From a virus (taxonomy: Duplodnaviria; Caudoviricetes): a stretch of 64,000 nucleotides of DNA. Numbering within the stretch: position 1 is the first letter of the stretch; every line of letters begins with the position of its first letter. Positions 1 to 64,000 of this stretch are shown piece after piece. A program made the position numbers and the translations under genes. The notes below the pieces were generated by a model. It made no database searches. It was not told the origin of the DNA and saw nothing but the letters and a program-made list of their open reading frames with translations. The stretch covers positions 1 through 64,000 of the IMG/VR virus record IMGVR_UViG_3300005544_000001; one strand, given 5' to 3'.

Positions 1-452
1 TGGATGCCGTGACGGGCGGCGACATTGTTGAACCAGCCAAACTCCACGTCATGAATCCTGAGCTTCAATACCGGGCGCCCGAGATCGTCCACCAGATGTC
101 CGCGTTCATCCTCCTTCACCTCGATGTGTGTCAGCTCATGGTCGAGAATGGCCTTGCGCTCTGCGTCCCCAACCTCTTTCCAATGATCGCCATCGAGAAC
201 AATCTCGGCGTCCCCGCGGCCCACGGACCTGTCCTTGAGCGAAATCTTCTTGCATTGACCCAGCGCGCGGCGCCCGCGGACAGTGATGGCGTTGTTGATC
301 GGCTCGCCGCTCTTCTCGTCGAGATCCGCATGGGCGAAGATGAAATCGATCTTGACGCCCGCCTTCAGGATCGGCGCGTGATTTTCAAACTCCTCGAGGA
401 TGGCATTGGCCATGTCTTCGACGTTTTTCGGGGCTCTTTGGTAGGTGGGCAT
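1..452 (-). CDS. Putative phage metallopeptidase (HExxH), runs off the left edge
   Basis: Translated by hand, absent from the ORF track: MPTYQRAPKNVEDMANAILEEFENH...ERKAILDHELTHIEV...LRIHDVEFGWF. The LDHELxH and HDVE motifs are typical of the phage metallopeptidase family. Confidence 0.75.
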   Translation of the reverse strand, partial: MPTYQRAPKNVEDMANAILEEFENHAPILKAGVKIDFIFAHADLDEKSGEPINNAITVRGRRALGQCKKISLKDRSVGRGDAEIVLDGDHWKEVGDAERKAILDHELTHIEVKEDERGHLVDDLGRPVLKLRIHDVEFGWFNNVAARHGI

Positions 453-481
453 AGTGGTGTTGAGGTTCGTTACGCATTGCG

Positions 482-514
482 AGCGTCAGCGTGCCCACAC
501 TATTTGTCAAGCGG
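482..514 (-). promoter_or_regulatory. Sigma70-like promoter, CCGCTTGACA family
   Basis: CCGCTTGACA at 514-505, 17 nt spacer, then GACGCT. Confidence 0.55.
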
Positions 515-721
515 TCTTTTGGCTTCGCGGTATGGCTTGAGTGCGTCACGCAATTTATTCAGGCGAGCGCACATCTCCTGGCCGTCTCTTTCGTTGTCAG
601 CACTGATGTCCACAGGCCAATCGGCTGTCGCGCCCGAGTTGTCGTGAAGGAATTCTTCAAGCTCGTCGGCAGCGACGACGATCTTGATAAGTTTGGCGAG
701 ATCGAACGAATCCAGGTTCAT
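500..721 (-). CDS. Hypothetical protein (MNLDSFDLAKLIK...)
   Basis: The ATG at 721 overlaps the stop of the upstream ORF (ATGA coupling). The track ORF starts further upstream at 793. Confidence 0.55.
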   Translation of the reverse strand: MNLDSFDLAKLIKIVVAADELEEFLHDNSGATADWPVDISADNERDGQEMCARLNKLRDALKPYREAKRPLDK

Positions 722-897
722 GCCGCCCTTCGCCGCGGGTAGCAATGCGTGCAGAGATATTTTCCAGAATACCGGCGCCCGCATCTCTGGCACTTGCCCT
801 TGCGCTTGTTGCGGATTTGAGCAAGGCGCTGGCGCGAGATTTTGATCCTGGGATTGTCAGGATGAGGATAGAGATAAACACCGTTGACGTTTGGCAT
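718..897 (-). CDS. Small basic Zn-finger protein (59 aa)
   Basis: Hand translation MPNVNGVYLYPHPDNPRIKISRQRLAQIRNKRKGKCQRCGRRYSGKYLCTHCYPRRRAA, with two CxxC pairs and an ATGA overlap with the next gene. Confidence 0.6.
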   Translation of the reverse strand: MPNVNGVYLYPHPDNPRIKISRQRLAQIRNKRKGKCQRCGRRYSGKYLCTHCYPRRRAA

Positions 898-979
898 AAT
901 GACCGCCGTCCGTCGTGAAGACCAGCGAAGTTGAGCGAGACTACCGACGCCTGTTGCATTTTGTCAAGGTGCTGAAACA

Positions 980-1011
980 CCGCTTGACATCTTTTCAGTA
1001 AACCGTATCTT
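980..1011 (+). promoter_or_regulatory. Sigma70-like promoter, back-to-back with a minus-strand TTGACA at 967-962
   Basis: CCGCTTGACA at 980-989, 16 nt spacer, then TATCTT. Confidence 0.6.
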
Positions 1012-1040
1012 GCGCACGTCAATCGTGTACCATTCGTGTA

Positions 1041-1077
1041 GGGCGCGGGGTTGTCGTGACCTCGCGCCCGTTTTCTT
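1041..1077 (+). terminator. Intrinsic terminator-like hairpin
   Basis: 11 bp stem GGGCGCGGGGT/ACCTCGCGCCC (one G-U), 7 nt loop, followed by GTTTTCTT. Confidence 0.5.
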
Positions 1078-2109
1078 GTGTCCGGGCCGAATTGCTACGT
1101 CTTCCATGGTCCCAACTGGAGCCTTCCAGCGTGGGTGTATCTGGGCGAGTTAATGTCCGTTCGTCCACACGGCTCCCTGACGCGGCTCATGCGCCAAGCC
1201 CTGGACAAACGCTTGTCGGAACTCGGCACCAGCAACGGCCAGGATTGGTTCATCACCAAGACCGCGCTCAAAGACAACGCAGACAGATTGGAAGAAGGAC
1301 TCCTTCCCGAAGACGCGATTTCCTGGGTAAGCAATGTCGGCCGCGTCACGCTGACCGAACAGCCAAAGGACATGGAAGGGCTGTACGAGGAACTGGTCCG
1401 GGCAGGCTTTGCGAAAACAGTCCCCAAGGCGCAACTGCTCTACGGGATACTGTGCCAGCAGTTCCTTCACCGCATCGTCGTCGAGAACAAACCCGTGGAT
1501 CTCGGGTTCGCAAAGATTCAGGCCACCCCATTGCGCTCGGATTTCATGAGGCTCTTTTCCGCGCATACAATGCGCCGCATCCTGTACGCATCTTCCAAGG
1601 AAAAGATCGTACGCCAGGCGCTCCGCGATGGACGTCTCATGTTCCTTAACAAGACCAGGAAAATCGTTCTCTGGAACATTGCCGTGCGCCACAGTCACGC
1701 GTGGTGGCAGGGTATCCGAAAATCTGAACTGGCCTTGTTGAAACAGCAGGGCAGAGTCCATTACCTGCTCAACGTGAAGGATCGGTTGCGTGCCGCGGAA
1801 CCCATTCTCTATGAGATTTTCACGGATTACATTGCGCAAGCGCATCGGCCGGCTCTTAAAATTCCTGCGCGCACTGGCAAACGCGATCACAAGAAACGCT
1901 TCGTCAAACCGTCCCTCAGAACGGTTAAAAGACTTTTTCGCCTCCGCAAGAAACCTCGCCCTGTGGCTGTTCTTGGGGAAACGAGCGCCCCGCCACCTGT
2001 GGAGCAGCCGAATGCGATCGTGCATGAGGTGCCAAGTGTACAATCGCCGCTTGCAGACGTGTGGCACTCCGGGGGACACGTGGACAAACCCGCTGACAAA
2101 GAACACTGA
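1078..2109 (+). CDS. Hypothetical protein (start may be ATG 1153)
   Basis: 343 aa open frame with protein-like composition and a basic, disordered C-terminus. No family recognised. Confidence 0.6.
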   Translation: MSGPNCYVFHGPNWSLPAWVYLGELMSVRPHGSLTRLMRQALDKRLSELGTSNGQDWFITKTALKDNADRLEEGLLPEDAISWVSNVGRVTLTEQPKDMEGLYEELVRAGFAKTVPKAQLLYGILCQQFLHRIVVENKPVDLGFAKIQATPLRSDFMRLFSAHTMRRILYASSKEKIVRQALRDGRLMFLNKTRKIVLWNIAVRHSHAWWQGIRKSELALLKQQGRVHYLLNVKDRLRAAEPILYEIFTDYIAQAHRPALKIPARTGKRDHKKRFVKPSLRTVKRLFRLRKKPRPVAVLGETSAPPPVEQPNAIVHEVPSVQSPLADVWHSGGHVDKPADKEH

Positions 2110-2240
2110 GCAGCTCGGCTGTTTGTGCTGGGCGCCGGCGAAAAGTTCGCTGAAGGATTCTGACTGCTGGCTGTTCCAGAAAACGGGCGGTCAGGTGGAA
2201 GGGAGCGGATGGAAGCCGGGCACGAACGGTTCGGAGTTTG

Positions 2241-2272
2241 CCGCTTGACAATTTGGCTGCGCAATCCAGTCT
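2241..2272 (+). promoter_or_regulatory. Sigma70-like promoter, probably leaderless into the MTase
   Basis: CCGCTTGACA at 2241-2250, 16 nt spacer, CAGTCT, then GTG start 6 nt later. Confidence 0.6.
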
Positions 2273-2278
2273 CGGCGC

Positions 2279-3292
2279 GTGAGCGACCGACTGCAAATCC
2301 TGACGGGCGACTGTCGCAAAGTTCTGAAAACTCTTCCAGACTCGAGCGTCCAGATGTGCGTGACCAGCCCCCCGTACTGGGGCCAACGTGATTACGATCA
2401 CCCGGATCAAATCGGGCTCGAGCGCACGGTCGGGGATTGGGTGAAAGAGATGGTGAAAGTTTTTCGCGAGGTTCGCCGGGTTCTTCGAGATGATGGAACG
2501 CTGTGGCTCAATCTGGGCGACAGTTACACGGCCAGCGGTTGTGGCTGCGACACGGGCCGAAGCGGGCTGCAGGGGAGCACTGAATCCCAGGATCAAAGTA
2601 AGCTGGCAAAAAGTGGGAATCGGATCGGCAATCGATCCAGCTTCAGGCGCGACCGCCAGGCGTTTCGATCAGTGCCGCACAAGGCCGCCGCAAAACTACC
2701 GAGCAAAAATCTGATCGGGCTGCCGTGGATCGTTGCCTTCGCGCTCCAGGCAGATGGATGGATCCTTCGTTCGGACATTATCTGGCACAAACCAAACCCT
2801 ATGCCCGAGAGCGTCACGGACCGACCTACCAAGTCGCATGAATACATTTTCCTGTTCAGCAAGAGGAAGAGTTACTTTTACGACATGGAGGCGATCAAGG
2901 AGCCCGTGAACGGCAACGCGCACTCCCGCGGTAACGGCGTCAATCCGAAGGCCACAAAGGACGCCAAAGGCTCAAAACAGAATGCCAGCTTCTCGGGCGC
3001 CGTGACTGAGTTGGTCGCCAATCGGAATAAACGGACAGTTTGGACGGTGCCCACATTCGCATTCCCTGGAAACCATTATGCGACTTTCCCGCCTGCGCTG
3101 ATCAAGCCGTGCATCCTGGCCGGTTGCCCCACTGGCGGAGTGGTTCTCGATCCATTCGGTGGATCCGGTACGGCCGGCATGGTTGCGCTGGAACTTGGTC
3201 GAAGAGCGATTCTCGTGGAATTAAATCCTGAATATGCCCGAGAGGCCGATCAGCGTTGCCATGTCACGCCCGGGCTCCCGCTTGGCGTGTAA
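2279..3292 (+). CDS. Site-specific DNA methyltransferase (N4-C/N6-A, beta class)
   Basis: Catalytic TSPPYW near the N-terminus, DIIWHKPNPMPES, H.A.FP, and SAM-binding DPFGGSGT at the C-terminus. Confidence 0.92.
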   Translation: MSDRLQILTGDCRKVLKTLPDSSVQMCVTSPPYWGQRDYDHPDQIGLERTVGDWVKEMVKVFREVRRVLRDDGTLWLNLGDSYTASGCGCDTGRSGLQGSTESQDQSKLAKSGNRIGNRSSFRRDRQAFRSVPHKAAAKLPSKNLIGLPWIVAFALQADGWILRSDIIWHKPNPMPESVTDRPTKSHEYIFLFSKRKSYFYDMEAIKEPVNGNAHSRGNGVNPKATKDAKGSKQNASFSGAVTELVANRNKRTVWTVPTFAFPGNHYATFPPALIKPCILAGCPTGGVVLDPFGGSGTAGMVALELGRRAILVELNPEYAREADQRCHVTPGLPLGV

Positions 3293-3313
3293 TCGCTTGC
3301 CCTGACCGACTTT

Positions 3314-3787
3314 TTGGCGCATAGAAGTTTCGTGTCCACGGTCAAAGACAAGCCAATCGTTCTAAAGGTCGAGGTGCCTGGCAGCGGAAAGCCACTCAAC
3401 GGCGCCGAAGGAGACGAAGCCGCCGCAGAACTCGGGCTGGCCCGCGTTTCAAACAAGCTCGTCAAAACCATGGCCCGGCTGGGCGTTGACATTGAACTGG
3501 CCGGCATCGTTCACACCGACCGCGGGTTCGCCTTCGCCACGAAGGAAGGGCTGTGGGAATGCGCCGATGCGCTCAAAGGGAAAATCAACAAGACCGCCAA
3601 GCTGGAGGATCTTTGCGAAATCGCGACGGCCCTCGGGAAGATCGCCAAAGGGATCTCCGTCCTGTCAGGTAAAAACATCGGCGGCGAGGACGCCCCGAAA
3701 CCACCTGACAAACCGCGGCAATCCTTCATCCCAGGCCAGACGGTCGAATTTCACCAGCATACGCACGTCCACAACGAAAAACCATGA
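3314..3787 (+). CDS. Hypothetical protein, possible terminase small subunit
   Basis: 157 aa helical ORF near terL. The small-subunit role is a positional guess only. Confidence 0.5.
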   Translation: MAHRSFVSTVKDKPIVLKVEVPGSGKPLNGAEGDEAAAELGLARVSNKLVKTMARLGVDIELAGIVHTDRGFAFATKEGLWECADALKGKINKTAKLEDLCEIATALGKIAKGISVLSGKNIGGEDAPKPPDKPRQSFIPGQTVEFHQHTHVHNEKP

Positions 3788-4107
3788 GGTTGCTGGAGAA
3801 AATCAATCGCTTCCCCCCGCGCATCGTTCGGTTGATCGCCGCCGATCTCACGACGCGACAGATCGCGCTGCGTTCCGGCATCCCGCGTTCGACCGTCCAC
3901 CAAGTGTTTTTGAAGGATGACTGGAACCAGGTCACGAATGAAGTCACTGACCGAATTACCATGGCCTGTGGCGTCAACTTACTCACGCACAAGCGGCACA
4001 GGCAGAATCTAAAGAATAGGTTGCGGTCGATTGGTAAACTCGCCAAGAGGATCAAGCCGACCCAACGGAAGATGTTGAACCGGCTGCTATCGGTCAAAGC
4101 CGCATAG
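3784..4107 (+). CDS. Helix-turn-helix DNA-binding protein
   Basis: LTTRQIALRSGIPRSTVHQVF is HTH-like. ATGA coupling to the upstream gene. Confidence 0.6.
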   Translation: MRLLEKINRFPPRIVRLIAADLTTRQIALRSGIPRSTVHQVFLKDDWNQVTNEVTDRITMACGVNLLTHKRHRQNLKNRLRSIGKLAKRIKPTQRKMLNRLLSVKAA

Positions 4108-5695
4108 ACACGAGCCTCGGCTTCCCGTCCCCGACCGTGGGTTTGAACGCGGTCTCCGCAAGCTCCTGAGCGCCCTCCATTAGTAAAACATAGGTCGCCG
4201 CGTCAAGAATGTGGCGATGGATGCCGGTCACTTTCCCGTCCTTGTCGGTGGCGGCGTTCTCGATGGCGGCGATCAATCGCGGACACTGGCTGCTGATGAA
4301 ACAGCGTTTTTCTTTGATGAGCCGGCGCAGCAATCGTTGCCGCGTTAAAACGCTCCCATTCGGTTTGTGAACGCCTTGAAAATTTATCGCTCCGTGAGTG
4401 CTGGCCAAAATCTCAAGATTGTCGAAACCGATCCCGGTCGGACGGTACACCGTCAAAGCTGAATCGTCCGCATAATGCGTCCAACCGAACTTGCGTGCGT
4501 ACAGCTTTTCAAGATCAGTCATCAGTCTCAGCATTTCCACTCCCAGATCAGAGATTTTGATCCGTTCCCCGATTGACTCGATTTCCCTCAAGAACATCCA
4601 GACAGGCCACTCGACATCATTCAGGCTTACGATGCGCTTCTCTACAATCGTGAACCCGTGATTAACGCTCCCTCCGATGTCGGCTCCGGTGTAAAGGTCC
4701 GAAGTCGTTGGCGATAACTCGATCTTCTCACCCTTTTCAGGGTCCTCCTCGATGACGTGAATGTCGCGACTGAACACGTCGGCGAAGATTCGGTTGGCGC
4801 CGCCGCTGCCGGCCACCCATTTGCCCTCGACGTCTCGCGCGTACTCGCCCGGGTCGCCTGAGTGCAGGGCCTTGCGATCCTCGATTTGATCCGTAGTCAG
4901 CCCCTCGTTGTCCTCGAGGAAAAATTCCATGAGACGAAGCGATTTCTCGAATTTTTCCCGGCAACGTTTGATCTCCTCGCCCTGCGCCCTGTTGTTGTCG
5001 GCGCCGGTCAGCGTCACGGCGGACCAGTCGCGTTTGTACCAGAACTTGTATATCCACGATTCCTCGCCCTCAACGGCCGGGTTGGTGTCCGCCAGCCACA
5101 GATGCTGCCACGGTTTCAAATGGGGCATTCGAAGCTGCTCCCACGAGACAGTGAAGATCCGCGGGTCCTTGAAGTTGCCCAGCTCGATCAGCCGGATCCC
5201 GCTCCAAAATGAATCCTTGAGCTTGGTCTCGATCTCGCAGTCATGTTCAACGGACAGAATGCGTATCTCGCTTTCCCCGCCCCACGCGTTGCTAAACCGA
5301 CAAAACGGCGTGCGCGTCCGACCGTCAGTCTTGAACCCCGGGATCCCGTCGCCGTCGCGCGTCGTGTATTCGAACCCGATGCCGGCATCGATCCACCGCG
5401 GCAGCACGTATTCCGTGAGCCGTTGTTGCGTCCCTGAGTCCGTGGTGTTGCGCAGTGTCTTGTTGATGATGGCAAACCGGCCATTTGGTGTCTCCCAGAG
5501 GTGGCGGATCATCCTGTCGTCGCACCCGAAGCTCTTGGCGCTGTAACGCGGGCCGCTCACCAGAACCGCCGTTGGCGAGTTCGGATGATTTTTGCCGGCA
5601 TCCTGCTCCGTCCCGATGTTGAACAGGATTCGCTGCTTTGTGTAGAGCCAGTCCGGGCTCCATGGCTGTGACATGCCGGAAATCTGCCTTGCCAT
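4094..5695 (-). CDS. terL: Terminase large subunit (start probably 5695 or 5674)
   Basis: Deviant Walker A GPRYSAKS, Walker B-like IRLIELG, coupling motif ADTNP, nuclease GADIG and C-terminal HILDAATY. Confidence 0.85.
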   Translation of the reverse strand: MARQISGMSQPWSPDWLYTKQRILFNIGTEQDAGKNHPNSPTAVLVSGPRYSAKSFGCDDRMIRHLWETPNGRFAIINKTLRNTTDSGTQQRLTEYVLPRWIDAGIGFEYTTRDGDGIPGFKTDGRTRTPFCRFSNAWGGESEIRILSVEHDCEIETKLKDSFWSGIRLIELGNFKDPRIFTVSWEQLRMPHLKPWQHLWLADTNPAVEGEESWIYKFWYKRDWSAVTLTGADNNRAQGEEIKRCREKFEKSLRLMEFFLEDNEGLTTDQIEDRKALHSGDPGEYARDVEGKWVAGSGGANRIFADVFSRDIHVIEEDPEKGEKIELSPTTSDLYTGADIGGSVNHGFTIVEKRIVSLNDVEWPVWMFLREIESIGERIKISDLGVEMLRLMTDLEKLYARKFGWTHYADDSALTVYRPTGIGFDNLEILASTHGAINFQGVHKPNGSVLTRQRLLRRLIKEKRCFISSQCPRLIAAIENAATDKDGKVTGIHRHILDAATYVLLMEGAQELAETAFKPTVGDGKPRLVSMRL

Positions 5696-5716
5696 CGGTG
5701 CCGTGGCGAGCCTACG

Positions 5717-6004
5717 TTGGCGACCATGAACGCACTCGTGATTTCCCAAGAGACTCTGGACGACCAACTGCCCCAATGCAAAGACGGTGAGACGGGCGAT
5801 TTCACGATAAAAGGCGGCACGCTCACAATGGTCCCGGGCGTCGGCGCCGTCGTGTCTGGCGATAACATCACCAAATCCGGCTACGAGAACGAGGGCGGCG
5901 CCGAGACCGAGGCCGAAGGAGGCATCGAGGAACCCAAGATGTCGCCGGCGGCGATGGCGGTCGTGGGGCGCAAAGGCGCAGTCGTGGCACGCAGGGGCTA
6001 CTGA
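5717..6004 (+). CDS. Small acidic hypothetical protein upstream of the portal
   Basis: 95 aa ORF at the head of the rightward structural operon. Confidence 0.55.
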   Translation: MATMNALVISQETLDDQLPQCKDGETGDFTIKGGTLTMVPGVGAVVSGDNITKSGYENEGGAETEAEGGIEEPKMSPAAMAVVGRKGAVVARRGY

Positions 6005-6012
6005 ACGATTCC

Positions 6013-8412
6013 ATGATCGATGTCCGGATCCTAAAGAAACACGGCTGTTCCGCGGAGGCGTGGAGAAAAATCTTCGAAGGGCGTATTCGCGAGCGCCCGC
6101 AGCGAAAGAACGGCATCGTCGAGAAAACTGCCGCGCAAAAGGACAAGATTGACGCCCTGATGGAGCGCATCTGGGATCGAATTGTTTGCGGCCGGGACTG
6201 GAATTTCGCCAACTTCACCACGATCCACGCGATGGACCTGATCTGGGACGCCCCGTTCCGGCAGGTGAGTCCGACGCTGATTTCGTCCGTGTGCGCCAAG
6301 CACGGGAAGAACACTGAGGAGGTAAAGAGCGCCCTCAAGGGGCTGGGGCTGGATCTAGACTCGGTGCTCGTGCCGACAGACAAGCGCGACCCGAAGACGG
6401 GCGAATTGATTCAGGCCGTCAACGTCCCGAGCTTCTTTTCCGTCATGGTCCCGCTGGCGCGCGCCATGGCGACGTCCCGCCGGGCGCGGATGATCAACGA
6501 CCGCAACCGCGATCCGTTCTTCGAATTCAAGGCGGCCACGCAGAGCAAGCTGAACCGCGTGCGCTGTGAGGTGCTCACCAGCCGCATCCAGGAGACATCC
6601 AAGGCGTACGACTACCTCGGCATCGTCAACCAGGCCGTGCTCCAGATGTTCCTTTACCCGACGGGCTGCCTGTTGTTCACGAAGGAGGAATATGATTCCT
6701 GCGAGCAAATGCGGCTCGACAAGGACGGCAAGGAGGATAAATACATCGTGCGCGAGGGCCTCCGCTATCACACGCCGCATCCAGCCCGGACGTATTGCGA
6801 CATGGCGCACCCGATGCGCACGTTCAACACGGACACGGGCTGCGAGTTTGCCGGCCACTGGCAGGTCCTTCGCTATGGCGATATTTACGACAACGACGGG
6901 TTTTACAACAAGGACAAGATCAACATCGGCGGGCTGGGCTGGTTCAATTCATTCCCGTCCTTCTGGCAAACCGTTTACACCGGTTGCACCCTCAAGATTC
7001 CGAGCGTCGATTTCACGGGGAAACCCGAGGACCGGGAGGAGTTCATCTCGAATTCGTTTTACAGCGGCGACATGCGCGATCATTCCGTGATGCTGTGCGA
7101 GCATCGCGAGAAACTGATCCCGAAGGATTGGGGACTGGGCGATTACCCATACCCAATCTGGTGCCGGTTCGTCGTGGCCGGGGACGGCACGATCGTTTAC
7201 GCGGCGCCCATGGGTTACACGCCCGTCTGCGTGTTCAAGGACAACGGCGACGACAAGCGCGTGGCTGATGCCTCGCTGGTGCTGCAGCTCGCTCCCTATC
7301 AGGACCAGCTCTCCAACCTGTTCACCCAGTTCCTGCTGGCTGTGAAACAGAATCTGGCGAATTTCACGATGGTGGACGGGGCCATCGTCGACGACGCGAC
7401 GATCAAGAAGCTCACCAACGACGGGGAAACCTATTTCCGCGGGCTGAACATTTTCCGTTACGACAGCAAGACCTTGTTCCGATTGCAGGCCGACGCGCGG
7501 CAGGCCGTGATCTCACATCGTTTCGCGCCGATGGATATAAATGGCATTGTTTTGGCAATGAAATTGACCATCGACATGGCCGAGCGCGTGTTGCAGTTCA
7601 GCGCCCAGGAAGTCGCCCAGGCGGCGAGCCACGAGCAGACCAAGGCCGAAATCGATCACGTTGCCGCCTCGACAACGAACATCGTTGAATACACCGGGAT
7701 CCCGCTCGACGCCGGCATGAACGCGATGGCGCACCAGAATTACGAGGCGCTGATGAACTACGGGCAGGATGAGTTCTACGCGCAGATCCCCAGCGACCAC
7801 GAACTCACCGAGGAGCAGCTCACGGCTTTGGGCATCACGCAGGACGAGGACGACAAGGAAGAGACGCGCGACAAAAAGGTCCGCGTAAAGATCAAAAAGA
7901 AATCGGCGATGCAATTGGACAGCTTCGCCACCGTGCCGCCGACCAACAAGCGGCAGACCAACTGGGAAGCAGCCCAGGCGATTTCACAGTTTTACGCCAC
8001 AATCCTCAACAATCCCGTGGTACAGATGGCGCTCGGGCCAAAGCAAATGGTCGAGATCGCCAATCAAATTGCCAAACTGGCCGGGTTGCACCTCGACGCC
8101 GACCTGCGCGATATGACCGCCGAGAACCAGAAGAAACAGGCAAGCGACCTGCTCAAACAGGCCGTTGATGCCGTTTTGGGCATTGTCCGAACCGAAACCA
8201 AGCAGGGTTTGGAGGTGATCATGTCCGAGATAAAAGACGTGACAATGAAGGTCGACGCGCTTACCAAGGCGTTCGCACAGCATGTTGCTTCAACTTCAAA
8301 CCCGCTCGCTGGACCCGACGGAGGCGGCATCCCTCCAGTCATGGCTCCAGTCGCCCCAGTCGCTCCTGTTCCGGCAGTTGCTCCAAACCCAATGCTTGCT
8401 GGCGCAGTTTGA
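6013..8412 (+). CDS. Portal (head-tail connector) protein, putative
   Basis: 799 aa helical protein with phage codon bias, located between terminase and scaffold/capsid, with a Pro/Ala-rich tail. Confidence 0.7.
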   Translation: MIDVRILKKHGCSAEAWRKIFEGRIRERPQRKNGIVEKTAAQKDKIDALMERIWDRIVCGRDWNFANFTTIHAMDLIWDAPFRQVSPTLISSVCAKHGKNTEEVKSALKGLGLDLDSVLVPTDKRDPKTGELIQAVNVPSFFSVMVPLARAMATSRRARMINDRNRDPFFEFKAATQSKLNRVRCEVLTSRIQETSKAYDYLGIVNQAVLQMFLYPTGCLLFTKEEYDSCEQMRLDKDGKEDKYIVREGLRYHTPHPARTYCDMAHPMRTFNTDTGCEFAGHWQVLRYGDIYDNDGFYNKDKINIGGLGWFNSFPSFWQTVYTGCTLKIPSVDFTGKPEDREEFISNSFYSGDMRDHSVMLCEHREKLIPKDWGLGDYPYPIWCRFVVAGDGTIVYAAPMGYTPVCVFKDNGDDKRVADASLVLQLAPYQDQLSNLFTQFLLAVKQNLANFTMVDGAIVDDATIKKLTNDGETYFRGLNIFRYDSKTLFRLQADARQAVISHRFAPMDINGIVLAMKLTIDMAERVLQFSAQEVAQAASHEQTKAEIDHVAASTTNIVEYTGIPLDAGMNAMAHQNYEALMNYGQDEFYAQIPSDHELTEEQLTALGITQDEDDKEETRDKKVRVKIKKKSAMQLDSFATVPPTNKRQTNWEAAQAISQFYATILNNPVVQMALGPKQMVEIANQIAKLAGLHLDADLRDMTAENQKKQASDLLKQAVDAVLGIVRTETKQGLEVIMSEIKDVTMKVDALTKAFAQHVASTSNPLAGPDGGGIPPVMAPVAPVAPVPAVAPNPMLAGAV

Positions 8413-8596
8413 GGCAGGCCAGGAGGCCACGAAGTGCGCCAACCTGTCGGCCGAGGTCATGGCCGCGGCGCTCAAGGAACACGTCGAGGCGGCGGATCGA
8501 TTTGAGCGGATGCTCGACTACATGGATTCGCTGAAGTCCGGAAAGGTCGAGCCGAAGCTTTTGGTCAACGCAACCCCTGAATCCCTACCGACATGA
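8282..8596 (+). CDS. Small hypothetical protein overlapping the portal 3' end
   Basis: 104 aa amphipathic helical sequence in the usual slot between portal and scaffold. Overlaps the portal by 131 nt. Confidence 0.55.
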   Translation: MLLQLQTRSLDPTEAASLQSWLQSPQSLLFRQLLQTQCLLAQFEAGQEATKCANLSAEVMAAALKEHVEAADRFERMLDYMDSLKSGKVEPKLLVNATPESLPT

Positions 8597-8650
8597 TCCG
8601 AGACTAACCAACAAGCTCCCATTCCTTCCACTCAACGCACCTGAATAATC

Positions 8651-10144
8651 ATGCCACGCCAATTTGCTGATGATAAGCCGAAGAAACCCACTGCGGACGA
8701 CAAGGCCAAAGTCGAACCGAAGGTCGAAACACCCGCAGAGAAGCCGGTCGAAAAGGCCGAGGAGAAGAAGGCCACGCCGACCGCCGAGGAACTCGCGGCG
8801 CGCGCAGAGGAGATCTCGGCGTCGATGTTCCCAGTGCCTGGCAAAAAGAAGCCGGAAACGAAACCGCCCGTCGCTGACGAAAAGCCCAACGAACCCGAGG
8901 TTACAAAGGAAACGACCGAGAAACCACCGGAGGCGAAACCTGAGCCCGAGAAAAAGCCAGCGGCCAAGAAACCGCTCCCGCCACCAATCTCCGAAGCCGT
9001 AAAACCTGAGTCGCTTCAGGCTCCTGCAGCGCAACCGGAAGTCAAACCTCCGGTTACGACCGATCTCAACGAGGACGACGAGGAAACGCTTGCCGCCCTG
9101 GCCCGCATGGAGCGCGACGGCAAAGCCCCCCGCGGAATTGTTGATCGCACGAAACGCTTCTGGGCCGATGAAGCCGATTACATCGCCGCATGGGAAAAGG
9201 CCAACCCTGGCGCAGTTTTCGATCTCAACGATGAAACCCATGCCGAGTTCTACGATAAGAACGAGCCCCGGTACGACGAGCAGGAATTCAAGCGCGCGGC
9301 CAAACTGAACCTGAAGGAACAGAGCAAACGCGAGATCAAGGAGGAACTCAAAAAGGAGACCGAAGCCGAGACGTACGAGCGCGAGATGCGCGAGCACGTC
9401 CCCAAGAACGCCGCAGCAGTCAGCACCGCCCTCACAGAGATGGTTGCCGATGCCGGCTTCAAGGATTTGCTCAAAGACGGCAAACTCACGAAGGAAGTCG
9501 AAGCGGAGATCGACAAGGCCAGCCCTCACGCGCGCGCGATCCTGCATGAAGAAGCCCAGTTGCTCGCCGCGCAGATTTCCGAGGTCGACAAGCTCGAGCG
9601 CTTCGCCGGGAAGTACCAAATGGATCCGAATTTTTCCGTGAAGGTCGCCAGCGGTGCCTACGTGCAACCGCACCGGATGCTCGCCGATTTCGTTCAAAAC
9701 CTGGAACGCGAGATCGCCGCGCTGCCACCGGAGGAGACCGCCCGCGACGGGAAACGCTTCGTCACCCAGGAGGAATTCATGCGCGAAGTCGACAAGATCA
9801 GGGCGTCGCCCGCGCCGCCCGCGGCCAAGTCGAAAGCGTTCGATGCGCTCTCCGCCGGCTACTACACGATCGGCTGGGAAGACATACGCGTGGCCCTCAT
9901 TTCCCAGCACTCGACGCGCGCACGGGCCAAAATCGACACTTTTGGCGGAATCAAAAAGTCAGATCCAGTGTCTCAACCGGCAAAAACAAGTGCCGCAGCG
10001 ACACCAGCGGCCACGCCCGAAACCAGAGCCGCTTTCAGGCCTCCGTCGGTCTCTTCGGCGTCCGATAACACGGACACGACAAAAAAGGCGCCGCATCAAA
10101 GCGGAAAAACTGCCGACGACGTTGCCAGAAGCATGTGGGGCTAA
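8651..10144 (+). CDS. Capsid scaffolding protein, putative
   Basis: Long K/E/P-rich disordered N-terminus, acidic helical core, directly before the capsid gene. Confidence 0.65.
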   Translation: MPRQFADDKPKKPTADDKAKVEPKVETPAEKPVEKAEEKKATPTAEELAARAEEISASMFPVPGKKKPETKPPVADEKPNEPEVTKETTEKPPEAKPEPEKKPAAKKPLPPPISEAVKPESLQAPAAQPEVKPPVTTDLNEDDEETLAALARMERDGKAPRGIVDRTKRFWADEADYIAAWEKANPGAVFDLNDETHAEFYDKNEPRYDEQEFKRAAKLNLKEQSKREIKEELKKETEAETYEREMREHVPKNAAAVSTALTEMVADAGFKDLLKDGKLTKEVEAEIDKASPHARAILHEEAQLLAAQISEVDKLERFAGKYQMDPNFSVKVASGAYVQPHRMLADFVQNLEREIAALPPEETARDGKRFVTQEEFMREVDKIRASPAPPAAKSKAFDALSAGYYTIGWEDIRVALISQHSTRARAKIDTFGGIKKSDPVSQPAKTSAAATPAATPETRAAFRPPSVSSASDNTDTTKKAPHQSGKTADDVARSMWG

Positions 10145-10198
10145 GAGAGTTGTTGCGAAAGCGCGAGGCAATTACGCCCGCCATTTCGCACAACTCTT

Positions 10199-12082
10199 AT
10201 GGCCTTGCCTGACAACGTAGTCATCTCGGAGCGGTTCACAAAGCAGTGTTCCCCGGTCATCTCGACCAATTACGACACCTGCGGAACCGTCACCCGCGCA
10301 ACCGTCGCGCATCTCACCCCGGCCGACCTGGACGCCATCTTCTCCCCGGGCGGTCTGTTCGCCGATCTCGACGCATGGTTCAAGCACTCCATCGAAATGA
10401 AGGCGTGCGGCGTACGCATCAACACGATGTACGACTGGATCATGGCCAACGCCGATCGCACCGAGTATCGCAACGCCGTGTCCGGCACCAAGGGCGTCAA
10501 AACCGAATCTCTCCTGCACCCGTTCATCCTCGGGTCACAGGAAACCGTCCTCAACCCGTCGTACTGGAAGGTTGTCGCTGGCGCCGCCGGCACGACCATT
10601 GAAGCCTCTGCCGGCATTCCGACCACCCTGGCCACCCAGTCTGGCGCCGGTACCACGACGTTCCTGAAACAAGGAGCTGTCGCTGGGGGAACGAATCCGG
10701 ACTCGCAGACTACCGAGGACGGATCCACGGTCATCGCCTACAACACGACTGGCGTGCGCTGGATCCGGCTCACGAACCGTTTCGGCATCCCGGCCGACCC
10801 GGGCCTGTTCCTCCCGCGTAACACCATCCATCTGTTCACGCGCAGCGCGGCCGGTGTATCGCAGCACGGCCAATGGCGCATCCTCAACTCCGTCGCCGGC
10901 ACAACGGCCGACGGCAACGCCGCGATCGACGTCGCCATTTACAACGAGAACGGCGGCAGCGCCGAAGCCTACGACACCACGCCCAGCTCGACGCTCGGCG
11001 GCGTCGTCGTGCCAGGCGTCAACAACGTCGATGACTACGAGAAATGGTGCCACAACCGCACCACGCTCGACCCGCGCAAGCGCGTGCTGTTCTGGGTGCA
11101 AACGTTCCGTAACTCGCGCTGCGTCGATTCCGAGTATCAGGCCGTGTTCAAAAAGCTCCTGATGACGAACCCGGCCTTCAAGGAATTCGGTGACCTCGAT
11201 CTGGCCGAGCGCAATCGCCAGGACGAAGCCGCTGCCCAACGTGAGTTCGTCAACTCGTTCTTCTTCAACAAGCCGATCTCCGCCAACCAGACGCAGGCGC
11301 TCTGGCAGAACCTCGAGCCCATTTATTCCACGGAGGCCTCCGGGCTCACACTCGGCCTGGGCGGCAAGCTCATGGGCCGGCGCGCGAACTTCGTCGGCGT
11401 CAAGGAACAGCTCAGGGAGTGCGGTCGCGTGTTCGACCTCCAGAACCAGGCGCTGCGCATCGAGGAATGGCTGGACCTCAACTACAACATCAAACGCGCC
11501 CGCGAGACCGGCATGAACGGCAAGAAGGTCACGGACATCGACTGGTGGACCAATTCCCAGTTCCGCGCCCTGTTCCAACAGGCGTATGTCGAATACGCTG
11601 CGGCCAAGTGGGGTGCGCAGGCGCGCTGGGATTTCGAGTACAACAAGGTCAGCGAGGCTGGCATTCTGTTCGATTCCTACACGTTCCAGTATCCGTCTGG
11701 AATCCGGATCAACCTCTTGTCGAACGATTTCTTCGACGATTTCCTCGACCAGTTCTATGACCAGTCCATGACCAGCCGCGGCAATCTGATGCTCGCCCTG
11801 GACATCGGCAAGCCTGGCCCCAACGGCGGCACGATCTTTTACTCGCAGATCGCCGCCAACCGCATGACGACCCAGACCGCCACGATCGAACAAGCCGCGC
11901 GCCTGGACTCGACGCTGCGCTGCGTCATGAAAATGCCGTCGCTCGAACAGACGCTCATGTCTGAGAGCGGCACAGTCGTTGTGAGCTGTCCGTTACATTC
12001 TGCATGGATCGAAGGAATTTCTCTGGCGAAACCCACCGCAACGGGCAAATCCGCTGCGCCCACCTACACGGATCTCTACTGA
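10199..12082 (+). CDS. Major capsid protein, putative (627 aa)
   Basis: Strongly biased codon usage, follows the scaffold, and is followed by an intrinsic terminator. No motif-level proof. Confidence 0.7.
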   Translation: MALPDNVVISERFTKQCSPVISTNYDTCGTVTRATVAHLTPADLDAIFSPGGLFADLDAWFKHSIEMKACGVRINTMYDWIMANADRTEYRNAVSGTKGVKTESLLHPFILGSQETVLNPSYWKVVAGAAGTTIEASAGIPTTLATQSGAGTTTFLKQGAVAGGTNPDSQTTEDGSTVIAYNTTGVRWIRLTNRFGIPADPGLFLPRNTIHLFTRSAAGVSQHGQWRILNSVAGTTADGNAAIDVAIYNENGGSAEAYDTTPSSTLGGVVVPGVNNVDDYEKWCHNRTTLDPRKRVLFWVQTFRNSRCVDSEYQAVFKKLLMTNPAFKEFGDLDLAERNRQDEAAAQREFVNSFFFNKPISANQTQALWQNLEPIYSTEASGLTLGLGGKLMGRRANFVGVKEQLRECGRVFDLQNQALRIEEWLDLNYNIKRARETGMNGKKVTDIDWWTNSQFRALFQQAYVEYAAAKWGAQARWDFEYNKVSEAGILFDSYTFQYPSGIRINLLSNDFFDDFLDQFYDQSMTSRGNLMLALDIGKPGPNGGTIFYSQIAANRMTTQTATIEQAARLDSTLRCVMKMPSLEQTLMSESGTVVVSCPLHSAWIEGISLAKPTATGKSAAPTYTDLY

Positions 12083-12100
12083 TCCCGAACGACATTTCAC

Positions 12101-12133
12101 AGCCCGCTGGCGAACCCGGCGGGCTTTTTGTTT
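12101..12133 (+). terminator. Rho-independent terminator after the capsid gene
   Basis: AGCCCGCTGG-CGAAC-CCGGCGGGCT followed by TTTTGTTT. Confidence 0.85.
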
Positions 12134-12134
12134 G

Positions 12135-12167
12135 CCGCTTGACAATTCGATCAGTGATCCGCAGCGT
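12135..12167 (+). promoter_or_regulatory. Sigma70-like promoter for the C5 MTase
   Basis: CCGCTTGACA at 12135-12144, 17 nt spacer, CAGCGT, then GTG start 8 nt later. Confidence 0.65.
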
Positions 12168-12175
12168 CGGCTCGC

Positions 12176-13126
12176 GTGAATTACTACAATGAGAATGATC
12201 CCAAGGCTGCTGCGTGGCTTCGGGAATTGATTCGCGCCGGGGAGATTTCAATGGGGGAAGTGGACGAGCGCAGTATAGTCGAAGTCAAAACTCATGAACT
12301 CAAAGGATATGCCCAATGCCATTGGTTTGCCGGAATTGGCGGTTGGTCTCTTGCCCTTCGACTTGCCAGATGGCCCGACGACAAGCCCGTCTGGACAGCC
12401 TCGCTCCCATGCCAACCATTCAGCACAGCCGGGGATCAGCGAGCGGAAGCGGACGAGCGCCACCTCTGGCCAGTGTTCGCCGAGCTTGTTCGGCACGGGC
12501 AGCCTTCAATCGCGTTTGGAGAGCAGGTTGCGAGCAAACTTGGACGTGAATGGCTCGCTGGAGTTCGAGATGATTTGGAAGGAATGGGGTATGAAGTCGG
12601 GGCTTCCGATCTGTGCGCTGCGAGCGTCGGAGCGCCGCACAGACGACAACGGCTCTACTGGGTGGCCCACTCCATCCGCGATCGACTCAGTTCGCGGGGT
12701 GGAGTCCAAGGAGGCGCGAAAGGCACGGGGATCACACACGGGCACGACGTTGAACGATGCGGCAGCAATGGCTCCCTGGCCGACGTGCAGCGCGCGGGAT
12801 TACAAGAGCGGGGAGAGTATCAAGGAATTGACAAACTCCAGGCCGTTGAGCGAAACGGTTCTGCTGGCAGCGTGGCACACTCCGCATTGTCCTCGAAAGA
12901 ACGACTCACAATTCAGCGCAAGCAGTTATCTGGATCGGCAGCTTGGAACGCGTTCGACGTCATCCACTGCCTCGACGGAAAAGCGCGGCGCGTTGAATCC
13001 GGAACATTCCCGCTGGCTCATGGGGTACCCGGCCGCGTGGGGCTCCTGCGGGGATACGGGAATAGCATCGTGCCGCAAATCGCGGAAGTCTTCATCCGTT
13101 CCTGTATCGAAGCCATAGGCATCTGA
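12176..13126 (+). CDS. DNA (cytosine-5) methyltransferase, main polypeptide
   Basis: Motif I FAGIGG, catalytic PCQPFS, motif VI EQV, motif VIII PHRRQRLY, motif X LRGYGNSIVPQIA. Confidence 0.92.
   Translation: MNYYNENDPKAAAWLRELIRAGEISMGEVDERSIVEVKTHELKGYAQCHWFAGIGGWSLALRLARWPDDKPVWTASLPCQPFSTAGDQRAEADERHLWPVFAELVRHGQPSIAFGEQVASKLGREWLAGVRDDLEGMGYEVGASDLCAASVGAPHRRQRLYWVAHSIRDRLSSRGGVQGGAKGTGITHGHDVERCGSNGSLADVQRAGLQERGEYQGIDKLQAVERNGSAGSVAHSALSSKERLTIQRKQLSGSAAWNAFDVIHCLDGKARRVESGTFPLAHGVPGRVGLLRGYGNSIVPQIAEVFIRSCIEAIGI
12294..13118 (+). CDS. Alternative-frame partner polypeptide of the C5 MTase (start uncertain)
   Basis: 274 aa open alternative frame with repeated WPTP/WPTC/WHTP units and C-terminal LNPEHSRWLMGYPAAW, a motif IX-like segment missing from the main frame. 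Confidence 0.7.
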   Translation: MNSKDMPNAIGLPELAVGLLPFDLPDGPTTSPSGQPRSHANHSAQPGISERKRTSATSGQCSPSLFGTGSLQSRLESRLRANLDVNGSLEFEMIWKEWGMKSGLPICALRASERRTDDNGSTGWPTPSAIDSVRGVESKEARKARGSHTGTTLNDAAAMAPWPTCSARDYKSGESIKELTNSRPLSETVLLAAWHTPHCPRKNDSQFSASSYLDRQLGTRSTSSTASTEKRGALNPEHSRWLMGYPAAWGSCGDTGIASCRKSRKSSSVPVSKP

Positions 13127-13169
13127 ATCCGCCTTGCGTTCCCTCGTCTGTCGCGGTTACGGTGCGGCC

Positions 13170-13571
13170 ATGATTCAGTATTTCAAGAAGTACTCGCCAC
13201 AGCAGGCAATCATCTTCTCCGACGGCAGCGGTTTCAGGGGGTTCCAGCTTGTCAATAACGAGATCGGGATCCTAGCTACCGAGGACCCGCGCATCATCCG
13301 TGAGATTGAGGCGTGCATCGCCGGCCAGCGCGGCGGGGCGGAGAAGATCACGGGCGAGGAGTTTCTCGAACTACAGAGTCAAAAAAAAAGCAATTTACAA
13401 GCGCCCTGGAGAGAGGAGTGGCAGCCTCGCAAGCTTCCGCCCACAGCGTCAGGCGGCTCCCTAAACCCGCGGGCTGCTGTGGCCGCTGAACCGGCGCCGG
13501 CGCCGCGGGCCGTGCCGCCGGCGGATGCGGAGAAAAGTTTCAAGCCGAAGACGAGCAAAAGCAAATCGTGA
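13170..13571 (+). CDS. Hypothetical protein (head-module accessory)
   Basis: Starts MIQYFKKYSPQ. ATG chosen downstream of a TTGCGT...TACGGT promoter-like element. Confidence 0.6.
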   Translation: MIQYFKKYSPQQAIIFSDGSGFRGFQLVNNEIGILATEDPRIIREIEACIAGQRGGAEKITGEEFLELQSQKKSNLQAPWREEWQPRKLPPTASGGSLNPRAAVAAEPAPAPRAVPPADAEKSFKPKTSKSKS

Positions 13572-14311
13572 AATCCACGAAAAAGAAATACGCCAACGAA
13601 TCTCCCGAGGCTAGGGCGCATAGGTTCGCCAGGATGAAGGAGTATCGCGCAAAAAACCTTGAGAGATTGAGGCAGCATGATCGCCTTTATTATCGGAGAG
13701 TCCGCAGGGCGGACCCTGAAATCATCAAGCGGGATAACGAGAGGGGTAGAAAATACTATTACGCCCACAAGGAAGAGGTGCACGCTAGAACAAAGCGCTG
13801 GCAATCTAAAAATCGAGACAAAACCAATGCCTACACCCAGAAATGGGTGCGAAATAACAGGGAACGCCATAGAGCCACGAAGAATAAGCGCGAGCGACTG
13901 AAGCGATTGAACGATCCGCTTTACAGATTCATTTGCAGGATGCGGATTTCAGTGCATAAAAGGCTGGCTGATTTCAAACTCAGGAAGCGCAACAAATCTT
14001 CCGAATTGCACGGCTGCGACACGAAGACTTTGGTGGCATTCGTTGAGTCTCAGTTCGAGCCCGGAATGAGTTGGAAGAATAGGGGCAAGGCGTGGCATTT
14101 GGATCATGTCGTACCGCTGAAACTTTTCAATTTGGAGAATAAGGACGAACTGCTTGCTGCTTTTCACTTCAGCAACCTGCGTCCGACTTGGACGCTGGAC
14201 AATCTGCGCAAAGGCTCCAGCATCCGCGCAGAGGTAATAAGAAGTCAGTTAACGCTGATTTCGCACAGTGGGTTGAAATCAAAAGCGGAGGAGCTTTTGG
14301 CGCAATGTTAA
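13568..14311 (+). CDS. HNH-type homing endonuclease
   Basis: Basic repetitive N-terminus followed by WHLDHVVPL...FHFSNLRPTWTLDNLRKG. Confidence 0.8.
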   Translation: MKSTKKKYANESPEARAHRFARMKEYRAKNLERLRQHDRLYYRRVRRADPEIIKRDNERGRKYYYAHKEEVHARTKRWQSKNRDKTNAYTQKWVRNNRERHRATKNKRERLKRLNDPLYRFICRMRISVHKRLADFKLRKRNKSSELHGCDTKTLVAFVESQFEPGMSWKNRGKAWHLDHVVPLKLFNLENKDELLAAFHFSNLRPTWTLDNLRKGSSIRAEVIRSQLTLISHSGLKSKAEELLAQC

Positions 14312-15915
14312 GTTACGCCCAATTCAGGACTCAAATTAGGCAAGAACTTTATCCTTTTCCGGGTGAGCCTAAGAGTCTTCGGCCAGCGCACGACAAGGCG
14401 TTTCTCGAGGCGATGATCGCGCTTCAGCGTTGGGTGCCAGAGTTGCGCGTCAACCATACGTCGGTATTTCCCGCGTGTTCGACGTACGTGCAGTGCGCGC
14501 TGTCGGTCGTCGAGGCACCGGTCGGTGAGATCAAGAAGGTTTACACGATCGCGGGCGGAGAGTGGTGCGACAAGGTTTACTATTCTTCGCGCGCGCACAT
14601 GGAGGTGCTCAAATGGCAGCGCTGCCTGCTGACGCGGTTCACGTCCCCAGAGAACGCCGGAATGCCCGCGCTCCAGCAGGGATTCAGATTTTCGGAAGCT
14701 TCCACGGATTCCCCCGCGGGACGCGCGCGTGCGGGCATCTGGTCGATCAACCGCAAGCGGTTCCACCTGGCGCCTTGGCTTCAAAGCAATGAATCGCTGG
14801 TGATAGAGTGGGACGGCGAAAAGAAGGAATGGCTCGACGACGATGTTCTGGACCAGAACTACTTCGACGCCGAAGCGGCGGCCGTCGTGAAGCTTTACGT
14901 GCAGAAGTCGCACGAGCGGGATTTCGGGTGCGACATGGCCAAGATACGGATGCTGGAGCAGGACTACGGGCAGAAGCTCGGCGAACTCATGCACGGCTGG
15001 CGGGAGAAGACGCGCAACCAGGAGAACACGGACGCCGAGGAATTGAACGTGTGCTCGCCGACGAGTGCGGATCTCGCGGACGATGCACCTATGGTTCCCA
15101 CTGATCAGACGATTGTCGCCTACATAGCGGACATTGACGGCGGCGCCGCCACTGTCGAAGTGGCGAACTTGGTGAAGTCGTGGGGCCCGGCTTATATCGT
15201 GAGCGGCGGCGACAATTGGTACGGCAGCGCGATTACGAAGGAAGCTTTGGACGCCTCAGTCGGTCCCAGTTACGGAGATTACATTTTCCCCTACTTGGGC
15301 ACGCTGGCCACCGGGGCAGAACGGACGAACGCATTCTTTCCGGCTGTAGGTGATCATGACCGGGATCCCGTCGGCCGGCTGCCGGTGTTCCTGAACTATT
15401 TCAACCTGCACAAGCCGTATTACGATTTCGTCCAGGGGCACGTTCACTGGTTCATCGTGGACAACGGGCTGAACCAGGCTGACGTGCTCGTCCAGGCGGA
15501 CGGGAACACGTCCACCAGCGTGCAGGGCGAGGCGTTCAGGCTGAAAATGGCTCTTTCGACGGCGCGCTGGAAGATTGTCGTCATTGGGGCGCCACCCCAT
15601 TCTTCCATCAAGGAGAGCAACACGGCATACGCTGCGCTGCGCTGGCCCTACAAGGCGTGGGGCGCGGATTTGGTGCTGACCGGCGACGATCACCTTTACG
15701 AGCGCCTACTGGCACCCGAGGGCTATCCGCTCATCGTAGCCGGCTGGAGCGGCCGGGCGCTGGTAGCCAGCGGTTCACCGATCCCCTACAGCCTCGTGCA
15801 GTATGACGCGGATTTCGGGGCGCTGAAGATCACCGTGTCGTGCGACGAGTTCAAGGTCGAGGCGATCAACCGGGTTGGGGTGCTCATCGACACGCTTTTG
15901 TTGACTAAACCATGA
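14305..15915 (+). CDS. Putative head-tail adaptor fused to a calcineurin-like metallophosphoesterase domain
   Basis: Start MLSYAQFRTQIR at 14305. The C-terminal half has IADIDG, GGDNWY, VGDHD, TGDDH in purple-acid-phosphatase motif order. The adaptor role is positional. Confidence 0.7.
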   Translation: MLSYAQFRTQIRQELYPFPGEPKSLRPAHDKAFLEAMIALQRWVPELRVNHTSVFPACSTYVQCALSVVEAPVGEIKKVYTIAGGEWCDKVYYSSRAHMEVLKWQRCLLTRFTSPENAGMPALQQGFRFSEASTDSPAGRARAGIWSINRKRFHLAPWLQSNESLVIEWDGEKKEWLDDDVLDQNYFDAEAAAVVKLYVQKSHERDFGCDMAKIRMLEQDYGQKLGELMHGWREKTRNQENTDAEELNVCSPTSADLADDAPMVPTDQTIVAYIADIDGGAATVEVANLVKSWGPAYIVSGGDNWYGSAITKEALDASVGPSYGDYIFPYLGTLATGAERTNAFFPAVGDHDRDPVGRLPVFLNYFNLHKPYYDFVQGHVHWFIVDNGLNQADVLVQADGNTSTSVQGEAFRLKMALSTARWKIVVIGAPPHSSIKESNTAYAALRWPYKAWGADLVLTGDDHLYERLLAPEGYPLIVAGWSGRALVASGSPIPYSLVQYDADFGALKITVSCDEFKVEAINRVGVLIDTLLLTKP

Positions 15916-16151
15916 TCGACATCCCCAAATTTGAGGACGACGGCACCGGTTACCCGAAGGTAAAACCTTGCTGGATTCCTTCGCAGATCCCGCACACGAT
16001 CAAGGCGACGCTTGTTTGTCCGAACGGGCACCACGGCAGCATCGTTTCGCATGAAATCGCCGCCGACGGAACCGTTACTCCATCCTGCGTCTGCCCGCGT
16101 GAGGGCTGCACTTTTCACGAGCACGTTCGATTTCTGGATTGGAAGCCATGA
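15912..16151 (+). CDS. Small Cys/His-rich putative Zn-binding protein
   Basis: CPNGHH...VTPSCVCPREGCTFHEHV. Confidence 0.6.
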   Translation: MIDIPKFEDDGTGYPKVKPCWIPSQIPHTIKATLVCPNGHHGSIVSHEIAADGTVTPSCVCPREGCTFHEHVRFLDWKP

Positions 16152-16423
16152 AACGCCGTTCATTTTTCAGCCGGATTGCAGGGTTCGTCGCCGCTGTGGC
16201 GATTGCGCCAGAAATTGCGTTTCGGTCGAAGTTGCCACTTCCGGGTGCGGCGCATTTGCAGTTGGAATCCGTCCAAGTGGCATTTTGGACACAGGACGCT
16301 CGCTATTCGAGATGCGTGGATCCTGAATACGAGAAACTTCTCCGTAATCTGGAGAGCCGACCAACATCAGCCCTTAACGTGCCGAACATGTTCGATTTCC
16401 TGAAAGAGCACACCAAGGCATGA
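16148..16423 (+). CDS. Small protein with a twin-arginine-like N-terminus
   Basis: MKRRSFFSRIAGFVAAVAIAP. ATGA overlaps at both ends. Confidence 0.6.
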   Translation: MKRRSFFSRIAGFVAAVAIAPEIAFRSKLPLPGAAHLQLESVQVAFWTQDARYSRCVDPEYEKLLRNLESRPTSALNVPNMFDFLKEHTKA

Positions 16424-18855
16424 AGTTCGACCAACTCGACAACCAGCCGTGCCTGCTCCCCCAGGTGAACGAGGAATCGTGTGAAAGCACGAGGCTACCG
16501 GTCCAGGAGGGGCGCCTCGAGCTGCGTCCCGAGGTTGCCGTCGTGGCAGTTCTGGGCACCGTACAATATCGAACCTTCCTGATCGCCAACGGCGTCGAAC
16601 GCGAGGTCACATCCGGGCTCAGCTATCGCTCTGGCAGCACCGTAATCGCAGTCATCGGCGCCATCGGCGGCAACGCCACGGGCATCTCGGTCGGCATAGT
16701 CACGATCTCGGTCGAATGGCAGGGCCTCGAGGCGTTCGCCCAGCTTCAGGTCGTTGACTCCTGCGACAACATTTCGAACGGGCTGGAGATCGTCATCGAC
16801 AACTCGGAGTCGATGAATCAGGCGTTTGGCGCGCCATACGGCACCAAGCTTGATTTCGCGAAGTTCCTCGCCAAACAGTTCGCCGGAGAGGTCGACGTGC
16901 GCAAGGACATCGTTGGGCTGACCACGTTCGCCGTGTCGGGCCAGGTTGTGGCGCCTTTGACGGCCGATAACATCGCCGTCGGGACCGCCATCATGGGTGT
17001 CGGCTTCGTTCCGGAGCAGACAGACATCCATGCGGGGCTCGAAACGGCCATCGCGGAACTCGCCGCGGCGAACGTCGACCGCCGCGTTATCCTGCTGATC
17101 ACGGACGGCCAGCATAACGACGACATCGAGCCGCTGCAGACAGCCCTCCAGTTCCGGTCCGGCGGCGGGGTTCTCATCGTCATTGGCCTGCGCGCCGGCC
17201 TGGAGGCGTTCATGCGCCTAGAGAAACTCGCCAACGGCGGTTTCTTCATCTCGGCCTACGACGGGCCCACCGCGGAGGACGCCAAACGTTACGTGAGCGG
17301 GTTGAAAGGCTACCTGTGCGCTGGCAACTGTTGCCCGGAAGGTGACGTCATCGTTGGCCAGGGCAGGCTCGACTACGAGGATTGGCTCAACTGGGATAAC
17401 ATCGGAAACGTCGACCTGATTGGGAACGGATTTTACGATCTTATCCCAGGGCACGGTCTATTCGTGGATCTCGTGGGAAGCTCGGCGCCATGGCAGGGCG
17501 GGTTGATCAGCAAGAAATCGTTCACGTTCCAAAACGGCGTCAACTACAAGCTGAGTTACAAACTGGCCGGCAATCAGCGCGCGGACGCCACGGGCTACTC
17601 GGTCAAGGTCAATGCCGGCAGCGTCGCGACCGCCACGCACGCGATGAACGATTGGCGCCAGGACTTTACGACCTACGACTTGAGTTTCGTGGGCGATGGC
17701 ACTTCCGGCCAACTGATCTTCATCCAGGAAACGGTCTCGCCTGCGCCGGCGGCTCAAGCCTTCGGGGTTTTGCTTGATGACGTCACGCTCATCAACGATG
17801 ACACGGACGAAATTCTGTTCACCGAAAGTTTCGACAACGAGAATCTGACTTACGTGCCGCCCGCTTGCGGCATGGGCACAGTCTACGGACAGGGTTACGG
17901 TGGCGGTTACGCCTACGGGACGTGCTGCTACGGTTACGGGTGCCTGGCTGAACCGGTCAAACAGCAGAACCCGGATCCCATGCCGCCAACGGATCCCGAG
18001 ACGGAGCCCGATCCGTTCTGGATCAGCACGCAGTCCTACACGGCAAGCTGCCCCGTTGGAACCACGGGCGCCGACGTGACACGCTCGGCGAGCTACAAGA
18101 GTTTCATCAGCGCGGCCGATGCCAACGCAAAAGCCCTGGCGCTGGCTCAGACCGCAGCCGAGGCGGCGCTGAACTGTGTGAGCCCGCCCGTCAACGGCGA
18201 TCTCATCAACATGCACGCCATCCGCGGCAGGCATACGACAAAGATAGGCTTTGCCGCATTCGGAAAGACGTCCGGCGACGTCTGGAACGCATGGAGCGCC
18301 TCCGATTACAACAACGATACCCTGTTGAAATCGGACGGGACCGCCTCCTTCGTCACCATCCGAAAGTGTGAAGTCGGCGATTTCACGCAAACGGAACTCG
18401 GCGCGGTCAATTTCGATGTGTCGCTCGACCATCCGGACGCCATGTACAAGATGGGCCAGGCGTTCTATCGCAACGATTCAATCACGCCGAAGGACGAGGC
18501 GCTGTTCTTCGACGGATTACCCGAGGGCAATTATGAGGTCTACGTTTACGGCCACGGCGCTGACAACGCGCTGCAGGTCGGCCATTACCAGGTTCGCACC
18601 GGTAAACTCACAGGAGATCTGGCATCTGGATTCGTGCTCGATCCTTTCACCAACACCGTTTACCCAACGCTCGACACGTCGAACACGGACAGCTACCTCG
18701 ACACCGCCTGGGCCGAAAACGTCCAGTTCGTGAAATACTCAGTCACGATCGGCGCAGGGCAGACCGGCATCTGCATCATTTCCGCCAGCGCATCCGGCGT
18801 GGATCCCGGGCGAATCAGCGTGCTCATGGGCGTGCAGATTCACCGCTTGACATAA
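16420..18855 (+). CDS. vWA-domain structural protein with additional beta-sandwich domains
   Basis: MIDAS-like IVIDNSESM, TDIHAGLETA, ILLITDGQHN, then carbohydrate-binding-like segments and a YTASCP...ANAKALALAQ module. Confidence 0.75.
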   Translation: MKFDQLDNQPCLLPQVNEESCESTRLPVQEGRLELRPEVAVVAVLGTVQYRTFLIANGVEREVTSGLSYRSGSTVIAVIGAIGGNATGISVGIVTISVEWQGLEAFAQLQVVDSCDNISNGLEIVIDNSESMNQAFGAPYGTKLDFAKFLAKQFAGEVDVRKDIVGLTTFAVSGQVVAPLTADNIAVGTAIMGVGFVPEQTDIHAGLETAIAELAAANVDRRVILLITDGQHNDDIEPLQTALQFRSGGGVLIVIGLRAGLEAFMRLEKLANGGFFISAYDGPTAEDAKRYVSGLKGYLCAGNCCPEGDVIVGQGRLDYEDWLNWDNIGNVDLIGNGFYDLIPGHGLFVDLVGSSAPWQGGLISKKSFTFQNGVNYKLSYKLAGNQRADATGYSVKVNAGSVATATHAMNDWRQDFTTYDLSFVGDGTSGQLIFIQETVSPAPAAQAFGVLLDDVTLINDDTDEILFTESFDNENLTYVPPACGMGTVYGQGYGGGYAYGTCCYGYGCLAEPVKQQNPDPMPPTDPETEPDPFWISTQSYTASCPVGTTGADVTRSASYKSFISAADANAKALALAQTAAEAALNCVSPPVNGDLINMHAIRGRHTTKIGFAAFGKTSGDVWNAWSASDYNNDTLLKSDGTASFVTIRKCEVGDFTQTELGAVNFDVSLDHPDAMYKMGQAFYRNDSITPKDEALFFDGLPEGNYEVYVYGHGADNALQVGHYQVRTGKLTGDLASGFVLDPFTNTVYPTLDTSNTDSYLDTAWAENVQFVKYSVTIGAGQTGICIISASASGVDPGRISVLMGVQIHRLT

Positions 18856-18875
18856 ACGGTTCAATCGGGTTTTCT
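18843..18875 (+). promoter_or_regulatory. Promoter of the leader/RAMP/array locus
   Basis: CCGCTTGACA at 18843-18852, 17 nt spacer, TTTTCT, then ATG at 18882. Confidence 0.55.
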
Positions 18876-18881
18876 ACGGTC

Positions 18882-19052
18882 ATGCGTTTAGAGCCGCAAT
18901 GGTCCCTCCAAACACTTTGCACCCGCTGCCGTCTGGCGGCGATTTCAAATCAGCCGCGCTCTAACGTTCGGGAGTCGGGTGCTTTTCCAAATGCGCAGAA
19001 CGGTTTGGTTTGGTATGGCAAGCCCTCTGGCGCATTACTCCAAAACACATGA
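18882..19052 (+). CDS. Leader ORF (56 aa) in a structured leader, coupled to the RAMP gene
   Basis: MRLEPQWSLQTLCTRCRLAAISNQPRSNVRESGAFPNAQNGLVWYGKPSGALLQNT. Its TGA overlaps the ATG at 19049. Confidence 0.45.
   Translation: MRLEPQWSLQTLCTRCRLAAISNQPRSNVRESGAFPNAQNGLVWYGKPSGALLQNT
19002..19021 (+). repeat. Short GGY-NN tract upstream of the RAMP gene
   Basis: GGTTT GGTTT GGTAT GGCAA, four in-register pentamers of the same type as the downstream array. Confidence 0.65.
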
Positions 19053-19681
19053 AGACAGCAGAAAAAAAGCTCACTGCCATCGGCGGCGAGTCACCAACGA
19101 ACGGCGCACAGCATGGGATCGAACTTCAAATTCCATTCCGATGCGAAGTGACGGTTGAAGGTGTTGCTCCAATTCTTTTCCACGCGTGGAACGTGGAGAG
19201 CGTCGATTCAAAATCAAAAGCCAAAAAAGGCTCTGCCGAAAAGAAAAGTGACGACGTGGAAAGCTACGTTTACCGGAATGATGAAAAGGAGGTTTGCATT
19301 CCAGGCGAGTATTTACGAGGCGCGATCGTAAATGCTGCAAAATTCCAACAAGATCCTCGCAGCCCAAGGAAGTCGGCTGCTGATCTTTTCAAGGCCGCGA
19401 TCGTCTCGCTGACGCCGCTCGCTTCCTTGGGGGCAAAGGATTGGGATTATTTGGACAAGAGAAGGGTCACAATCCAGCGAAACGCGATAACACGCTGTCG
19501 CCCTGCGATGCGCGAGGGCTGGTCTGCAAAATTTATCCTCATGGTGAATTTGCCGGAGTACGTAGGTCAGGAACTTTTGAACGCTACCATCCAGCAGGCC
19601 GGAAAGCTGATTGGTCTTGGTGACTTTCGTCCGAGTTTCGGGCGATTCATCGTCACACGGTTTGTCGTGTTGAACGATTAA
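19049..19681 (+). CDS. Stand-alone Cas7/Csm3-like RAMP-fold protein (Vipr-like), 210 aa
   Basis: VTVEGVAPILFH (beta-1), VCIPGEYLRGAIVNAA (RAMP IPGxxLKGA-like motif), TRCRP, and a C-terminal Gly-rich loop GKLIGLGDFRPSFGRF. No other cas genes in the window. Confidence 0.8.
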   Translation: MKTAEKKLTAIGGESPTNGAQHGIELQIPFRCEVTVEGVAPILFHAWNVESVDSKSKAKKGSAEKKSDDVESYVYRNDEKEVCIPGEYLRGAIVNAAKFQQDPRSPRKSAADLFKAAIVSLTPLASLGAKDWDYLDKRRVTIQRNAITRCRPAMREGWSAKFILMVNLPEYVGQELLNATIQQAGKLIGLGDFRPSFGRFIVTRFVVLND

Positions 19682-19684
19682 TTC

Positions 19685-20184
19685 GGTGTCGGTGTGGTTG
19701 GGCAAGGCTCGGCGTGTTGAGGCTTGGTGCGGTGGCATCGAGATGTGGCCATGCAAGGTGTGGTTCGGTCAGCCGTGGCGCGGTCAGGTTCGGTCAGGCG
19801 CGGTTTGGTCCACTACGGTTTGGCCGGGTGGGGTGAGGCGCGTTCAGGTAAGCATGGGCGAGCTACGGTACGGTCTGGTTCGGGACTCGAAAGAGTCCGG
19901 TCGGGTGAGGTCGGGCGGGGTATGGCAGGGTGAGCTATGGCACGGTGGGTTTGGGTAGGATTGAGTCGGGTAAGGCAAGGCGGGCATGGGTATGGTACGG
20001 TTCGGGCGCGAAAGCGCCGGTATGGTTTGCTATGGCGGGGCCGGGCGTGGCCAGGTGAGGTTCGGCGGGGTGTGGTAATCCCAGGCACGGTCGGACGTGG
20101 TAAGCTTCCGCGCGGTGCGGTTCGCAATGGCAAGCTATGGTTTGGTGGCGGGGCGTTGCCTCTTGACAAAGGCTTCGCCCCGCC
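19685..20184 (+). ncRNA. GGY-NN pentamer array, candidate guide-RNA precursor
   Basis: Four tracts in unbroken 5-nt register: 19691-19730 (8 units), 19747-19881 (27), 19899-20003 (21), 20019-20143 (25). 62 of 81 units start GGY. Hairpins GGACTC-GAAA-GAGTCC (19883-19898) and GGCGC-GAAA-GCGCC (20005-20018), plus a terminal hairpin at 20147-20184. Confidence 0.85.
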
Positions 20185-20192
20185 TTCAGCAT
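20147..20192 (+). promoter_or_regulatory. Array-closing hairpin that also carries the -35 of the next operon
   Basis: GGCGGGGCG-TT-GCCT-CTTGACAA-AGGC-TT-CGCCCCGCC. TTGACA at 20163-20168 lies in the loop, and CAGCAT follows after an 18 nt spacer. Confidence 0.55.
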
Positions 20193-20203
20193 CAAGATTC
20201 CAG

Positions 20204-20950
20204 ATGACAGCAACTTTTAAACACAGCGGCGACCTGGGCGATATTATTTACAGCCTTCCGACAGTTAGGCATTTTGGTGGTGGGGATTTTTGGATCGCGG
20301 CTTCAAACTTCACGAGGGTTGAACTGACGCCAAACAACTGGCATGGCATTGACCGTTTGTTAGCCCGCCAACCGTATATAAGAAGCGTTCGCTCATATCG
20401 AATGGGAGAGTACGCGGTTTTCAATTTGGACTCGTTTCGCGGCCCGCTGAATCTTGCGCTTCGAAAACATGAGCAGATGGACAAGAGCCTCTGCGATTGG
20501 GTTTTGGAGACCCACAACGTTCCCCTGACCGCGAAGGAGACCGCATGGCTCACCGTCGAGCCGAAGACCGTTGCTCCGGTCGTCATTAACCGCACGGGCG
20601 CAGGACGGACGCGCAACGCCTGCTATCACAATTTCAAATTTCCGTGGCACAAAGTCTGGAAGAAATACGGACGTGACGCGGTGTTCATCGGGACGTGGGC
20701 AGAGTACGAGATGTTTTGCGGATCGTGCGGCGAGGTGCCGTATCACGAGACGAAGGATCTGCTCGAGGCCGCGCAGGTGATTGCCGGCGCCAAACTGTTC
20801 GTAGGGAACCAGAGCGTCTGCCACGCGATTGCCCAGGGCTTGTTTCAGCGTGTCCTGCTCGAAGTCTGGGTTGAGGGCGCCAATTCGACGTTCCTGCGTG
20901 AAGGCGTGACGAATGGTTTCGATGAGAAGGTGGAGTTGCCTGAAATATGA
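20204..20950 (+). CDS. Glycosyltransferase family 9-like (heptosyltransferase-like)
   Basis: True start MTATFKHSGDLGDII; LLEAAQVIAGAKLFVGNQSVCHAIAQGL. The track ORF extends spuriously into the array. Confidence 0.8.
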   Translation: MTATFKHSGDLGDIIYSLPTVRHFGGGDFWIAASNFTRVELTPNNWHGIDRLLARQPYIRSVRSYRMGEYAVFNLDSFRGPLNLALRKHEQMDKSLCDWVLETHNVPLTAKETAWLTVEPKTVAPVVINRTGAGRTRNACYHNFKFPWHKVWKKYGRDAVFIGTWAEYEMFCGSCGEVPYHETKDLLEAAQVIAGAKLFVGNQSVCHAIAQGLFQRVLLEVWVEGANSTFLREGVTNGFDEKVELPEI

Positions 20951-21363
20951 AGGAGAAAACCGTTCTCGTTACTGGTTGCTTCGACGTGCTCCACCGCGGG
21001 CATATTGAGCTTTTGTATATCGCCGCCGAACACGGAAAAGTCGTTGTGGGCATCAATGACGACGAGAGTGTTCAAAAACTCAAGGGACCGAAAAGGCCCG
21101 TGAATAATGAGGTGGACAGGCTGTTTCTGATAGAAGCACTTGGCAGCGTGACCTACGGGTTCATCATTTTCGACGTGAAAGTGGACAAGGCGATCATGGA
21201 CATCAAGCCGGACATTTGGATGAAAGGCGGCGATTACACGATGGAAACTCTGAACAAGGACGAGGTTGAGGCTGCGCGGAATGTTGGAGCGGAGATCATC
21301 ATTATTCCAACGTGCAAGGGCTATTCGACAACCGAGACACTCAAGAAACTGGAGGCAGAATGA
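20947..21363 (+). CDS. Cytidylyltransferase-family nucleotidyltransferase (HldE/RfaE domain II-like)
   Basis: GCFDVLHRGH (HxGH), VGINDDESVQKLKGPKRPVN, KGGDY, GYSTT. Confidence 0.9.
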   Translation: MKEKTVLVTGCFDVLHRGHIELLYIAAEHGKVVVGINDDESVQKLKGPKRPVNNEVDRLFLIEALGSVTYGFIIFDVKVDKAIMDIKPDIWMKGGDYTMETLNKDEVEAARNVGAEIIIIPTCKGYSTTETLKKLEAE

Positions 21364-21869
21364 GCGAAACAGCCAAACACCGCGATCAGGTCGCGGAATT
21401 CACTGTGGGCAACGGCGTGGACCTTGGATCATCCGGGGACGGGATCGTGCCATGGGCAATCCAGGTTGACCTGCCGACCGACGAATATCTCCGATACAAC
21501 CCAAAGCGCCCGCAGGATGCGATACACTGGCGCGGCAGCGCGCTTCACCTGCCGTTTCAGGATCGGGTGCTCGACTTCGTCCATTCGTCGCATCTCCTCG
21601 AGGACTTCGAAGACTGGGGCCCGATACTCAAGGAATGGGACCGGGTGCTGAAGATCGGCGGTTACATGATCATCGCCGTGCCGGACCATGCTCGGTTCCG
21701 CGCGGCCGTCGCCCGCGGGCAGGGGGACAATCTCAATCACAAGCACGAATCGCACGTCGGAGAGCTGCCGAAGTATCTGCACACTTACAAAACACTCATC
21801 GACAGGTTTGTGAGCAGTGATCCAAACGAGTATTCGATCCTCTATGTCGGCGTCAAAAATCCTGTATGA
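21360..21869 (+). CDS. Class I SAM-dependent methyltransferase
   Basis: GVDLGSSG, LPFQDRVLDFVHSSHLLED, WDRVLKIGG. Confidence 0.85.
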   Translation: MSETAKHRDQVAEFTVGNGVDLGSSGDGIVPWAIQVDLPTDEYLRYNPKRPQDAIHWRGSALHLPFQDRVLDFVHSSHLLEDFEDWGPILKEWDRVLKIGGYMIIAVPDHARFRAAVARGQGDNLNHKHESHVGELPKYLHTYKTLIDRFVSSDPNEYSILYVGVKNPV

Positions 21870-22588
21870 AAGCACAAGTTATCACCGTCTCTAGCCACGA
21901 TCCCGTCCAGTCCTATTATCACTTCGGCGCCTTCAAAAAGAGCCTGGCGAGGTTCGGCGTGGAGCCGACCATCCTCGGCCCGGGCGAGCCGTGGCGAGGG
22001 CTGATGACCAAACCGCGGCTTCTGCAGAAGTTTTTGAGCGAGAGCCGGCATAAAAGCGACAACATTATCGTGACCGATGCCTGGGACATCATTTTCACCG
22101 CGCATCCCGACGAGGTGTGGGCGGCGAAGGAATTCGATGCGCCGGACGCCGTGATGTTCAACGCCGAGATGGGTTGCTTCCCGCGGGCTGATCTGGCTGA
22201 CAGGTTCCCTGACCCGGGCACCCCTTACCGATTCCCGAACTCAGGGTTCATGGCCGGCACGGCGAGCCAAATCCTTGCCATCCTCGACAGCATGAACCTG
22301 AACGCCATTCGAGATGACACGCAGGAGCCCGACGGCTCATGGTTCAACCCGAACGATCAGGAGTATTACACGCTGGCGTTCCTCCAGCAGCCGGTGAAGA
22401 TGGTTCTGGATACGCACGCGCGCGTTTGTCAGTCATTCTCTGGAAGTGCGCTCAGCGATTACGTCCTAGTCGATGAGGGTCGCGTCACAAACAAGCGTAC
22501 GGGTTGCAAACCACTCGTTTGGCATTTCAACGGGAACTCGAAGAACGACATTTTGCCTGAACTCCTGAAGCACAACCACCTTGCATGA
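21866..22588 (+). CDS. GT-A glycosyltransferase, similar to the PLOD/LH3-type GT domain
   Basis: IIVTDAWD, FNAEMGCFP, YRFPNSGFMAG, NDQEYYT, VWHFNG. Confidence 0.8.
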   Translation: MKAQVITVSSHDPVQSYYHFGAFKKSLARFGVEPTILGPGEPWRGLMTKPRLLQKFLSESRHKSDNIIVTDAWDIIFTAHPDEVWAAKEFDAPDAVMFNAEMGCFPRADLADRFPDPGTPYRFPNSGFMAGTASQILAILDSMNLNAIRDDTQEPDGSWFNPNDQEYYTLAFLQQPVKMVLDTHARVCQSFSGSALSDYVLVDEGRVTNKRTGCKPLVWHFNGNSKNDILPELLKHNHLA

Positions 22589-23124
22589 ACCTCCTCACGC
22601 TCACTGGTAAAATCAACGTCCAGGGCTTCCTCCACGAAGCCGAAATGGAAAAGCTCGTCGAGCTGGGCATCAACAAGGACGTGCTCGAGGTGGGCAGCTT
22701 CATGGGCTTGTCGGCCTATTGCTTTGCCATCGTCGCCAAGAGCGTCATGTGCGTGGACACATTTTCCGCAGCTACAGACGGCCAACGGCAGGAAAGCACC
22801 CTTCAGACGCTCGCCGCCTTCGATGAAGCTGTTGCGAGGTTTTCCAACGTGAAACGGTTTGTTGGCAAATCTGAGCGCGCTGCCAGCCACTACGGCGTCG
22901 CCGGCCAGTTCGATCTCGTCTTCCTCGACGCCATGCACACCTACGAGGACGTAAAGTATGACATCGAACGCTGGTGGCCACGCGTGCGCAACGGCGGGAT
23001 AATGGCGTTCCACGATTACGGCCACGATAATTATCCAGGCGTAAAACAAGCGGTCGATGAAAAGTTCGGGGAGGCGCCGGACGGCACTACGATTGTCACC
23101 TTGAGGTGGATCGAGAAGAAGTGA
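22585..23124 (+). CDS. Class I SAM methyltransferase (Methyltransf_24-like)
   Basis: VLEVGSFMGLS, FDLVFLDAMHTYEDVKYD, GGIMAFHDY. Confidence 0.88.
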   Translation: MNLLTLTGKINVQGFLHEAEMEKLVELGINKDVLEVGSFMGLSAYCFAIVAKSVMCVDTFSAATDGQRQESTLQTLAAFDEAVARFSNVKRFVGKSERAASHYGVAGQFDLVFLDAMHTYEDVKYDIERWWPRVRNGGIMAFHDYGHDNYPGVKQAVDEKFGEAPDGTTIVTLRWIEKK

Positions 23125-23136
23125 CATGCTCGCCGG

Positions 23137-24639
23137 GTGAAACCGATTTGTTTGATTATTCCGCCGAGTCCATTCCTCGTTGACGAGCGCGTATTTCCAA
23201 GCCTCGGAATCCTGAAAGTTGCTGCCTGTTTGGAGGAAGCCGGAATCGCAGTGGAGATGGTGGACCTGTCCGGCGTTGAGAATCACGAGGAAGCCATCAT
23301 CGCGCACGTCAAGGATTCAACCGCTACGCAATTCGGAATCACAGCCACTTCGCCCCAGTTGCCCGCCGCGCTCGCCATCTGCCGTGCAATCCGATCGATC
23401 CGCAGTGACGCCAAAATAATCCTCGGAGGACCGCACATTACCCTCATCTGCGCCGCGCTGAAGCTGGAGAGAAAAAACAACTCACTCGGGCGCGCCGAGC
23501 GAGCCTTCACTGTGCTCTCAAAGGAATTCGATGTCCTCGTGGCTGGAGATGGCGAGGATGCTATTTTGGTAGCTGTTGAAAACAATTCCCCAGGCCTGAT
23601 AGATGCAGATGATCCGAAGGGTTCTCTGTTCATGACGAACGAGCGATTAAACACAACCCCGTGGCCGGCGAGACACCTGTTGGACATGGATAGCTATGTG
23701 TTCAAAATTGAGGGCGTAAAGGCAACATCCGCCATTTTCCAAAACGGCTGTCCGTTCCCGTGCAATTTCTGCTCAGGAAGATTGAGCCCAATGCTCCGAA
23801 GGATACGGACAAGAACCACCGAAAACGTCATCTCGGAAATGGAATTACTTTATCGCAAGTATTCCATCAAGGCAGTGATGTGCTTTGACGATGAGCTCAA
23901 CGTCAACCCAAAGATGATCGAACTGATGGACGCCCTTACGGCCCTGCAAGGGCGACTCGGCGTGGAATTTAAAATGCGGGGATTCATCAAGTCTCAGCTT
24001 TTTACGGATGCACAAGCTCAAGCCATGAACCGCGCCGGGTTCAAGTGGATTTTGGTCGGATTCGAGGCGGGCTCGGATCGCATCCTGGAGAACATAAACA
24101 AGCGCGCAACGAAGGCCGAGAACACACGCTGCATGGAGATCGCCCGCCGAAACGGACTCAAAGTGAAAGCGTTAATGTCTCTGGGCCACGCCGGCGAAAC
24201 GGAGCAAACCATATCGGAAACAAAGGACTGGCTGCTTGAGGTTAAACCCGACGACTTCGACGCCACGGTGATCACAACTTACCCTGGCAGTCCTTACTGG
24301 GACGAGGCCGTTCCGCATTCAACTCTCCCAAACGTCTGGACGTTCACGGCCCCGAAGTCCGGGGACAGGCTTCACTCAATGGATGTGGACTTCACCAAAG
24401 ACGTCCTGTTCTATAAGGGGGCCATTGGGGAATACAAATCATTCGTGTTTACCGACCATCTTGGGGCGGACGATCTCGTCAGGCTGCGTGACAATCTTGA
24501 GCGCGAAATCCGGGCCACGCTGAATATCCCATACAACGCCGGTGCCCCTGGGATTCGATTTGAAGCCAGCATGGGAATGACAAAACTTCCTTCGAACATC
24601 TTGAAAACCTCAAAGCTCGAGCATGAACCTAATTGCTGA
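23137..24639 (+). CDS. B12-binding radical SAM enzyme (class B methylase-like)
   Basis: N-terminal cobalamin-binding domain (PSLGILKVAA, IILGGPH), CPFPCNFC cluster motif, FDDEL, VGFEAGS. Confidence 0.92.
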   Translation: MKPICLIIPPSPFLVDERVFPSLGILKVAACLEEAGIAVEMVDLSGVENHEEAIIAHVKDSTATQFGITATSPQLPAALAICRAIRSIRSDAKIILGGPHITLICAALKLERKNNSLGRAERAFTVLSKEFDVLVAGDGEDAILVAVENNSPGLIDADDPKGSLFMTNERLNTTPWPARHLLDMDSYVFKIEGVKATSAIFQNGCPFPCNFCSGRLSPMLRRIRTRTTENVISEMELLYRKYSIKAVMCFDDELNVNPKMIELMDALTALQGRLGVEFKMRGFIKSQLFTDAQAQAMNRAGFKWILVGFEAGSDRILENINKRATKAENTRCMEIARRNGLKVKALMSLGHAGETEQTISETKDWLLEVKPDDFDATVITTYPGSPYWDEAVPHSTLPNVWTFTAPKSGDRLHSMDVDFTKDVLFYKGAIGEYKSFVFTDHLGADDLVRLRDNLEREIRATLNIPYNAGAPGIRFEASMGMTKLPSNILKTSKLEHEPNC

Positions 24640-25180
24640 AACACAGTCAGTCCGCACCAAGAACGTAATCCAAAAACGCAGCCTGATCCCCACTCCAACG
24701 CCTGTTCCTGGGGCACGCTGGATCCCATTGACCAAGGGCTTGTTCGCGCTGGTTGACGAGAAGGACTATGAGGCAGCGAACCGCTTTGCGTGGACGGCAG
24801 ACATAAATCCAAGGACCGCTTACGCGTACTGCAAAAGAGGTGGTGAGATTTTCTGGCTTCACAGGATCTTGATGAGTGCCCCGGAAAACATGCAGGTAGA
24901 TCACAGGGACGGCAACGGGCTAGACTGTCGGCGGGATAATATGCGGGTATGCAGTCTTAAAAATAACCACCGCAATATCAGGAAAACCATTGTTAAAACC
25001 TCTTCAAAGTTCAAGGGCGTATCTTGGGACAAAACACGGGAAAAGTGGTCCGCCAAGATCAAGTTCAATGGAAAGACAATAAATCTCGGCAGGTTCGAAG
25101 ACGAGGACGAGGCTGGGAAAGCATACGATGAATCAGCCGGGAGACTCTTTGGGGAATTTGCACTGCTGAACTTTCCATGA
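24623..25180 (+). CDS. HNH endonuclease with C-terminal AP2 domain
   Basis: IPLTKG..ALVD, QVDHRDGNGLDCRRDNMR, SKFKGVSW...KWSAKI...LGRF. Confidence 0.9.
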   Translation: MNLIAETQSVRTKNVIQKRSLIPTPTPVPGARWIPLTKGLFALVDEKDYEAANRFAWTADINPRTAYAYCKRGGEIFWLHRILMSAPENMQVDHRDGNGLDCRRDNMRVCSLKNNHRNIRKTIVKTSSKFKGVSWDKTREKWSAKIKFNGKTINLGRFEDEDEAGKAYDESAGRLFGEFALLNFP

Positions 25181-26169
25181 AAATCGGCATCTTTCTATCG
25201 AGTCTCGGCGGTAGTCCGCTGCAGGCCGGGCTGGAGCGTGGGTTTGTCCAGTTGGGGCATGAATTGGTGGACGGCGGGAAGCCGTGCGATCTGCTCGTTG
25301 TTTTCAATCAAACAGCTCATGATCCGTCGTATTGCTACCCCGGCTTTCCGGACCATACCGGGCCGATGGCGTTCATCGACTGCGCGGAGTATGGGTATTT
25401 CAGGCGACTGCCAGGCATCGTTGGCCATTATTGGAACGCATTCGCCGCGGGCTCAATGGTTCACGACACGAAGAACGTCGTGCAGCAGACACGGTTGAAG
25501 AACTGGCTCGAGGGAAGGAGCTTCCCTTACTTCATTCGCGAGTTCAGCAAGCACGTCGTTTTCCCGATCAACTATCACCCGATCGATTACCCGCTTTATT
25601 ACCACAGCGAATGCCACCAGAAGCCGGACCGCGAGGAGTATTTGAAGCGCGAACTCGACCTGTTCGTGAGCTGGGGGGCGAGTCATCCCTGGCGGATGCA
25701 GATCACGCAGGCGCTGCGGGATTGCCACACGCGCTGCGAAATCTTGGTCCTCGAGGAGAACGGGACGCCGCGGATGCGGCAGCGTGATTTCTTCCAGCGC
25801 ACGCGCGCGGCGAAGTGCTCGGTGTCGTTCGACGGTTACGGGTCGTCGTCCTTCCGGCTGCACGAGGTGCTTGTGCGATGCCTGCTGTTGGCCGGACCCA
25901 TGAGCATTGACCGTTACGCCCCGCTGGTGGACGGGGTGCATTTCATGGAATACGCGGTCGATGCGGTCGGCGAGGATTTCGTTGGGACGAACGTGTGCAA
26001 GGTGCTTCGGCAGGCGCTGGCGGACCCGGAGGGAAGCTTTCGGATGTACGACGCGGGTTACAGACATTGCATGGAGCACTACACCGAAAAGGCGACCGCC
26101 GAATACGTCCTGCGCACCGTCGAGGCGCACGACTGGACGAAGGTAACGCCGCTTGACAATCCTGCGTGA
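25177..26169 (+). CDS. GT-B glycosyltransferase-like protein
   Basis: C-terminal TRAAKCSVSFDGYGSSSFRLHEVL...YRHCMEHYT resembles the glycosyltransferase 1_2/CgeB-type tail. Confidence 0.65.
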   Translation: MKIGIFLSSLGGSPLQAGLERGFVQLGHELVDGGKPCDLLVVFNQTAHDPSYCYPGFPDHTGPMAFIDCAEYGYFRRLPGIVGHYWNAFAAGSMVHDTKNVVQQTRLKNWLEGRSFPYFIREFSKHVVFPINYHPIDYPLYYHSECHQKPDREEYLKRELDLFVSWGASHPWRMQITQALRDCHTRCEILVLEENGTPRMRQRDFFQRTRAAKCSVSFDGYGSSSFRLHEVLVRCLLLAGPMSIDRYAPLVDGVHFMEYAVDAVGEDFVGTNVCKVLRQALADPEGSFRMYDAGYRHCMEHYTEKATAEYVLRTVEAHDWTKVTPLDNPA

Positions 26170-26181
26170 GCGCGGCAGCGT
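26149..26181 (+). promoter_or_regulatory. Sigma70-like promoter
   Basis: CCGCTTGACA at 26149-26158, 17 nt spacer, CAGCGT, then ATG 7 nt later. Confidence 0.65.
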
Positions 26182-26188
26182 CACAGCC

Positions 26189-26467
26189 ATGAACGACGCG
26201 ACGGACGAAGCTCCGATTCCATCCCTCCCGATTCTTTCCGAAGAAGAAACGTTGAAGCAACCTCGTCAATACCTGAGCCGCTATTGCCCGTCGTGTGGAT
26301 TCAAGGGTTGTTTCCGCGTCCCTGACGGTCTTTATCTCATAGCGGCACAACTCCACTGTGAGAGATGCGGACGATCCACTCGCGCCAAACTTAAATGGGA
26401 CACGGGTTTGCTTCGCAGGATCTGGTGGTGGATCCGATGCCGCCATACCCGAATCAATTTAGGATGA
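26189..26467 (+). CDS. Small Zn-ribbon hypothetical protein
   Basis: CPSCG...CERCG. ATGA coupling to the next gene. Confidence 0.55.
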   Translation: MNDATDEAPIPSLPILSEEETLKQPRQYLSRYCPSCGFKGCFRVPDGLYLIAAQLHCERCGRSTRAKLKWDTGLLRRIWWWIRCRHTRINLG

Positions 26468-27516
26468 AACGCCTCACGTTGGTTGCCAGCATCGACAACG
26501 CGACCGGCTACGGTCTGCACGCGATCCAGATCGTGCGCGACATCGAGCGGTTGACAGGCGCGCACGTTGCCATCCGGCCGATCCAGCAGAAGCAGATGTT
26601 TGGATCGAACATCCCGACCGACATTCGGCAGCGGTTCGTCAACGGCCCGCAGCCCGAAGAGTGGGAGCTTGTCCTGTCGCCACCATACTTCCGACCGACG
26701 CCCGGGAAGAAAACCGCCTACTTTTCGATGTGGGAAGCGACACGGCTCCCTCCCGGCGGCGCCGCGGTCCTGAACCTCGCCGAGATCGTCATCGTGCCGA
26801 CGTCCTGGGGCGCCTCGTGCTTCTCGGCGTCAGGCGTGGATCGTACGATGAGGATCGTGCCGCTGGGCATCGACGACAAGGTTTTCCACTTTCGCGCGCA
26901 GAGCTTGGCCAGCGAGCCTGCGAAGGCTGGAGTGCGCGCCGTGTTCGGGACTGCCGGCCGCATGTCCCACGGCGGGATCCGAAAGGGCATCAACGAGGTA
27001 ATCGACCTGTTCCAGCGTGCGTTCCCGACGGAGGGCGACGTCCTGTTGCGCGTGAAAGTTCACCCTGACTGCCCGGTGACGCGACTGTCCGACCCGCGCA
27101 TCGAGATCAAAGCAGCGCACCTGCCCGACGAGCAGCTCGCCGACTGGTTCTCGGCGCTGACGTGCTTCGTATCGGGCGCCCGCGGCGAGGGCTGGGGGCT
27201 GTTCCAACAGCAGGCGATGGCCACCGGGCGCCCGGTCGTCGCCGCGCGCTTTGCCGGCCTGGCCGACTTCCTGACGCCGGATAACGGTTTCTGTGTGCCG
27301 TTCGTCCTCGGGGCGGCAGAACAGGCGTACGCGGGCTGCGGGCACTGGGCATGGCCGTCTGACCAAGGGTTCATCGAGGCGATGCGCACGATCTATCGCG
27401 AGCCGCACCTCGCCGCGGCCAAAGGCGCCCAGGCGTCGAAGGACGTCGCGCACCTGACGTGGGAGAACTCGAACCTACGGTTGATTGATGTATTACAAGA
27501 AGTGGGGGCACTATGA
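26464..27516 (+). CDS. Glycosyltransferase family 4 (GT-B)
   Basis: Start MKRLTLVASIDN; GTAGRMSHGGIRKG, RGEGWGLFQQQAMATGRPVV, HLTWENS. Confidence 0.9.
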   Translation: MKRLTLVASIDNATGYGLHAIQIVRDIERLTGAHVAIRPIQQKQMFGSNIPTDIRQRFVNGPQPEEWELVLSPPYFRPTPGKKTAYFSMWEATRLPPGGAAVLNLAEIVIVPTSWGASCFSASGVDRTMRIVPLGIDDKVFHFRAQSLASEPAKAGVRAVFGTAGRMSHGGIRKGINEVIDLFQRAFPTEGDVLLRVKVHPDCPVTRLSDPRIEIKAAHLPDEQLADWFSALTCFVSGARGEGWGLFQQQAMATGRPVVAARFAGLADFLTPDNGFCVPFVLGAAEQAYAGCGHWAWPSDQGFIEAMRTIYREPHLAAAKGAQASKDVAHLTWENSNLRLIDVLQEVGAL

Positions 27517-27827
27517 CCAGTTTCATTGACGGTCCCGCGAAAGGTCAGCATTTGATGCTGAAGCGGGCGGCGCGGTTCATTCGCGTCGTCGATGAGGTTG
27601 GCAAGTGGGACGCCCTCGATCAGCCGGAAGACACGCCAAAGGCGACGGAGAAGATTTACGCCTACCAGGTTCACGGCGATGTCAGAGCCTGCCACATCAA
27701 TAGAGGCGGAGGTCGGGGCGGGTTTTATCCAATCGCGGAGTATCGTTTTATCGTCGATCAGCCGGACGATGCGACGATGCGCGACGCTGATCGATGGCGG
27801 GCTTGGTGTGAAGCCCGAAAACCTTGA
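27513..27827 (+). CDS. Hypothetical protein
   Basis: 104 aa ORF (FIDGPAKG...) coupled to the upstream gene. Confidence 0.6.
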   Translation: MTSFIDGPAKGQHLMLKRAARFIRVVDEVGKWDALDQPEDTPKATEKIYAYQVHGDVRACHINRGGGRGGFYPIAEYRFIVDQPDDATMRDADRWRAWCEARKP

Positions 27828-27830
27828 TGC

Positions 27831-28085
27831 TTGCCTCAGAGCCCGTTCGGCGGTAGTACGGGCGCAATGGCCGCCACCATTCCGCCGAAACCCTCAGAGT
27901 TTGCTGCCGTCGTGGTTGAACCCACGGACACGCTCGCCGTGGCGTTCGTCAAAGTCTTCATCCGCTTCCCGGTCTTGCTGTTGCGCTGGTACATGGCCTG
28001 GTACAATGCCGACGGCTCGTTCACGACCGAGTTCAAGACGAAACTCTGTGCCGGATGGGCTGATTGCCCGGAGGAAACCGCCTGA
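27831..28085 (+). CDS. Small paralogue of the N-terminal domain of the next tail protein
   Basis: Shares P..PSE...P.L...WY...YN.D.SFT..FK..LC with 28085-29662. Confidence 0.65.
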   Translation: MPQSPFGGSTGAMAATIPPKPSEFAAVVVEPTDTLAVAFVKVFIRFPVLLLRWYMAWYNADGSFTTEFKTKLCAGWADCPEETA

Positions 28086-29662
28086 TGCCTACGCCAGTTT
28101 CGCCGTCTGAAATTAAATCCACTATCCCGTCCGCGAGCGGCAGCTTTTGCGCGAAGTTCCTTCAGGTGCTGCAACTCCCGAAACTGTTTTCGACCTGGTA
28201 CAGCTACGTTTACAACGAGGATCTGTCCTTCACGGATGACTTCAAAGCCGATCTCTGTCTCGTGCGATGCACATGCAGCGGCGGGGGCAGCACTCCGCCC
28301 GACGGTGGCGTCCCTGGCGGACCGATCGCGCCGACCAACGTTCAGGCCACGGACGGCGCATTCAGCACGAAGGTCGTCGTCACATGGAATTCGGTGACGG
28401 CCGCCACGAGCTACGAGATCTTGCGCGGTACAGTGAACGATTTCTCGATGGCGACCGTCATCGGCACGACGACGGGCAATCTGGTGGTGACTTTCGAGGA
28501 CACGGCCGTCACGGAGGCGCAGGTCTACTACTACTGGGTGCGCGCGTATAACGGCACGCTCCGCGGGGCGTCCAGTTCTCCGGATACCGGCTACGCTGTC
28601 GGCGCTTTGTCAGCGGTCACGGATCTCAAGGCCAGCCGCGGGTTCTACCAGTCGACCGTGACTGGGCTCACGACCGGGACAGGCACGATCGCGCTCGTGT
28701 TCACGGCCGCTTCTGGCGCCAATGCCTACGACATCTATCGCGGCACTACCAACGTGTTCTCGGCGGCAACGAAGATCGATTCGAACCGAATGCCGTTCGA
28801 TACTTCCAGGAAGACAACGCAATGCGTTCCTACCCCATGCACAAGTCCGATTTTCGTGAATAACGGCGGGCATTTGTTGTATTACGACAAACCGGCGAGC
28901 ATCGCCCAAAAGTATTACTACTGGGTCGTCGCCAAGATGGTTTCCGGGTCAATCGTGCAGGCGGTTTCTGAGGCTTCGAACACTGCGTATGGCTGGATCG
29001 TCCTCGACAGCACGGCCGGCACGCAGGTTCTGGGCTACGACATCGTTGCCCATGCCTCGCCCGTCCCGAACTCGAGGACAAGGGCCTACGTCGTCCTTGT
29101 TGGGCCAACGGCCGGCGGCGCCGGCGGCAACGACTCGTTTGGGGGTGGTGGTGGCGGCGGCGGGGCGATCATCGCTGGCTACTTCAACATGGTGGCGGGC
29201 CCCAACCGTCGCTGGAAAATGATCACGAGTTCGGTCGCCGGCGGGGCGTCGGCAGCCAACGGGACCGATTCGATCGTCGCTGAACTTCAATATGACGACG
29301 GCGGCGGCATTTTTGCCACAATCCTGGACACCTCGATTGCCGGCAAAGGTCTGTGGAATGCCGGTGGCGGCGGCGCCGGCGGCGCCGGGTCAGTCGGCTC
29401 TGTAATCGGAGCGGTGACCGATCCCGAGACCGAGCCCGGGTTCGCGGGGGAAGCCGCGTCCGGAACGTTTGGCGGCCGCGGCGGATGCGATTTCGGGTTC
29501 CTGCGGTCAAACCCTCACAACTTCCCGAACGCGTTCAACATCACCACGGAGACGACCAGGTTAACCCAGGGCGGCGGCGGTTCGGATGCGCTGCCTGGCG
29601 CCGGGGCCTCCGCCGATGGCGGCATCGGGTCGACCGGTTACGCAATCATCGTCTATTTCTGA
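28085..29662 (+). CDS. Tail fibre-like protein with two FN3-like domains and a glycine-rich C-terminal domain
   Basis: PTNVQATDG...VTWNSV..ATSYEILRG...YYYWVRAYN, a second similar unit, then GGGGGG-rich repeats. Confidence 0.75.
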   Translation: MPTPVSPSEIKSTIPSASGSFCAKFLQVLQLPKLFSTWYSYVYNEDLSFTDDFKADLCLVRCTCSGGGSTPPDGGVPGGPIAPTNVQATDGAFSTKVVVTWNSVTAATSYEILRGTVNDFSMATVIGTTTGNLVVTFEDTAVTEAQVYYYWVRAYNGTLRGASSSPDTGYAVGALSAVTDLKASRGFYQSTVTGLTTGTGTIALVFTAASGANAYDIYRGTTNVFSAATKIDSNRMPFDTSRKTTQCVPTPCTSPIFVNNGGHLLYYDKPASIAQKYYYWVVAKMVSGSIVQAVSEASNTAYGWIVLDSTAGTQVLGYDIVAHASPVPNSRTRAYVVLVGPTAGGAGGNDSFGGGGGGGGAIIAGYFNMVAGPNRRWKMITSSVAGGASAANGTDSIVAELQYDDGGGIFATILDTSIAGKGLWNAGGGGAGGAGSVGSVIGAVTDPETEPGFAGEAASGTFGGRGGCDFGFLRSNPHNFPNAFNITTETTRLTQGGGGSDALPGAGASADGGIGSTGYAIIVYF

Positions 29663-31665
29663 TGCCTTGCGATTCGAGCATTCCAATTGTCCCGGTCAGC
29701 GGTTTTTTGGATCGCCGCAGCACGGTCGATTTGGTGCCATTCGGGGGCTATCGCCGGGCCGACAACGTAGATGTCACCACCAAGCAGCGCCTGTGTCGCG
29801 CCCGCGGGTGGACCAAACATCGCGACGCGGACCCTTACAACAATCAGGACCTGCACAATCAGCTCGTCGTCCCGGGGCTCGAGCAGTCGCCGACCTTGCT
29901 CTATCAGGCCCGCACAGGTGCTGGCTTCACGAAACTGTTCGCGGCCACACAGAACCGGATTTATTCGGAGGTACCAGCCACGGGCAACTGGCGGTTGCTT
30001 TCCGACGAGTTTGGCGGTGAACCAGAGGATTGTTCGGAAACGCTGTGGAGCGCCGGACATGTCGGCCAGATCGTCGTTTTCAGTAACAACGTTGATGCAC
30101 CGGTCTCGACGTTCATCGATCAACCTCCGATCGAGCCCAACAGCCAAAGCGTGAGCCCCATTCGAGACTTGGAGCGGCTCAACGTGACGCGGGTTGGGCT
30201 CGTCATCGCGTGGAACAACGTGATGTTCTACATGGACGTCGAACAGGACGGGGTCCGCGTCCGAAATCGCGTGCTGTGGAGCGATTACAAGCGTCCGCTC
30301 TCGATCGTACCCAACAAGGGCATCAGCCTGGCCGGCACGAGCGATTTGCTGTCAGGCGAGATCATCCTCGGCGCGGCGCCCATGGCCGACGCGCTCATGA
30401 TTTATACGAGCATGAGGATCTGGGAGGTGCGCGTCAGCGGCGATGACAACGTGTTCTCGTTCAACAAACGGTACACGCACGAAGAGGGCAGCCGATGTCT
30501 GGCCTACAAACGCACGCTTGTAACGACTGGCTCAAGTCATTATTACATGGGACGAGACGGGATTTACCGCTACTCGTTTTATGTCACGGAACCGGAACTT
30601 GTTGAGTATATCCATCGGGCGAGTGCCGTCATTTTTGACGACATCAACACGGCTGCGTGCAATGCGCATTGTGCGGAGTTTTTCCCCGATCGGCGACAGG
30701 TTTGGTTCTCGTGGGCGCGCGCCGGCGAGGCGTGTCCTGGCAATACGCTGGTTGTCGGGACCGAGTTTCCATTTTGCTCTGTCATCGACGAAGGTTTCAC
30801 CGCGTTCGTTAACACGGAACCGCACAATAACCTGATCCTGCGCGATTGGATTCGGGACCTCTGCATCTGCACCACGGCGGAGCTTGTCGAGAACGGGTTC
30901 GGATTCATCAACGAAGGCGGTTACTGCACTCCCCAGAGTGACCCGGAATGCCCGACGCGGCCGCACTCGTTTTACACGCAGACGCCGCGCTACGAGGCGG
31001 ACATCGACGTCACAACCGAGGAATGGACCCAGGCCACGCCCGATGCGGACTCGTTTGCGTCCCTGTTCCAGACGCTGACAGTTGATCAGCTTTGCAACAC
31101 GGAATTCCTGGCCGGCGAATGCAACGCCAGCGCGACCTTCGTCATGGCCAGCAGTCATGACAAATGCCTCAAGGACGCCGCAGAAGTGTTTTACCGTGAA
31201 CACTGCACGTCCACGGTCGGCTGTGGGACCTACTCGAAGGACGGCTACAAGAGCCTGCTGACGTCCGGGGCCCTGCATTTCAACGCGCCTGACCGGGAAA
31301 AGATTGCGTCCTGCTTTCAGGTCGAGGCGCACCCGGAACCGGCAACGGTTCCTGGGCAGATGATATTTCGAATTGGGGTGGCAACGCAGGCCATCGACCC
31401 GATCACGGCGTCCGGGCGCTGCATGATCGCCTGGGAGGAACAGGACCCGTTCGTGCTCGAGTGCCAAAGTGACCTGACGCTGGCTCAATCCCGGGCTGAA
31501 GGCACGTTTCCGGACCAGCCGTTTGCCTGGCCGCTGTTTGCCAAGGGTTTTTACCTGTATTACGAGATCGAGATCGGCAATCCGCGCTCGACACCGCGCG
31601 ACACCGGCGCCGCCGTCTGCATTTCGCGCTACGATCTGACGGCCCGGCAGTTGAGCAAGTGTTGA
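29662..31665 (+). CDS. Tail nozzle / stabilisation protein (P22 gp10 or T7 gp12-like), putative
   Basis: True start MPCDSSIP at 29662. 667 aa with beta-propeller-like pattern (NRVLWSD, IILGAAPM..ALMIYT, HYYMGRDGIY). Confidence 0.7.
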   Translation: MPCDSSIPIVPVSGFLDRRSTVDLVPFGGYRRADNVDVTTKQRLCRARGWTKHRDADPYNNQDLHNQLVVPGLEQSPTLLYQARTGAGFTKLFAATQNRIYSEVPATGNWRLLSDEFGGEPEDCSETLWSAGHVGQIVVFSNNVDAPVSTFIDQPPIEPNSQSVSPIRDLERLNVTRVGLVIAWNNVMFYMDVEQDGVRVRNRVLWSDYKRPLSIVPNKGISLAGTSDLLSGEIILGAAPMADALMIYTSMRIWEVRVSGDDNVFSFNKRYTHEEGSRCLAYKRTLVTTGSSHYYMGRDGIYRYSFYVTEPELVEYIHRASAVIFDDINTAACNAHCAEFFPDRRQVWFSWARAGEACPGNTLVVGTEFPFCSVIDEGFTAFVNTEPHNNLILRDWIRDLCICTTAELVENGFGFINEGGYCTPQSDPECPTRPHSFYTQTPRYEADIDVTTEEWTQATPDADSFASLFQTLTVDQLCNTEFLAGECNASATFVMASSHDKCLKDAAEVFYREHCTSTVGCGTYSKDGYKSLLTSGALHFNAPDREKIASCFQVEAHPEPATVPGQMIFRIGVATQAIDPITASGRCMIAWEEQDPFVLECQSDLTLAQSRAEGTFPDQPFAWPLFAKGFYLYYEIEIGNPRSTPRDTGAAVCISRYDLTARQLSKC

Positions 31666-31691
31666 ATCGTCTTGCGTGACAGCCGTTTCAG

Positions 31692-32033
31692 GTGTCCACT
31701 CAAAACGTTATGCCAGATTTTGATGCCGGAACGTATAACCCAGCCGGGGGCTCTCCTGCGGCCGATTTGAGTATCACGTTCGGCGGGACCACGGCGGCAG
31801 CAATACTCGGAGGCCCTATGAGTGATTTTTTTGCTCCAACTTACATTCCGAACGGCGGGCATCCGCCTGGCGGGCCGACCTTGCCGGCTGGCCTGGGCGG
31901 GGGCGGACGCCAGGAGGTTTACATCGATCGCGCTCCTTATCCTCCGGACGATCCCACAAAACCTGCCGTGAATTACCCTGCTGGTGGTGGACCGGAGCAG
32001 CAGTGGGATGTTGCGAGCCAAAGCTGGACTTGA
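31692..32033 (+). CDS. Small Gly/Pro-rich structural hypothetical protein
   Basis: 113 aa ORF ending EQQWDVASQSWT. Confidence 0.55.
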   Translation: MSTQNVMPDFDAGTYNPAGGSPAADLSITFGGTTAAAILGGPMSDFFAPTYIPNGGHPPGGPTLPAGLGGGGRQEVYIDRAPYPPDDPTKPAVNYPAGGGPEQQWDVASQSWT

Positions 32034-32038
32034 TCACT

Positions 32039-35000
32039 ATGAAATTTCTTACTTCGCTCCTTCTTCTTGTCGCTACGACCTGTTTCGCGGCCGTGCCTGA
32101 TTACAAGGCATTTCGAGGAACGGGCGGCATTCTTGTTGTCTCAAATCCTCCGACAGGCACAATCACCATTGACGGCGGTAGCGTCGTGGCGAGTGGTACC
32201 AATTCCACGATCAGGATTTCAACCAATGCAGTTCTGCTTACGACTTCCACTCAGGTCAACTTTGGGTTCGGTTTGACCGGGGTTGTGGTCGGAGCCACGG
32301 CGCATGTTGGAACAGACCCGAATCTTATCGGGATTTACACCACCAATGAATGTTTCGTCTCAACGAACCTGAACACGAACATCCTCATCGCGGTGAACTT
32401 CGGGACGGCGGGGGCCAACGGAATCTATAACTGGAATGGCACGAGTCGGTTTACCAACGGGGTGAATGTGCTGTATCTCGATACGGGTTATGGCGGGTGG
32501 ATCATCAGCAATTCTGTGAGCGGGGTGCTCTATGATTCGTTCCTCAATCCTTCGCTGGGCGGAATTCAGACGTGGGATGACGTGGTGAATGGAGCGGGAC
32601 CCCTGGGGACGACTTACTACGGTCCGATTACCAATTGTTTCACGCGCGAAGGGACCGTTTACGCGATGAATTTTGCTGCGGTGACCACGAACTTGTACGT
32701 GGAACTCACCGGCAACGACACGAACGCCGTACGTGGGCGTCTCGATCGACCATGGAAGAGTGTGAGGGCAGCAACGATTGCCGCGCGGCGTGGTGATCGC
32801 ATCATTGTGGGCATGGGTATTTTCCCTGAGACAGACGGGCAAACCCTCATTCTCACCAATCGCTGTTTCCTGATTGGGTCCGGAGCGGGCTCAACAATCA
32901 TCGGCACGATGGGCTCGGGGGAGGATTCGCTGTTCCTGTGCTCTGACACCGTCATCTCTGGATTCACGTTCAATGGGAAGGTGGTTGTGGGCGACGGCCA
33001 GGCGTTCACCAGCGGCGCATCGCTGGGGGAAGCGACCAATGTGTTCCTCAAGGGCATCACGGCTAATGGATTTGCAGACGGCCTTGGCCTGGACACATGG
33101 CGGGATGTGCGGGTTGAGGATTGCCTGTTCACAGACATTTTTGACGGTGTGGCAAACTGGGACAATCGCGGGTTGCCACAGACTGCCACGTTCAGGAACG
33201 TGCATGTTGTCAGCAAGTTCGAGACAGGCGGATTCAACCCGGTCCACGGCGTGTCATGGCTGGCTGGCACCCTCATCTGGGATGGAGGCTCCATCACCGT
33301 GAGCAACGGCGTCACCCATAACACGGGCATTTACGTTCCAATCAGCACCAACGCCACTCCGAAAGTTTTCCTGAACGGCGTGCGCATTCTGCATTCAACC
33401 ACGAATATTGCCACCTCCTGTGCGGTTTGGAACTCCAACTACGCGAACGTGCTCATCACCGGCGCTTACGTCAACGAGGTTCAACCGCAGCTGGTCAACA
33501 GCATGATCACCAATCAGCCGAGTGACCATGTGGTGAACGTGACCAACGCCAACGCGATTGCGAACGGAGGCCGCACTAATTTCCTCATCGACACGACAGT
33601 GTTCGGGGCAGGTTTTCTGGCTGGCAAGTACTCGGTAACGATCTACGACAGCGGGCACACGGCGCAGACAACGAACGTTTGGATCTTCACGCAGGGTAAT
33701 CAGAAGATCGATGGGGTCTTAACGAGGACCAACATTATCTTAAATGGAGGCTCGATGACTCTCGCCGTCGGTGGCGCCGGTGGAACCAACTGGGTAATAA
33801 CTGTGCTGCCACCCCTTCCGCTTCCGCAGTTCGCAAATTTCAATGGGGGATTCGCTTTGGTGAGCGATGAACAAACCATTGTGGAAACCGGGGTGACCAC
33901 AACGGAATTGGAATTTCTCTCCGGCGTCACCTCTCCGATCCAGGCGCAGCTTTCGAATGACGTGCGGGTTGCGGCCGGCGCGAATGTGACGGTCACAAAA
34001 TCCGGCGCTGGCGGCATCATGACCTACACGGTTGCAGCAACGGGTGGAGCGGGTTCCACGGCGTTCAGCAACCTTGTCGACGTATCCCTGGGTAGCCTTG
34101 GCGGACCTCTTCTCGATGGTGACACATTGTTTTACAATCTGGCTGGGGGCTTCTGGTACAATCAAAATCCGTTCTTCCAAATTACCTATACGATTACCGT
34201 GTTGACCAACATCACCATAAATGTCGGCACCAACATGGAGCAAAGCGTTGCCGTTCAAACGAGCAATTCCTTTGGAGTGGTTTACAGCGGGACGCCAATG
34301 CCCGGCGAGAGATACCACATCGCAGTGTTCAACACCAATAGGGTCGTGGACATCAACATGACCAACAACTCCTACAATCCGTTGGTGGCCAGCAACGTCA
34401 CGATCTACACGATCAAATCGAACTCCATCGCGTCGTTCACCTTCATCAATCGAACCAATTGGAACGCAGCCGGGACGAACCGCTGGGAATTGGATCGGGA
34501 GATCGCTCAGGAGATGGAGCTTGTTCCGGGTTCAAACATCACGTTCACAACAAACGCGTTCAGCAGCACGGTCACTGTGTCTTCCTCCGCTGGTGGCGGC
34601 AATGTAAGCTCCAATTCATCTGGTGGCATTACTGCCATTGGAGTGTCTACCAACCTTTCACCAATGTACATAACGATGAACGGTGGATCGGTTAATTACA
34701 TTTCCTACACTCCTAGCACCCTGTCGTTTGGTTCCACGGATGTCGGCGTTCAGGATATTTTCTGGACGACAGCAAACGCCCAGTACCAGCTTGCATACGG
34801 CGTGGATTACAACGGACTGATTCCGTTGGGCGGTGCGAACGCTCTGGGAAGTGCGACACATCCATGGGATACATTCTTTGTGACCGGCGCTGGTAACACT
34901 CCAGCGGCAGGAAAAGTTTGGACAGCGATCGGAACATCTGGAGCTGGAGGATGGAGCAATGCGCCCGCAAGTTCTCCAACCACTACGCGAGGCGACATGA

Positions 35001-35752
35001 TTTACCGTGGGGCCAGCGCGGACGAACGACTGCCAATGTCCAACACCATTGGCGCAGTTCTGACATCTGACGGCACGGACCCTTATTGGTCAACCGGACC
35101 GGACCTATTCCGATTCTCTGACGAGTTCATGTATTCCACGACTTCTGATGTGGGAATCTGGCTGAAATTGGGGACTGTGTCCGTGCTTGCGGAATACGGA
35201 AACACGAACCATTGGGGCGTAATACGGACTCGCTCCAGTTCTGGCACTAGAACTCAAGCCGGATACGAACAGGCGCAGAGAGCTATTGTTCTGGGAAATG
35301 CACAACCATTCATGTGTGAATGGATTGTGAAAGTCACGGCTCTGTCTGCGGCGGGACGGGACTATAGCTGGCTCGCAGGGCTTGGCGACACATCTGGAAG
35401 CGTTACGACGAATCAAACCGACGGCGTTTACTTTTCTCAAAACCAGAATTTTAATAGCGGAAACTGGCAATGCATTTGCGTGTATGGTGGAGTTTCGACG
35501 ACGAACAACAGCTCTGTAATACCTGTGGCCGATACATGGACTCGGCTGAGGATAACATTGGACAGCGCCACAAATGTTGTCTTCTCTGTGGATGGCGTGT
35601 CTGTGGCAACAAACGCAAACAGCAACGTCCCGGTCGGTGCGGGCCACGGAGTCGGCGCGATGCACTTCGTTCAGCCTCACGATTCTCAAGCTGTGAACAT
35701 CGACTTGTTCACGGATTACTTCCAAGCGGTTGCGAAACTCAAATACCGATGA
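32039..35752 (+). CDS. Large tail spike/fibre-like protein with a pectin-lyase-like beta-helix and N-terminal signal peptide
   Basis: MKFLTSLLLLVATTCFA-A; YVELTGND...PWKSVRAA..AA..GD.I.VG.G.F beta-helix cap; lectin-like C-terminal domain. Confidence 0.7.
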   Translation: MKFLTSLLLLVATTCFAAVPDYKAFRGTGGILVVSNPPTGTITIDGGSVVASGTNSTIRISTNAVLLTTSTQVNFGFGLTGVVVGATAHVGTDPNLIGIYTTNECFVSTNLNTNILIAVNFGTAGANGIYNWNGTSRFTNGVNVLYLDTGYGGWIISNSVSGVLYDSFLNPSLGGIQTWDDVVNGAGPLGTTYYGPITNCFTREGTVYAMNFAAVTTNLYVELTGNDTNAVRGRLDRPWKSVRAATIAARRGDRIIVGMGIFPETDGQTLILTNRCFLIGSGAGSTIIGTMGSGEDSLFLCSDTVISGFTFNGKVVVGDGQAFTSGASLGEATNVFLKGITANGFADGLGLDTWRDVRVEDCLFTDIFDGVANWDNRGLPQTATFRNVHVVSKFETGGFNPVHGVSWLAGTLIWDGGSITVSNGVTHNTGIYVPISTNATPKVFLNGVRILHSTTNIATSCAVWNSNYANVLITGAYVNEVQPQLVNSMITNQPSDHVVNVTNANAIANGGRTNFLIDTTVFGAGFLAGKYSVTIYDSGHTAQTTNVWIFTQGNQKIDGVLTRTNIILNGGSMTLAVGGAGGTNWVITVLPPLPLPQFANFNGGFALVSDEQTIVETGVTTTELEFLSGVTSPIQAQLSNDVRVAAGANVTVTKSGAGGIMTYTVAATGGAGSTAFSNLVDVSLGSLGGPLLDGDTLFYNLAGGFWYNQNPFFQITYTITVLTNITINVGTNMEQSVAVQTSNSFGVVYSGTPMPGERYHIAVFNTNRVVDINMTNNSYNPLVASNVTIYTIKSNSIASFTFINRTNWNAAGTNRWELDREIAQEMELVPGSNITFTTNAFSSTVTVSSSAGGGNVSSNSSGGITAIGVSTNLSPMYITMNGGSVNYISYTPSTLSFGSTDVGVQDIFWTTANAQYQLAYGVDYNGLIPLGGANALGSATHPWDTFFVTGAGNTPAAGKVWTAIGTSGAGGWSNAPASSPTTTRGDMIYRGASADERLPMSNTIGAVLTSDGTDPYWSTGPDLFRFSDEFMYSTTSDVGIWLKLGTVSVLAEYGNTNHWGVIRTRSSSGTRTQAGYEQAQRAIVLGNAQPFMCEWIVKVTALSAAGRDYSWLAGLGDTSGSVTTNQTDGVYFSQNQNFNSGNWQCICVYGGVSTTNNSSVIPVADTWTRLRITLDSATNVVFSVDGVSVATNANSNVPVGAGHGVGAMHFVQPHDSQAVNIDLFTDYFQAVAKLKYR

Positions 35753-36990
35753 GGGTCATTCTCTCAATTCTGTTGAGCTGTCTCTCCGCTTCTGGCGCAA
35801 GTTACTTCATTGACTTCACGGGAGGCAATGACGGCTCGGCAGGAACATCGTCCGGGACGGCTTGGAAGACATTTGCGCCAGCTACGAATGTGGGGAATGG
35901 CATCGTATCGGGAGACACAGTGTTCCTTAAGCGAGGCGAAGTATGGACGGACACATTCTCATTCCCTACGAATGGAGTGACGCTGGATGCCTACGGTTCA
36001 GGGGCGCTGCCCGTTATTAAAGGCGGAGGAACATTACGACGAGTCGTAAACGTGGGAGTGATGAGCAACACCATCACTCGAAACATCCAGATTCAGGACG
36101 GAGGCGGCGGAACGGGTGCAAATTGGCTGGCGAACAATGGAACTAATTGGTTGCTTGATTGCGTAATCTCAAATCACACGGCTGATGCGTGCGCCTCTGG
36201 CAATGGAGACTCGCATAGCGTTGTAAGTAATTGCTTCATCGCAAAAGCATTTGATGACGGCCTTACGCTTCACACCACGTCCAGCGCGGAGATGTATAGC
36301 TGCATTGTCTCAAACTGCACCCAGGGATTGAACAATTCGGGCACGGACATGAGCCTTATCGTTACTGACTGCCTGTTTAAAGACAACGCGAATGACGTAG
36401 GTGGTTTGAGCATTTGTCCGGCGACATTCAGCAGGTGTCGATTCGCGGGGAAAACCGGAGGAAGCTTCGTATTCATCAAGGACGATTCTGGCAGCACGAT
36501 CAATTTCAACTATTGCACCTTCGACGGATCGCAGGGAACCGGAGCGGCGGATGCGGAATTCACGCCGCAAGGAGTAGGCGAGATTCATCTGAACAACTGC
36601 GTGCTGTATGGCGGCGGTGTGGCGGGCAAGATGTCGCTGGATACAACTTCGGTGGTGAAGATGACCAACTGTATCTTGTCCGGCTGGGCACGGGCGGCGG
36701 CGTTCTCGGTTGGCTCAGTGATGACGCACGACCATTGCATCTTCTATAATGTGGCAATCACGAACTGGACTAGCTGCACATCGTTCATCGGGACGGCTGA
36801 CCCGCTATTCATATCCAGTTCCAATTTTCGTCTGCAAGCAGGCTCTCCAGCCATCAACGCTGGAACGTATATCGGGCTTGCAACCGATTTAGACGGCAAC
36901 CCTGTCTCAAACCCGCCTGAAGTTGGCGCTTACGAGTTCGGCGTTGTGTATCCGCGCACAGCCGGACTGAGAGGGTTGCGTGGCTTTTAA
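35749..36990 (+). CDS. Secreted right-handed beta-helix protein
   Basis: MRVILSILLSCLSASGA-S, YFID..GGNDG..GTS..TAWKT, GDTVFLKRG, C-terminal DPLF...FRLQAGSPAINAG...DLDGNP...GAYE. Confidence 0.8.
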   Translation: MRVILSILLSCLSASGASYFIDFTGGNDGSAGTSSGTAWKTFAPATNVGNGIVSGDTVFLKRGEVWTDTFSFPTNGVTLDAYGSGALPVIKGGGTLRRVVNVGVMSNTITRNIQIQDGGGGTGANWLANNGTNWLLDCVISNHTADACASGNGDSHSVVSNCFIAKAFDDGLTLHTTSSAEMYSCIVSNCTQGLNNSGTDMSLIVTDCLFKDNANDVGGLSICPATFSRCRFAGKTGGSFVFIKDDSGSTINFNYCTFDGSQGTGAADAEFTPQGVGEIHLNNCVLYGGGVAGKMSLDTTSVVKMTNCILSGWARAAAFSVGSVMTHDHCIFYNVAITNWTSCTSFIGTADPLFISSSNFRLQAGSPAINAGTYIGLATDLDGNPVSNPPEVGAYEFGVVYPRTAGLRGLRGF

Positions 36991-39988
36991 GCTGCTCATA
37001 CTTCTGTTCATAGCGTCGCAGTCCATTGCGGGTCAATGGGTCATGAACACGAATTTGCACCTGACTGGACAGGCCAGTGCGGGAAGTGGGTTGACGTATT
37101 TCTGGAGTTACTATGACGGCGCAGATTCTCCCGATGGCTCATATCTGGGCTGGATGAGCTATGACAATTCGCCCACTACCTTTATTCCAGCCGATGTGCC
37201 GCTGGGGAGAACAAATCCGGCCGGAACATATTACGTGATACTCAAGACGTATCAGTACTACGGCCCAACGAACTGCCTTGTTACGCTTGGAGACGGCTCG
37301 GCTGTGTCGCAAAACGCGATCAACGCAGACGACAACGGAAGGTGGGGTTTCCCTGTGGCTGTGACCAGCACGGTCTCGTTTACCAATATCCTGTTGCAGT
37401 TCCGCAAGGTAGATTCAGATCCGACGGTGACGGAAAAGGTGATGCTCCAAGGACTTTACATCACGACGAATCAAAACGAAGCAATGGCATTTGCCGGGCA
37501 GACGCAGGATCGTGTCATCAATTTCGCCCATGCAGTCACAACTAATGACAGCGCAGGCATCATCGGGAACTGGCTGGAAGACAGCTCGTTTGAGCTGTGG
37601 CCTTCTCATGGATGGGCGTTCGAGGCTTACTTCGGCAGTGTGGCAGGAACAAACAATGGCGCATACTCTCAGGATTATGCGCAAGCGGATATGCTGAGCA
37701 CGAACGCGATGCACGGCGGCCGCAGCTTGCACGTGACGGAGGGGGGTTACGTGTTTTCTCGGATCATGCGGCTGCGCGGGGATCGTTCCTATACGCTCTC
37801 GTCATGGCTTCAGCGCACCAACTCGACCACTCAAGTGACCTTCAGCCTGGCGCCCACCACCGCGGTGCCCACGAATCTGGTCGCGGCAACGAATCTTCAG
37901 TTCGTCGTACCAGCTTCTGACACGAACCGGCTGTGGGTCAGGTATTCAACGAACATGGTTCTATGGAGGTATCCGTCTGAATACTTTCAGCTAACCATTT
38001 CGTGCGGAACGGGGGACCATTCGGAGTTGCCGACAGACGTTTTCATTGATGGCGTGCAGATTGAAGAGGGCGCGCTGACGACTTACTCGCCGCGCTACGC
38101 TGCCGAGTTTGCCCTGCATACCACGAATCTGGTGAACATTTTTTCCAACGGGCCACCGGTCATTCAGGTGTGCGGGTTCAACAATGCCGCCAGTAGTGCG
38201 GCTAGGTTGTTTGCTTTTGAGGTTTACGATCACGCCAATCGGATGCTGACGAACGGCCAGTTTTCGATTACCTGCGGGGCGTCCAATGTGGTGACCAACG
38301 TGCTGACGCTGGTGACGGTGACTAATCAGGGAAGTTTTCGGATGGTGGGATGGATGGATGGCGCGCCGGATTATCGGGACGAGCTTATCTTCGGCACCAT
38401 CAACGCGCCAGTGATGTCCACGAATTATCTTTTGGGAACACACAGTCACCATCTAGCATTCAATGCGCGGATGCTGTCGGCAATGGGGATAAAGTTCAAT
38501 CGCGGATTGTCTCCCGGTGGAACCTTTAGATGGACGACGGACGAGCCGACGCAGGGCAACTTCTTTTGGTCGGATGGCCGGATCGACTCGCAGGCAACCA
38601 ATGGCATCGATATACTAGCTTCGATGGGCACCAACGAGGAGTGGCCAGCTTGGGCAAACGATTCGACGAACGGATTCTTCATGCTGCCACATTACTCGAA
38701 TTGGGTGTATCAGGTGGTGAATCGGTATAAGACGAAGATCCATTATTGGGAGTTCTGGAATGAGCCCCAGTACACTTTCAGCACCAATTTCATGGCGCTG
38801 ATGCACACTAACTTCATCGCGGCAGTTCACAATGCAGATGCGAACGCGAAGATTGTCGGCATCGGAGGTAACTACGATACTCTCACGGCAACAAACACAT
38901 GGGCGCTTCTGAACAGTGCGTATCAGTCGCAGGTTGAGTTTATCTCTACGCACCTTTACCCAACAGATTTGGGGCCGATGGTGGTTGATTATGACGAAGG
39001 GCCAAAAACATGGTCTAGGGCACCGCTTGGGGGCAAGGAGATATGGAACACGGAAACTGGCAACAAGGATTTATTTTACGGTTTTACTGAGGTTTACGGC
39101 TTCGATCCGACTGGTGACTATTACGATCCGTTCGAGAGGGCGTCGCGGCACGACCTTCCGAAGTATCGCGGGGTCGAGATGGTTTCCATTAACTTCCTTC
39201 GGGATGTTGGGGTTGGGTTCGGCAAGTATTTTTACTACGACTTCAGGGTTCGGAACAACCCGGCTTACCAGAACACTGAGTATAGCGCACTGGAGTTTAA
39301 CAACGCCATCCGCCCCAAGCTGATTGCGATCGCGATTCAAAACCAATTCCTTGGGTATGCGCGAGGGCGCGGCGGCGTGACGAACTCGGCTAACAGCAAC
39401 ATTGAGGCTTACACCGCAACCAACCTGACGAGCGGCGATGTGTATGGCTTTCTGTGGAGTAGCGACAGGACGAATCGTTATCTGACTGTGACCAACACGA
39501 GCTTCACGCAATACGACGTGATGTGCAATCCGGTCACGTTCACCAACTCTCGCGTTTACTGCGGGCGGATGCCGACATTCCTGAAGGCGTCGGGGATGAG
39601 CATTCAAACCCTGTCGAACACGCTCCGATTCGCTACCGTCACAAATATCTCGGACTCGCAGCCGCCAATGGCTTCCGTGGACATGTCGCCGAACGGCTTG
39701 GTTACTGCGACCAATTTCCCACTACGCTTCAAATTTGGTGCGTTGGATGAAACTACAATTTACACCAATGCCTATGCCTACAGGCTGTATCCATCTACGT
39801 CATGGTCAGGCTGGAGTGGATCTAATTATGTAGAGTACTCGTCGGTGGAATCTGGCACGCATCGTCTTGAGGTCAAAGCGATCGACGGATCTGGGAATGA
39901 GAGCGACACTGTGAATGGGCCGGCATTCACGTTGGGGGCTGAATTCACCACCTCCCGCATTCGCGGAATAAGTTTGCGAGCCAGATAA
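36980..39988 (+). CDS. Secreted glycoside hydrolase (clan GH-A, GH39-like) with accessory domains
   Basis: Signal peptide MAFKLLILLFIASQSIA-G; acid/base IHYWEFWNEP; nucleophile EIWNTETG. Confidence 0.8.
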   Translation: MAFKLLILLFIASQSIAGQWVMNTNLHLTGQASAGSGLTYFWSYYDGADSPDGSYLGWMSYDNSPTTFIPADVPLGRTNPAGTYYVILKTYQYYGPTNCLVTLGDGSAVSQNAINADDNGRWGFPVAVTSTVSFTNILLQFRKVDSDPTVTEKVMLQGLYITTNQNEAMAFAGQTQDRVINFAHAVTTNDSAGIIGNWLEDSSFELWPSHGWAFEAYFGSVAGTNNGAYSQDYAQADMLSTNAMHGGRSLHVTEGGYVFSRIMRLRGDRSYTLSSWLQRTNSTTQVTFSLAPTTAVPTNLVAATNLQFVVPASDTNRLWVRYSTNMVLWRYPSEYFQLTISCGTGDHSELPTDVFIDGVQIEEGALTTYSPRYAAEFALHTTNLVNIFSNGPPVIQVCGFNNAASSAARLFAFEVYDHANRMLTNGQFSITCGASNVVTNVLTLVTVTNQGSFRMVGWMDGAPDYRDELIFGTINAPVMSTNYLLGTHSHHLAFNARMLSAMGIKFNRGLSPGGTFRWTTDEPTQGNFFWSDGRIDSQATNGIDILASMGTNEEWPAWANDSTNGFFMLPHYSNWVYQVVNRYKTKIHYWEFWNEPQYTFSTNFMALMHTNFIAAVHNADANAKIVGIGGNYDTLTATNTWALLNSAYQSQVEFISTHLYPTDLGPMVVDYDEGPKTWSRAPLGGKEIWNTETGNKDLFYGFTEVYGFDPTGDYYDPFERASRHDLPKYRGVEMVSINFLRDVGVGFGKYFYYDFRVRNNPAYQNTEYSALEFNNAIRPKLIAIAIQNQFLGYARGRGGVTNSANSNIEAYTATNLTSGDVYGFLWSSDRTNRYLTVTNTSFTQYDVMCNPVTFTNSRVYCGRMPTFLKASGMSIQTLSNTLRFATVTNISDSQPPMASVDMSPNGLVTATNFPLRFKFGALDETTIYTNAYAYRLYPSTSWSGWSGSNYVEYSSVESGTHRLEVKAIDGSGNESDTVNGPAFTLGAEFTTSRIRGISLRAR

Positions 39989-40106
39989 TTTATGAACCTC
40001 GGAGTTGAACAGTCGAAGCGCGACAAAGTTAACCACAACCGATGGCGTGCCGAGTTGCGGGAATCTTTGGCTGTTCAACCCGCTGATCGCACGTTAACTT
40101 GAAACC

Positions 40107-40571
40107 ATGAAAAAGATCGCAATCGCAATCGCGCTGGCTGCTGCGCTGGCAAGCTGCCAGGCCCAGCGGGTGGCGCTGAGATTCGAGACGTTCGTAATCG
40201 GCAACGAAACCAACGAGTACGCTCTCGTCTCTTCGGAGCAGCTTTCCAACCATCAATGTTCGATTTACATTCACTCGAGCGAATACCCGACATACATCGC
40301 CGCCGGGTTCGCGTGCTACAACCAGCTTCAGTGGGTGGGATATGGCACCGCAGAAACGGATAACGAGTGGATGTTCGGATGGTCGATCAATACGCCATGC
40401 TCGGGCGCGGGCGCCCTGCTGGCAACCCCACAGCTCATGGAGGAGAAAGACATCCCTGGTTCCATCGCCCGATACCGAATGACAATTGACGGAATCGAAC
40501 ACAGGATAGTTCCGTTCAAAGATCAAACTGGCTGGAAATCGTTCAGGTTCTTGTGTGTCCCAACCCGCTAA
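40107..40571 (+). CDS. Exported or lipoprotein-like protein
   Basis: MKKIAIAIALAAALASC (lipobox-like). Confidence 0.6.
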   Translation: MKKIAIAIALAAALASCQAQRVALRFETFVIGNETNEYALVSSEQLSNHQCSIYIHSSEYPTYIAAGFACYNQLQWVGYGTAETDNEWMFGWSINTPCSGAGALLATPQLMEEKDIPGSIARYRMTIDGIEHRIVPFKDQTGWKSFRFLCVPTR

Positions 40572-40587
40572 ATCAACCATCAAATGA

Positions 40588-40818
40588 ATGACCTTCAAGC
40601 AATGGGAAGAATGGCAGCGGTGGAGAGGGTCCACTGAAGAACGCATGAAAAGCGCTGAAGAAAAACTTTGTGAGCAGGATGAGAAGCTGGCCGAACTTCA
40701 AAATGCCGTCTCAGCGGTTCTCCAGAAGATTGCTGTCCCGCTGTTTTTCGTGTCCATTGGCGGCGTAGTGCTCGGCGGAATCGTGGTGGCTCTGGTTGGT
40801 AAACTGTTGACCAAATGA
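40588..40818 (+). CDS. Holin-like / XhlA-like membrane protein
   Basis: Coiled-coil N-terminus and a single C-terminal transmembrane segment. Confidence 0.55.
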   Translation: MTFKQWEEWQRWRGSTEERMKSAEEKLCEQDEKLAELQNAVSAVLQKIAVPLFFVSIGGVVLGGIVVALVGKLLTK

Positions 40819-40821
40819 TTT

Positions 40822-41067
40822 ATGAAAAGCTGGAAAACAACAACGGGCGGTGTGCTCCTCGCCATAGGCGGCTGGGCAACGACTCAGTCAACTCCATGGT
40901 GGCTTTACAAGGCGGGTGGCGTTCTTAGCGCAGTCGGCGCGTTGCTCCTTGGCGGCGCCGCCCGCGACAACAACGTGCCGTCATCCGCCGTGCCGAAAGC
41001 TGCCGAGAAAGATGCACAGATAAAGGCTGACACTCAATTCATCAACAAACCAACACCACCAACATGA
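40822..41067 (+). CDS. Holin, putative
   Basis: MKSWKTTTGGVLLAIGG, two transmembrane segments, charged tail. Confidence 0.65.
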   Translation: MKSWKTTTGGVLLAIGGWATTQSTPWWLYKAGGVLSAVGALLLGGAARDNNVPSSAVPKAAEKDAQIKADTQFINKPTPPT

Positions 41068-41237
41068 AAAAACTCGTATATCCCGCAATCCTGGCACTGG
41101 GCCTCATCGGCTCCGGCTGTGCAGTCATGAAGGGCGTCGTCAAAGACGTGGCGGCCGTCATCGAGAAAGCCGTTGACGTGCCGATCGGCGTTTACACCAA
41201 CAGCGTCGACTCCGCAAAGAGCCTCATCGGCAAGTAA
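41064..41237 (+). CDS. Small lipoprotein (57 aa), absent from the ORF track
   Basis: MKKLVYPAILALGLIGSG-CAVMKGVVKDVAAVIEKAVDVPIGVYTNSVDSAKSLIGK. Coupled at both ends. Confidence 0.65.
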   Translation: MKKLVYPAILALGLIGSGCAVMKGVVKDVAAVIEKAVDVPIGVYTNSVDSAKSLIGK

Positions 41238-41458
41238 TGTGGGCGACCGCTGTCAAACTGGCGCTGTCGGTTCTGGGCTTCTTCTTCGAACGTTTCAAGA
41301 AGAGGGCTGAGGACACGCCGGAAAATAAGCGCGATGAAATCGATCAAGCCATCAACGATGGTGACGAGGGCCAGGTTAACAAGCTTCTTGATGACGCTGT
41401 GTCTGGCGACGGGGTGCGGCCTGCTGACAAAAACCCGCGTCCGAGTGATCCCTGCTGA
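41237..41458 (+). CDS. Inner-membrane spanin-like (Rz-like) protein
   Basis: N-terminal hydrophobic anchor followed by a charged segment. Overlaps the next lipoprotein gene. Confidence 0.5.
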   Translation: MWATAVKLALSVLGFFFERFKKRAEDTPENKRDEIDQAINDGDEGQVNKLLDDAVSGDGVRPADKNPRPSDPC

Positions 41459-41585
41459 CAAGGCCGTCGTCAGGATGCCCATGGGCGTGCCGTTCACCCC
41501 CACGAACGGCAGCGGTTATTTCGTCCCCGACGCTCGAATGCAGGACATCCTGAAGCGCGGTTTGATTGGCACCAATGGCAACTGA
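41358..41585 (+). CDS. Outer-membrane spanin-like lipoprotein (Rz1-like), start uncertain
   Basis: FLMTLCLATG-C lipobox in an overlapping frame, Pro-rich mature part. Confidence 0.55.
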   Translation: MVTRARLTSFLMTLCLATGCGLLTKTRVRVIPADKAVVRMPMGVPFTPTNGSGYFVPDARMQDILKRGLIGTNGN

Positions 41586-41799
41586 ATCCGAAAGAGCTGA
41601 ACTCGCCCGACTGGCTGGAAGCTCCTCGCCGCTGGTGCAGGTGGTTCAATTCCCGAAGCTGGCTGATGCCCTCGGACCGTTCCTGCCGCGGGCGGCCATA
41701 GCCTTGCGCGATTGGGACGAGAAAGTTGAAGTGTGGCGCAAGAGCGTGCTGGCACAGCGCGAAACCGGTGGGTCACTGCCGACGCCACCGACACCTTAA
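41566..41799 (+). CDS. Hypothetical protein
   Basis: 77 aa ORF between the lysis and ejection genes. Confidence 0.5.
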   Translation: MAPMATESERAELARLAGSSSPLVQVVQFPKLADALGPFLPRAAIALRDWDEKVEVWRKSVLAQRETGGSLPTPPTP

Positions 41800-41840
41800 T
41801 CATTGCACCTGCATAGATTCGGCGTAAAGGTTCTACCGAA

Positions 41841-43244
41841 ATGGCCGACTCCATACTTGACCTGACACGACAACCTTGGATCCCAGCCAATGATCGTGGA
41901 CTTGGCAGCACGGGCGGCTCGGTTCCCTGGTGGCTAACGCCTGTGCGCGGGCTCGGAAATTCTTCTCCGCTTCTGACTCCGTTCGCCATTCCGAGCGCGC
42001 CAAATCCAAATTCACTTTCTCCGCTTTCGCCAAGCGCAGGCACGACGGCCACCGGCTCATCGGTTGGTCCGTTCACGGCTGAAACGCTGGTCAAAAATCC
42101 GGAGCTGGCGAACATCTTAAAGAAGCTCTACGGCGACATCGGCAACATTTCGACCGACCCGAACGTCAATCAGACGGTGCTCCAGAAGAACGTGAAGGAC
42201 CCCGGGGTTGAGGCGGCCGGTCAGGCGGCACTCACCCAACAGCAGGCTGACGCTCACAACAATGCCCAATCGATCGCTGACTTTGCCAAGAGCTACATGG
42301 CTGCACAACCTGAAGCTCAGGCGCGCGCGGAACAGGAAGCGGCAAATATCGGCCGCGTACAGTCCGGCGCCCTCGCCGCGGACCTCGCCGCCAACCAACG
42401 GTCCAGCGACATCAACAGCACCCAGAATCTGATGCGCAGGCTGGGCGCTTTGGCTGGCACCCAGAATCTTGGCGATCTTTCCCGCGGCGGCGTGACGAAC
42501 TCGAACGCCAACGCGAACATCCTTCAGGCTGCCGCGCAGGCTTCACTGGCGCGTGATGCAGCATCACTGGCTGGCCATCGCCAGAACCTGATGGACGTGC
42601 AGAACCTTCAGATCGGAACGGCCGGTCTGCCACAGAGGATTCTGGACGCCGTGCTGCAGCGGCAACTGACCCCAATTCAGGCCGGCCAGGCATCGAGCGC
42701 GGCGGACCTCAACAGGCTGCAAGCCATCTCCGGACTGCTCGCCGGCAACAGCGTGTTCACGCCGCAATCGCGCAGCGGCATGATTCAGCAGATCCAGCAA
42801 CTTCTCGGTGCCCAGGCGAACATCGATCCGTCGGCGTATTACCGGTTCGTGCGGGGCGATTTCCCGAATCAATATCCGGGGGCCGTGCGGCAACAGGACC
42901 TCAGTCTGCCGCCAATCTCAGGCGGCGGATACAGCGGGATGAACTTCCAGGACATCCTGGCCGCGCTCCAGGCTGGCGGCGGAGGTGCCGGCGCCTATGG
43001 GGTTCCCGGCGCTCAGCCGTTTATCAACGCGCCCGGAGATCTCACCCCGGCCATCCGGGCTCGAGCAGCGGCGCCGGCGCCGGTCCCGCGGTTGACGCCC
43101 GCGCCCAATCCGATGCGCGACGCGCTTTTCAACGATTACACGTCGGGCACAGGCAGCAGCAATAACGCCTCGGCGATCATGAACTGGCTTTATCAGCTTT
43201 CGCCCGAGCAACTGGCGGGCGTGCCGGCGGGAGGGTTTGAGTAA
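41841..43244 (+). CDS. DNA ejection / internal virion protein, putative
   Basis: Ala/Gln/Gly-rich helical protein typical of podoviral ejectosome genes. Confidence 0.65.
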   Translation: MADSILDLTRQPWIPANDRGLGSTGGSVPWWLTPVRGLGNSSPLLTPFAIPSAPNPNSLSPLSPSAGTTATGSSVGPFTAETLVKNPELANILKKLYGDIGNISTDPNVNQTVLQKNVKDPGVEAAGQAALTQQQADAHNNAQSIADFAKSYMAAQPEAQARAEQEAANIGRVQSGALAADLAANQRSSDINSTQNLMRRLGALAGTQNLGDLSRGGVTNSNANANILQAAAQASLARDAASLAGHRQNLMDVQNLQIGTAGLPQRILDAVLQRQLTPIQAGQASSAADLNRLQAISGLLAGNSVFTPQSRSGMIQQIQQLLGAQANIDPSAYYRFVRGDFPNQYPGAVRQQDLSLPPISGGGYSGMNFQDILAALQAGGGGAGAYGVPGAQPFINAPGDLTPAIRARAAAPAPVPRLTPAPNPMRDALFNDYTSGTGSSNNASAIMNWLYQLSPEQLAGVPAGGFE

Positions 43245-44275
43245 TGGCCATCGTTTACGCCGATTCGCCCGGGGCCGCATTCTCGCAGGCTGCAAATCTC
43301 GACCAGCAGCGCGTTCAGAATTATCTGAACAGCATCGCGGCGAATCGAAACGCGCAGTTGCAGGGCTGGCAGGCGGCCGAGCGGCAGGCTGCGGTCGCCC
43401 AGGAATTGCAGCAGCGCGAGCAGCAGCAAATGATGCAGCTCGCCCAGCAGGCTGCCCAAGCTCAGGAAAGGCAGCGTCAATTTGCCGAAAACATGGGGTT
43501 ATCCCGGGCCAATCTCGCCGAGATTACCAGGCACAACATTGCGAGCGAAGGAAAGCCGAACGCCAGCGAAGAGGCGCTGCAATTCAAAAAGCAGAAGGAC
43601 GAACAAGCGCAGAACGAGCAGGCGGATTACGCGGCCAACGTGGCCGATTTGCTCAATCGCCATGCGGGACTACAGAAGTTGCTTGCACAGGTTCCGACGA
43701 CACCGGAAGCGCGCGGCGCGGCCGTTGGTGGGGCCACCGGTGAAGGGTTCATGCCGAAGACCGAAAACAACCTGTTGCGGGCAGCGGCTTATGTGGTGCC
43801 GTTCCTGCCCACGTTCAATCGCGCGCAGGACACCAAAGCCAGCAAGGAAGCTGAGGTCAAACAGAACATCGCGGCCACAGTTGCTGGATTGCCCGCGGAC
43901 TTCAGCGGTGCCGATTCCATCGAGGATTACGCGAAGATCGCGGCGGCGGCCATCAACGCGCGTATCGCTCAGTTGCCGGAGAAACCGAAGGGAGATCTCG
44001 CTGGCCTCATTGGTGTCAACGATCAAGGCGTGCATGTCCCGCTGATTCAACGCCCGACGCCTGCCCCGCTGGAACTCACGCCCGCAGAACGGCCGGCCAA
44101 TGAGTCCGTGAGCGCGCCGGCGGCGATTCCTGCCCCACCACCACCGATCGCGCAGCCATCGCTTCCTTACTTTCGCAATGACACAGAGATAAAGGCCGCC
44201 AGGATTCCGAGTGGAACGAGCATCATGCTTTGGGATCAATCGCAGAAGAGATACCGGCGCGCGGTGTGGGAGTAA
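43244..44275 (+). CDS. DNA ejection / internal virion protein, putative
   Basis: Gln-rich coiled-coil N-terminus. TAATG coupling to the upstream gene. Confidence 0.65.
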   Translation: MAIVYADSPGAAFSQAANLDQQRVQNYLNSIAANRNAQLQGWQAAERQAAVAQELQQREQQQMMQLAQQAAQAQERQRQFAENMGLSRANLAEITRHNIASEGKPNASEEALQFKKQKDEQAQNEQADYAANVADLLNRHAGLQKLLAQVPTTPEARGAAVGGATGEGFMPKTENNLLRAAAYVVPFLPTFNRAQDTKASKEAEVKQNIAATVAGLPADFSGADSIEDYAKIAAAAINARIAQLPEKPKGDLAGLIGVNDQGVHVPLIQRPTPAPLELTPAERPANESVSAPAAIPAPPPPIAQPSLPYFRNDTEIKAARIPSGTSIMLWDQSQKRYRRAVWE

Positions 44276-44276
44276 C

Positions 44277-47200
44277 ATGCCAGCCGTTTTTGTTGATGAG
44301 GAACCGCAGGCCCATTTCGTAGACGACGCAGGGCCAGCGGAGGGTCGCGCCAAGTTCCTGGAAGATCTGCCGGCGCCGACACCTCCACCCATTCCCGTCG
44401 AGCAGATAAGGACGATCCTTGAACCTGGCGTCACAGAGGGTAAAAGCGCCGAACAGGCCGACATTGAAAGGGCCAACAAAATTGGGGCCCCGCAGGTCGA
44501 GCTGAACAAACAGTCTGCGCCGTTCAATCTGCGCGAGCACCTTACGCTGGCCCGGGAGCGGCCGAGTGACAAACTCCAGTACTGGGCGCAACGGATCCCG
44601 TGGAGCCCCGCGGGTATCATTCAGCCATTGGAGGTGAAATCAGCGGCGGACCGTATTCAGGCCGGGATCGGAGAACCGAAGGATTTTGAGAAGCTGTCCG
44701 ACTTCATTGTCTCGGCGGAGAGACAGCAGAACGCGGGAGTGATTAGCAAGGCCGTTGACATCGCCACTGCGCTGCCCGCTTTCGCTGCGGAATTTTCAGC
44801 CACAGGCGGAGCGTTCACGGGGACCCGCGCGGCCGCACAAAGGGCAGGTCTTGCCGCCCTGGAAGAGTCCGCGAAAGCCGTTGCCGGAAAGGCCGCGCGC
44901 TACGTGGCAACGAAAGCTGCCGAGGCACCTGCATTTATTGCCGGTGCGGCTGCGCAAACTCTCGCCAACCCGAAGCTCATTGCTGAGAACTTTGTCCAGA
45001 ACGAGCTGAATCGCGTGAAGTTTAAGGAAGGCGATCAGGGCCAGATTGAGACGATCATAAAGGACGACGACGTCGGCTTTGCCGGGAACCTGCGTAACTC
45101 TTTCCTGAAGGCCGGCTTTGACATCGGCACAGAATACGCGGGCGAACTCCTTCACCCACTCAAGGCGGCCATCGCTGCGCGGTGGATGAATGCGGTGCCA
45201 GGGCGAACGCCTGGAGCACTTCAGAAGGCGCTTGATGCTAGCGGATGGCACGGGGTGCTGGGCGAAATGTTTGAGGAACGGTTGAACGAGTTTGCGGCAC
45301 CGCTCTACGGCGAGAATTATCAACCACCAAGCCCTCAGCAGCTCATGGCTGAGGCGCTGGCTTTCAGCGTGCCAGGCACTGCTGAACGGCTTTTATCTGG
45401 CCGCGGGCCAGCTATCGAGAAAGGTAAACAAAATGCCACTACGCAAAGGCCCGAACAGCCACGGACACAACGTGGAGAAACTGATGCAGGAATACAACCA
45501 GTCGGGGAAAATCGGGTCAACGCACCCGTCGAGCAGCCACCACGCACTCCGGATAGCGAACGCAATCGCGTACCGCCTGGAGAAGTCGCCCCGCAAGTCG
45601 AAACTCGGCCGGGGGCGCCGGTAACGACGAAGGCGCCGTTGGCTGTTCGCATCCTGACGGCTCGAGGTGTAGCGCCGGACGTCGCTGAATTTGTGGCCGC
45701 GCGCGCAGGCGACAAGCCTGCCAACGAGACGGCGGAGGATTACCGGACGCGCGTCAACGGGCTGCATGACGAGTTTGGATTCAAGGTCCCGACCGAGGTA
45801 AACCCGGCCAGCAGCGAGGCGAGTCTCCGGGCGGCTGCTGCGGCCGAAGGATTCACCGAGGAACAGATCCAGAACACGCTCGCGAAAGCGAAGGCTGCCG
45901 ATACCGCCGTTCACGCGGCGAACACGGCGCTTATCGGTCGGATTCAGGCGGCGCGACAGCCAGCGACAGTCACGCCTGAACCACCAAAGCCCCAGCGCGT
46001 GGACGTCCCTGGCGTCGGCGCCGTGAACATTCAATATCCGGCTGGTTCTGTCCGTTCCGGGGAGGACAAGGCCGGAGACAAGTGGCAGGTCACGATGCCC
46101 GCGCACTACGGCGACATCGTTGGCACGAAGGGCAAGGACAAAGATCGCATCGACATCTATGTCGGGCCGAACGCCCAGGCGCCGGGACCGGTTTACGTCG
46201 TCAACCAGTACAATCCGGAAACTGGAAAGTTCGATGAGCACAAGGTGATGGCTGGCTTTCCGTCGTTGCCAGATGCCACGGCCGCCTACGACGCGGCGTT
46301 TTCTGACGGGTCTGGACCTGCACGAAGGCAGTCCGTTCAGACATTCTCGCCGGAACAATTCCAGACGTGGCTGAAGGAAGGTGATCATTCGAAGCCGGCC
46401 GGCGGCGAGAGGATCGATTTGCAGCCGCCCCCGAAGCTCGTAACTAAGCCGGTCGCTCCTGCAACGAAACCACCAGTTCCTGAGACGAAAGCACCAATTC
46501 CTGCAACGATCCCTCCTGTTGGTGCAACAAAACCGCCTGTTGGTGAGACGCAAGCCCCGAAATCTGTAACGGGTGAGACACAACCGATTTCACCGCCAGC
46601 CGCTCCACCGGCCGGTGCTCCACCCGTTGTGGATGTTACTGCCAAACCTAGCGCGACTCGGGCGCCGGAAGCGGCGGCGGTGACTCAGGCAAAGCTCGAC
46701 GACATACGGAAGCGTCGCGAGGCGATTCAGGCAAAGTTGAGGAAGAAGCTGGGTCAGACCAACATCAGCGTTGATCCAGAGATCGCGACGCTCGTCGCTG
46801 AGCTGGCGGTCAACTACACCGAGGAGGGCGTCGTTCGTTTCGCCGATTTCGCGCGCCGGGTTAAGGAAGAGCTTCCGGACATCTGGGAGCGACTCAAGCA
46901 CTACCTGGGCGGCGCGTGGCGCACGGCGGGCGAGCAGAACATGGAATTGGACGAGGTAACCCGCGAGCAGGGCAAGGCTGCGATTCAGGCCCTCGAGGCT
47001 GAGACACCCCTCCCAAAAGAGGAAGGGGTCAAATCGCCAGAAGTCCAGCCCACCAAAAAGGAGGGCGAGGAGAATACCGAAGTCGGCATCATCCAAGACG
47101 CGCATCGCGTTGCACAGAACGCTACCGATCCGCTACGGGCGTACCGCGAACTGGTGCGGCTTTACAGCGAGCAGCCCCGACTTGGCACCCGCACGGTCAC

Positions 47201-50200
47201 GAGCAAGACCAATCAGGCTTACTCGACGCCCCCTCCGCTTGCCTACCTCGCCGGCCGACTGGCGGACTTGCGGAACGGAAAAGTAATCGCAGAGCCAACG
47301 GCAGGAAACGGGATGCTGCTGATTGAGACCAATCCTACGGCCAGGTTGCTTGCGAACGAACTTGACGCTGATCGGGCTGATCGGCTGCGCAAGAGCTTTC
47401 CGCGTGCAGACATCAGCCAGATGGACGCGTCCACCGAGGACTTCCACAACTACTTAGATGGATGGTCGCCAGACCGGGTGATCGCCAACCCGCCTTTTGG
47501 CGGCGTCATCGAGGAAGGAACCTCTCAGACAAAACGGTTCCCGATCATCAATGCCTCGACGAAGAAAGGCGAGACGCCAAGCATCGATCTGGCCATTGCC
47601 CTCAATTCTCTCGATGCAATGACGCAGGATGGCAAGGCAGTAATCATCATCGGCTCAAAGACCGGCAGCATGGCCGCTAACTTCGGCAGCGATGCCGCCC
47701 GTGCCCAGGCTTACCGCAGGCCCGAGATGCTGGAATTTTTCCGTCGATTCAACGTCAAAGACTGGTTCACGGTCAGCGGGGATCTCTACAAGAAGATGGG
47801 CGCCGGTTGGCCTGTGGATGTTATTGTGATCGACGGAAAGACGCCCACGCCGTTGCCATCAGAAGGCGGGCTGCAACGTCCGTGGATTACGCCGCCGCCA
47901 GTTTTCAACTCGTGGCATGACCTGGAAGGGAAATTAAATGATGCTCAATTACAACCAACAAGAGAGCCTAGCCCGACGCCTGGCGGAAGCAGTGGTGCTG
48001 AAAGTGCTGGCGCAGGCCAGGGAGGACCCGCAGTCCGCCCTGGGGGAACTCAAAGCCCTCGTCCACCACTTGGAAACGAACCCACCGTTCCTGCGCCTGG
48101 ACGACCTCAAGAGCCGACACGCCCTGGAATCCCAACTGGTAGGCCTGCCGTCGTTCCAGAGAGCCGTCCAGAACTTCCAACAGGAGGCGGTGGACTGGGA
48201 CAAGCTTCCGCCGAAGGATCCGCTGAAATTAACCCGGGCATGGCGCGTTTGGTCGAGGGAAAGGTTGTTCTAAACGTCCCGTATCGATCGGTGTCGAAGA
48301 ACGCCGATCCGAAATTGGTCGTGCCGGCGAACATAGCGGACTCCATGCAGCGTGCTGTGCGCCAGTTGGAAATCGACGTTGGCAAGCCGGTAGATGAATA
48401 CCTCGCCGAGAAGATGAAGTGGACGCGCGAGGAACTATTTAAGCGATTATCCAGCGCACAGATCGAGGCGGTTGCGCTGTTCGTTCGGAACTCTGAAAAC
48501 CGCGGCACTGGATTGATCAACTCCGACCAGACAGGTGTAGGTAAAGGCCGAACGGTCGCAAGCGTGATGGACTACGCTCCGAAGGTCGGAAAGATTCCGA
48601 TCTTCATCACCCAGGGAAAACATCTCTACACGGACATGGCGGGGCGCGACCTTCCAAGCATTGGGAACAAGAAGTTTAGACCATTTATCACCGACTCTGA
48701 TTACGAGTACGAGAACGGAGAGGGCACCAGTATTTCAGACAAGCCCGGCGCAGCAGCGCAACGTGAAGCCATGGAAGAGATCGCGCGCACCGGAAAGCTC
48801 CCGCCCGGCGTTCATGGCATATTCACGACCTACTACCAGTTGCAGGCGGACAAGCCACAGGGTTACAGCGAAACCCCGCAGGCGCGCGCACGGCGCAAAC
48901 GCAGGCTGACAGCCCGTCCTGACGGTCCCAGGTTGGCCATGCTGCGCGCGCTGGCTCCGAACGCGATCTTCGTGTTGGACGAGGCGCACCAAGCTGCGGG
49001 CATCGACTCGGACGTTGGTCTCTCGTTGCAATCCATCCTGCCGAATGCCGCCGGGGTCTATTACTCATCGGCGACATTCGCAAAGCGACCAGACAACCTG
49101 ACTCTGTACGCAATCGGCACCGCTCTTCGGCTTGCTGGTTTGAGCCGCACTGAGATGACCGAGTTGTTCAAGAGCGGCGGTGTCCCGATGCAGCAGGCCT
49201 TGACATCGATGCTTGCCGAGGAAGGCGAATTCGTTCGCCGCGAACAGGATATGTCGGGCGTGAAATTCGACTTCACGCCAGTCAGCTCTTCGCCCGAGGA
49301 AGAGGCGCAATCTGCGGACACTTACACCAGTTTCCTGCGCGACCTGCACGACATCGCAGATCAGGTCAACGCCGCTGCTGCCGGTTTCGTCGATGACGTC
49401 AACCAGACGCGCCCGGACGAGGCGCAGGTTGATCTGTCCGGCGTAAACTTCGGTTCACGACTGTTCAACTTGTCGAACCAGTACCTGTTCAGCCTTCGGT
49501 CGGATGCCACGGCAAACGAGGCGATTGCCGCACTGAAACGCGGACAGAAACCGTTCGTCGCAGTGTTCAATACAATGGCCGGTCCGATAGCCAACCTGCA
49601 CGAAATGGGTTTGCCTTTGGATTTCGGCGGTTTGTTGCGCCGGGAGATGGCGAAAATGCTGGAAGTCACAATTCGAGATCCGCTCGAAGACTCCGGAAAG
49701 CGCGTCGTCATCCTGAAACCAGAAGACCTTCCAGACGGCGGAGCCAAGTACCGTCAAATCGAAGAGCAGATCAAGGCGACCGACTTCGGGTCCATGCCTA
49801 TCTCTCCAATTGATGCGATCAAAAAGAAGATTCAGCAGGCAGGATATTCCATCGGCGAAATCACCGCGCGCGACGGTGAACTCACCGAAGAAGGCGGTGT
49901 CGTCAAAATTAGCAAGCGCGACCGCAGCACGCGCAACAGGATACTGCACGAGTACAACAATGCCGACGTAAAAGGCGGAAAGGCTGTCACTGGGCTGGAT
50001 GCGCTAATTGTCAATGGCTCCGGAAGCACCGGGCTTTCCGCCCATACCGATCCAAAGTTCAGGGATCAGCGGCAGCGGTACATGATCGTCGCCCAGGCAG
50101 CACCCGACATCAACGTGTTCATGCAGATGATCGGTCGCGTAATGAGGTTCGGACAAACGAGCCTGCCGGCCTATAAGGTGCTGATGACGAACCTCGCTGC

Positions 50201-53200
50201 AGAGAAACGGTTTATGACCATGCTTCGGGGCAAGCTCACGAGCCTGAATGCAAACACGTCCGCAGAGACAGAGAGCGGGATCACACAGGGCGGCTTGGCC
50301 GACGATGTGTTCAATGCAATCGGCGATGAGGTTGTCGGCGAGGTCATGTTGGCACACCCAGACTTGGCGCAGTTGGCGCGCATCCCGTTGCCGAACCCGA
50401 TGGAAGCTGACAGTTTCGAGAACTTCGCGCGTTACGCGACCGGTAGATTCGTCCTCCTTCCGAATGACGATGCGGCTCGGTTGTGGCGGGACATCTCAGA
50501 GATTTACGACGCCCGCATCCGCGCGCTAGACGAGGCAGGCGAAAACCCATTGAAAGCCAACGTGCAGGATCTGCGCGCGAAAACGACCGGTATCGCGGAA
50601 ATAGTTCCCGGCACTGGAAGCACCGCCTTCGACGGTCCAGTGAAGCTTGAGCGCATCGACATCAAGCCCGCAAAGAAGCCCTACACCCACGAGCAAGCTG
50701 TAGCCGAGTCAGAGAAGAACTCTGACGAGAACGAGAAGGCCGCAGAGGAATGGTTTGCCAAGCAAGCAACGGCCATGCGCGAGCGCATCGAAACGATGGA
50801 AAAGCGCGAAGCCAAACAGGAACAGATTGATCGCACTCGGCAGACATTGCAGGCCGTGTACGAGACGGTCACTGCGGCAAGTCGCCTGCTTGGCCAAACG
50901 GTCGGCGTGGATCCTGGAGGTACCGGGCACCCTCTGTTCTATGCAGTCCCAATCGCGCTCGAACTCAAATCTCGTGACCAAAGCGATTTTAGCTCGAACT
51001 CGAAGCACACGCTCAAGCTGGCGACAAACACGCTTCGGCGCACGATTCACCTACCCCTCTCGCAACTGAACAGCCTAAAGCTGGTCGAGGAATCCGATCC
51101 TGCCGAACAGTTCGACAACAACAGCGAAAGTACGAGCACGCGCTACGTCGCCACCGGCAATCTGCTGAAAGGCTATGCCGCAGCAAAGGGGATGTCGGCC
51201 CACATTACCAAGCCCGCGGTAACGATGTATTCCACTCGCCGCGGGGCGCTCAAGACGGGCGTGTTGCTCGGAGCCGCTTTTAATCCGAGTACCGGCGTTG
51301 CTGGTGGACGCGCAGCGGTGAATAAGCCTGACGACTTCGCGACGCTGATGGATCGGCGGACGCCGATGGCCGCCGGTCCCGTTGAAATCACCGGGACCAT
51401 CGTCACCGTCCCGTCAGGCACCTCAACCAGGAACATTTGGGGCGACCGGACTTTTCAGAATTTCTTTCAGCAGAGTCCAGTTGAGCGAGCAGGCCAGTTT
51501 CGAGGCGTCATGGATCGTCGTATGGCCTTCGACTTCTTTCGCTACCTCGCGAGCAAGGGGTTGTCTATTGTCGAGAAACAGAGCGAGGGCACCACTCGGG
51601 CGATCGAGTTTGCTGAGCCGCCGCCTGAAACCACGGCATCCGACGTCGCAAACAAGATCGCCGACGCCTTGGGGAATCTGAAGTCCGGCCAAGAACCAGG
51701 CCAACTTCACCTTTTCGGCGTCATTCCCGCCGTCTGGGACAAGGCGATCGAGATTGCCCAGGGCATCATCCGCGCCGGCGGCAAGGTGGCTGATGCGGTG
51801 GCAAAGGCCATCGAATACATCCGGGCAAACCACAAAGGCGACTGGGACGAGGCAGGCGCGCGCGGAGCGCTGGAGTCTGCGAGTCAGGGCAAGCCGGCCA
51901 CGGAGGAAGGTCTTACTGAGCCAGCCGAAGGCGAACAACCGCCCGTCGTGGACGATCACTGGGTCCCGACGCAGGTCAAAGGCATGACGTGGTACGTGCG
52001 CGACCGGGACAAACTCTCCCCGGAGAGCACCGCGCGCTCAATCGATGCCGCGGAGGCTGCTTTCACGCAGGCTGGGCTCAAGTCCGAGCGCCGGACCATG
52101 TTCGACACGGGAGATAGCCAGACCAAAAGCATCCTGTTCATTCCGGAGACGGAGAATGCCGACGAGAAGGGGCGCAAACTGGCCGAGGTGCTCGAGCGCG
52201 AGATTGCGACCCAGCGGGAGGCCGGCAAGGGCGCCGACCACGTCTCGACCCTCATCAATTCCGTGCGGGAGGGCTTCGACCAGCCCGGATCCGCCTTCCG
52301 CCAGATGAGTCAGCAGGTCCGGAACCGACTGTTTGCGCTCGCCCAGGAGGAAGCGAGCTGGCGCGGCCGTGCCCTGCGTGCGCTGGCCAACTCCAAAGCC
52401 GACATTATCCGCATCGCGCGCAATGTCGACGTCTACCTGCAGCGCATCTATTCGACGGCTTTTGCTGACAAGGCACCGGGCGCCCCCGCGGGCGCCAGCG
52501 ACATCGCTGATGACCTGCGGGCGTCATTGCGCGAGGTCCTGACCGACGAGGAAATTGACCGACTGCCGGAACTCATCGCGGATCCAGCGCAGCGCGAGCG
52601 CATCAAGGCCGCGCTCAAAAAGGCGCTGGAAAAGGTGGCACCGAAAGGCGCTAAACGTTTTGGCCGCAGGAACTGGCGCACGATCGAATCTCTAATCCAG
52701 GGCGGCATCCTTGATGACACCGAATGGTTCAAGGAACTGGCGCGCAAACGGGGCTGGAAGGTCCCGACTGACGCCGAGATCGAACAGATGCGCAAGCTGG
52801 CCGACGAGGAGCAGGCGCTTCGAAAACCGACCGACGCCGAGCTGGCCAAGGTCGGAGAGGACCCGAAGGCGCGCGAACGGCTGTTGGCCGACATCGAGGC
52901 GGCCACCAGGGAGACGCGGTTCAAGCTGCAGAAGCGCCTAGCGGTGATGTGGAGCGAGATGACGAAACCGGTTTCTCTACGGGACTATTGGGCGCAAAGG
53001 CAGAATAACGCCCGGTTCCTGAACGAGCTGATGACGGCCAACCTGCTGTTCCGGGCGTCGTTCGTCAGCAAGCAGGCTATCGACGTGGCGACACAGTGGT
53101 TCTGGAGGATGCCCATGCGCGCCGTCGCACAGGCATTGACCCTGCGTAAGAACGATTTGGCCGCTGGCAAGCAGGTTCGATTCTGGGATGACGCCCAAGC

Positions 53201-55244
53201 GGCGCTCAAGGACATCTACGGGGATTCCATCAAAAGCCTGAAGGTGGCGACTGCGAAGGCGCGCGCGGCGCTCGCCGGGCGGGTGGAGATCCGGAACGTG
53301 GATCGCCTCATGGGCAGCGTGTCGGCTCTGGACCGGCTGTGGCTGCGTGCGGACCGCGCGGCGGAGGACGGGCGCAACGCGGAGGCCTTTATGTGGCGCG
53401 CCGTGGCTGCCATCGGCTTTTCGTACAAGGTCGCCGGGGCGTTCGATTATCTGCACGGGACGCCGGCCGAGTGGAATGAGCGCAGGTTCCGTGTCATCGA
53501 AGCCCTTCGCGAGACCGGTGTCGACGCCGCAGCCGCCCGAGTGCAGGCCGATTGGGTGATGGACGGCGCCCTGGCTGAATATCCCGAGGCGGTTGCCATG
53601 ACGCGCTCGATGCTCGAAGCCCGGGGGATCCCGTTTACTGAACAGCAGTTGCGCGAGGACGCATGGAACATGGTCGAGCGCCGGCAATACCAGCGGATCG
53701 GCGATCTCGGGCTGCCCGTGGACGCCATCCGAGAACAGTCAGATCTCTACCGTAACACCTTGGGCTGGAACGAACGTGAAATGCGCGGGCCTGGCGGACT
53801 CGTCGGGACGCTCGTGCATGGCGTCGGCGCCATTGGGGAAGGAATCGGCATCCCTTTGGCCATGGGCCGGTTCGGCAACGCCATTGCGATCGGCATCAAC
53901 CGGCAGTTGCACAAGACGCCGCTGTACGCACTGGCCAACATCCGCCTGCCGTTCCTCCGCGGTGGTCAGGAGTCGTCGCCGTGGTCACGGACCATGACGG
54001 ACATCTACGAGCGACGCCTCGAGGCTGTGGCCGGCACGATGCTCGGCAGCACCATGCTGACATTGGCTGCGGCTGGACTGCTGAAGGTCTGGCTGAAACC
54101 ACCTCCCGATAAGGAGGAGCGCGAGCTGTGGGAGCGCGAAGGCCATAAGGCGGGCACGGTCGAGATCCCCATGGGCGACGGCAAGTATCAGGTCTGGAGC
54201 CTCACAGCGGGGCCGTTCGCGCTCGTGGCGCCCTATCTGGCGGCCGGTGGGGCAATCAACGACCTGACGGTCAAACGCGAGAAACAGCAGGCCAAGCTCA
54301 ATGCCGAGGCGGCGAAGAAGGGGCTGACACCGGCCCAACTGCCCCCGCCGGACATCTCGGACTGGTTTGGGGTGGCCGCCCAAGCTGCCCAAGCATCGGT
54401 CCTCGGCAATCGAACGGCCTCCGGCTGGTTCAACAGCATCACTGACTACGGCACGCCCAACGTGAAGAAGTTCGTGGCCAGCCAATTCACGCCCATGGTG
54501 CCCGGATTGCCGGCGCTGCAGGAGGTTTCCCGCATGGCCGGCGTCATAATCGACCCGAAAAAGGCCGATGTCATGGATTTCCTGGTGCCGCTGCCGACGT
54601 CCAAGGCGCGAAAATACAACATGCTCGGGGATCCCGTGGGTACCCAGGACGACCTGCAGCGCGTCGTCCAGACGCTCACGGGCGGCACGTACCCGTCGAT
54701 CTCGCCGGGCCAGGCGCACGAGGCGGACGCCTACAAGGCGCTCTTCGCCACCGGTTACAGGCCTCCGAGCATCGACCCGAACGCGGGCCATGCCATCGGC
54801 GGGGACTTCAGGCCGTTCACGGAGTCAGAACTCGAGCGCTACACCGCGGCGCGCAGCCGGAATCTGCGCGAGGAACTCGGCCGGCTGGGCCCCACGGCTG
54901 ACGCCAAGGACGCCCGGGAGGCTTACCAGCGCGCGAACGACGCAGCGCTGCGGGAGACTGGAGTCACGGTCGCCACCAGGACGACAACGCCCAGCGGCGC
55001 CACGGTCACGAGGGCAGCGTCGTCCCGTGGAGGCGTGGGAGTTCCGACCAGGACGACGGAAGCCCGAAGTGGGACCGGCGGCAGGGCAGCGCGCGGGTTG
55101 TCACGCGGGCTGCGTGGAGTGCGATTTGGACGGCGGGGACTGGCCAGAGCTTCGAGGATTCGGCTGCAACCGCGTCTTGGGCGTGGACGTGCCCGCGGGT
55201 TGCGCGGATTGTCGCGCGCGCGGGTCAGTTCTGCTCGGGTTTGA
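44277..55244 (+). CDS. Giant polyvalent internal virion protein (DarB-like): InPase-like domain, N6-adenine MTase, Strawberry-notch SF2 helicase, long helical C-terminus
   Basis: Start MPAVFVDEEP. YGDIVGTKGKDKDRIDIYVGP...FDEHKVMAGF; IAEPTAGNGML and VIANPPFG; DQTGVGKGRTVA, VLDEAHQA, SATFAKRPDN, GSGSTGLSAH, QMIGRVMRFGQ. Confidence 0.88.
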   Translation: MPAVFVDEEPQAHFVDDAGPAEGRAKFLEDLPAPTPPPIPVEQIRTILEPGVTEGKSAEQADIERANKIGAPQVELNKQSAPFNLREHLTLARERPSDKLQYWAQRIPWSPAGIIQPLEVKSAADRIQAGIGEPKDFEKLSDFIVSAERQQNAGVISKAVDIATALPAFAAEFSATGGAFTGTRAAAQRAGLAALEESAKAVAGKAARYVATKAAEAPAFIAGAAAQTLANPKLIAENFVQNELNRVKFKEGDQGQIETIIKDDDVGFAGNLRNSFLKAGFDIGTEYAGELLHPLKAAIAARWMNAVPGRTPGALQKALDASGWHGVLGEMFEERLNEFAAPLYGENYQPPSPQQLMAEALAFSVPGTAERLLSGRGPAIEKGKQNATTQRPEQPRTQRGETDAGIQPVGENRVNAPVEQPPRTPDSERNRVPPGEVAPQVETRPGAPVTTKAPLAVRILTARGVAPDVAEFVAARAGDKPANETAEDYRTRVNGLHDEFGFKVPTEVNPASSEASLRAAAAAEGFTEEQIQNTLAKAKAADTAVHAANTALIGRIQAARQPATVTPEPPKPQRVDVPGVGAVNIQYPAGSVRSGEDKAGDKWQVTMPAHYGDIVGTKGKDKDRIDIYVGPNAQAPGPVYVVNQYNPETGKFDEHKVMAGFPSLPDATAAYDAAFSDGSGPARRQSVQTFSPEQFQTWLKEGDHSKPAGGERIDLQPPPKLVTKPVAPATKPPVPETKAPIPATIPPVGATKPPVGETQAPKSVTGETQPISPPAAPPAGAPPVVDVTAKPSATRAPEAAAVTQAKLDDIRKRREAIQAKLRKKLGQTNISVDPEIATLVAELAVNYTEEGVVRFADFARRVKEELPDIWERLKHYLGGAWRTAGEQNMELDEVTREQGKAAIQALEAETPLPKEEGVKSPEVQPTKKEGEENTEVGIIQDAHRVAQNATDPLRAYRELVRLYSEQPRLGTRTVTSKTNQAYSTPPPLAYLAGRLADLRNGKVIAEPTAGNGMLLIETNPTARLLANELDADRADRLRKSFPRADISQMDASTEDFHNYLDGWSPDRVIANPPFGGVIEEGTSQTKRFPIINASTKKGETPSIDLAIALNSLDAMTQDGKAVIIIGSKTGSMAANFGSDAARAQAYRRPEMLEFFRRFNVKDWFTVSGDLYKKMGAGWPVDVIVIDGKTPTPLPSEGGLQRPWITPPPVFNSWHDLEGKLNDAQLQPTREPSPTPGGSSGAESAGAGQGGPAVRPGGTQSPRPPLGNEPTVPAPGRPQEPTRPGIPTGRPAVVPESRPELPTGGGGLGQASAEGSAEINPGMARLVEGKVVLNVPYRSVSKNADPKLVVPANIADSMQRAVRQLEIDVGKPVDEYLAEKMKWTREELFKRLSSAQIEAVALFVRNSENRGTGLINSDQTGVGKGRTVASVMDYAPKVGKIPIFITQGKHLYTDMAGRDLPSIGNKKFRPFITDSDYEYENGEGTSISDKPGAAAQREAMEEIARTGKLPPGVHGIFTTYYQLQADKPQGYSETPQARARRKRRLTARPDGPRLAMLRALAPNAIFVLDEAHQAAGIDSDVGLSLQSILPNAAGVYYSSATFAKRPDNLTLYAIGTALRLAGLSRTEMTELFKSGGVPMQQALTSMLAEEGEFVRREQDMSGVKFDFTPVSSSPEEEAQSADTYTSFLRDLHDIADQVNAAAAGFVDDVNQTRPDEAQVDLSGVNFGSRLFNLSNQYLFSLRSDATANEAIAALKRGQKPFVAVFNTMAGPIANLHEMGLPLDFGGLLRREMAKMLEVTIRDPLEDSGKRVVILKPEDLPDGGAKYRQIEEQIKATDFGSMPISPIDAIKKKIQQAGYSIGEITARDGELTEEGGVVKISKRDRSTRNRILHEYNNADVKGGKAVTGLDALIVNGSGSTGLSAHTDPKFRDQRQRYMIVAQAAPDINVFMQMIGRVMRFGQTSLPAYKVLMTNLAAEKRFMTMLRGKLTSLNANTSAETESGITQGGLADDVFNAIGDEVVGEVMLAHPDLAQLARIPLPNPMEADSFENFARYATGRFVLLPNDDAARLWRDISEIYDARIRALDEAGENPLKANVQDLRAKTTGIAEIVPGTGSTAFDGPVKLERIDIKPAKKPYTHEQAVAESEKNSDENEKAAEEWFAKQATAMRERIETMEKREAKQEQIDRTRQTLQAVYETVTAASRLLGQTVGVDPGGTGHPLFYAVPIALELKSRDQSDFSSNSKHTLKLATNTLRRTIHLPLSQLNSLKLVEESDPAEQFDNNSESTSTRYVATGNLLKGYAAAKGMSAHITKPAVTMYSTRRGALKTGVLLGAAFNPSTGVAGGRAAVNKPDDFATLMDRRTPMAAGPVEITGTIVTVPSGTSTRNIWGDRTFQNFFQQSPVERAGQFRGVMDRRMAFDFFRYLASKGLSIVEKQSEGTTRAIEFAEPPPETTASDVANKIADALGNLKSGQEPGQLHLFGVIPAVWDKAIEIAQGIIRAGGKVADAVAKAIEYIRANHKGDWDEAGARGALESASQGKPATEEGLTEPAEGEQPPVVDDHWVPTQVKGMTWYVRDRDKLSPESTARSIDAAEAAFTQAGLKSERRTMFDTGDSQTKSILFIPETENADEKGRKLAEVLEREIATQREAGKGADHVSTLINSVREGFDQPGSAFRQMSQQVRNRLFALAQEEASWRGRALRALANSKADIIRIARNVDVYLQRIYSTAFADKAPGAPAGASDIADDLRASLREVLTDEEIDRLPELIADPAQRERIKAALKKALEKVAPKGAKRFGRRNWRTIESLIQGGILDDTEWFKELARKRGWKVPTDAEIEQMRKLADEEQALRKPTDAELAKVGEDPKARERLLADIEAATRETRFKLQKRLAVMWSEMTKPVSLRDYWAQRQNNARFLNELMTANLLFRASFVSKQAIDVATQWFWRMPMRAVAQALTLRKNDLAAGKQVRFWDDAQAALKDIYGDSIKSLKVATAKARAALAGRVEIRNVDRLMGSVSALDRLWLRADRAAEDGRNAEAFMWRAVAAIGFSYKVAGAFDYLHGTPAEWNERRFRVIEALRETGVDAAAARVQADWVMDGALAEYPEAVAMTRSMLEARGIPFTEQQLREDAWNMVERRQYQRIGDLGLPVDAIREQSDLYRNTLGWNEREMRGPGGLVGTLVHGVGAIGEGIGIPLAMGRFGNAIAIGINRQLHKTPLYALANIRLPFLRGGQESSPWSRTMTDIYERRLEAVAGTMLGSTMLTLAAAGLLKVWLKPPPDKEERELWEREGHKAGTVEIPMGDGKYQVWSLTAGPFALVAPYLAAGGAINDLTVKREKQQAKLNAEAAKKGLTPAQLPPPDISDWFGVAAQAAQASVLGNRTASGWFNSITDYGTPNVKKFVASQFTPMVPGLPALQEVSRMAGVIIDPKKADVMDFLVPLPTSKARKYNMLGDPVGTQDDLQRVVQTLTGGTYPSISPGQAHEADAYKALFATGYRPPSIDPNAGHAIGGDFRPFTESELERYTAARSRNLREELGRLGPTADAKDAREAYQRANDAALRETGVTVATRTTTPSGATVTRAASSRGGVGVPTRTTEARSGTGGRAARGLSRGLRGVRFGRRGLARASRIRLQPRLGRGRARGLRGLSRARVSSARV
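45433..45624 (+). CDS. Candidate overprinted small basic protein inside the giant gene
   Basis: MPLRKGPNSHGHNVEKLMQEYNQSGKIGSTHPSSSHHALRIANAIAYRLEKSPRKSKLGRGRR. AAGGT lies 7 nt upstream of the ATG. Confidence 0.55.
   Translation: MPLRKGPNSHGHNVEKLMQEYNQSGKIGSTHPSSSHHALRIANAIAYRLEKSPRKSKLGRGRR
46458..46562 (+). repeat. Five imperfect 21-nt (7 aa) tandem repeats in a linker of the giant protein
   Basis: PATKPPV PETKAPI PATIPPV GATKPPV GETQAPK. Confidence 0.6.
47938..48273 (+). CDS. Candidate overprinted 111 aa protein inside the giant gene
   Basis: Amphipathic helical alternative frame lying over a P/G-rich linker. GGAAGGG lies 7 nt before the ATG. Confidence 0.45.
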   Translation: MMLNYNQQESLARRLAEAVVLKVLAQAREDPQSALGELKALVHHLETNPPFLRLDDLKSRHALESQLVGLPSFQRAVQNFQQEAVDWDKLPPKDPLKLTRAWRVWSRERLF

Positions 55245-55575
55245 TACCTCTGCGAAAGATCTTCGGCAGCCAGATGGTGTCCGGCGCCTTCTCCTCCACG
55301 GGCTTTCCTTCCTGCTTCGCCTGACGGGCAAGGAGTTCCTCGATCTTCAAATCGACCAGCGCCTCGGTGTTCTCGACCCAATCGAGGTGCTTGGCCGCCT
55401 TCAACTGCGCACGGAGCCTGGTCTTGAGCTTTCGCAGGGCGGCGATGATCTCGGGATAGGTCGCTGCGCGCAGGGCCTCGTCGTGGCGAAACAGAGTGTA
55501 TTCGCGCTCGATGATCTTGTTGACGGCCGCCTGCTCTACCTCTAATCGTCGCTCACGTTGCTGTTTAGGTGACAT
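55225..55575 (-). CDS. Hypothetical helical protein
   Basis: 116 aa, last gene of the leftward operon, converging on the giant gene. Confidence 0.65.
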   Translation of the reverse strand: MSPKQQRERRLEVEQAAVNKIIEREYTLFRHDEALRAATYPEIIAALRKLKTRLRAQLKAAKHLDWVENTEALVDLKIEELLARQAKQEGKPVEEKAPDTIWLPKIFRRGIKPEQN

Positions 55576-55727
55576 TTTCGGCTATGTTCAATCTCGCACT
55601 GGTTTCGTATCGCGGCGGCAATGCTCGGGTCAATGTTGAAGAGTTTCGGCGGAGGCACGGTTGCTATCTCGCCGCGCAGCCATTGCCAGACGGCGCGAGC
55701 ATATTCGGATTCAGGCGTGCTGCTCAT
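55542..55727 (-). CDS. Small hypothetical protein (MSSTPESEYARAVWQW...)
   Basis: ATGA-coupled to the Lar-like gene. Confidence 0.45.
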   Translation of the reverse strand: MSSTPESEYARAVWQWLRGEIATVPPPKLFNIDPSIAAAIRNQCEIEHSRKCHLNSNVSDD

Positions 55728-55948
55728 GGGTCGGCGCGCCGATTCCAGCACCGCTGAAGCTCTGCCATCATTTCCTCTTTCGTCATCGGCTTCACGTCTG
55801 AATCGCACAGCATCATTTCGGCATTGCATCCGCCGGAACAATAGATGGCAACGCCGCTTTCAATGTTTCCCCGTGCTAGTGAACGGAAAGCTCTATGATG
55901 ATCGGTCTCCGCCGGGCAGCCGCAAAATGGACAGGGTAAAAGATTCAT
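55724..55948 (-). CDS. Lar-family (restriction alleviation-like) Zn-binding protein
   Basis: MNLLPCPFCG...CSGGC...WNRR. Confidence 0.8.
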   Translation of the reverse strand: MNLLPCPFCGCPAETDHHRAFRSLARGNIESGVAIYCSGGCNAEMMLCDSDVKPMTKEEMMAELQRCWNRRADP

Positions 55949-56514
55949 AGCGCCAGTCGTTTCGCCCGCAGCTCGAGGATCTGCTCCTGCGTGTGGTTGC
56001 GGAACCATTCGCCGCGCAGTGCCTCGGGTCCAGAGTCGCAGGTGCGATCCTCGGTCGGCAAGGTCAATGGATAGTTCAGCACCAGCAGATCTAAATCGGT
56101 AAATCCTCGTCCATCAAACACGCTGAAATCCTGCCGAAGAAGTTCGCGCATCATGTTCGCGGGCGACTTGTAGGTGTAAATGACGCGCCCCTGGGTGTCG
56201 TAGCTGACGAACGCAGGCACCCACGGTTTTCGCCGCGGCATCTGTTCGGCCCGAATCGCCGGTAGGATTGTCGGCGTGACGAGAAGTATGTCCTCGTGGC
56301 CGCGGGGATAGTGCGCGTTCCATCGTGCCCAGATGTGCTCAGGCTGCCCGGAGGACTTCAGGACGTGCGTGAGATCGAGCAGTTCCCTGTCGCACGACTG
56401 GGGCGTTACGATGATCGGCTCGAAGCCTGCGTCCCTCCAACTGCGATTCCATTGGCAGAGCATCTGAGTGTGCGGGATGTCGGCGCCGGCGCGCGCCCAG
56501 CAAAACACTTTCAA
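55945..56514 (-). CDS. Hypothetical protein (probable TTG start at 56514)
   Basis: The frame is open to 56610, but the TTG at 56514 overlaps the upstream stop. Confidence 0.55.
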   Translation of the reverse strand: MKVFCWARAGADIPHTQMLCQWNRSWRDAGFEPIIVTPQSCDRELLDLTHVLKSSGQPEHIWARWNAHYPRGHEDILLVTPTILPAIRAEQMPRRKPWVPAFVSYDTQGRVIYTYKSPANMMRELLRQDFSVFDGRGFTDLDLLVLNYPLTLPTEDRTCDSGPEALRGEWFRNHTQEQILELRAKRLAL

Positions 56515-57182
56515 GATAGCCTCCTGAACGAAATCACGTACACGAAAGGATTCGCCGCCCACGAACAGCCCTTGCGGGGAAGATTGATCATGTTCCAGCC
56601 GGAAGCCCACAAAACTTTGTGGCTCTGGTAAACTTTCTGATCAAATGCCGACACTGGGTTGTTGCCAAATTTGTCGCTGTGCATCCGCAGGACCGCACCC
56701 TCGCGGTGAACGGCGTTCTTTGTGATGTCTTGAAGGCGCTCGACTTGAACGGCTTCGATTTGCAGTGTGATACGACAGGCTTCACGCGGCATGAATAAGG
56801 ACGGCTTCCATTTGCACTTCTCATCATCTGGGAGATTGAAGTTTGCTCGATAGAGGTAATGGTCGGGAATTCCAGTCGAAATCCCAGTAGCTTTTTCCCA
56901 CGCCCAAGCATCGAACCATGTTTCCCTCACCCAGATTGTTGCGCCGGGCTGATACTTTGTCGCAACTCGTATGGCCTTGAGCATTGACGCCTGATCGGTG
57001 TGGACGTATGGCGCTCCGTAGCCAAGACGTTGCAGAACCTTGCCGCCATGCCACTCCCATGAGTCGCCGCTTGCACCAGTAAATTGCGGCAGCGGCATGA
57101 CAACCCTACGGGTTTCCGTCTTTCGTCCTTCCAGAATCGCGTTCACCATCGGCGCGGAGAAAAGCATGGGGATCTCGTTCAT
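56511..57182 (-). CDS. ASCH/PUA-like phage protein
   Basis: MNEIPMLFSAPMVNAILEGRKTETRR...WKPSLFMPREACRITL...VERLQDIT...ANPFVYVISF. Confidence 0.85.
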   Translation of the reverse strand: MNEIPMLFSAPMVNAILEGRKTETRRVVMPLPQFTGASGDSWEWHGGKVLQRLGYGAPYVHTDQASMLKAIRVATKYQPGATIWVRETWFDAWAWEKATGISTGIPDHYLYRANFNLPDDEKCKWKPSLFMPREACRITLQIEAVQVERLQDITKNAVHREGAVLRMHSDKFGNNPVSAFDQKVYQSHKVLWASGWNMINLPRKGCSWAANPFVYVISFRRLS

Positions 57183-58012
57183 GCGATGGCCGCGCGTTTG
57201 TCTTCCAAACTGACATGGCTGTAGGACTGGAGCACTCGAAGAGATTGACCGGTGATCGAGCGCACGACGGAAATCGGAACACCTTTGTTGAGCAGGTTCG
57301 ACACCCGGCCGTGGCGAATGTGGTGGATGGACTTGTTCACCCCGGCTTTGCGCGAAAGCTTGATGAACTCAGCACTCAGAGTCTTGTGCTGATCATACGC
57401 GTGCTTCTGCGCCATGGTCGGGCACACGAACGATTGATCCCCCTCGACGCACGGTGGCGTGTCGCGCATCGCGTGGACCAGTTCGAGGCTGATCGGGATC
57501 TCGACGAGCTTGCCGAAGCGCTGCGTCTTGATCGGCACCCTTCGGATGACGCACTCGACGATGCTGACCTCGTGCCAGCGCAACGTGGCGACGTCGCCCA
57601 GGCGGAGCCCGGTCTCCCACGCACAAAGGATCGCGTAAACCCAATCGCGGCGCCCATCGGCCCGGGCTTGCGCCAGCAGCTTCGTGATCTCCTCCGCCGT
57701 GATAGGCTGCCGCTCGACGGTCGGGATCGCGAATCGTTTCAGCTTCGGGACCGGGTTCGCATCGACGACCCCGGCCTCGATGAGCCAGGCGAACAGCGCC
57801 TGAACGGTTGAATAATATGCGGCTGCCGTTCGTCTGCCGCGGCCGGTCTTGAGCAGGTGCCCGAGAAAGGATTTGCAGACCAGCGCGGTGATCGGTTTCT
57901 GGCCGGCGAACTTCGCGAACACCTCGAGGCGCTCACGGTAGGCGCGGATTGTGGAGTCAGACAAAAGCCCGGTCTGCGCCTCGAGGAAAGTTTGGATGCG
58001 CTCGCGAATCAT
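57179..58012 (-). CDS. Tyrosine recombinase / integrase-like (no arm-binding domain)
   Basis: SAM-like N-terminal domain, ETGLRLGDV, IKTQ, HHIRHG, and catalytic Tyr in QSYSH. Confidence 0.9.
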   Translation of the reverse strand: MIRERIQTFLEAQTGLLSDSTIRAYRERLEVFAKFAGQKPITALVCKSFLGHLLKTGRGRRTAAAYYSTVQALFAWLIEAGVVDANPVPKLKRFAIPTVERQPITAEEITKLLAQARADGRRDWVYAILCAWETGLRLGDVATLRWHEVSIVECVIRRVPIKTQRFGKLVEIPISLELVHAMRDTPPCVEGDQSFVCPTMAQKHAYDQHKTLSAEFIKLSRKAGVNKSIHHIRHGRVSNLLNKGVPISVVRSITGQSLRVLQSYSHVSLEDKRAAIA

Positions 58013-58209
58013 TTGTTGGTGATGGTGATTTCGATGCGCTCGCCATTCGTTGGCTTTCCGGAAATCTGGACAAAGGTATTTGTTCCCACGAGTACGATGT
58101 TCTTCGCCTTCTCCCTGTAATAATCAATTCGGTGCTTGATGTAGAAAACCTGGCTGACGATGACCAGAAGCAGGACGCAAAGTTTCAATGTCAGGAGTTT
58201 TTCTTTCAT
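58009..58209 (-). CDS. Small membrane protein
   Basis: One N-terminal transmembrane segment. ATGA coupling. Confidence 0.55.
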   Translation of the reverse strand: MKEKLLTLKLCVLLLVIVSQVFYIKHRIDYYREKAKNIVLVGTNTFVQISGKPTNGERIEITITNK

Positions 58210-58213
58210 GGAT

Positions 58214-58771
58214 TCACGCGGTTTCTAAAAATCCCTTTAACTTTTCAATCCTTTTCGGGTGGCGAAGCAGTGACAATCCTTTGTTAAAAATCTGCCTGGC
58301 CCGCGCTCCGGTTACTCCCAGCGTTTTCCCAGCAGACTCGACTGTTGCGCCGTTGGCAATTTCCCACAGTGCTTCCTTGTTCCGATCCGGTATGTCCGAC
58401 ATGGCGGCATCAAGGGCGTCCTTTTCCTCTAATAGCGTATCTGGTGCTTGAAGTAATAACGCCTCAGGACAATCCAGCAGATTTTCAAGCTGCACATCTG
58501 CGGTCTGCTCTCTTTTGAAGCCCGACCTCAGCCCGCGAAATGTTTCCGGCCATTGCTCCAGCACATCAAGGTATTCTCCTGCTTCACCGAAAGCGATCTG
58601 GATCGCGGTTGCTTGCTTTGGCGTTGGGCGCTGAACCAAGTTTACGATTTTACCGATTATATACGGAGTCACCTTTGAACGCCGCGCCAATTCCTTTTGG
58701 GACCAACCAAGTTTCTGCAACAACTGGTACAGAAGCCCGTGCTTGTATTTCGTTATCGCAGTGATTTGCAT
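58214..58771 (-). CDS. XRE-type HTH fused to a sigma70 region 4-like HTH
   Basis: LGWSQKELARRSKVTPYIIGKIVN; C-terminal ATVESAGKTLGVTGARARQIFNKGLSLLRHPKR. Confidence 0.75.
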   Translation of the reverse strand: MQITAITKYKHGLLYQLLQKLGWSQKELARRSKVTPYIIGKIVNLVQRPTPKQATAIQIAFGEAGEYLDVLEQWPETFRGLRSGFKREQTADVQLENLLDCPEALLLQAPDTLLEEKDALDAAMSDIPDRNKEALWEIANGATVESAGKTLGVTGARARQIFNKGLSLLRHPKRIEKLKGFLETA

Positions 58772-58777
58772 GACGCG

Positions 58778-58810
58778 AATCTGTGGATGTGCTGAACGAT
58801 TGTCAAGCGG
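58778..58810 (-). promoter_or_regulatory. Sigma70-like promoter
   Basis: CCGCTTGACA at 58810-58801, 17 nt spacer, CAGATT, then ATG 6 nt later. Confidence 0.65.
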
Positions 58811-58813
58811 AAT

Positions 58814-59707
58814 TCAGACTTCAGCCGCGCTCTTAACCTGATGGACGAGCCTCCTGCCATTGCGCAGCATCGCAAGCCGTTCCTCCTCGGTCGTGATTGA
58901 ATCCGAGTAACCGCTGAACACGCTGGGCAAGTTGGCGATCACGCTGTAGCTGTCGGCGCCGAACTTGTCCCAGATGCGGCAACCGATCTCGACGTCCCAT
59001 GCGCGGGACTCCTTCGCGACGCTCGTGACGTGGAACCCATCGCCATCTGGAAGCGCTGCCTGCGGTTGGCGCGATACGACGCCGAACGTGCCGAACTGAT
59101 GATCCTGCGGTCCCTTGGCCAGTGGCGCCCGCTCGCCTTCTGTGAACAGCTTGCGATACCATGCACAGTCGATGACGGTCCCGCTCCCGTAGCAGAACAC
59201 GCAGGAATCCTGTCGATCATTCGAGCCCTTGTTGCCGAACGCCAGGACAGGGACGTGCATGTGCGTCGCGACCGGGTAGTTCCTGCGCGAATTGTTCGCG
59301 ACGAGTTCCTCCCAGCGCAGTGCGGCCTCGCGACCGGCCGTGCAGGGGTTGTGGACTGCGACCGACCCGCCGATGATTGCCGGCATTGGCTGGCGGAAAT
59401 ACTCGTCGAAGATCGCGCCGTCCCAGTTGTCGCCCATGACGCGGGAATCAGCCTCGAGGTAGAGGACGTGCGAGTAACCGGCGCGCAACGCCATCTCCAT
59501 CCCCGTGAAAAAAATGAGGTTCGAGACGCTGAACGATTTATCGCCTTTCACGCTCTCTGGATTGCCGGGGATGCGTTTGACGTCCGGCCAGGCATGGTCG
59601 GAGAACAGGAGCAGCTCGTGCGTTGTCTTGAATTTGCGGATGTTCCGCAGAAAAGGCTCGGCGTATGGCAGGACTGGCGGCGGTACGTAGGCCAACACCG
59701 CCCTCAC
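58814..59707 (-). CDS. Hypothetical protein, possibly GT-A glycosyltransferase-like
   Basis: GTG at 59707 overlaps the upstream stop. HVLYLEADSRV resembles a DxD region. Confidence 0.55.
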   Translation of the reverse strand: MRAVLAYVPPPVLPYAEPFLRNIRKFKTTHELLLFSDHAWPDVKRIPGNPESVKGDKSFSVSNLIFFTGMEMALRAGYSHVLYLEADSRVMGDNWDGAIFDEYFRQPMPAIIGGSVAVHNPCTAGREAALRWEELVANNSRRNYPVATHMHVPVLAFGNKGSNDRQDSCVFCYGSGTVIDCAWYRKLFTEGERAPLAKGPQDHQFGTFGVVSRQPQAALPDGDGFHVTSVAKESRAWDVEIGCRIWDKFGADSYSVIANLPSVFSGYSDSITTEEERLAMLRNGRRLVHQVKSAAEV

Positions 59708-59973
59708 AGCTTGCCCTCCTGCTTCTCGATCTTCACCTTGACCATCCACGCGTGAAACTCGTTGGTGATTCCACCCTCAACCCAGCGGATGAGATAGCAG
59801 TCGTTCGTGTGCAGGACGGCATCAATGCAGTTGGTCATCTCCCAAGCGTTGGGGCCGTCGCCGACCGTGACGGTGTAGAAAACTGTCTTCGCTGGCCGAT
59901 GACGCAGAAGCGAAATGCCGGAGCACGCCGCAATAAACACGAGCGCAATGATGAGGATGTGGTTGCGATTCAT
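59704..59973 (-). CDS. Small exported or membrane-anchored protein
   Basis: MNRNHILIIALVFIAACSG... Confidence 0.6.
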   Translation of the reverse strand: MNRNHILIIALVFIAACSGISLLRHRPAKTVFYTVTVGDGPNAWEMTNCIDAVLHTNDCYLIRWVEGGITNEFHAWMVKVKIEKQEGKL

Positions 59974-59979
59974 TGGCGG

Positions 59980-60013
59980 AGAGTCGTGAGGCCGCGCCGA
60001 ATTGTCAAGCGGT
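59980..60013 (-). promoter_or_regulatory. Sigma70-like promoter, back-to-back with a plus-strand TTGACT at 60017
   Basis: CCGCTTGACA at 60013-60004, 18 nt spacer, GACTCT, then ATG 6 nt later. Confidence 0.55.
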
Positions 60014-60034
60014 TGTTGACTTACATCGGAAATC

Positions 60035-60241
60035 GTGGACACTCGCCAAATGTCGAAACGCCACAAGATCAAATCCGCGCAGGTAACGAAGGAGGGGAAG
60101 GATTACGAGACCGACCTGAGTCAAAAGAAATTAACGGACCAAGAGATCCGCGATCACTTGCCAGCCGTTTGGAAAGAAAGAGCGGAAGCTGGAAAACGTG
60201 CCGTGTCCGTCCCAATTCCCGGCAGCGACCATTATACTTGA
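60035..60241 (+). CDS. Small hypothetical protein
   Basis: MSKRHKIKSAQVTKEGKDYETDL..., probably from the internal ATG. Confidence 0.5.
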   Translation: MDTRQMSKRHKIKSAQVTKEGKDYETDLSQKKLTDQEIRDHLPAVWKERAEAGKRAVSVPIPGSDHYT

Positions 60242-60383
60242 CCCCATGAACCGCGTCGCTACGCTGGTTTTATGCAGCAGTTGTCTGTCACTTTCATCGT
60301 CCCCGCTAATCCGTCAACGGGTTGCTTCTCGCGTGCGAACGCGGACTGCTGCATGGCGGGGGCGATGTTTTACAAAATGCAGC

Positions 60384-60845
60384 ATGAAGACAATACCACT
60401 CACTCAAGGAAAGTTCGCAATCGTCGATGACGAGGATTTTGAATGGTTAAGCAGTTATAGCTGGTCTTTCCACCACGCGGGTTACGCACAGCGTGGCGAT
60501 ATAAGCGGCGGTAAATTGCGCATGGTTTTTATGCACCGGCAAATTCTCGGCACTCCAAAAGGGGTTGACACCGATCACGTTAACGGAGATGGGCTAGATA
60601 ACCGAAAGTCCAATTTAAGAAAAGCCACGAGATCTGAAAATCTCTACAACCAAGGAGTGCCGGCTCACAACACCACCGGATTTAAGGGCGTATGCTTCAA
60701 TAAACGGTGCGGTAAATTTCAGGCTGAGATCCGGGTTTCTGGAAAGCCCCGACGCCTTGGTCTATTTGTAACCAAGGAAGAAGCCCATGCCGCATATTGC
60801 ATGGCTGCGAAAAAGCTGCACGGAAAATTCGCAAGACTCAAGTAA
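60384..60845 (+). CDS. HNH endonuclease with AP2 domain
   Basis: MKTIPLTQGKFAIVDDEDF, TDHVNGDGLDNRKSNLR, TGFKGVCF...FQAEI...LGLF. Paralogue of 24623-25180. Confidence 0.9.
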   Translation: MKTIPLTQGKFAIVDDEDFEWLSSYSWSFHHAGYAQRGDISGGKLRMVFMHRQILGTPKGVDTDHVNGDGLDNRKSNLRKATRSENLYNQGVPAHNTTGFKGVCFNKRCGKFQAEIRVSGKPRRLGLFVTKEEAHAAYCMAAKKLHGKFARLK

Positions 60846-61225
60846 TGTCCAATTTCTTCGCAGACTGGACGCCAGAGAAAGTCCGCCAGCACAATGAGCG
60901 CGTTAAAACTCGTCATCCAGGGAATCGGCAGGCCGTCCTCTTTCAAGAACTCGAAGATGATTTGCCAGCCGAAAGGATACAGCCGTCCAATTCTGATTAC
61001 CGACCCGAAGATCCGAAAGTGGATGGACAAGGCAACCCGTCTTATCGAATCGCAGTTACGGTCCTGGTTAGCGACTACAGGGACCTCGACCTCGACGGAT
61101 GCGGAAGTACGATCCAGGATTGTATCATCGCTGCCGTTGGAAGACTCTTACGTTTGGGTCGAGTCGATCTCCGTAAACTGGCGAAGAGTCAGGAAAGGCG
61201 AAGAGGGCGCCGAAATCGTGATTGA
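60845..61225 (+). CDS. ORF carrying a RusA-like catalytic segment
   Basis: RIAVTVLVSDYRDLDLDGCGSTIQDCI. TAATG-coupled to the HNH gene. Confidence 0.5.
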   Translation: MSNFFADWTPEKVRQHNERVKTRHPGNRQAVLFQELEDDLPAERIQPSNSDYRPEDPKVDGQGNPSYRIAVTVLVSDYRDLDLDGCGSTIQDCIIAAVGRLLRLGRVDLRKLAKSQERRRGRRNRD

Positions 61226-61244
61226 GCGCGTGGCGCCTCAGTGA
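60894..61244 (+). CDS. ORF carrying RusA-like N- and C-terminal segments
   Basis: LVIQGIGRPSSFKNSK...ITDPKIRKWMDKA and PLEDSYVWVESISV...GEEGAEIVIE. Confidence 0.55.
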   Translation: MSALKLVIQGIGRPSSFKNSKMICQPKGYSRPILITDPKIRKWMDKATRLIESQLRSWLATTGTSTSTDAEVRSRIVSSLPLEDSYVWVESISVNWRRVRKGEEGAEIVIERVAPQ

Positions 61245-61645
61245 CCCTTGTTCCCGTAGCCGTGCCCGGGCGGAAACTTCGGGATGGAAGGCGGGGATGG
61301 CGGGAGGTTGACTTCAATGTCCGCGGTCGAACTGACCGAACCTCCGTCGTGATGGTCGGGCCGGATGAGCGCGCCGGCAGCTGCGATGCCTCCGCCCGTC
61401 GCTGCGCCAGGCACGAGTCCAGGACCGGAGAATGCGTGGGGAAGAGTCCAGTTGGTCGTGCCGGCAGGACGAAGCGCGACGACGGTTACCGAGGGGGCAA
61501 AGAAGCCAGTGGAGCGATAGGCGCGGATCTCAGCGCCGTCGGGCAGTTTGGCCTTGCTGTAGGTCATGGGCCCCACGCAGCCGACGAGCAGGAGATTGAC
61601 GAGCGCCAGGAAGGTAAGGGCGATAAGCACGAATCGGTTTCGCAT
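61238..61645 (-). CDS. Lipoprotein
   Basis: MRNRFVLIALTFLALVNLLLVG-C lipobox. Confidence 0.7.
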   Translation of the reverse strand: MRNRFVLIALTFLALVNLLLVGCVGPMTYSKAKLPDGAEIRAYRSTGFFAPSVTVVALRPAGTTNWTLPHAFSGPGLVPGAATGGGIAAAGALIRPDHHDGGSVSSTADIEVNLPPSPPSIPKFPPGHGYGNKGH

Positions 61646-61754
61646 GGTGGCGAAAGTAGGATGGACTCTGCGGCGCAGGCAAGGGTAATCTCGGGGCATG
61701 AACCATCCAGGTTTTAAAGCGGCAGCCCGATCGATCGCACGACGTGAAGGTTAC

Positions 61755-62087
61755 TCACTCAGCCGGGCCAACAGGATTCTGGCTGCAGGTGCCCGCGGTG
61801 CCAGCAAGGCTGCCGTTCGGCGCAATCCCAGGCTGCTGCGGGTCCGCCGCGGTCGGCGATAGCGTGAACTCGACGGGGAACTTGTATTGCTCGGACTTCC
61901 CTTCCCACGCGGTGTAGGCGCCGACGCCGCGGGCGACGAGCGCCTCGACGGTCGTGGTGCCGAACCATTTCGAGTAGGTGAGAACCTTCTTTGCCCAGAA
62001 CCCGCCCGGGTGACGGATGAGTTTCCCGTCGTTGGTGCGCGCGAAGTCGATCGCGTCGCGCATGGTCTTCGAGAGTTTCGGAGTCAT
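61755..62087 (-). CDS. Hypothetical protein
   Basis: MTPKLSKTMRDAIDFAR...HPGGFW. ATGA-coupled. Confidence 0.55.
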   Translation of the reverse strand: MTPKLSKTMRDAIDFARTNDGKLIRHPGGFWAKKVLTYSKWFGTTTVEALVARGVGAYTAWEGKSEQYKFPVEFTLSPTAADPQQPGIAPNGSLAGTAGTCSQNPVGPAE

Positions 62088-63082
62088 GCTGATGCAAGTT
62101 GCCCGATTTTCTGGATCGGAAACTGTTTGATGTTCCAAACGCCGTCAGGAAGTCGTCCCTGCCGACCGTCGTACATCGAGCAATCCTGTTTCACGTAGCA
62201 AGGAACGACCGCGATTGCGCACTGAGCCGCAATGTCGATAATCGCCTCTGCCCCGCAATCACGCCTATTCGCGCCACTCTCGCCGCCAACGATCACCCAG
62301 TCTACTTTCGGTCCGCGGGAAGGTTCTTTGCCAAGCGCCGTATAATCGCAGTGCGGAACATGCACGGGACTGCCTGTCCAATCCCAGCAGAGCCCCATGC
62401 CGTCGTCGTGGCCTTTGTTAGCGGACAGATCAACCTCTTCCAAGAGTGGCTCAACGCTCAGAAATCGAACGGCCGCCGGCGTCGCCAGCAACTGAGGGAT
62501 CCTCTCGTTGGCTCGCTTCTGATCTTCAACAGAGACGCCGAGCCAGAGGTTTGGCGGCGGGATCGGATTTGTCTTTCGCGTCCAGCGAACGATCATGTCC
62601 ATGGCTGCGCGCGCTGTGTCCCATGCAGCCATGACGCGCTCTTCCCAAAGCTCGATGCGCTTCGTTAGCATGAGCACGTCCACGTTCGGAGCGTCGTTGA
62701 TGGCGCCCAGACAATCCGCCAGCGTCTCGGGCATCCACGCACGATCCAGCCAATCGGAGTTGCTGTCGGCGAACAAACGGATCCTGCGGAACAGTCCTCC
62801 GCATTCGCAAACACCGCGCAGAACGAGTCGAGCAAACGGCGCTGTCTCTCCGCACAGGTCGCAGATGCAAAGCTTGTTCAGCCGGCGGATCTTCTTGGCG
62901 AACTCAGCCACTGGATACCGCGTTGCGTTTGGTCCCCAAGTCTCGATTCCGCGGTGACGCAGCACTCGAGCGCGCGTCCCTACTTGGGCGTAACAGTTCT
63001 TGCAACCAGGGCTCACCTTGTCACAGCCAGTCACGGCATTGGTCGTATCATCGCACCAGCCTATCGGATTCGTGAGTTTCAT
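62084..63082 (-). CDS. DUF5131 (phage Gp37/Gp68) family protein
   Basis: IGWCDDTTNAVTGCDKVSPGCKNCYA, LTKR, WLGVSVEDQ, RFLSVEPLL, DWVIVGGESG. Confidence 0.92.
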   Translation of the reverse strand: MKLTNPIGWCDDTTNAVTGCDKVSPGCKNCYAQVGTRARVLRHRGIETWGPNATRYPVAEFAKKIRRLNKLCICDLCGETAPFARLVLRGVCECGGLFRRIRLFADSNSDWLDRAWMPETLADCLGAINDAPNVDVLMLTKRIELWEERVMAAWDTARAAMDMIVRWTRKTNPIPPPNLWLGVSVEDQKRANERIPQLLATPAAVRFLSVEPLLEEVDLSANKGHDDGMGLCWDWTGSPVHVPHCDYTALGKEPSRGPKVDWVIVGGESGANRRDCGAEAIIDIAAQCAIAVVPCYVKQDCSMYDGRQGRLPDGVWNIKQFPIQKIGQLASA

Positions 63083-63339
63083 GCGCTCGCCCTTTTCCCG
63101 TTCATCAGTTCAACGATCTCGCGTGATGTCATCTCGATCGCCCCGTTCTTGATCGCCTCGGTCCGCTTGCTCAGGCACACGTCGAAGTGCTCCTTGCTTG
63201 TGCCCTTTTTCTGGAGCCACCGGTGCGCCACGCCTATCTTCGTCGCCATAGCCAAAAGTTCCTCCGTCGTGTCGGCCGCCATGTGGCACATCTGCATCCG
63301 CCCGAATCGCGCCCGGAAATCGTCCACGTAGACACTCAT
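63079..63339 (-). CDS. DUF4031 family protein
   Basis: MSVYVDD...MCHMAADTTEELLAMA..IG...HFDV...R..AI..GA. Confidence 0.85.
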   Translation of the reverse strand: MSVYVDDFRARFGRMQMCHMAADTTEELLAMATKIGVAHRWLQKKGTSKEHFDVCLSKRTEAIKNGAIEMTSREIVELMNGKRASA

Positions 63340-63524
63340 AAATCGTCTCTGATTTTGAGTGCATGAACGAAGGTTTGCCACGCGATGTCCTCAAGCAGCG
63401 CAAGCTCGGGCAGCGTCAGCCGGTTTTGCAATGCAAGAGCGCGAGGGCGAAGTTTCTTATCCCAAAGCTCGGCGAAGTCGCGGCGGGCGGCTTCCATCTG
63501 TTCGGAGTGATGACTTATATTCAT
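63336..63524 (-). CDS. Small hypothetical protein
   Basis: 62 aa ORF coupled between dnaB and the DUF4031 gene. Confidence 0.55.
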   Translation of the reverse strand: MNISHHSEQMEAARRDFAELWDKKLRPRALALQNRLTLPELALLEDIAWQTFVHALKIRDDL

Positions 63525-64000
63525 TCAACCTTGCTCTTGTTTTTGAATCTCAACGTTCGCTCATCGAACAGTAGTGAAACCGACGATGGTCCTGCGTTTC
63601 TGGACTTGGGTATCAGAAGGTTGCGATCATTGTTTACACGATCCAGTAAAATCACGGTGTCAGCCTCGGCCTCGATGGCCTTCGAGTCGGCAAGATCTGA
63701 CATGCGTGGGCCCCTAGGTTTCTTTCCTTTGTCGATCTCCCGGTTGAGTTGCGCCAAACACACAAGTGCGACATCTGACATCACTGCAGCGTGCCTTAAT
63801 CGCTTGCAGGTGTCACCGATGCCGTACGTGTTTTTGTCGTGCTTCCCGACGCTCGAAATTTTCTGAAGGTAATCGACGACGACGAACTTTACCCCGTGTT
63901 GCCGGGCGTGCCTGCGCATCGACGCAGCGACCTCGGCTGACGACATGCCTCCAGTTGCTTCGATAATGAATAGCGGCGCCTTTGAAATCCTCGCGTTACT
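63521..64000 (-). CDS. dnaB: DnaB-like replicative helicase, C-terminal part (runs off the right edge)
   Basis: PLFII, VVVDYLQ, CLAQLNRE, PRMSDLADSKAIEAEADTVILL, KSRNAG. Frame open to the window end. Confidence 0.92.
   Translation of the reverse strand, partial: SNARISKAPLFIIEATGGMSSAEVAASMRRHARQHGVKFVVVDYLQKISSVGKHDKNTYGIGDTCKRLRHAAVMSDVALVCLAQLNREIDKGKKPRGPRMSDLADSKAIEAEADTVILLDRVNNDRNLLIPKSRNAGPSSVSLLFDERTLRFKNKSKVE

What the first reader, a model, noticed from the sequence alone, without database searches (positions are those of the whole stretch)
19049..20184. Solo RAMP/Cas7-like gene followed by a GGY-NN pentamer RNA array: candidate minimal phage RNA-guided system
Seen in sequence: a 210 aa ORF with RAMP-type motifs (IPGEYLRGAI, C-terminal GLGDFRPSFGRF) stops at 19681. 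Within 4 nt a ~500 nt non-coding tract begins, made of about 81 pentamers in strict register (62 GGY plus a variable NN). The window has no cas1/2, nuclease or CRISPR repeat-spacer array. Established: Cas7-family RAMPs polymerise on guide RNA with a fixed nucleotide period. Inference: the protein filaments along the RNA, binds the constant GGY and presents the NN pairs as a non-contiguous targeting code, for example against competing phages or for gene silencing. From memory this matches the recently reported phage VIPR systems; I cannot verify that here. The cassette has its own promoter and sits between tail and glycosylation genes like a moron.
Basis: partly seen in the sequence, partly recalled or inferred. 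Interest (0 to 1): 0.95.

Follow-up and report, generated by a model that had tools for sequence, protein, structure and literature searches.

The report
Phage VIPR system: Vipr plus vrRNA array
This is a real but already described kind of phage RNA-guided system (VIPR): a small Cas7-like protein gene followed by an array of GGY-NN pentamer guide RNAs, here in a complete 78-kb soil-type phage, with simple hairpins separating the guides and no accessory gene.

Summary
The 210-aa ORF (19049-19681) is followed after 4 nt by about 470 nt of GGY-NN pentamers. I count 83 units, 64 of them canonical, in four blocks. Two GAAA-tetraloop hairpins separate the last three blocks and a terminal hairpin closes the array. 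No other such tract exists in the 64 kb.

A search among 95 related loci plus this phage's genome recovers the published one-nucleotide-skip code: 72 real hits against 1 decoy hit.

VIPR was published in 2026 preprints, so this is a new member of a known kind. Local peculiarities:
- simple hairpin tails
- 21-27 units per tract
- no vap gene

No target of this phage's own guides was found.

The parts
18882..18985 (+). Conserved upstream motifs: inverted repeat ATGCG (18882-18886) / CCGCA (18894-18898), invariant TTTGCAC (18916-18922), and GGGTGCTTT (18977-18985). Candidate promoter, operator or leader; function not shown.
   Evidence: Alignment of eight close loci. No sigma-70 consensus was found here.
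19002..19021 (+). Upstream mini-tract of four canonical GGY-NN units, 28 nt before the ATG. It sits where relatives carry a 7-41-unit upstream vrRNA, so it is probably a vestigial upstream guide or a Vipr-binding site in the leader.
   Evidence: Upstream tracts of relatives have real code matches.
19049..19681 (+). vipr gene, 210 aa. A RAMP with an RRM core, a thumb hairpin (about residues 134-154, with R151) and a G-loop (GLGDFRPSFG, residues 189-198).
19691..19735 (+). vrRNA repeat block A: 9 units, 8 GGY, register 1.
19747..19881 (+). vrRNA repeat block B: 27 units, 21 GGY, register 2. It ends with GGTTC before the hairpin.
19883..19898 (+). Tail hairpin 1: 6-bp stem with a GAAA loop. An identical hairpin is present in L003.
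19899..20003 (+). vrRNA repeat block C: 21 units, 16 GGY, register 4.
20005..20018 (+). Tail hairpin 2: 5-bp stem with a GAAA loop. An identical hairpin is present in the syntenic sister phage L133.
20019..20148 (+). vrRNA repeat block D: 26 units, 19 GGY, register 4.
20147..20184 (+). Terminal G+C-rich hairpin that closes the array: 9-bp stem, loop containing TTGACA at 20163-20168, weak U-run. Relatives end their arrays with clear intrinsic terminators.

Best explanation
The locus is a VIPR (Viral Interference Programmable Repeat) system carried as a small cassette in a complete 78-kb tailed phage.

Proposed mechanism, inferred by homology:
- The + strand is transcribed from upstream of 19049 to the terminal hairpin near 20184.
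- This gives the Vipr mRNA and a roughly 470-nt precursor of GGY-NN repeats.
- One Vipr protomer binds each pentamer. Residues H45 and D192 read G1, R151 and F193 read G2, and E87 and R194 read Y3. These are the equivalents of SUSP1 H17, D177, R138, W178, E71 and R179.
- The bound protomers form a helical filament that hides the GGY and exposes the NN dinucleotides.
- The NN pairs base-pair with double-stranded DNA, skipping one target base per unit (NNx NNx ...). This silences transcription of the bound gene, most likely in a competing phage, prophage or satellite in the same host.
- The GNRA-tetraloop hairpins, each preceded by GGYNC-G, take the place of the SUSP1 pseudoknot tail. They cap or delimit three to four guide tracts.

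Shown here: protein homology and fold, conserved RNA-contact residues, the gene-array association, RNA-level covariation of the hairpins, and validity of the one-base-skip code among relatives.

Inferred only: transcription, processing, filament formation, DNA silencing and the targets in this phage.
For: Protein:
- phmmer against PDB gives a single real hit, 36pp 'SUSP1 Vipr protein', E 3.5e-9. A 70-sequence profile gives the same hit at E 3.5e-17 over nearly the full length.
- SUSP1 H17, E71, R138, D177 and R179 are invariant in the alignment, and W178 becomes F. The structure paper shows these residues read GGY, and the D177A and R138A mutants lose silencing.

Array:
- 83 in-register units, 64 GGY, unique in the window.
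- Same-strand tracts lie next to the homologue in 8 of 9 IMG/VR loci (the ninth is only 924 bases), 6 of 7 metagenome-contig loci and 77 of 79 genome loci. The two genome exceptions are cut at a contig end on one side.
- Sister phage L133 is syntenic, with an 88% identical Vipr. It has a different and shorter repeat tract but the same hairpin.
- 18 tail hairpins from 8 loci are 100% paired, with 18 double-sided changes; 0 of 500 shuffles reach this. They include G·U pairs that would be C·A on the other strand.

Code:
- A one-base-skip search among 95 related loci plus the phage genome gives 72 hits of score 8 or more, against 1 with reversed guides. Examples are 28/30, 23/24 and 18/18 NN matches, running through degenerate units.

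Context:
- The record is a complete virus with terminal repeats and has no Cas1.
- The cassette sits in different neighbourhoods in different phages.
Against: - No target of this phage's own guides was found, so function in this phage is untested.
- There is no expression data.
- No recognisable sigma-70 promoter lies upstream, and the terminal hairpin lacks a good U-run.
- Tracts between hairpins are 21-27 units. The papers describe 9-16 repeats and guides under 100 nt, so processing or internal segmentation must differ or is unknown.
- About a quarter of the units (19 of 83) are degenerate.
- No vap accessory gene is present.
Confidence: 0.9

Rival explanations
1. A genuine Vipr-vrRNA pair whose role here is not inter-phage warfare. 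It might regulate the phage's own or host genes, or titrate itself through the 4-unit tract in its own leader.
For: No competitor target was found. A 4-unit GGY-NN tract lies 28 nt before the ATG.
Against: The own genome has no match above shuffled controls: best 16/20, the same as the controls. Relatives' guides hit other mobile-element loci, including a vipr gene. The published natural targets are competing elements (10.64898/2026.10.15.759431).
Confidence: 0.07
2. A decaying or inactive cassette. The protein gene is intact, but the array is eroding and no longer guides anything.
For: 19 of 83 units are degenerate. The upstream tract is reduced to 4 units. No targets were found.
Against: Degenerate units lie inside perfectly matching guide segments in relatives, and the papers note internal degeneracy as normal. 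The region 18856-20203 is identical in the nine further contigs whose DNA was read. The hairpins are intact.
Confidence: 0.02
3. The G-rich tract is coding, or is a DNA-level element. Candidates are the 337-aa ORF 19937-20950 that gene callers report, a G-quadruplex region, or a recombination tract.
For: Long ORFs are open across it. Gene callers called ORFs inside such arrays.
Against: The periodicity is 5, not 3. The hairpins covary with strand-specific G·U pairs. The sequence is not conserved between phages with 76-88% identical Vipr. The downstream GT9-like gene starts at 20204.
Confidence: 0.01

Closest known systems
Type II VIPR of Escherichia phage SUSP1 and the Pseudomonas fulva prophage (bioRxiv 10.64898/2026.04.26.720920; structures 10.64898/2026.04.26.720927; PDB 36pp)
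   Same: - Homologous protein of about 200 aa, with the same GGY-contacting residues.
- GGY-NN pentamer RNAs on the gene's strand, both upstream and downstream of the gene.
- A structured element after each repeat tract.
- Phage-borne, with no cas genes and no CRISPR array.
   Different: - Only about 25-28% protein identity.
- No vap1 gene after vipr.
- The tail is a simple 4-6-bp GNRA hairpin, not a pseudoknot.
- The SUSP1 leader sequence that precedes each vrRNA is absent; the hairpin abuts the next tract.
- 21-27 units per tract, against 9-16.
Other VIPR types I and III-VII (same preprint)
   Same: Minimal loci built on the same repeat code. The preprint names six vap genes and assigns them to types II-VII, so I infer that type I has none. 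Variable array architectures are reported: staggered, hammerhead-interspersed and single-guide.
   Different: The type could not be assigned, because the classification data and figures are not held. No hammerhead or other Rfam family matches the tract, so the separators here are not the described ribozymes.
CRISPR Cas7-family RAMPs (Csm3, Cmr4, type VII Cas7)
   Different: 11-18% identity. No cas operon, no repeat-spacer array and no Cas1. The period is 5 nt with three bases sequestered, not 6 nt with one flipped.

Membership tests
VIPR | Protein homologous to characterised Vipr | tested here: met
   36pp_D SUSP1 Vipr: E 3.5e-9 with the single sequence and 3.5e-17 with the profile, residues 33-206 against 5-189. 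tblastn also finds SUSP1-type phages.
VIPR | Residues that recognise GGY (SUSP1 H17, R138, D177, W178, R179, E71) | tested here: met
   All are invariant in the 8-sequence alignment except W178, which becomes F, also aromatic. Their roles are taken from the structure paper.
VIPR | Adjacent tandem YNNGG / GGYNN repeats (at least 4 units) on the gene's strand | tested here: met
   83 units with 64 GGY, starting 4 nt after the stop. The same holds in 91 of 95 homologous loci.
VIPR | GGY conserved while NN is hypervariable between related systems | tested here: met
   Arrays of phages with 76-88% identical Vipr share the GGY scaffold and the hairpins but not the NN strings or the length. Contigs with a 100% identical protein are clonal and therefore uninformative.
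VIPR | Structured, conserved tail after the repeat tract | tested here: met
   Hairpin tails with compensatory changes, 0 of 500 shuffles reaching the observed covariation. The form differs from the SUSP1 pseudoknot.
VIPR | Targets obey the one-nucleotide-skip rule | tested here: inconclusive
   For relatives in this clade the rule holds: 72 real hits against 1 decoy hit. For the window's own guides no target was identified.
VIPR | vap accessory gene next to vipr (typical, not universal) | tested here: not met
   The array follows the stop codon directly. The next gene is a GT9-like enzyme in a glycosylation cluster. No conserved neighbour is seen in close relatives. The papers say 'typically' and report stand-alone genes.
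VIPR | vrRNAs are expressed and co-purify with Vipr; dsDNA binding and silencing | not testable with these tools
   Needs sRNA-seq, pull-down and reporter assays.
CRISPR-Cas class 1 effector (Cas7) | Encoded in a cas operon with a repeat-spacer array | tested here: not met
   No tandem array and no Cas1. The neighbours are a VWA protein and glycosylation enzymes.

The most novel reading that the evidence does not exclude
This soil-phage clade may use a VIPR array architecture not yet described. It would be one precursor in which long tracts of 20-27 units, each probably holding two or more guide segments, are punctuated only by GNRA, UUCG or UUAAUU hairpins, with no ribozymes, no pseudoknots and no per-guide leaders. 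It would work without any vap partner. That would imply a host-nuclease or hairpin-capping route to guide definition, and DNA footprints of up to about 80 bp.
Probability: 0.3. Interest if true: 0.5.

Novelty: new member of a known kind. Interest (0 to 1): 0.35.

Why it matters
It confirms that reading raw sequence alone recovered a VIPR locus.

It adds a complete, clonal and widely sampled 78-kb environmental phage to a family studied so far mainly in E. coli and Pseudomonas elements.

It gives a compact natural variant: a 210-aa protein, simple hairpin tails and no accessory gene. Such a variant could be useful for comparing how guides are delimited.

The search among related loci is independent computational support, from environmental MAGs, that the one-base-skip code and vipr-versus-vipr targeting extend beyond the published clades.

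It is not a new kind of system.

Tried and rejected
Targets of the window's own guides:
- Own genome: the best 10-unit match is 16/20, the same as shuffled guides.
- Eight 9-unit seeds (18 specified bases) were planned against IMG/VR, but only seven scans were run, because one scan had gone to finding relatives. They gave 0, 0, 0, 1, 1, 2 and 2 hits. None extends beyond the seed, which is chance level.
- The block A hit lies in a phage integrase, in wobble phase. In the metagenome collection the same seed gave 21 hits scattered over unrelated genes, so I treat it as chance.
- A seed with 24 specified bases from block B gave 0 hits in metagenomes.
- A 14-unit pattern from block D with up to 3 mismatches gave 0 hits in 5 genomes carrying relatives and in 401 Phycisphaerae genomes.
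- The window's guides against 95 related loci reached only 6-7-unit background matches.

Other checks that led nowhere:
- Rfam at E up to 10: no hammerhead or other family in 18700-20400.
- Pfam: nothing for the protein.
- TRF does not detect the tract, which is too degenerate.
- Folding the whole tract is dominated by G·U pairing and is uninformative apart from the hairpins.
- Host: no tRNAs. Most large proteins have no PHROG. There is no close phage in GenBank. Relatives cannot be drawn for a virus record. A single-protein scan of genomes found nothing.
- Type assignment was impossible because the supplements are not held.
- Contigs with an identical Vipr were identical throughout, so they give no information on NN variability.
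- One search was an empty script.

Full report
**What is in the sequence.** An ORF of 210 codons runs from ATG 19049 to TAA 19679-19681. Four bases later the first GGY appears, and GGY-NN pentamers continue to 20148.

Parsed in register, the tract has four blocks:
- A, 19691-19735: 9 units, 8 canonical.
- B, 19747-19881: 27 units, 21 canonical.
- C, 19899-20003: 21 units, 16 canonical.
- D, 20019-20148: 26 units, 19 canonical.

A and B are separated by 11 irregular bases. B and C are separated by a 6-bp GAAA hairpin (19883-19898). C and D are separated by a 5-bp GAAA hairpin (20005-20018). A 9-bp G+C hairpin (20147-20184) closes the tract.

Period-5 power for G is about five times higher here than anywhere else in the window. 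No other run of 7 or more in-register GGY units exists on either strand of the 64 kb. 'Strict register' should read 'four blocks in three registers'.

**The protein.** Pfam has nothing. PHROG 4652, of unknown function, matches at 1e-19.
- Against PDB sequences the only real hit is 36pp, 'SUSP1 Vipr protein', at E 3.5e-9. With a 70-member profile the E-value is 3.5e-17 over nearly the whole length.
- In an alignment with the SUSP1 gene product read from the phage record, SUSP1 H17, E71, R138, D177 and R179 are invariant, and W178 is replaced by F. These correspond to window residues H45, E87, R151, D192, R194 and F193.
- The structure preprint assigns exactly these residues to recognition of G1, G2 and Y3. 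It also shows that D177A and R138A abolish silencing.
- The family is large: 7,433 clusters at 90% identity and 1,532 clusters at 50% identity with E of 1e-3 or better.

**The gene-array association.** Same-strand pentamer tracts lie next to the homologue in:
- 8 of 9 IMG/VR loci; the ninth locus is only 924 bases.
- 6 of 7 further metagenome-contig loci; the seventh is a 932-base contig that ends right after the gene.
- 77 of 79 loci from bacterial genomes and MAGs. The two exceptions are cut at a contig end on one side.

In the roughly 4 kb of flanks per locus such tracts are otherwise rare. The neighbouring genes differ from phage to phage, so the unit behaves as a mobile cassette.

Sister phage L133 is a 78,147-bp contig with the same VWA and cytidylyltransferase neighbours and an 88% identical Vipr. 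It has a shorter array with different NN strings, but the same GGCGC-GAAA-GCGCC hairpin and a similar terminal hairpin.

**RNA-level evidence.** In the eight closest loci the tracts are punctuated by hairpins of the form GGYNC-G, then a stem that starts GG and ends CC, then GGY. The loops are GAAA, GCAA, GUAA, UUCG or UUAAUU.
- Eighteen such hairpins are 100% paired. Three pair positions change on both sides (18 cells), and 0 of 500 shuffles reach this. Pairing collapses when the partner is slid.
- Several pairs are G·U, which would be C·A on the opposite strand, so the functional molecule is + strand RNA.
- No Rfam family, including the hammerheads, matches.
- Relatives end their arrays with clear intrinsic terminators. 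The window's terminal hairpin has only a weak U-run.

**Does the published code apply to this clade?** I extracted 236 tracts (4,055 units) from 95 related loci and the phage genome. I then searched them against the same set under the one-base-skip rule, using 6-unit exact seeds followed by extension.
- Real guides gave 72 hits of score 8 or more. Reversed guides gave 1.
- Examples are 28/30, 28/30, 23/24, 18/18 and 18/18 NN matches, often with G/C at the skipped base as expected for wobble positions in high-GC genes.
- One guide from L008 hits inside the vipr gene of L079 and L080. This echoes the report of vrRNAs aimed at rivals' VIPR systems (10.64898/2026.10.15.759431).
- Matching segments are 8-15 units long, run through degenerate units, and occupy only part of longer tracts. 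The window's 21-27-unit tracts therefore probably hold more than one guide segment each.

**Targets of this phage.** None was found.
- The own genome gives no match above shuffled controls, consistent with the papers' finding of no self-targeting.
- Exact-seed scans of IMG/VR and the metagenome collection gave only chance-level hits that do not extend.
- Mismatch-tolerant scans of five related genomes and 401 Phycisphaerae genomes gave nothing.
- In the other direction, a guide from a Steroidobacteraceae MAG (L064) matches the phage's AAA_23/SbcC-like gene at 71002-71030, 19/20 in wobble phase. However, 16 of 200 shuffles do as well, so this is only a hint.

**Context.**
- The record is a complete 78,391-bp IMG/VR virus with terminal repeats, 58% G+C and no Cas1.
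- The protein is exactly identical on 17 contigs. The nine further contigs whose DNA was read are identical to the window over 18856-20203.
- The nearest genome-encoded homologues reach at most 65% identity and are mostly in Phycisphaerales and other Planctomycetota MAGs. That is a weak host hint.
- No gene lies between vipr and the array. The next gene (from 20204) heads a glycosylation cluster. Close relatives share no conserved neighbour, so the system has no vap.

**Comparison and verdict.** All sequence-testable defining features of VIPR are met. The accessory gene, typical but not universal, is absent. Expression and binding cannot be tested here.

Differences from the characterised type II systems are low identity (about 25-28%), simple hairpin tails, no per-guide leader, long tracts and no vap.

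The literature already reports seven types with varied arrays, and a language-model survey found 99 VIPR-like clusters (10.64898/2026.10.21.760802). NCBI-sourced proteins at 78-81% identity exist, so this clade was probably within reach of the discoverers' PSI-BLAST.

I therefore call it a new member of a known kind. There is a moderate chance that its array architecture is an undescribed variant.

Noticed in passing
window 19002-19021 and 18882-18985: A four-unit GGY-NN mini-tract lies 28 nt before the vipr ATG, where relatives carry a full upstream vrRNA. Further upstream, three motifs are conserved in eight loci: ATGCG/CCGCA inverted repeat, TTTGCAC and GGGTGCTTT. None of the close loci has a Shine-Dalgarno sequence before the ATG.
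   Followed up: partly
G000 71002-71030 (- strand; outside the window, L123 7002-7030): A guide from a Steroidobacteraceae MAG VIPR locus (L064 3087-3151) matches this phage's AAA_23/SbcC-like gene (PHROG 1499) at 19/20 NN positions in wobble phase. Shuffled guides reach this score in 16 of 200 trials, so it is only a hint that the phage is itself a VIPR target.
   Followed up: partly
L057 2301-2435, L074 2372-2466, L076 2358-2432, L008 2893-2962 and others: Guides in Planctomycetota and other MAG loci have near-perfect one-base-skip matches in the flanks of other VIPR loci. One guide matches up to 12 loci. The L008 guide hits inside the vipr gene of L079 and L080. This looks like an inter-element targeting network in environmental bacteria.
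   Followed up: partly
window 19937-20950: The 337-aa ORF that runs from inside the array into the GT9-like gene is an artefact of the G-rich tract. The likely true start is ATG 20204. Gene callers made similar false calls in relatives, for example a 173-aa 'gene' in L013 and a 337-aa call in an ENA contig.
   Followed up: partly
window 20163-20168: A TTGACA hexamer sits in the loop of the terminal hairpin, and the motif CTCTTGACA is conserved in sister phage L133. It may be the -35 box of the downstream glycosylation operon.
   Followed up: no
L010 (Phage DSL-LC04, OR003939) 3650-5022: The Vipr homologue of this isolated phage (58% identical) is annotated as a 'helix-turn-helix transcriptional regulator'. 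It has a roughly 300-nt upstream GGY-NN array with hairpins and an overlapping 147-aa downstream ORF that could be a vap.
   Followed up: no
L108 and L112: Acidimicrobiales and Microlunatus MAG loci carry very long downstream arrays, with about 130-135 GGY units in one register.
   Followed up: no
window 18856-20203 versus L124-L132: The whole cassette is base-for-base identical in the nine further contigs whose DNA was read, from several JGI and ENA samples. The phage is therefore clonal and widespread in those environments.
   Followed up: yes
window 44277-55244: A single ORF of 3,655 codons. Most large proteins of this phage have no PHROG match, so it is a poorly charted phage lineage.
   Followed up: no

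Follow-up and report, generated by a model that had tools for sequence, protein, structure and literature searches.

VIPR (Viral Interference Programmable Repeat) systems exert a CRISPR-like, RNA-guided silencing of genes and have been described in four preprints of 2026, the first of which (10.64898/2026.04.26.720920) reports in its text that every Vipr protomer binds one pentamer and that the exposed NN dinucleotides read the DNA as NN-x-NN-x. The VIPR of Escherichia phage SUSP1 is assigned there to type II, and its structures have been determined (10.64898/2026.04.26.720927; PDB 36pp). In the SUSP1 protein the residues D177, W178, R179, R138, E71 and H17 hold the bases G1, G2 and Y3 (10.64898/2026.04.26.720927). 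The text of the preprints also presents other layouts, namely staggered arrays, arrays interspersed with hammerhead ribozymes (types I and V) and single vrRNAs. Moreover, six vap genes are named for seven VIPR types (10.64898/2026.04.26.720920), so that a vap gene may not be required. Experiments on the family have so far concerned elements of E. coli and Pseudomonas.

We have analyzed a stretch of 64,000 nucleotides of phage DNA (the window), in which the region 19691-20148 very probably represents a vrRNA array belonging to a VIPR system carried by the phage. The gene upstream of it matches SUSP1 Vipr and retains the residues that read GGY, which identifies the locus as VIPR, and the kind of RNA-guided system found here is thus already known. 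The features of the cassette are collected in Table 1. The pentamer tracts flank vipr on its own strand, with 83 units downstream and 4 upstream, and the downstream array begins 10 nt past the vipr stop. A vWA protein is encoded upstream of vipr, and a 248-aa protein followed by sugar-modification genes downstream; the relatives have other neighbours. No vap gene was found beside vipr at this locus. The phage was detected only in soil and rhizosphere runs, none of the listed runs with the locus being recorded as RNA, and four DNA runs yielded contigs identical to the window without variants. No close relatives were present in the collection genome_contigs, and hence no host was assigned.

Table 1. 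Features of the VIPR cassette (positions in the window)
Feature	Position	Strand	Remarks
Whole cassette	18916-20184	+	leader, short upstream tract, vipr, downstream array
Conserved box TTTGCACC	18916-18923	+	leader; TTTGCAC invariant in 10/10 aligned upstream regions of the subclade
Conserved box GGGTGCTTT	18977-18985	+	before upstream tract; GTGCTT invariant in 10/10 upstream regions
Upstream tract GGTTT GGTTT GGTAT GGCAA	19002-19021	+	4 units
vipr, 210 aa	19049-19681	+	ATG at 19049; RAMP/Cas7-like
Tract 1	19691-19735	+	9 pentamers, 8 canonical GGY
Linker CATCGAGATGT, 11 nt	19736-19746	+	shifts register by +1
Tract 2	19747-19881	+	27 pentamers, 21 canonical, last unit GGTTC
Hairpin 1, GGGACTCGAAAGAGTCC	19882-19898	+	G + GGACUC-GAAA-GAGUCC, -11.2 kcal/mol
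Tract 3	19899-20003	+	21 pentamers, 16 canonical, last unit GGTTC
Hairpin 2, GGGCGCGAAAGCGCC	20004-20018	+	G + GGCGC-GAAA-GCGCC, -11.3 kcal/mol
Tract 4	20019-20148	+	26 pentamers, 19 canonical
Terminal stem-loop GGCGGGGCG ... CGCCCCGCC	20147-20184	+	9-bp outer stem; array end

The array is composed of GGY-NN pentamers in a strict 5-nt register. Of the 83 units, 78 have G at position 1 of the pentamer, 67 have G at position 2 and 80 have T or C at position 3, while positions 4 (G27/A23/T18/C15) and 5 (21/21/21/20) are nearly evenly filled. Canonical GGY occurs in 64 units; the other 19 are degenerate. The pattern exceeds chance by a wide margin. When the 64 kb are scanned for period-5 power in 200-nt windows, the eight top-scoring ones begin at positions from 19651 to 20001, and the maximum of 13.1 compares with 0.68 for the median and 2.30 for the 99th percentile. 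For GGY, the best single-phase count in the region is 36; over 2000 shuffles the average was 11.1 and the highest count 20. An earlier note on this DNA had divided the array into tracts, each with a distinct NN string, and had claimed that the register holds through the non-GGY units. The parse into four tracts agrees on both points, as the phase of GG is constant per tract and shifts at the linkers only. The NN strings are those listed earlier plus two units, the ninth of tract 1 and the twenty-sixth of tract 4 (both GGTGG). The NN content, which had been called high-entropy, indeed uses 15 of the 16 dinucleotides and amounts to 3.75 of 4 bits. The same holds for the relatives (109 tracts, 1580 units), in which, as the earlier note had predicted, NN is more variable than GGY: the entropy per pentamer position is 0.51, 0.97 and 1.37 bits for GGY versus 1.96 and 2.00 bits for NN. 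Because of this variation of NN, Tandem Repeats Finder misses the array and reports just two short period-10 rows there. A search of Rfam with positions 18800-20800 (E<=5) returned no family, and hence no hammerhead or other known ribozyme.

The assignment of the upstream gene follows from several comparisons. A TTG start listed at 19010 is unsupported by the relatives, the alignments of which begin at MKT... The protein matches PDB entry 36pp_D ('SUSP1 Vipr protein') with an E-value of 4.2e-9 (residues 87-215 in the numbering of the listed 223-aa ORF), and phrog_4652 with an E-value of 1.4e-19; Pfam and NCBIfam gave no model for it. Among the candidate proteins 7433 of 7638 score E<=0.001, and a tblastn search with the protein matched 122 phage records, phiSUSP1 and its relatives included. 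Relatives of roughly 78 kb (P0041, P0014, P0068 and P0006) have a Vipr at 77-88% identity. In the alignment to SUSP1, D177, R179, R138 and E71 are all conserved, and W178 is replaced by F, by which the aromatic character is kept. Over 23 relatives no change occurs at D192, R151 or P152, and hardly any at F193 or R194. The SUSP1 residue H17 falls outside the aligned stretch; its counterpart is likely the invariant H45 in the motif LFHAWN. In addition, the AF2 model of Vipr (pLDDT 80.8) has type VII Cas7 and type III Csm3 as its top folds in the PDB, with E-values of about 1e-6 and a probability of 1.00.

Neither the short upstream tract nor the terminal stem-loop figured in the earlier note. 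The upstream tract is flanked by an inverted repeat and has 4 units, where those of relatives have 7-16. In the near-identical fragment L009, the flanks of which are about 97% identical, the tract differs and has 11 units. The tract here thus apparently represents a truncated upstream vrRNA. The two boxes of the leader are strongly conserved in the subclade. Box TTTGCACC is a candidate promoter element; a scan with the sigma-70 consensus called no promoter at 18916-18923. For box GGGTGCTTT our guess would be that it forms the 5' end or the leader of the upstream vrRNA.

Two linkers had been described earlier as GAAA hairpins in the shared context GGTTC-...-GGT, and GGGACTCGAAAGAGTCC and GGGCGCGAAAGCGCC fit that description. 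Hairpin 1 is identical in the relatives L008, L014 and L037, and the stem of hairpin 2 is one of 15 distinct stems found in the same sequence context. More specifically, within the subclade (phages from soil, rhizosphere and other environments with a Vipr at least 67% identical to the 210-aa protein) tracts end in GGTTC-G followed by a short GG...CC hairpin, and 26 hairpins of this kind, representing 15 different complementary stems, were collected from 11 loci. Their loops are GAAA in 17 cases, GCAA, TTAG and TTTT in two cases each, and three others once each; GGTTCG precedes 18 of the 26 and GGTAT follows 11. The set was chosen for perfect stems and its pairing is 100% by construction, so that weight attaches only to the number of different stems and to the controls. 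Changes on both sides of the stem were observed in 28 of 72 stem cells, versus 7.0 +/- 2.2 after shuffling (pair counts were taken from loop-anchored 12-mers), and the stems therefore covary. Moreover, a hairpin follows the motif GGT[TCA]CGGG at 26 of its 29 occurrences in arrays versus 8 of 29 elsewhere, and no such hairpin was found outside arrays in 654,510 bases. The hairpins are spaced 67-133 nt apart in 14 of 15 intervals, with 13-27 units of tract between them. The comparison of related arrays that had been called for therefore yields conserved hairpins, a retained GGY and variable NN.

The other two structured elements are less uniform. A weak GCAT-CGAG-ATGT element had been noticed between tracts 1 and 2, and the linker CATCGAGATGT with its flanks does fold as described (-9.9 kcal/mol over the 31 nt of 19726-19756); its stem is imperfect, though, and no conserved counterpart was found in the relatives. 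The terminal stem-loop (-34.1 kcal/mol over 20139-20195) lacks a U run after it and was not called in a terminator scan; the arrays of relatives close with stem-loops and then T runs. It may serve as a terminator or cap tract 4 at its 3' end. Hairpins 1 and 2 and the terminal stem-loop are all present in the minimum-energy fold of 519 nt. We propose that hairpins 1 and 2 are the 3' caps (tails) of tracts 2 and 3. That the hairpins may delimit guides, as the earlier note had surmised, is supported only indirectly, by their being conserved, covarying, array-specific and regularly spaced, and it fits a 3' tail of the published style.

The core idea of the same note, guides that are read through gapped NN patterns, is largely right: a gapped guide code in NN on a scaffold of GGY corresponds to the mechanism published for VIPR, and the adjoining gene is a Vipr homologue. 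The gapped patterns that it had asked for were searched in the relatives, where 707 ten-unit windows were compared with 610,686 bases at a threshold of at least 18 of 20 matches. Only a skip of 1 nt exceeds the shuffles: 13 windows reached the threshold versus 0 shuffled, against 1 versus 1 for skip 0, 0 versus 0 for skip 2 and 0 versus 1 for skip 3. All but one of the 13 matches fall in vipr genes of other loci. One vrRNA scores 24/28 on three rival vipr genes and 19/28 on its own vipr. vrRNAs aimed at other VIPR systems are already on record in the texts published so far (10.64898/2026.04.26.720920; 10.64898/2026.10.15.759431). The target-matching blocks of the relatives span 10-14 units inside longer tracts. 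The suggestion that GCY/GCA variant units may mark the borders of sub-guides is not supported, since non-GGY units sit inside the matched blocks and pair in register; in four guide-target pairs of relatives they match the target at 7/8, 5/6, 13/16 and 6/6. The upstream vrRNA of the relative L023 matched position 4082 of the window at 18/20, but over the full tract at 22/38 only, and was put down to chance.

The phage's own tracts gave no target above chance in any of the collections searched. In its own genome of 78,391 bp the best skip-1 matches (13/18, 30/54, 23/42 and 29/52) lie inside the shuffled ranges, and an absence of self-targets has been published for other VIPRs as well (text of 10.64898/2026.04.26.720920). 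The loci of the relatives together with the own genome (693,092 letters, both strands, spacer letters included) contained nothing above the nulls, nor did four related viral genomes of 198,138 bases in total (L024 not among them) contain anything above the shuffles. The exact ten-unit seeds T3[1-10], T2[3-12], T2[15-24], T3[11-20] and T4[14-23] had no matches in the collection viral_contigs. The nine-unit seed T4[4-12] matched L054 and L055, which are identical in sequence. This match failed to continue beyond the seed (29/52), its skipped base fell on the first codon position of a 460-aa ORF of the opposite strand, and it was considered chance. Tract 1 as a whole (18/18) matched a tyrosine-integrase gene in L056 on the sense strand and in wobble phase, and a satellite recombinase is among the targets in the published VIPR texts. 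Nevertheless, this match is a lead at most and attributable to chance, as 8 unrelated genomes in 596 Gb match as well; these are bacterial, none of the matches lies in an integrase, and their number equals the chance rate. The nearest relatives of the L056 integrase come from human-gut and Firmicutes phages, whereas the VIPR phage is from soil and rhizosphere. Finally, with the guides read as protein against 120 Vipr homologues, T3[1-10] scored 16/20 on 'AVISLTPLSS'; the vipr genes that encode this motif reach only 12-13/20 at the DNA level, and the match was dropped. The exact seeds comprised 9-10 units and the collections may lack the mobile elements of the host, and the blank outcome is therefore weak evidence.

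Considering the homology to the solved SUSP1 protein, Vipr would polymerise along the transcript with one protomer per pentamer, its pockets locking G1, G2 and Y3 and leaving each NN dinucleotide exposed. The filament would then read double-stranded DNA as NN-x-NN-x, the skipped base usually being the codon wobble, and would silence transcription of a rival mobile element. The end of a tract, GGTTC-G with a 4-6-bp GG...CC hairpin and mostly a GAAA loop, would provide the 3' tail and be comparable to the pseudoknot of SUSP1, which caps the filament and indicates where assembly begins; as such a tail it would separate neighbouring guides. Non-GGY units stay in register and still add NN pairing. 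Given the limited extent of the matched blocks in relatives, two or more guides may be contained in each tract of 21-27 units. We infer that the locus is expressed, processed at the hairpins and used in silencing. Tentatively, the subclade might represent an undescribed VIPR architecture, without vap and with tracts of 13-27 pentamers that are each capped by a hairpin, in a cassette that is swapped and serves as an arms-race module. If so, the filaments would be about twice the published length, with up to 27 protomers and a footprint of 80 bp, or else several abutting guides would share one cap and non-GGY scaffold units would be tolerated. The apparent swap of the cassette between otherwise 97%-identical phages and the attack on rival vipr genes would then be the marks of a fast-evolving arms-race module.

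It is rather unlikely, in our view, that the array is a VIPR array the hairpins of which act as attenuators or RNA-stability elements and not as delimiters of guides. The guides would then be cut otherwise, for example by the published 'staggered' processing, or each tract would constitute one very long guide. The border of tracts 1 and 2, which has no canonical hairpin, would be in line with this, as would the fact that the matched blocks in relatives cover only part of longer tracts, and staggered arrays with abutting vrRNAs have been published (in the legend of fig. S18). A terminator scan moreover rates hairpin 2 as terminator-like, owing to the T-rich units that follow it, but GNRA or UUCG loops on stems of 4-6 bp make poor terminators without a U run. 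The constant context and the regular spacing of the hairpins look like a unit boundary, and the layout parallels the tract with 3' tail of the published text (10.64898/2026.04.26.720920), both of which argue for guides delimited by hairpins.

We consider it improbable that the array is decaying or a decoy, binding Vipr without guiding it or acting as a sponge that occupies a rival Vipr. The degenerate units and the 4-unit upstream tract (versus 11 units in the near-identical L009) do suggest that parts of the array may be decaying, and foreign vrRNAs of satellites are reported, in the text of 10.64898/2026.10.15.759431, to redirect Vipr. The blank target search would also agree with a decoy, but carries little weight as indicated above. 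However, none of the 19 degenerate units breaks the register and the two hairpins are intact, which argues for selection, and in relatives the degenerate units pair with targets. Far less probable still is an array that yields no RNA guide at all and is instead a DNA element (phased protein sites or G-quadruplex-prone DNA) or a coding repeat. A GG every 5 nt on one strand would allow two-tetrad quadruplexes, and none of the three forward frames is interrupted within the array; a 5-nt period, however, is incompatible with a codon repeat. The array is always found on the strand of vipr, beside a homologue of a protein that was solved with such RNA, the compensatory changes in the stems point to an RNA structure, and it is with the 1-nt skip alone that the NN of relatives match coding DNA. 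Taken as a guide array of a VIPR system, the locus adds an environmental phage (soil/rhizosphere) to the family. It is a compact test case, with one 210-aa protein and an array of 460 nt and without an accessory gene, in which a minimal tetraloop hairpin replaces the pseudoknot. With it one could test what sets the guide ends, the maximum length of the Vipr filament and the extent to which the scaffold tolerates deviation from GGY. The data on the clade provide an independent and purely computational confirmation of the 1-nt-skip code, and they extend the occurrence of vrRNAs against rival vipr genes to phages other than the enterobacterial ones for which this was reported.

A comparison with known systems puts the locus in perspective. 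TRAP (trp RNA-binding attenuation protein) is a closed 11-mer ring that recognises (G/U)AG and regulates a single operon, the spacers being uninformative. It shares with this locus a conserved triplet with a 2-nt spacer in many repeats read by a protein multimer. An RNA of the TRAP type, or for another ring protein, was dropped as a candidate once the upstream protein had matched Vipr, and there is no TRAP-like gene here. The filaments of Cas7/Csm3 in class 1 CRISPR have, like Vipr, a RAMP fold with one protomer per fixed step of RNA, and in both systems a thumb periodically interrupts the pairing of guide and target. The step is 5 nt in VIPR, with three bases hidden and two read, versus 6 nt with five read in class 1 CRISPR. 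In contrast to the latter, the system here is phage-encoded and lacks long direct repeats and spacers; we found no repeat/spacer array with repeats of at least 20 nt and no nearby cas gene except the RAMP-like vipr.

The correspondence with the VIPR of SUSP1 is far closer. Both are phage-borne and encode a small RAMP-like Vipr, which has a thumb arginine and the conserved G-loop of which reads GDFRPxFGRF here and GDWRPRFGRF in SUSP1, and both have GGY-NN tracts on either side of vipr and on its strand, with a structured 3' element after the tract. In neither case were self-targets found; the SUSP1 system targets a satellite. Nevertheless, the Vipr proteins are only about 29% identical over 129 residues, the 3' element is a 4-6-bp hairpin with mostly a GNRA loop here and a pseudoknot in SUSP1, the tracts of 9, 27, 21 and 26 units compare with 9-16 published, and vap1 adjoins vipr in SUSP1 only. 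As type II (the SUSP1 and P. fulva clades) is characterized by 9-16 repeats, an invariable 3' tail that forms a pseudoknot and vap1, a combination that this locus does not show, we do not file it under type II. In the text of the VIPR preprints, as far as searched, there is no mention of a tetraloop (all four), of a stem-loop (the first three) or of GNRA (the second and third), and in the text of the first (10.64898/2026.04.26.720920) the word hairpin appears once, for the SUSP1 tail. As in other VIPR arrays, a transcript would carry several guides with a device between the guides or at the ends; in the hammerhead-interspersed arrays that device is a ribozyme, whereas here the separators are plain short hairpins.

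The region directly 3' of vipr consists of a run of pentamers that begins past the stop codon of the gene (19679-19681), and in which the first three bases read GGY and the last two (NN) are variable. An earlier note, made from the sequence alone, had described this array as segmented in a 5-nt register, and our parse confirmed that organization: the GG phase is fixed inside every tract and shifts solely at the three linkers. The re-extracted NN strings were identical to those reported there, with one terminal unit gained for each of tracts 1 and 4. Of the 83 units, 78 have G at position 1, 67 have G at position 2 and 80 have a pyrimidine at position 3, and positions 4 and 5 are near-uniform in base composition; canonical GGY is present in 64 units, and the other 19 are degenerate. 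The period-5 signal of the array is unique within the window. The top eight 200-nt windows in period-5 power were all located at the array (maximum 13.1 versus a 99th percentile of 2.30 for the 64 kb), and the in-phase GGY count was 36 versus at most 20 in 2000 shuffles. Tandem Repeats Finder was almost blind to the array because NN varies, and no Rfam family was found at the region.

Features of the VIPR locus and its surroundings (positions in the window)
Feature	Position	Strand	Remark
vWA-domain protein	16420-18855		811 aa, directly 5' of the cassette; weak DUF5977 match
Conserved leader boxes	18916-18923 and 18977-18985
Inverted repeat AATGCGCAG ... CTGGCGCATT	18990-19037		flanks the short upstream tract
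vipr	19049-19681	+	210 aa
Tract 1	19691-19735	+	9 units, in-register parse
Linker, 11 nt	19736-19746		between tracts 1 and 2
Tract 2	19747-19881	+	27 units, in-register parse
Hairpin 1, GAAA loop	19882-19898		GGTTC before, GGT after
Tract 3	19899-20003	+	21 units, in-register parse
Hairpin 2, GAAA loop	20004-20018		GGTTC before, GGT after
Tract 4	20019-20148	+	26 units, in-register parse
Strong terminal stem-loop	20147-20184		end of array
Unassigned 248-aa protein, then sugar-modification genes	20204-22588		3' of the array
Cytidylyltransferase-like protein	within 20204-22588		phrog 'heptose 1-phosphate adenylyltransferase'
SAM methyltransferase	within 20204-22588
PLOD-type glycosyltransferase	within 20204-22588

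Pentamers of this kind also turned up elsewhere. Contigs from the soil/rhizosphere sequencing runs X6 and X8 align to 19696-19734 with 6 differences in 39 bases and then continue as other GGY-NN sequence, so other VIPR arrays are present in the same kinds of samples. A nine-unit in-register run with 6 GGY (GGTTT GGTTC ... GGCAA) lies at 30699-30743, within a 770-aa ORF (29353-31665, + strand); when the genome outside the locus was block-shuffled 20 times, no such run arose. The run at 30699-30743 could be a stray tract resembling a vrRNA or a chance occurrence in coding sequence.

The VIPR (Viral Interference Programmable Repeat) system has been described or used in four 2026 preprints (10.64898/2026.04.26.720920, 10.64898/2026.04.26.720927, 10.64898/2026.10.15.759431 and 10.64898/2026.10.21.760802; hereafter the VIPR preprints). 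According to these preprints, Vipr is a small RAMP-like protein that polymerises on a guide RNA (vrRNA) of GGY/NN pentamers, one protomer per pentamer. The protein encloses GGY, and the NN dinucleotides pair with DNA read as NN-x-NN-x, x usually being the wobble base. The complex silences transcription in rival phages, in satellites and in other VIPR systems.

The vipr ORF adjoins the array on its 5' side and actually starts with the ATG at 19049, which is also where the relatives begin. No family was found for it in Pfam or NCBIfam; its product matches phrog_4652 (E 1.4e-19) and, among solved structures, a single entry, PDB 36pp ('SUSP1 Vipr protein', E 4.2e-9). The SUSP1 contact residues are kept in the alignment (D177=D, W178=F, R179=R, R138=R, E71=E), and the motifs LFHAWN, DPRSPRKS, RxRPA and GDFRPxxGRF are conserved over 23 relatives. 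The best fold matches of an AlphaFold model (pLDDT 80.8) were type VII Cas7 and type III Csm3 (E about 1e-6), in a library older than the Vipr structures. The family comprises 7433 proteins at E<=0.001, and tblastn with Vipr retrieved matches in 122 phage records, phiSUSP1 among them.

The relatives compared were the GenBank phage DSL-LC04 (58% identity), six viral contigs and 46 metagenome loci. In all of them, GGY-NN tracts lie on the same strand as vipr and usually flank the gene on both sides. In the subclade whose Vipr shares at least 67% identity with the present protein, the downstream tracts terminate in GGTTC-G, and a short hairpin with a GG...CC stem comes next. We collected 26 such hairpins across 11 loci; their stems, all perfectly complementary, are of 15 distinct kinds, and the loops are GAAA (17), GCAA, TTAG and TTTT (2 each) and TTCG, TTGG and TTTAT (1 each); none occurred outside arrays in 654,510 bases on both strands. 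Since the set had been picked for perfect stems, two controls were run. In loop-anchored 12-mers, both sides had changed in 28 of 72 stem cells, versus 7.0 +/- 2.2 in shuffles, and a hairpin came after the bare motif GGT[TCA]CGGG at 26 of its 29 occurrences within arrays versus 8 of 29 elsewhere. The motif was not found in the arrays of loci below 67% identity. The hairpin-to-hairpin spacing is 67-133 nt, or 13-27 units, in 14 of 15 intervals. On these comparative grounds, the hairpin behaves like an RNA structure marking a unit boundary, and the proposal of the earlier note that hairpins delimit guides is plausible. By its position it would correspond to the published 3' tail, which in the VIPR preprints caps the filament and sits at the start of assembly.

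The core idea of that note, a gapped guide code held in the NN strings, proved right for the relatives, whose NN strings match DNA under a 1-nt skip. All 707 ten-unit windows of their tracts were compared at skips of 0-3 with 610,686 bases in which the arrays were masked. At skip 1, 13 windows reached at least 18/20 and no shuffled guide did; the counts for windows and shuffled guides were 1 and 1 at skip 0, 0 and 0 at skip 2, and 0 and 1 at skip 3. The 13 windows overlap and originate from five vrRNAs; 12 fall in the vipr genes of other loci, in wobble phase, at the early codons, the LFHxWN motif and the G-loop. The vrRNAs fit their own vipr less well than rival genes, as with the upstream vrRNA of L024, which scores 24/28 against three rival vipr genes and 19/28 against its own. 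This excess checks the code independently in environmental phages and agrees with the published statement that some vrRNAs attack other VIPR systems (VIPR preprints); the conflict of VIPR against VIPR thus also extends to environmental phages. The vrRNAs at L024:9893-9962, L049:880-939, L016:1405-1474 and L034:1505-1569 match, with a 1-nt skip, vipr of the loci L023, L026, L030, L034, L001, L002 and L011.

The GCY/GCA variant units had been suggested to mark sub-guide borders. This is wrong, as such units pair within matched blocks: in four guide-target pairs, the NN of non-GGY units paired as well as that of canonical units (7/8 and 17/20 for L024 on L026, 5/6 and 15/18 for L049 on L001, 13/16 and 10/12 for L016 on L002, 6/6 and 12/20 for L034 on L001). 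The matched blocks of relatives are 10-14 units long, even within longer tracts, and therefore the long tracts of the present array may hold more than one guide.

Tract matches to the phage's own genome did not exceed those of shuffles, and an absence of self-targets is likewise reported for other VIPRs (VIPR preprints). No target was found in the relatives' loci and four related viral genomes, and five exact ten-unit seeds gave no match in the viral contig collection. A nine-unit seed of tract 4 matched one sequence, without extension and out of wobble phase, and was rejected. Tract 1 matches, at 18/18, the sense strand of a tyrosine-integrase gene on the viral contig L056 (825-850, - strand; peptide VCKSVEFAG) with the wobble base skipped, which would fit the published biology. 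We judged this match to be chance, because unrelated bacterial genomes (596 Gb) contain the pattern 8 times, so that about one match is expected in a viral collection of tens of Gb (our estimate of its size), and because the relatives of the integrase are gut Firmicutes phages. As exact seeds of 9-10 units were required, real targets with a mismatch could be missed.

Transcription would start in or before the conserved leader, and the transcript would take in the short upstream tract, the vipr gene and the array before ending at the terminal stem-loop. Vipr would then coat each tract with one protomer for every pentamer, starting at the hairpin cap and growing in the 5' direction. Hairpins would keep neighbouring filaments from running together and may protect or define 3' ends, and each filament would read rival DNA via the 1-nt-skip code and block its transcription. 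This is how we infer transcription, processing and the role of the hairpins at the locus. The sequencing runs listed as containing the locus include none recorded as RNA, and four DNA runs yielded only contigs identical to the window. The inverted repeat around the upstream tract (-19 kcal/mol for the fold of 18990-19050) may form a stem at which the upstream vrRNA is processed, and the metagenome fragment L009 seems to have a similar arm pair around its longer upstream tract.

This fragment (L009:1-1685) aligns to 18053-19701 with about 97% nucleotide identity in the vWA gene and leader. Its vipr is about 57-83% identical per 60-nt block, mostly 62-77%, and its upstream tract counts 11 units versus 4 in the window. 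From this comparison, the VIPR cassette seems either to undergo exchange or to change far more rapidly than the flanking DNA. L009 also encodes the von Willebrand factor A domain protein at 98% identity, and the relative L002 encodes it at 41%. The genes 3' of the array form a sugar-modification module in a phage, whose record totals 78,391 bases. The genes flanking the cassette are not common to the relatives.

In the text of the VIPR preprints, tetraloops are unmentioned in all four, stem-loops in 10.64898/2026.04.26.720920, 10.64898/2026.04.26.720927 and 10.64898/2026.10.15.759431, and GNRA in 10.64898/2026.04.26.720927 and 10.64898/2026.10.15.759431; 'hairpin' is used once, for the SUSP1 tail, in 10.64898/2026.04.26.720920. 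As described there, the seven VIPR types have varied array layouts, and a vrRNA of the studied type II comprises 9-16 repeats plus a conserved 3' tail, which in SUSP1 is a pseudoknot. The present locus does not fit type II, as its tract lengths and tail differ and no accessory (vap) gene adjoins vipr. Judged by its sequence, the locus is a member of the known VIPR family and therefore no discovery of a new kind; its hairpin-capped, vap-less layout with long tracts may represent a variant for which no written description exists yet.
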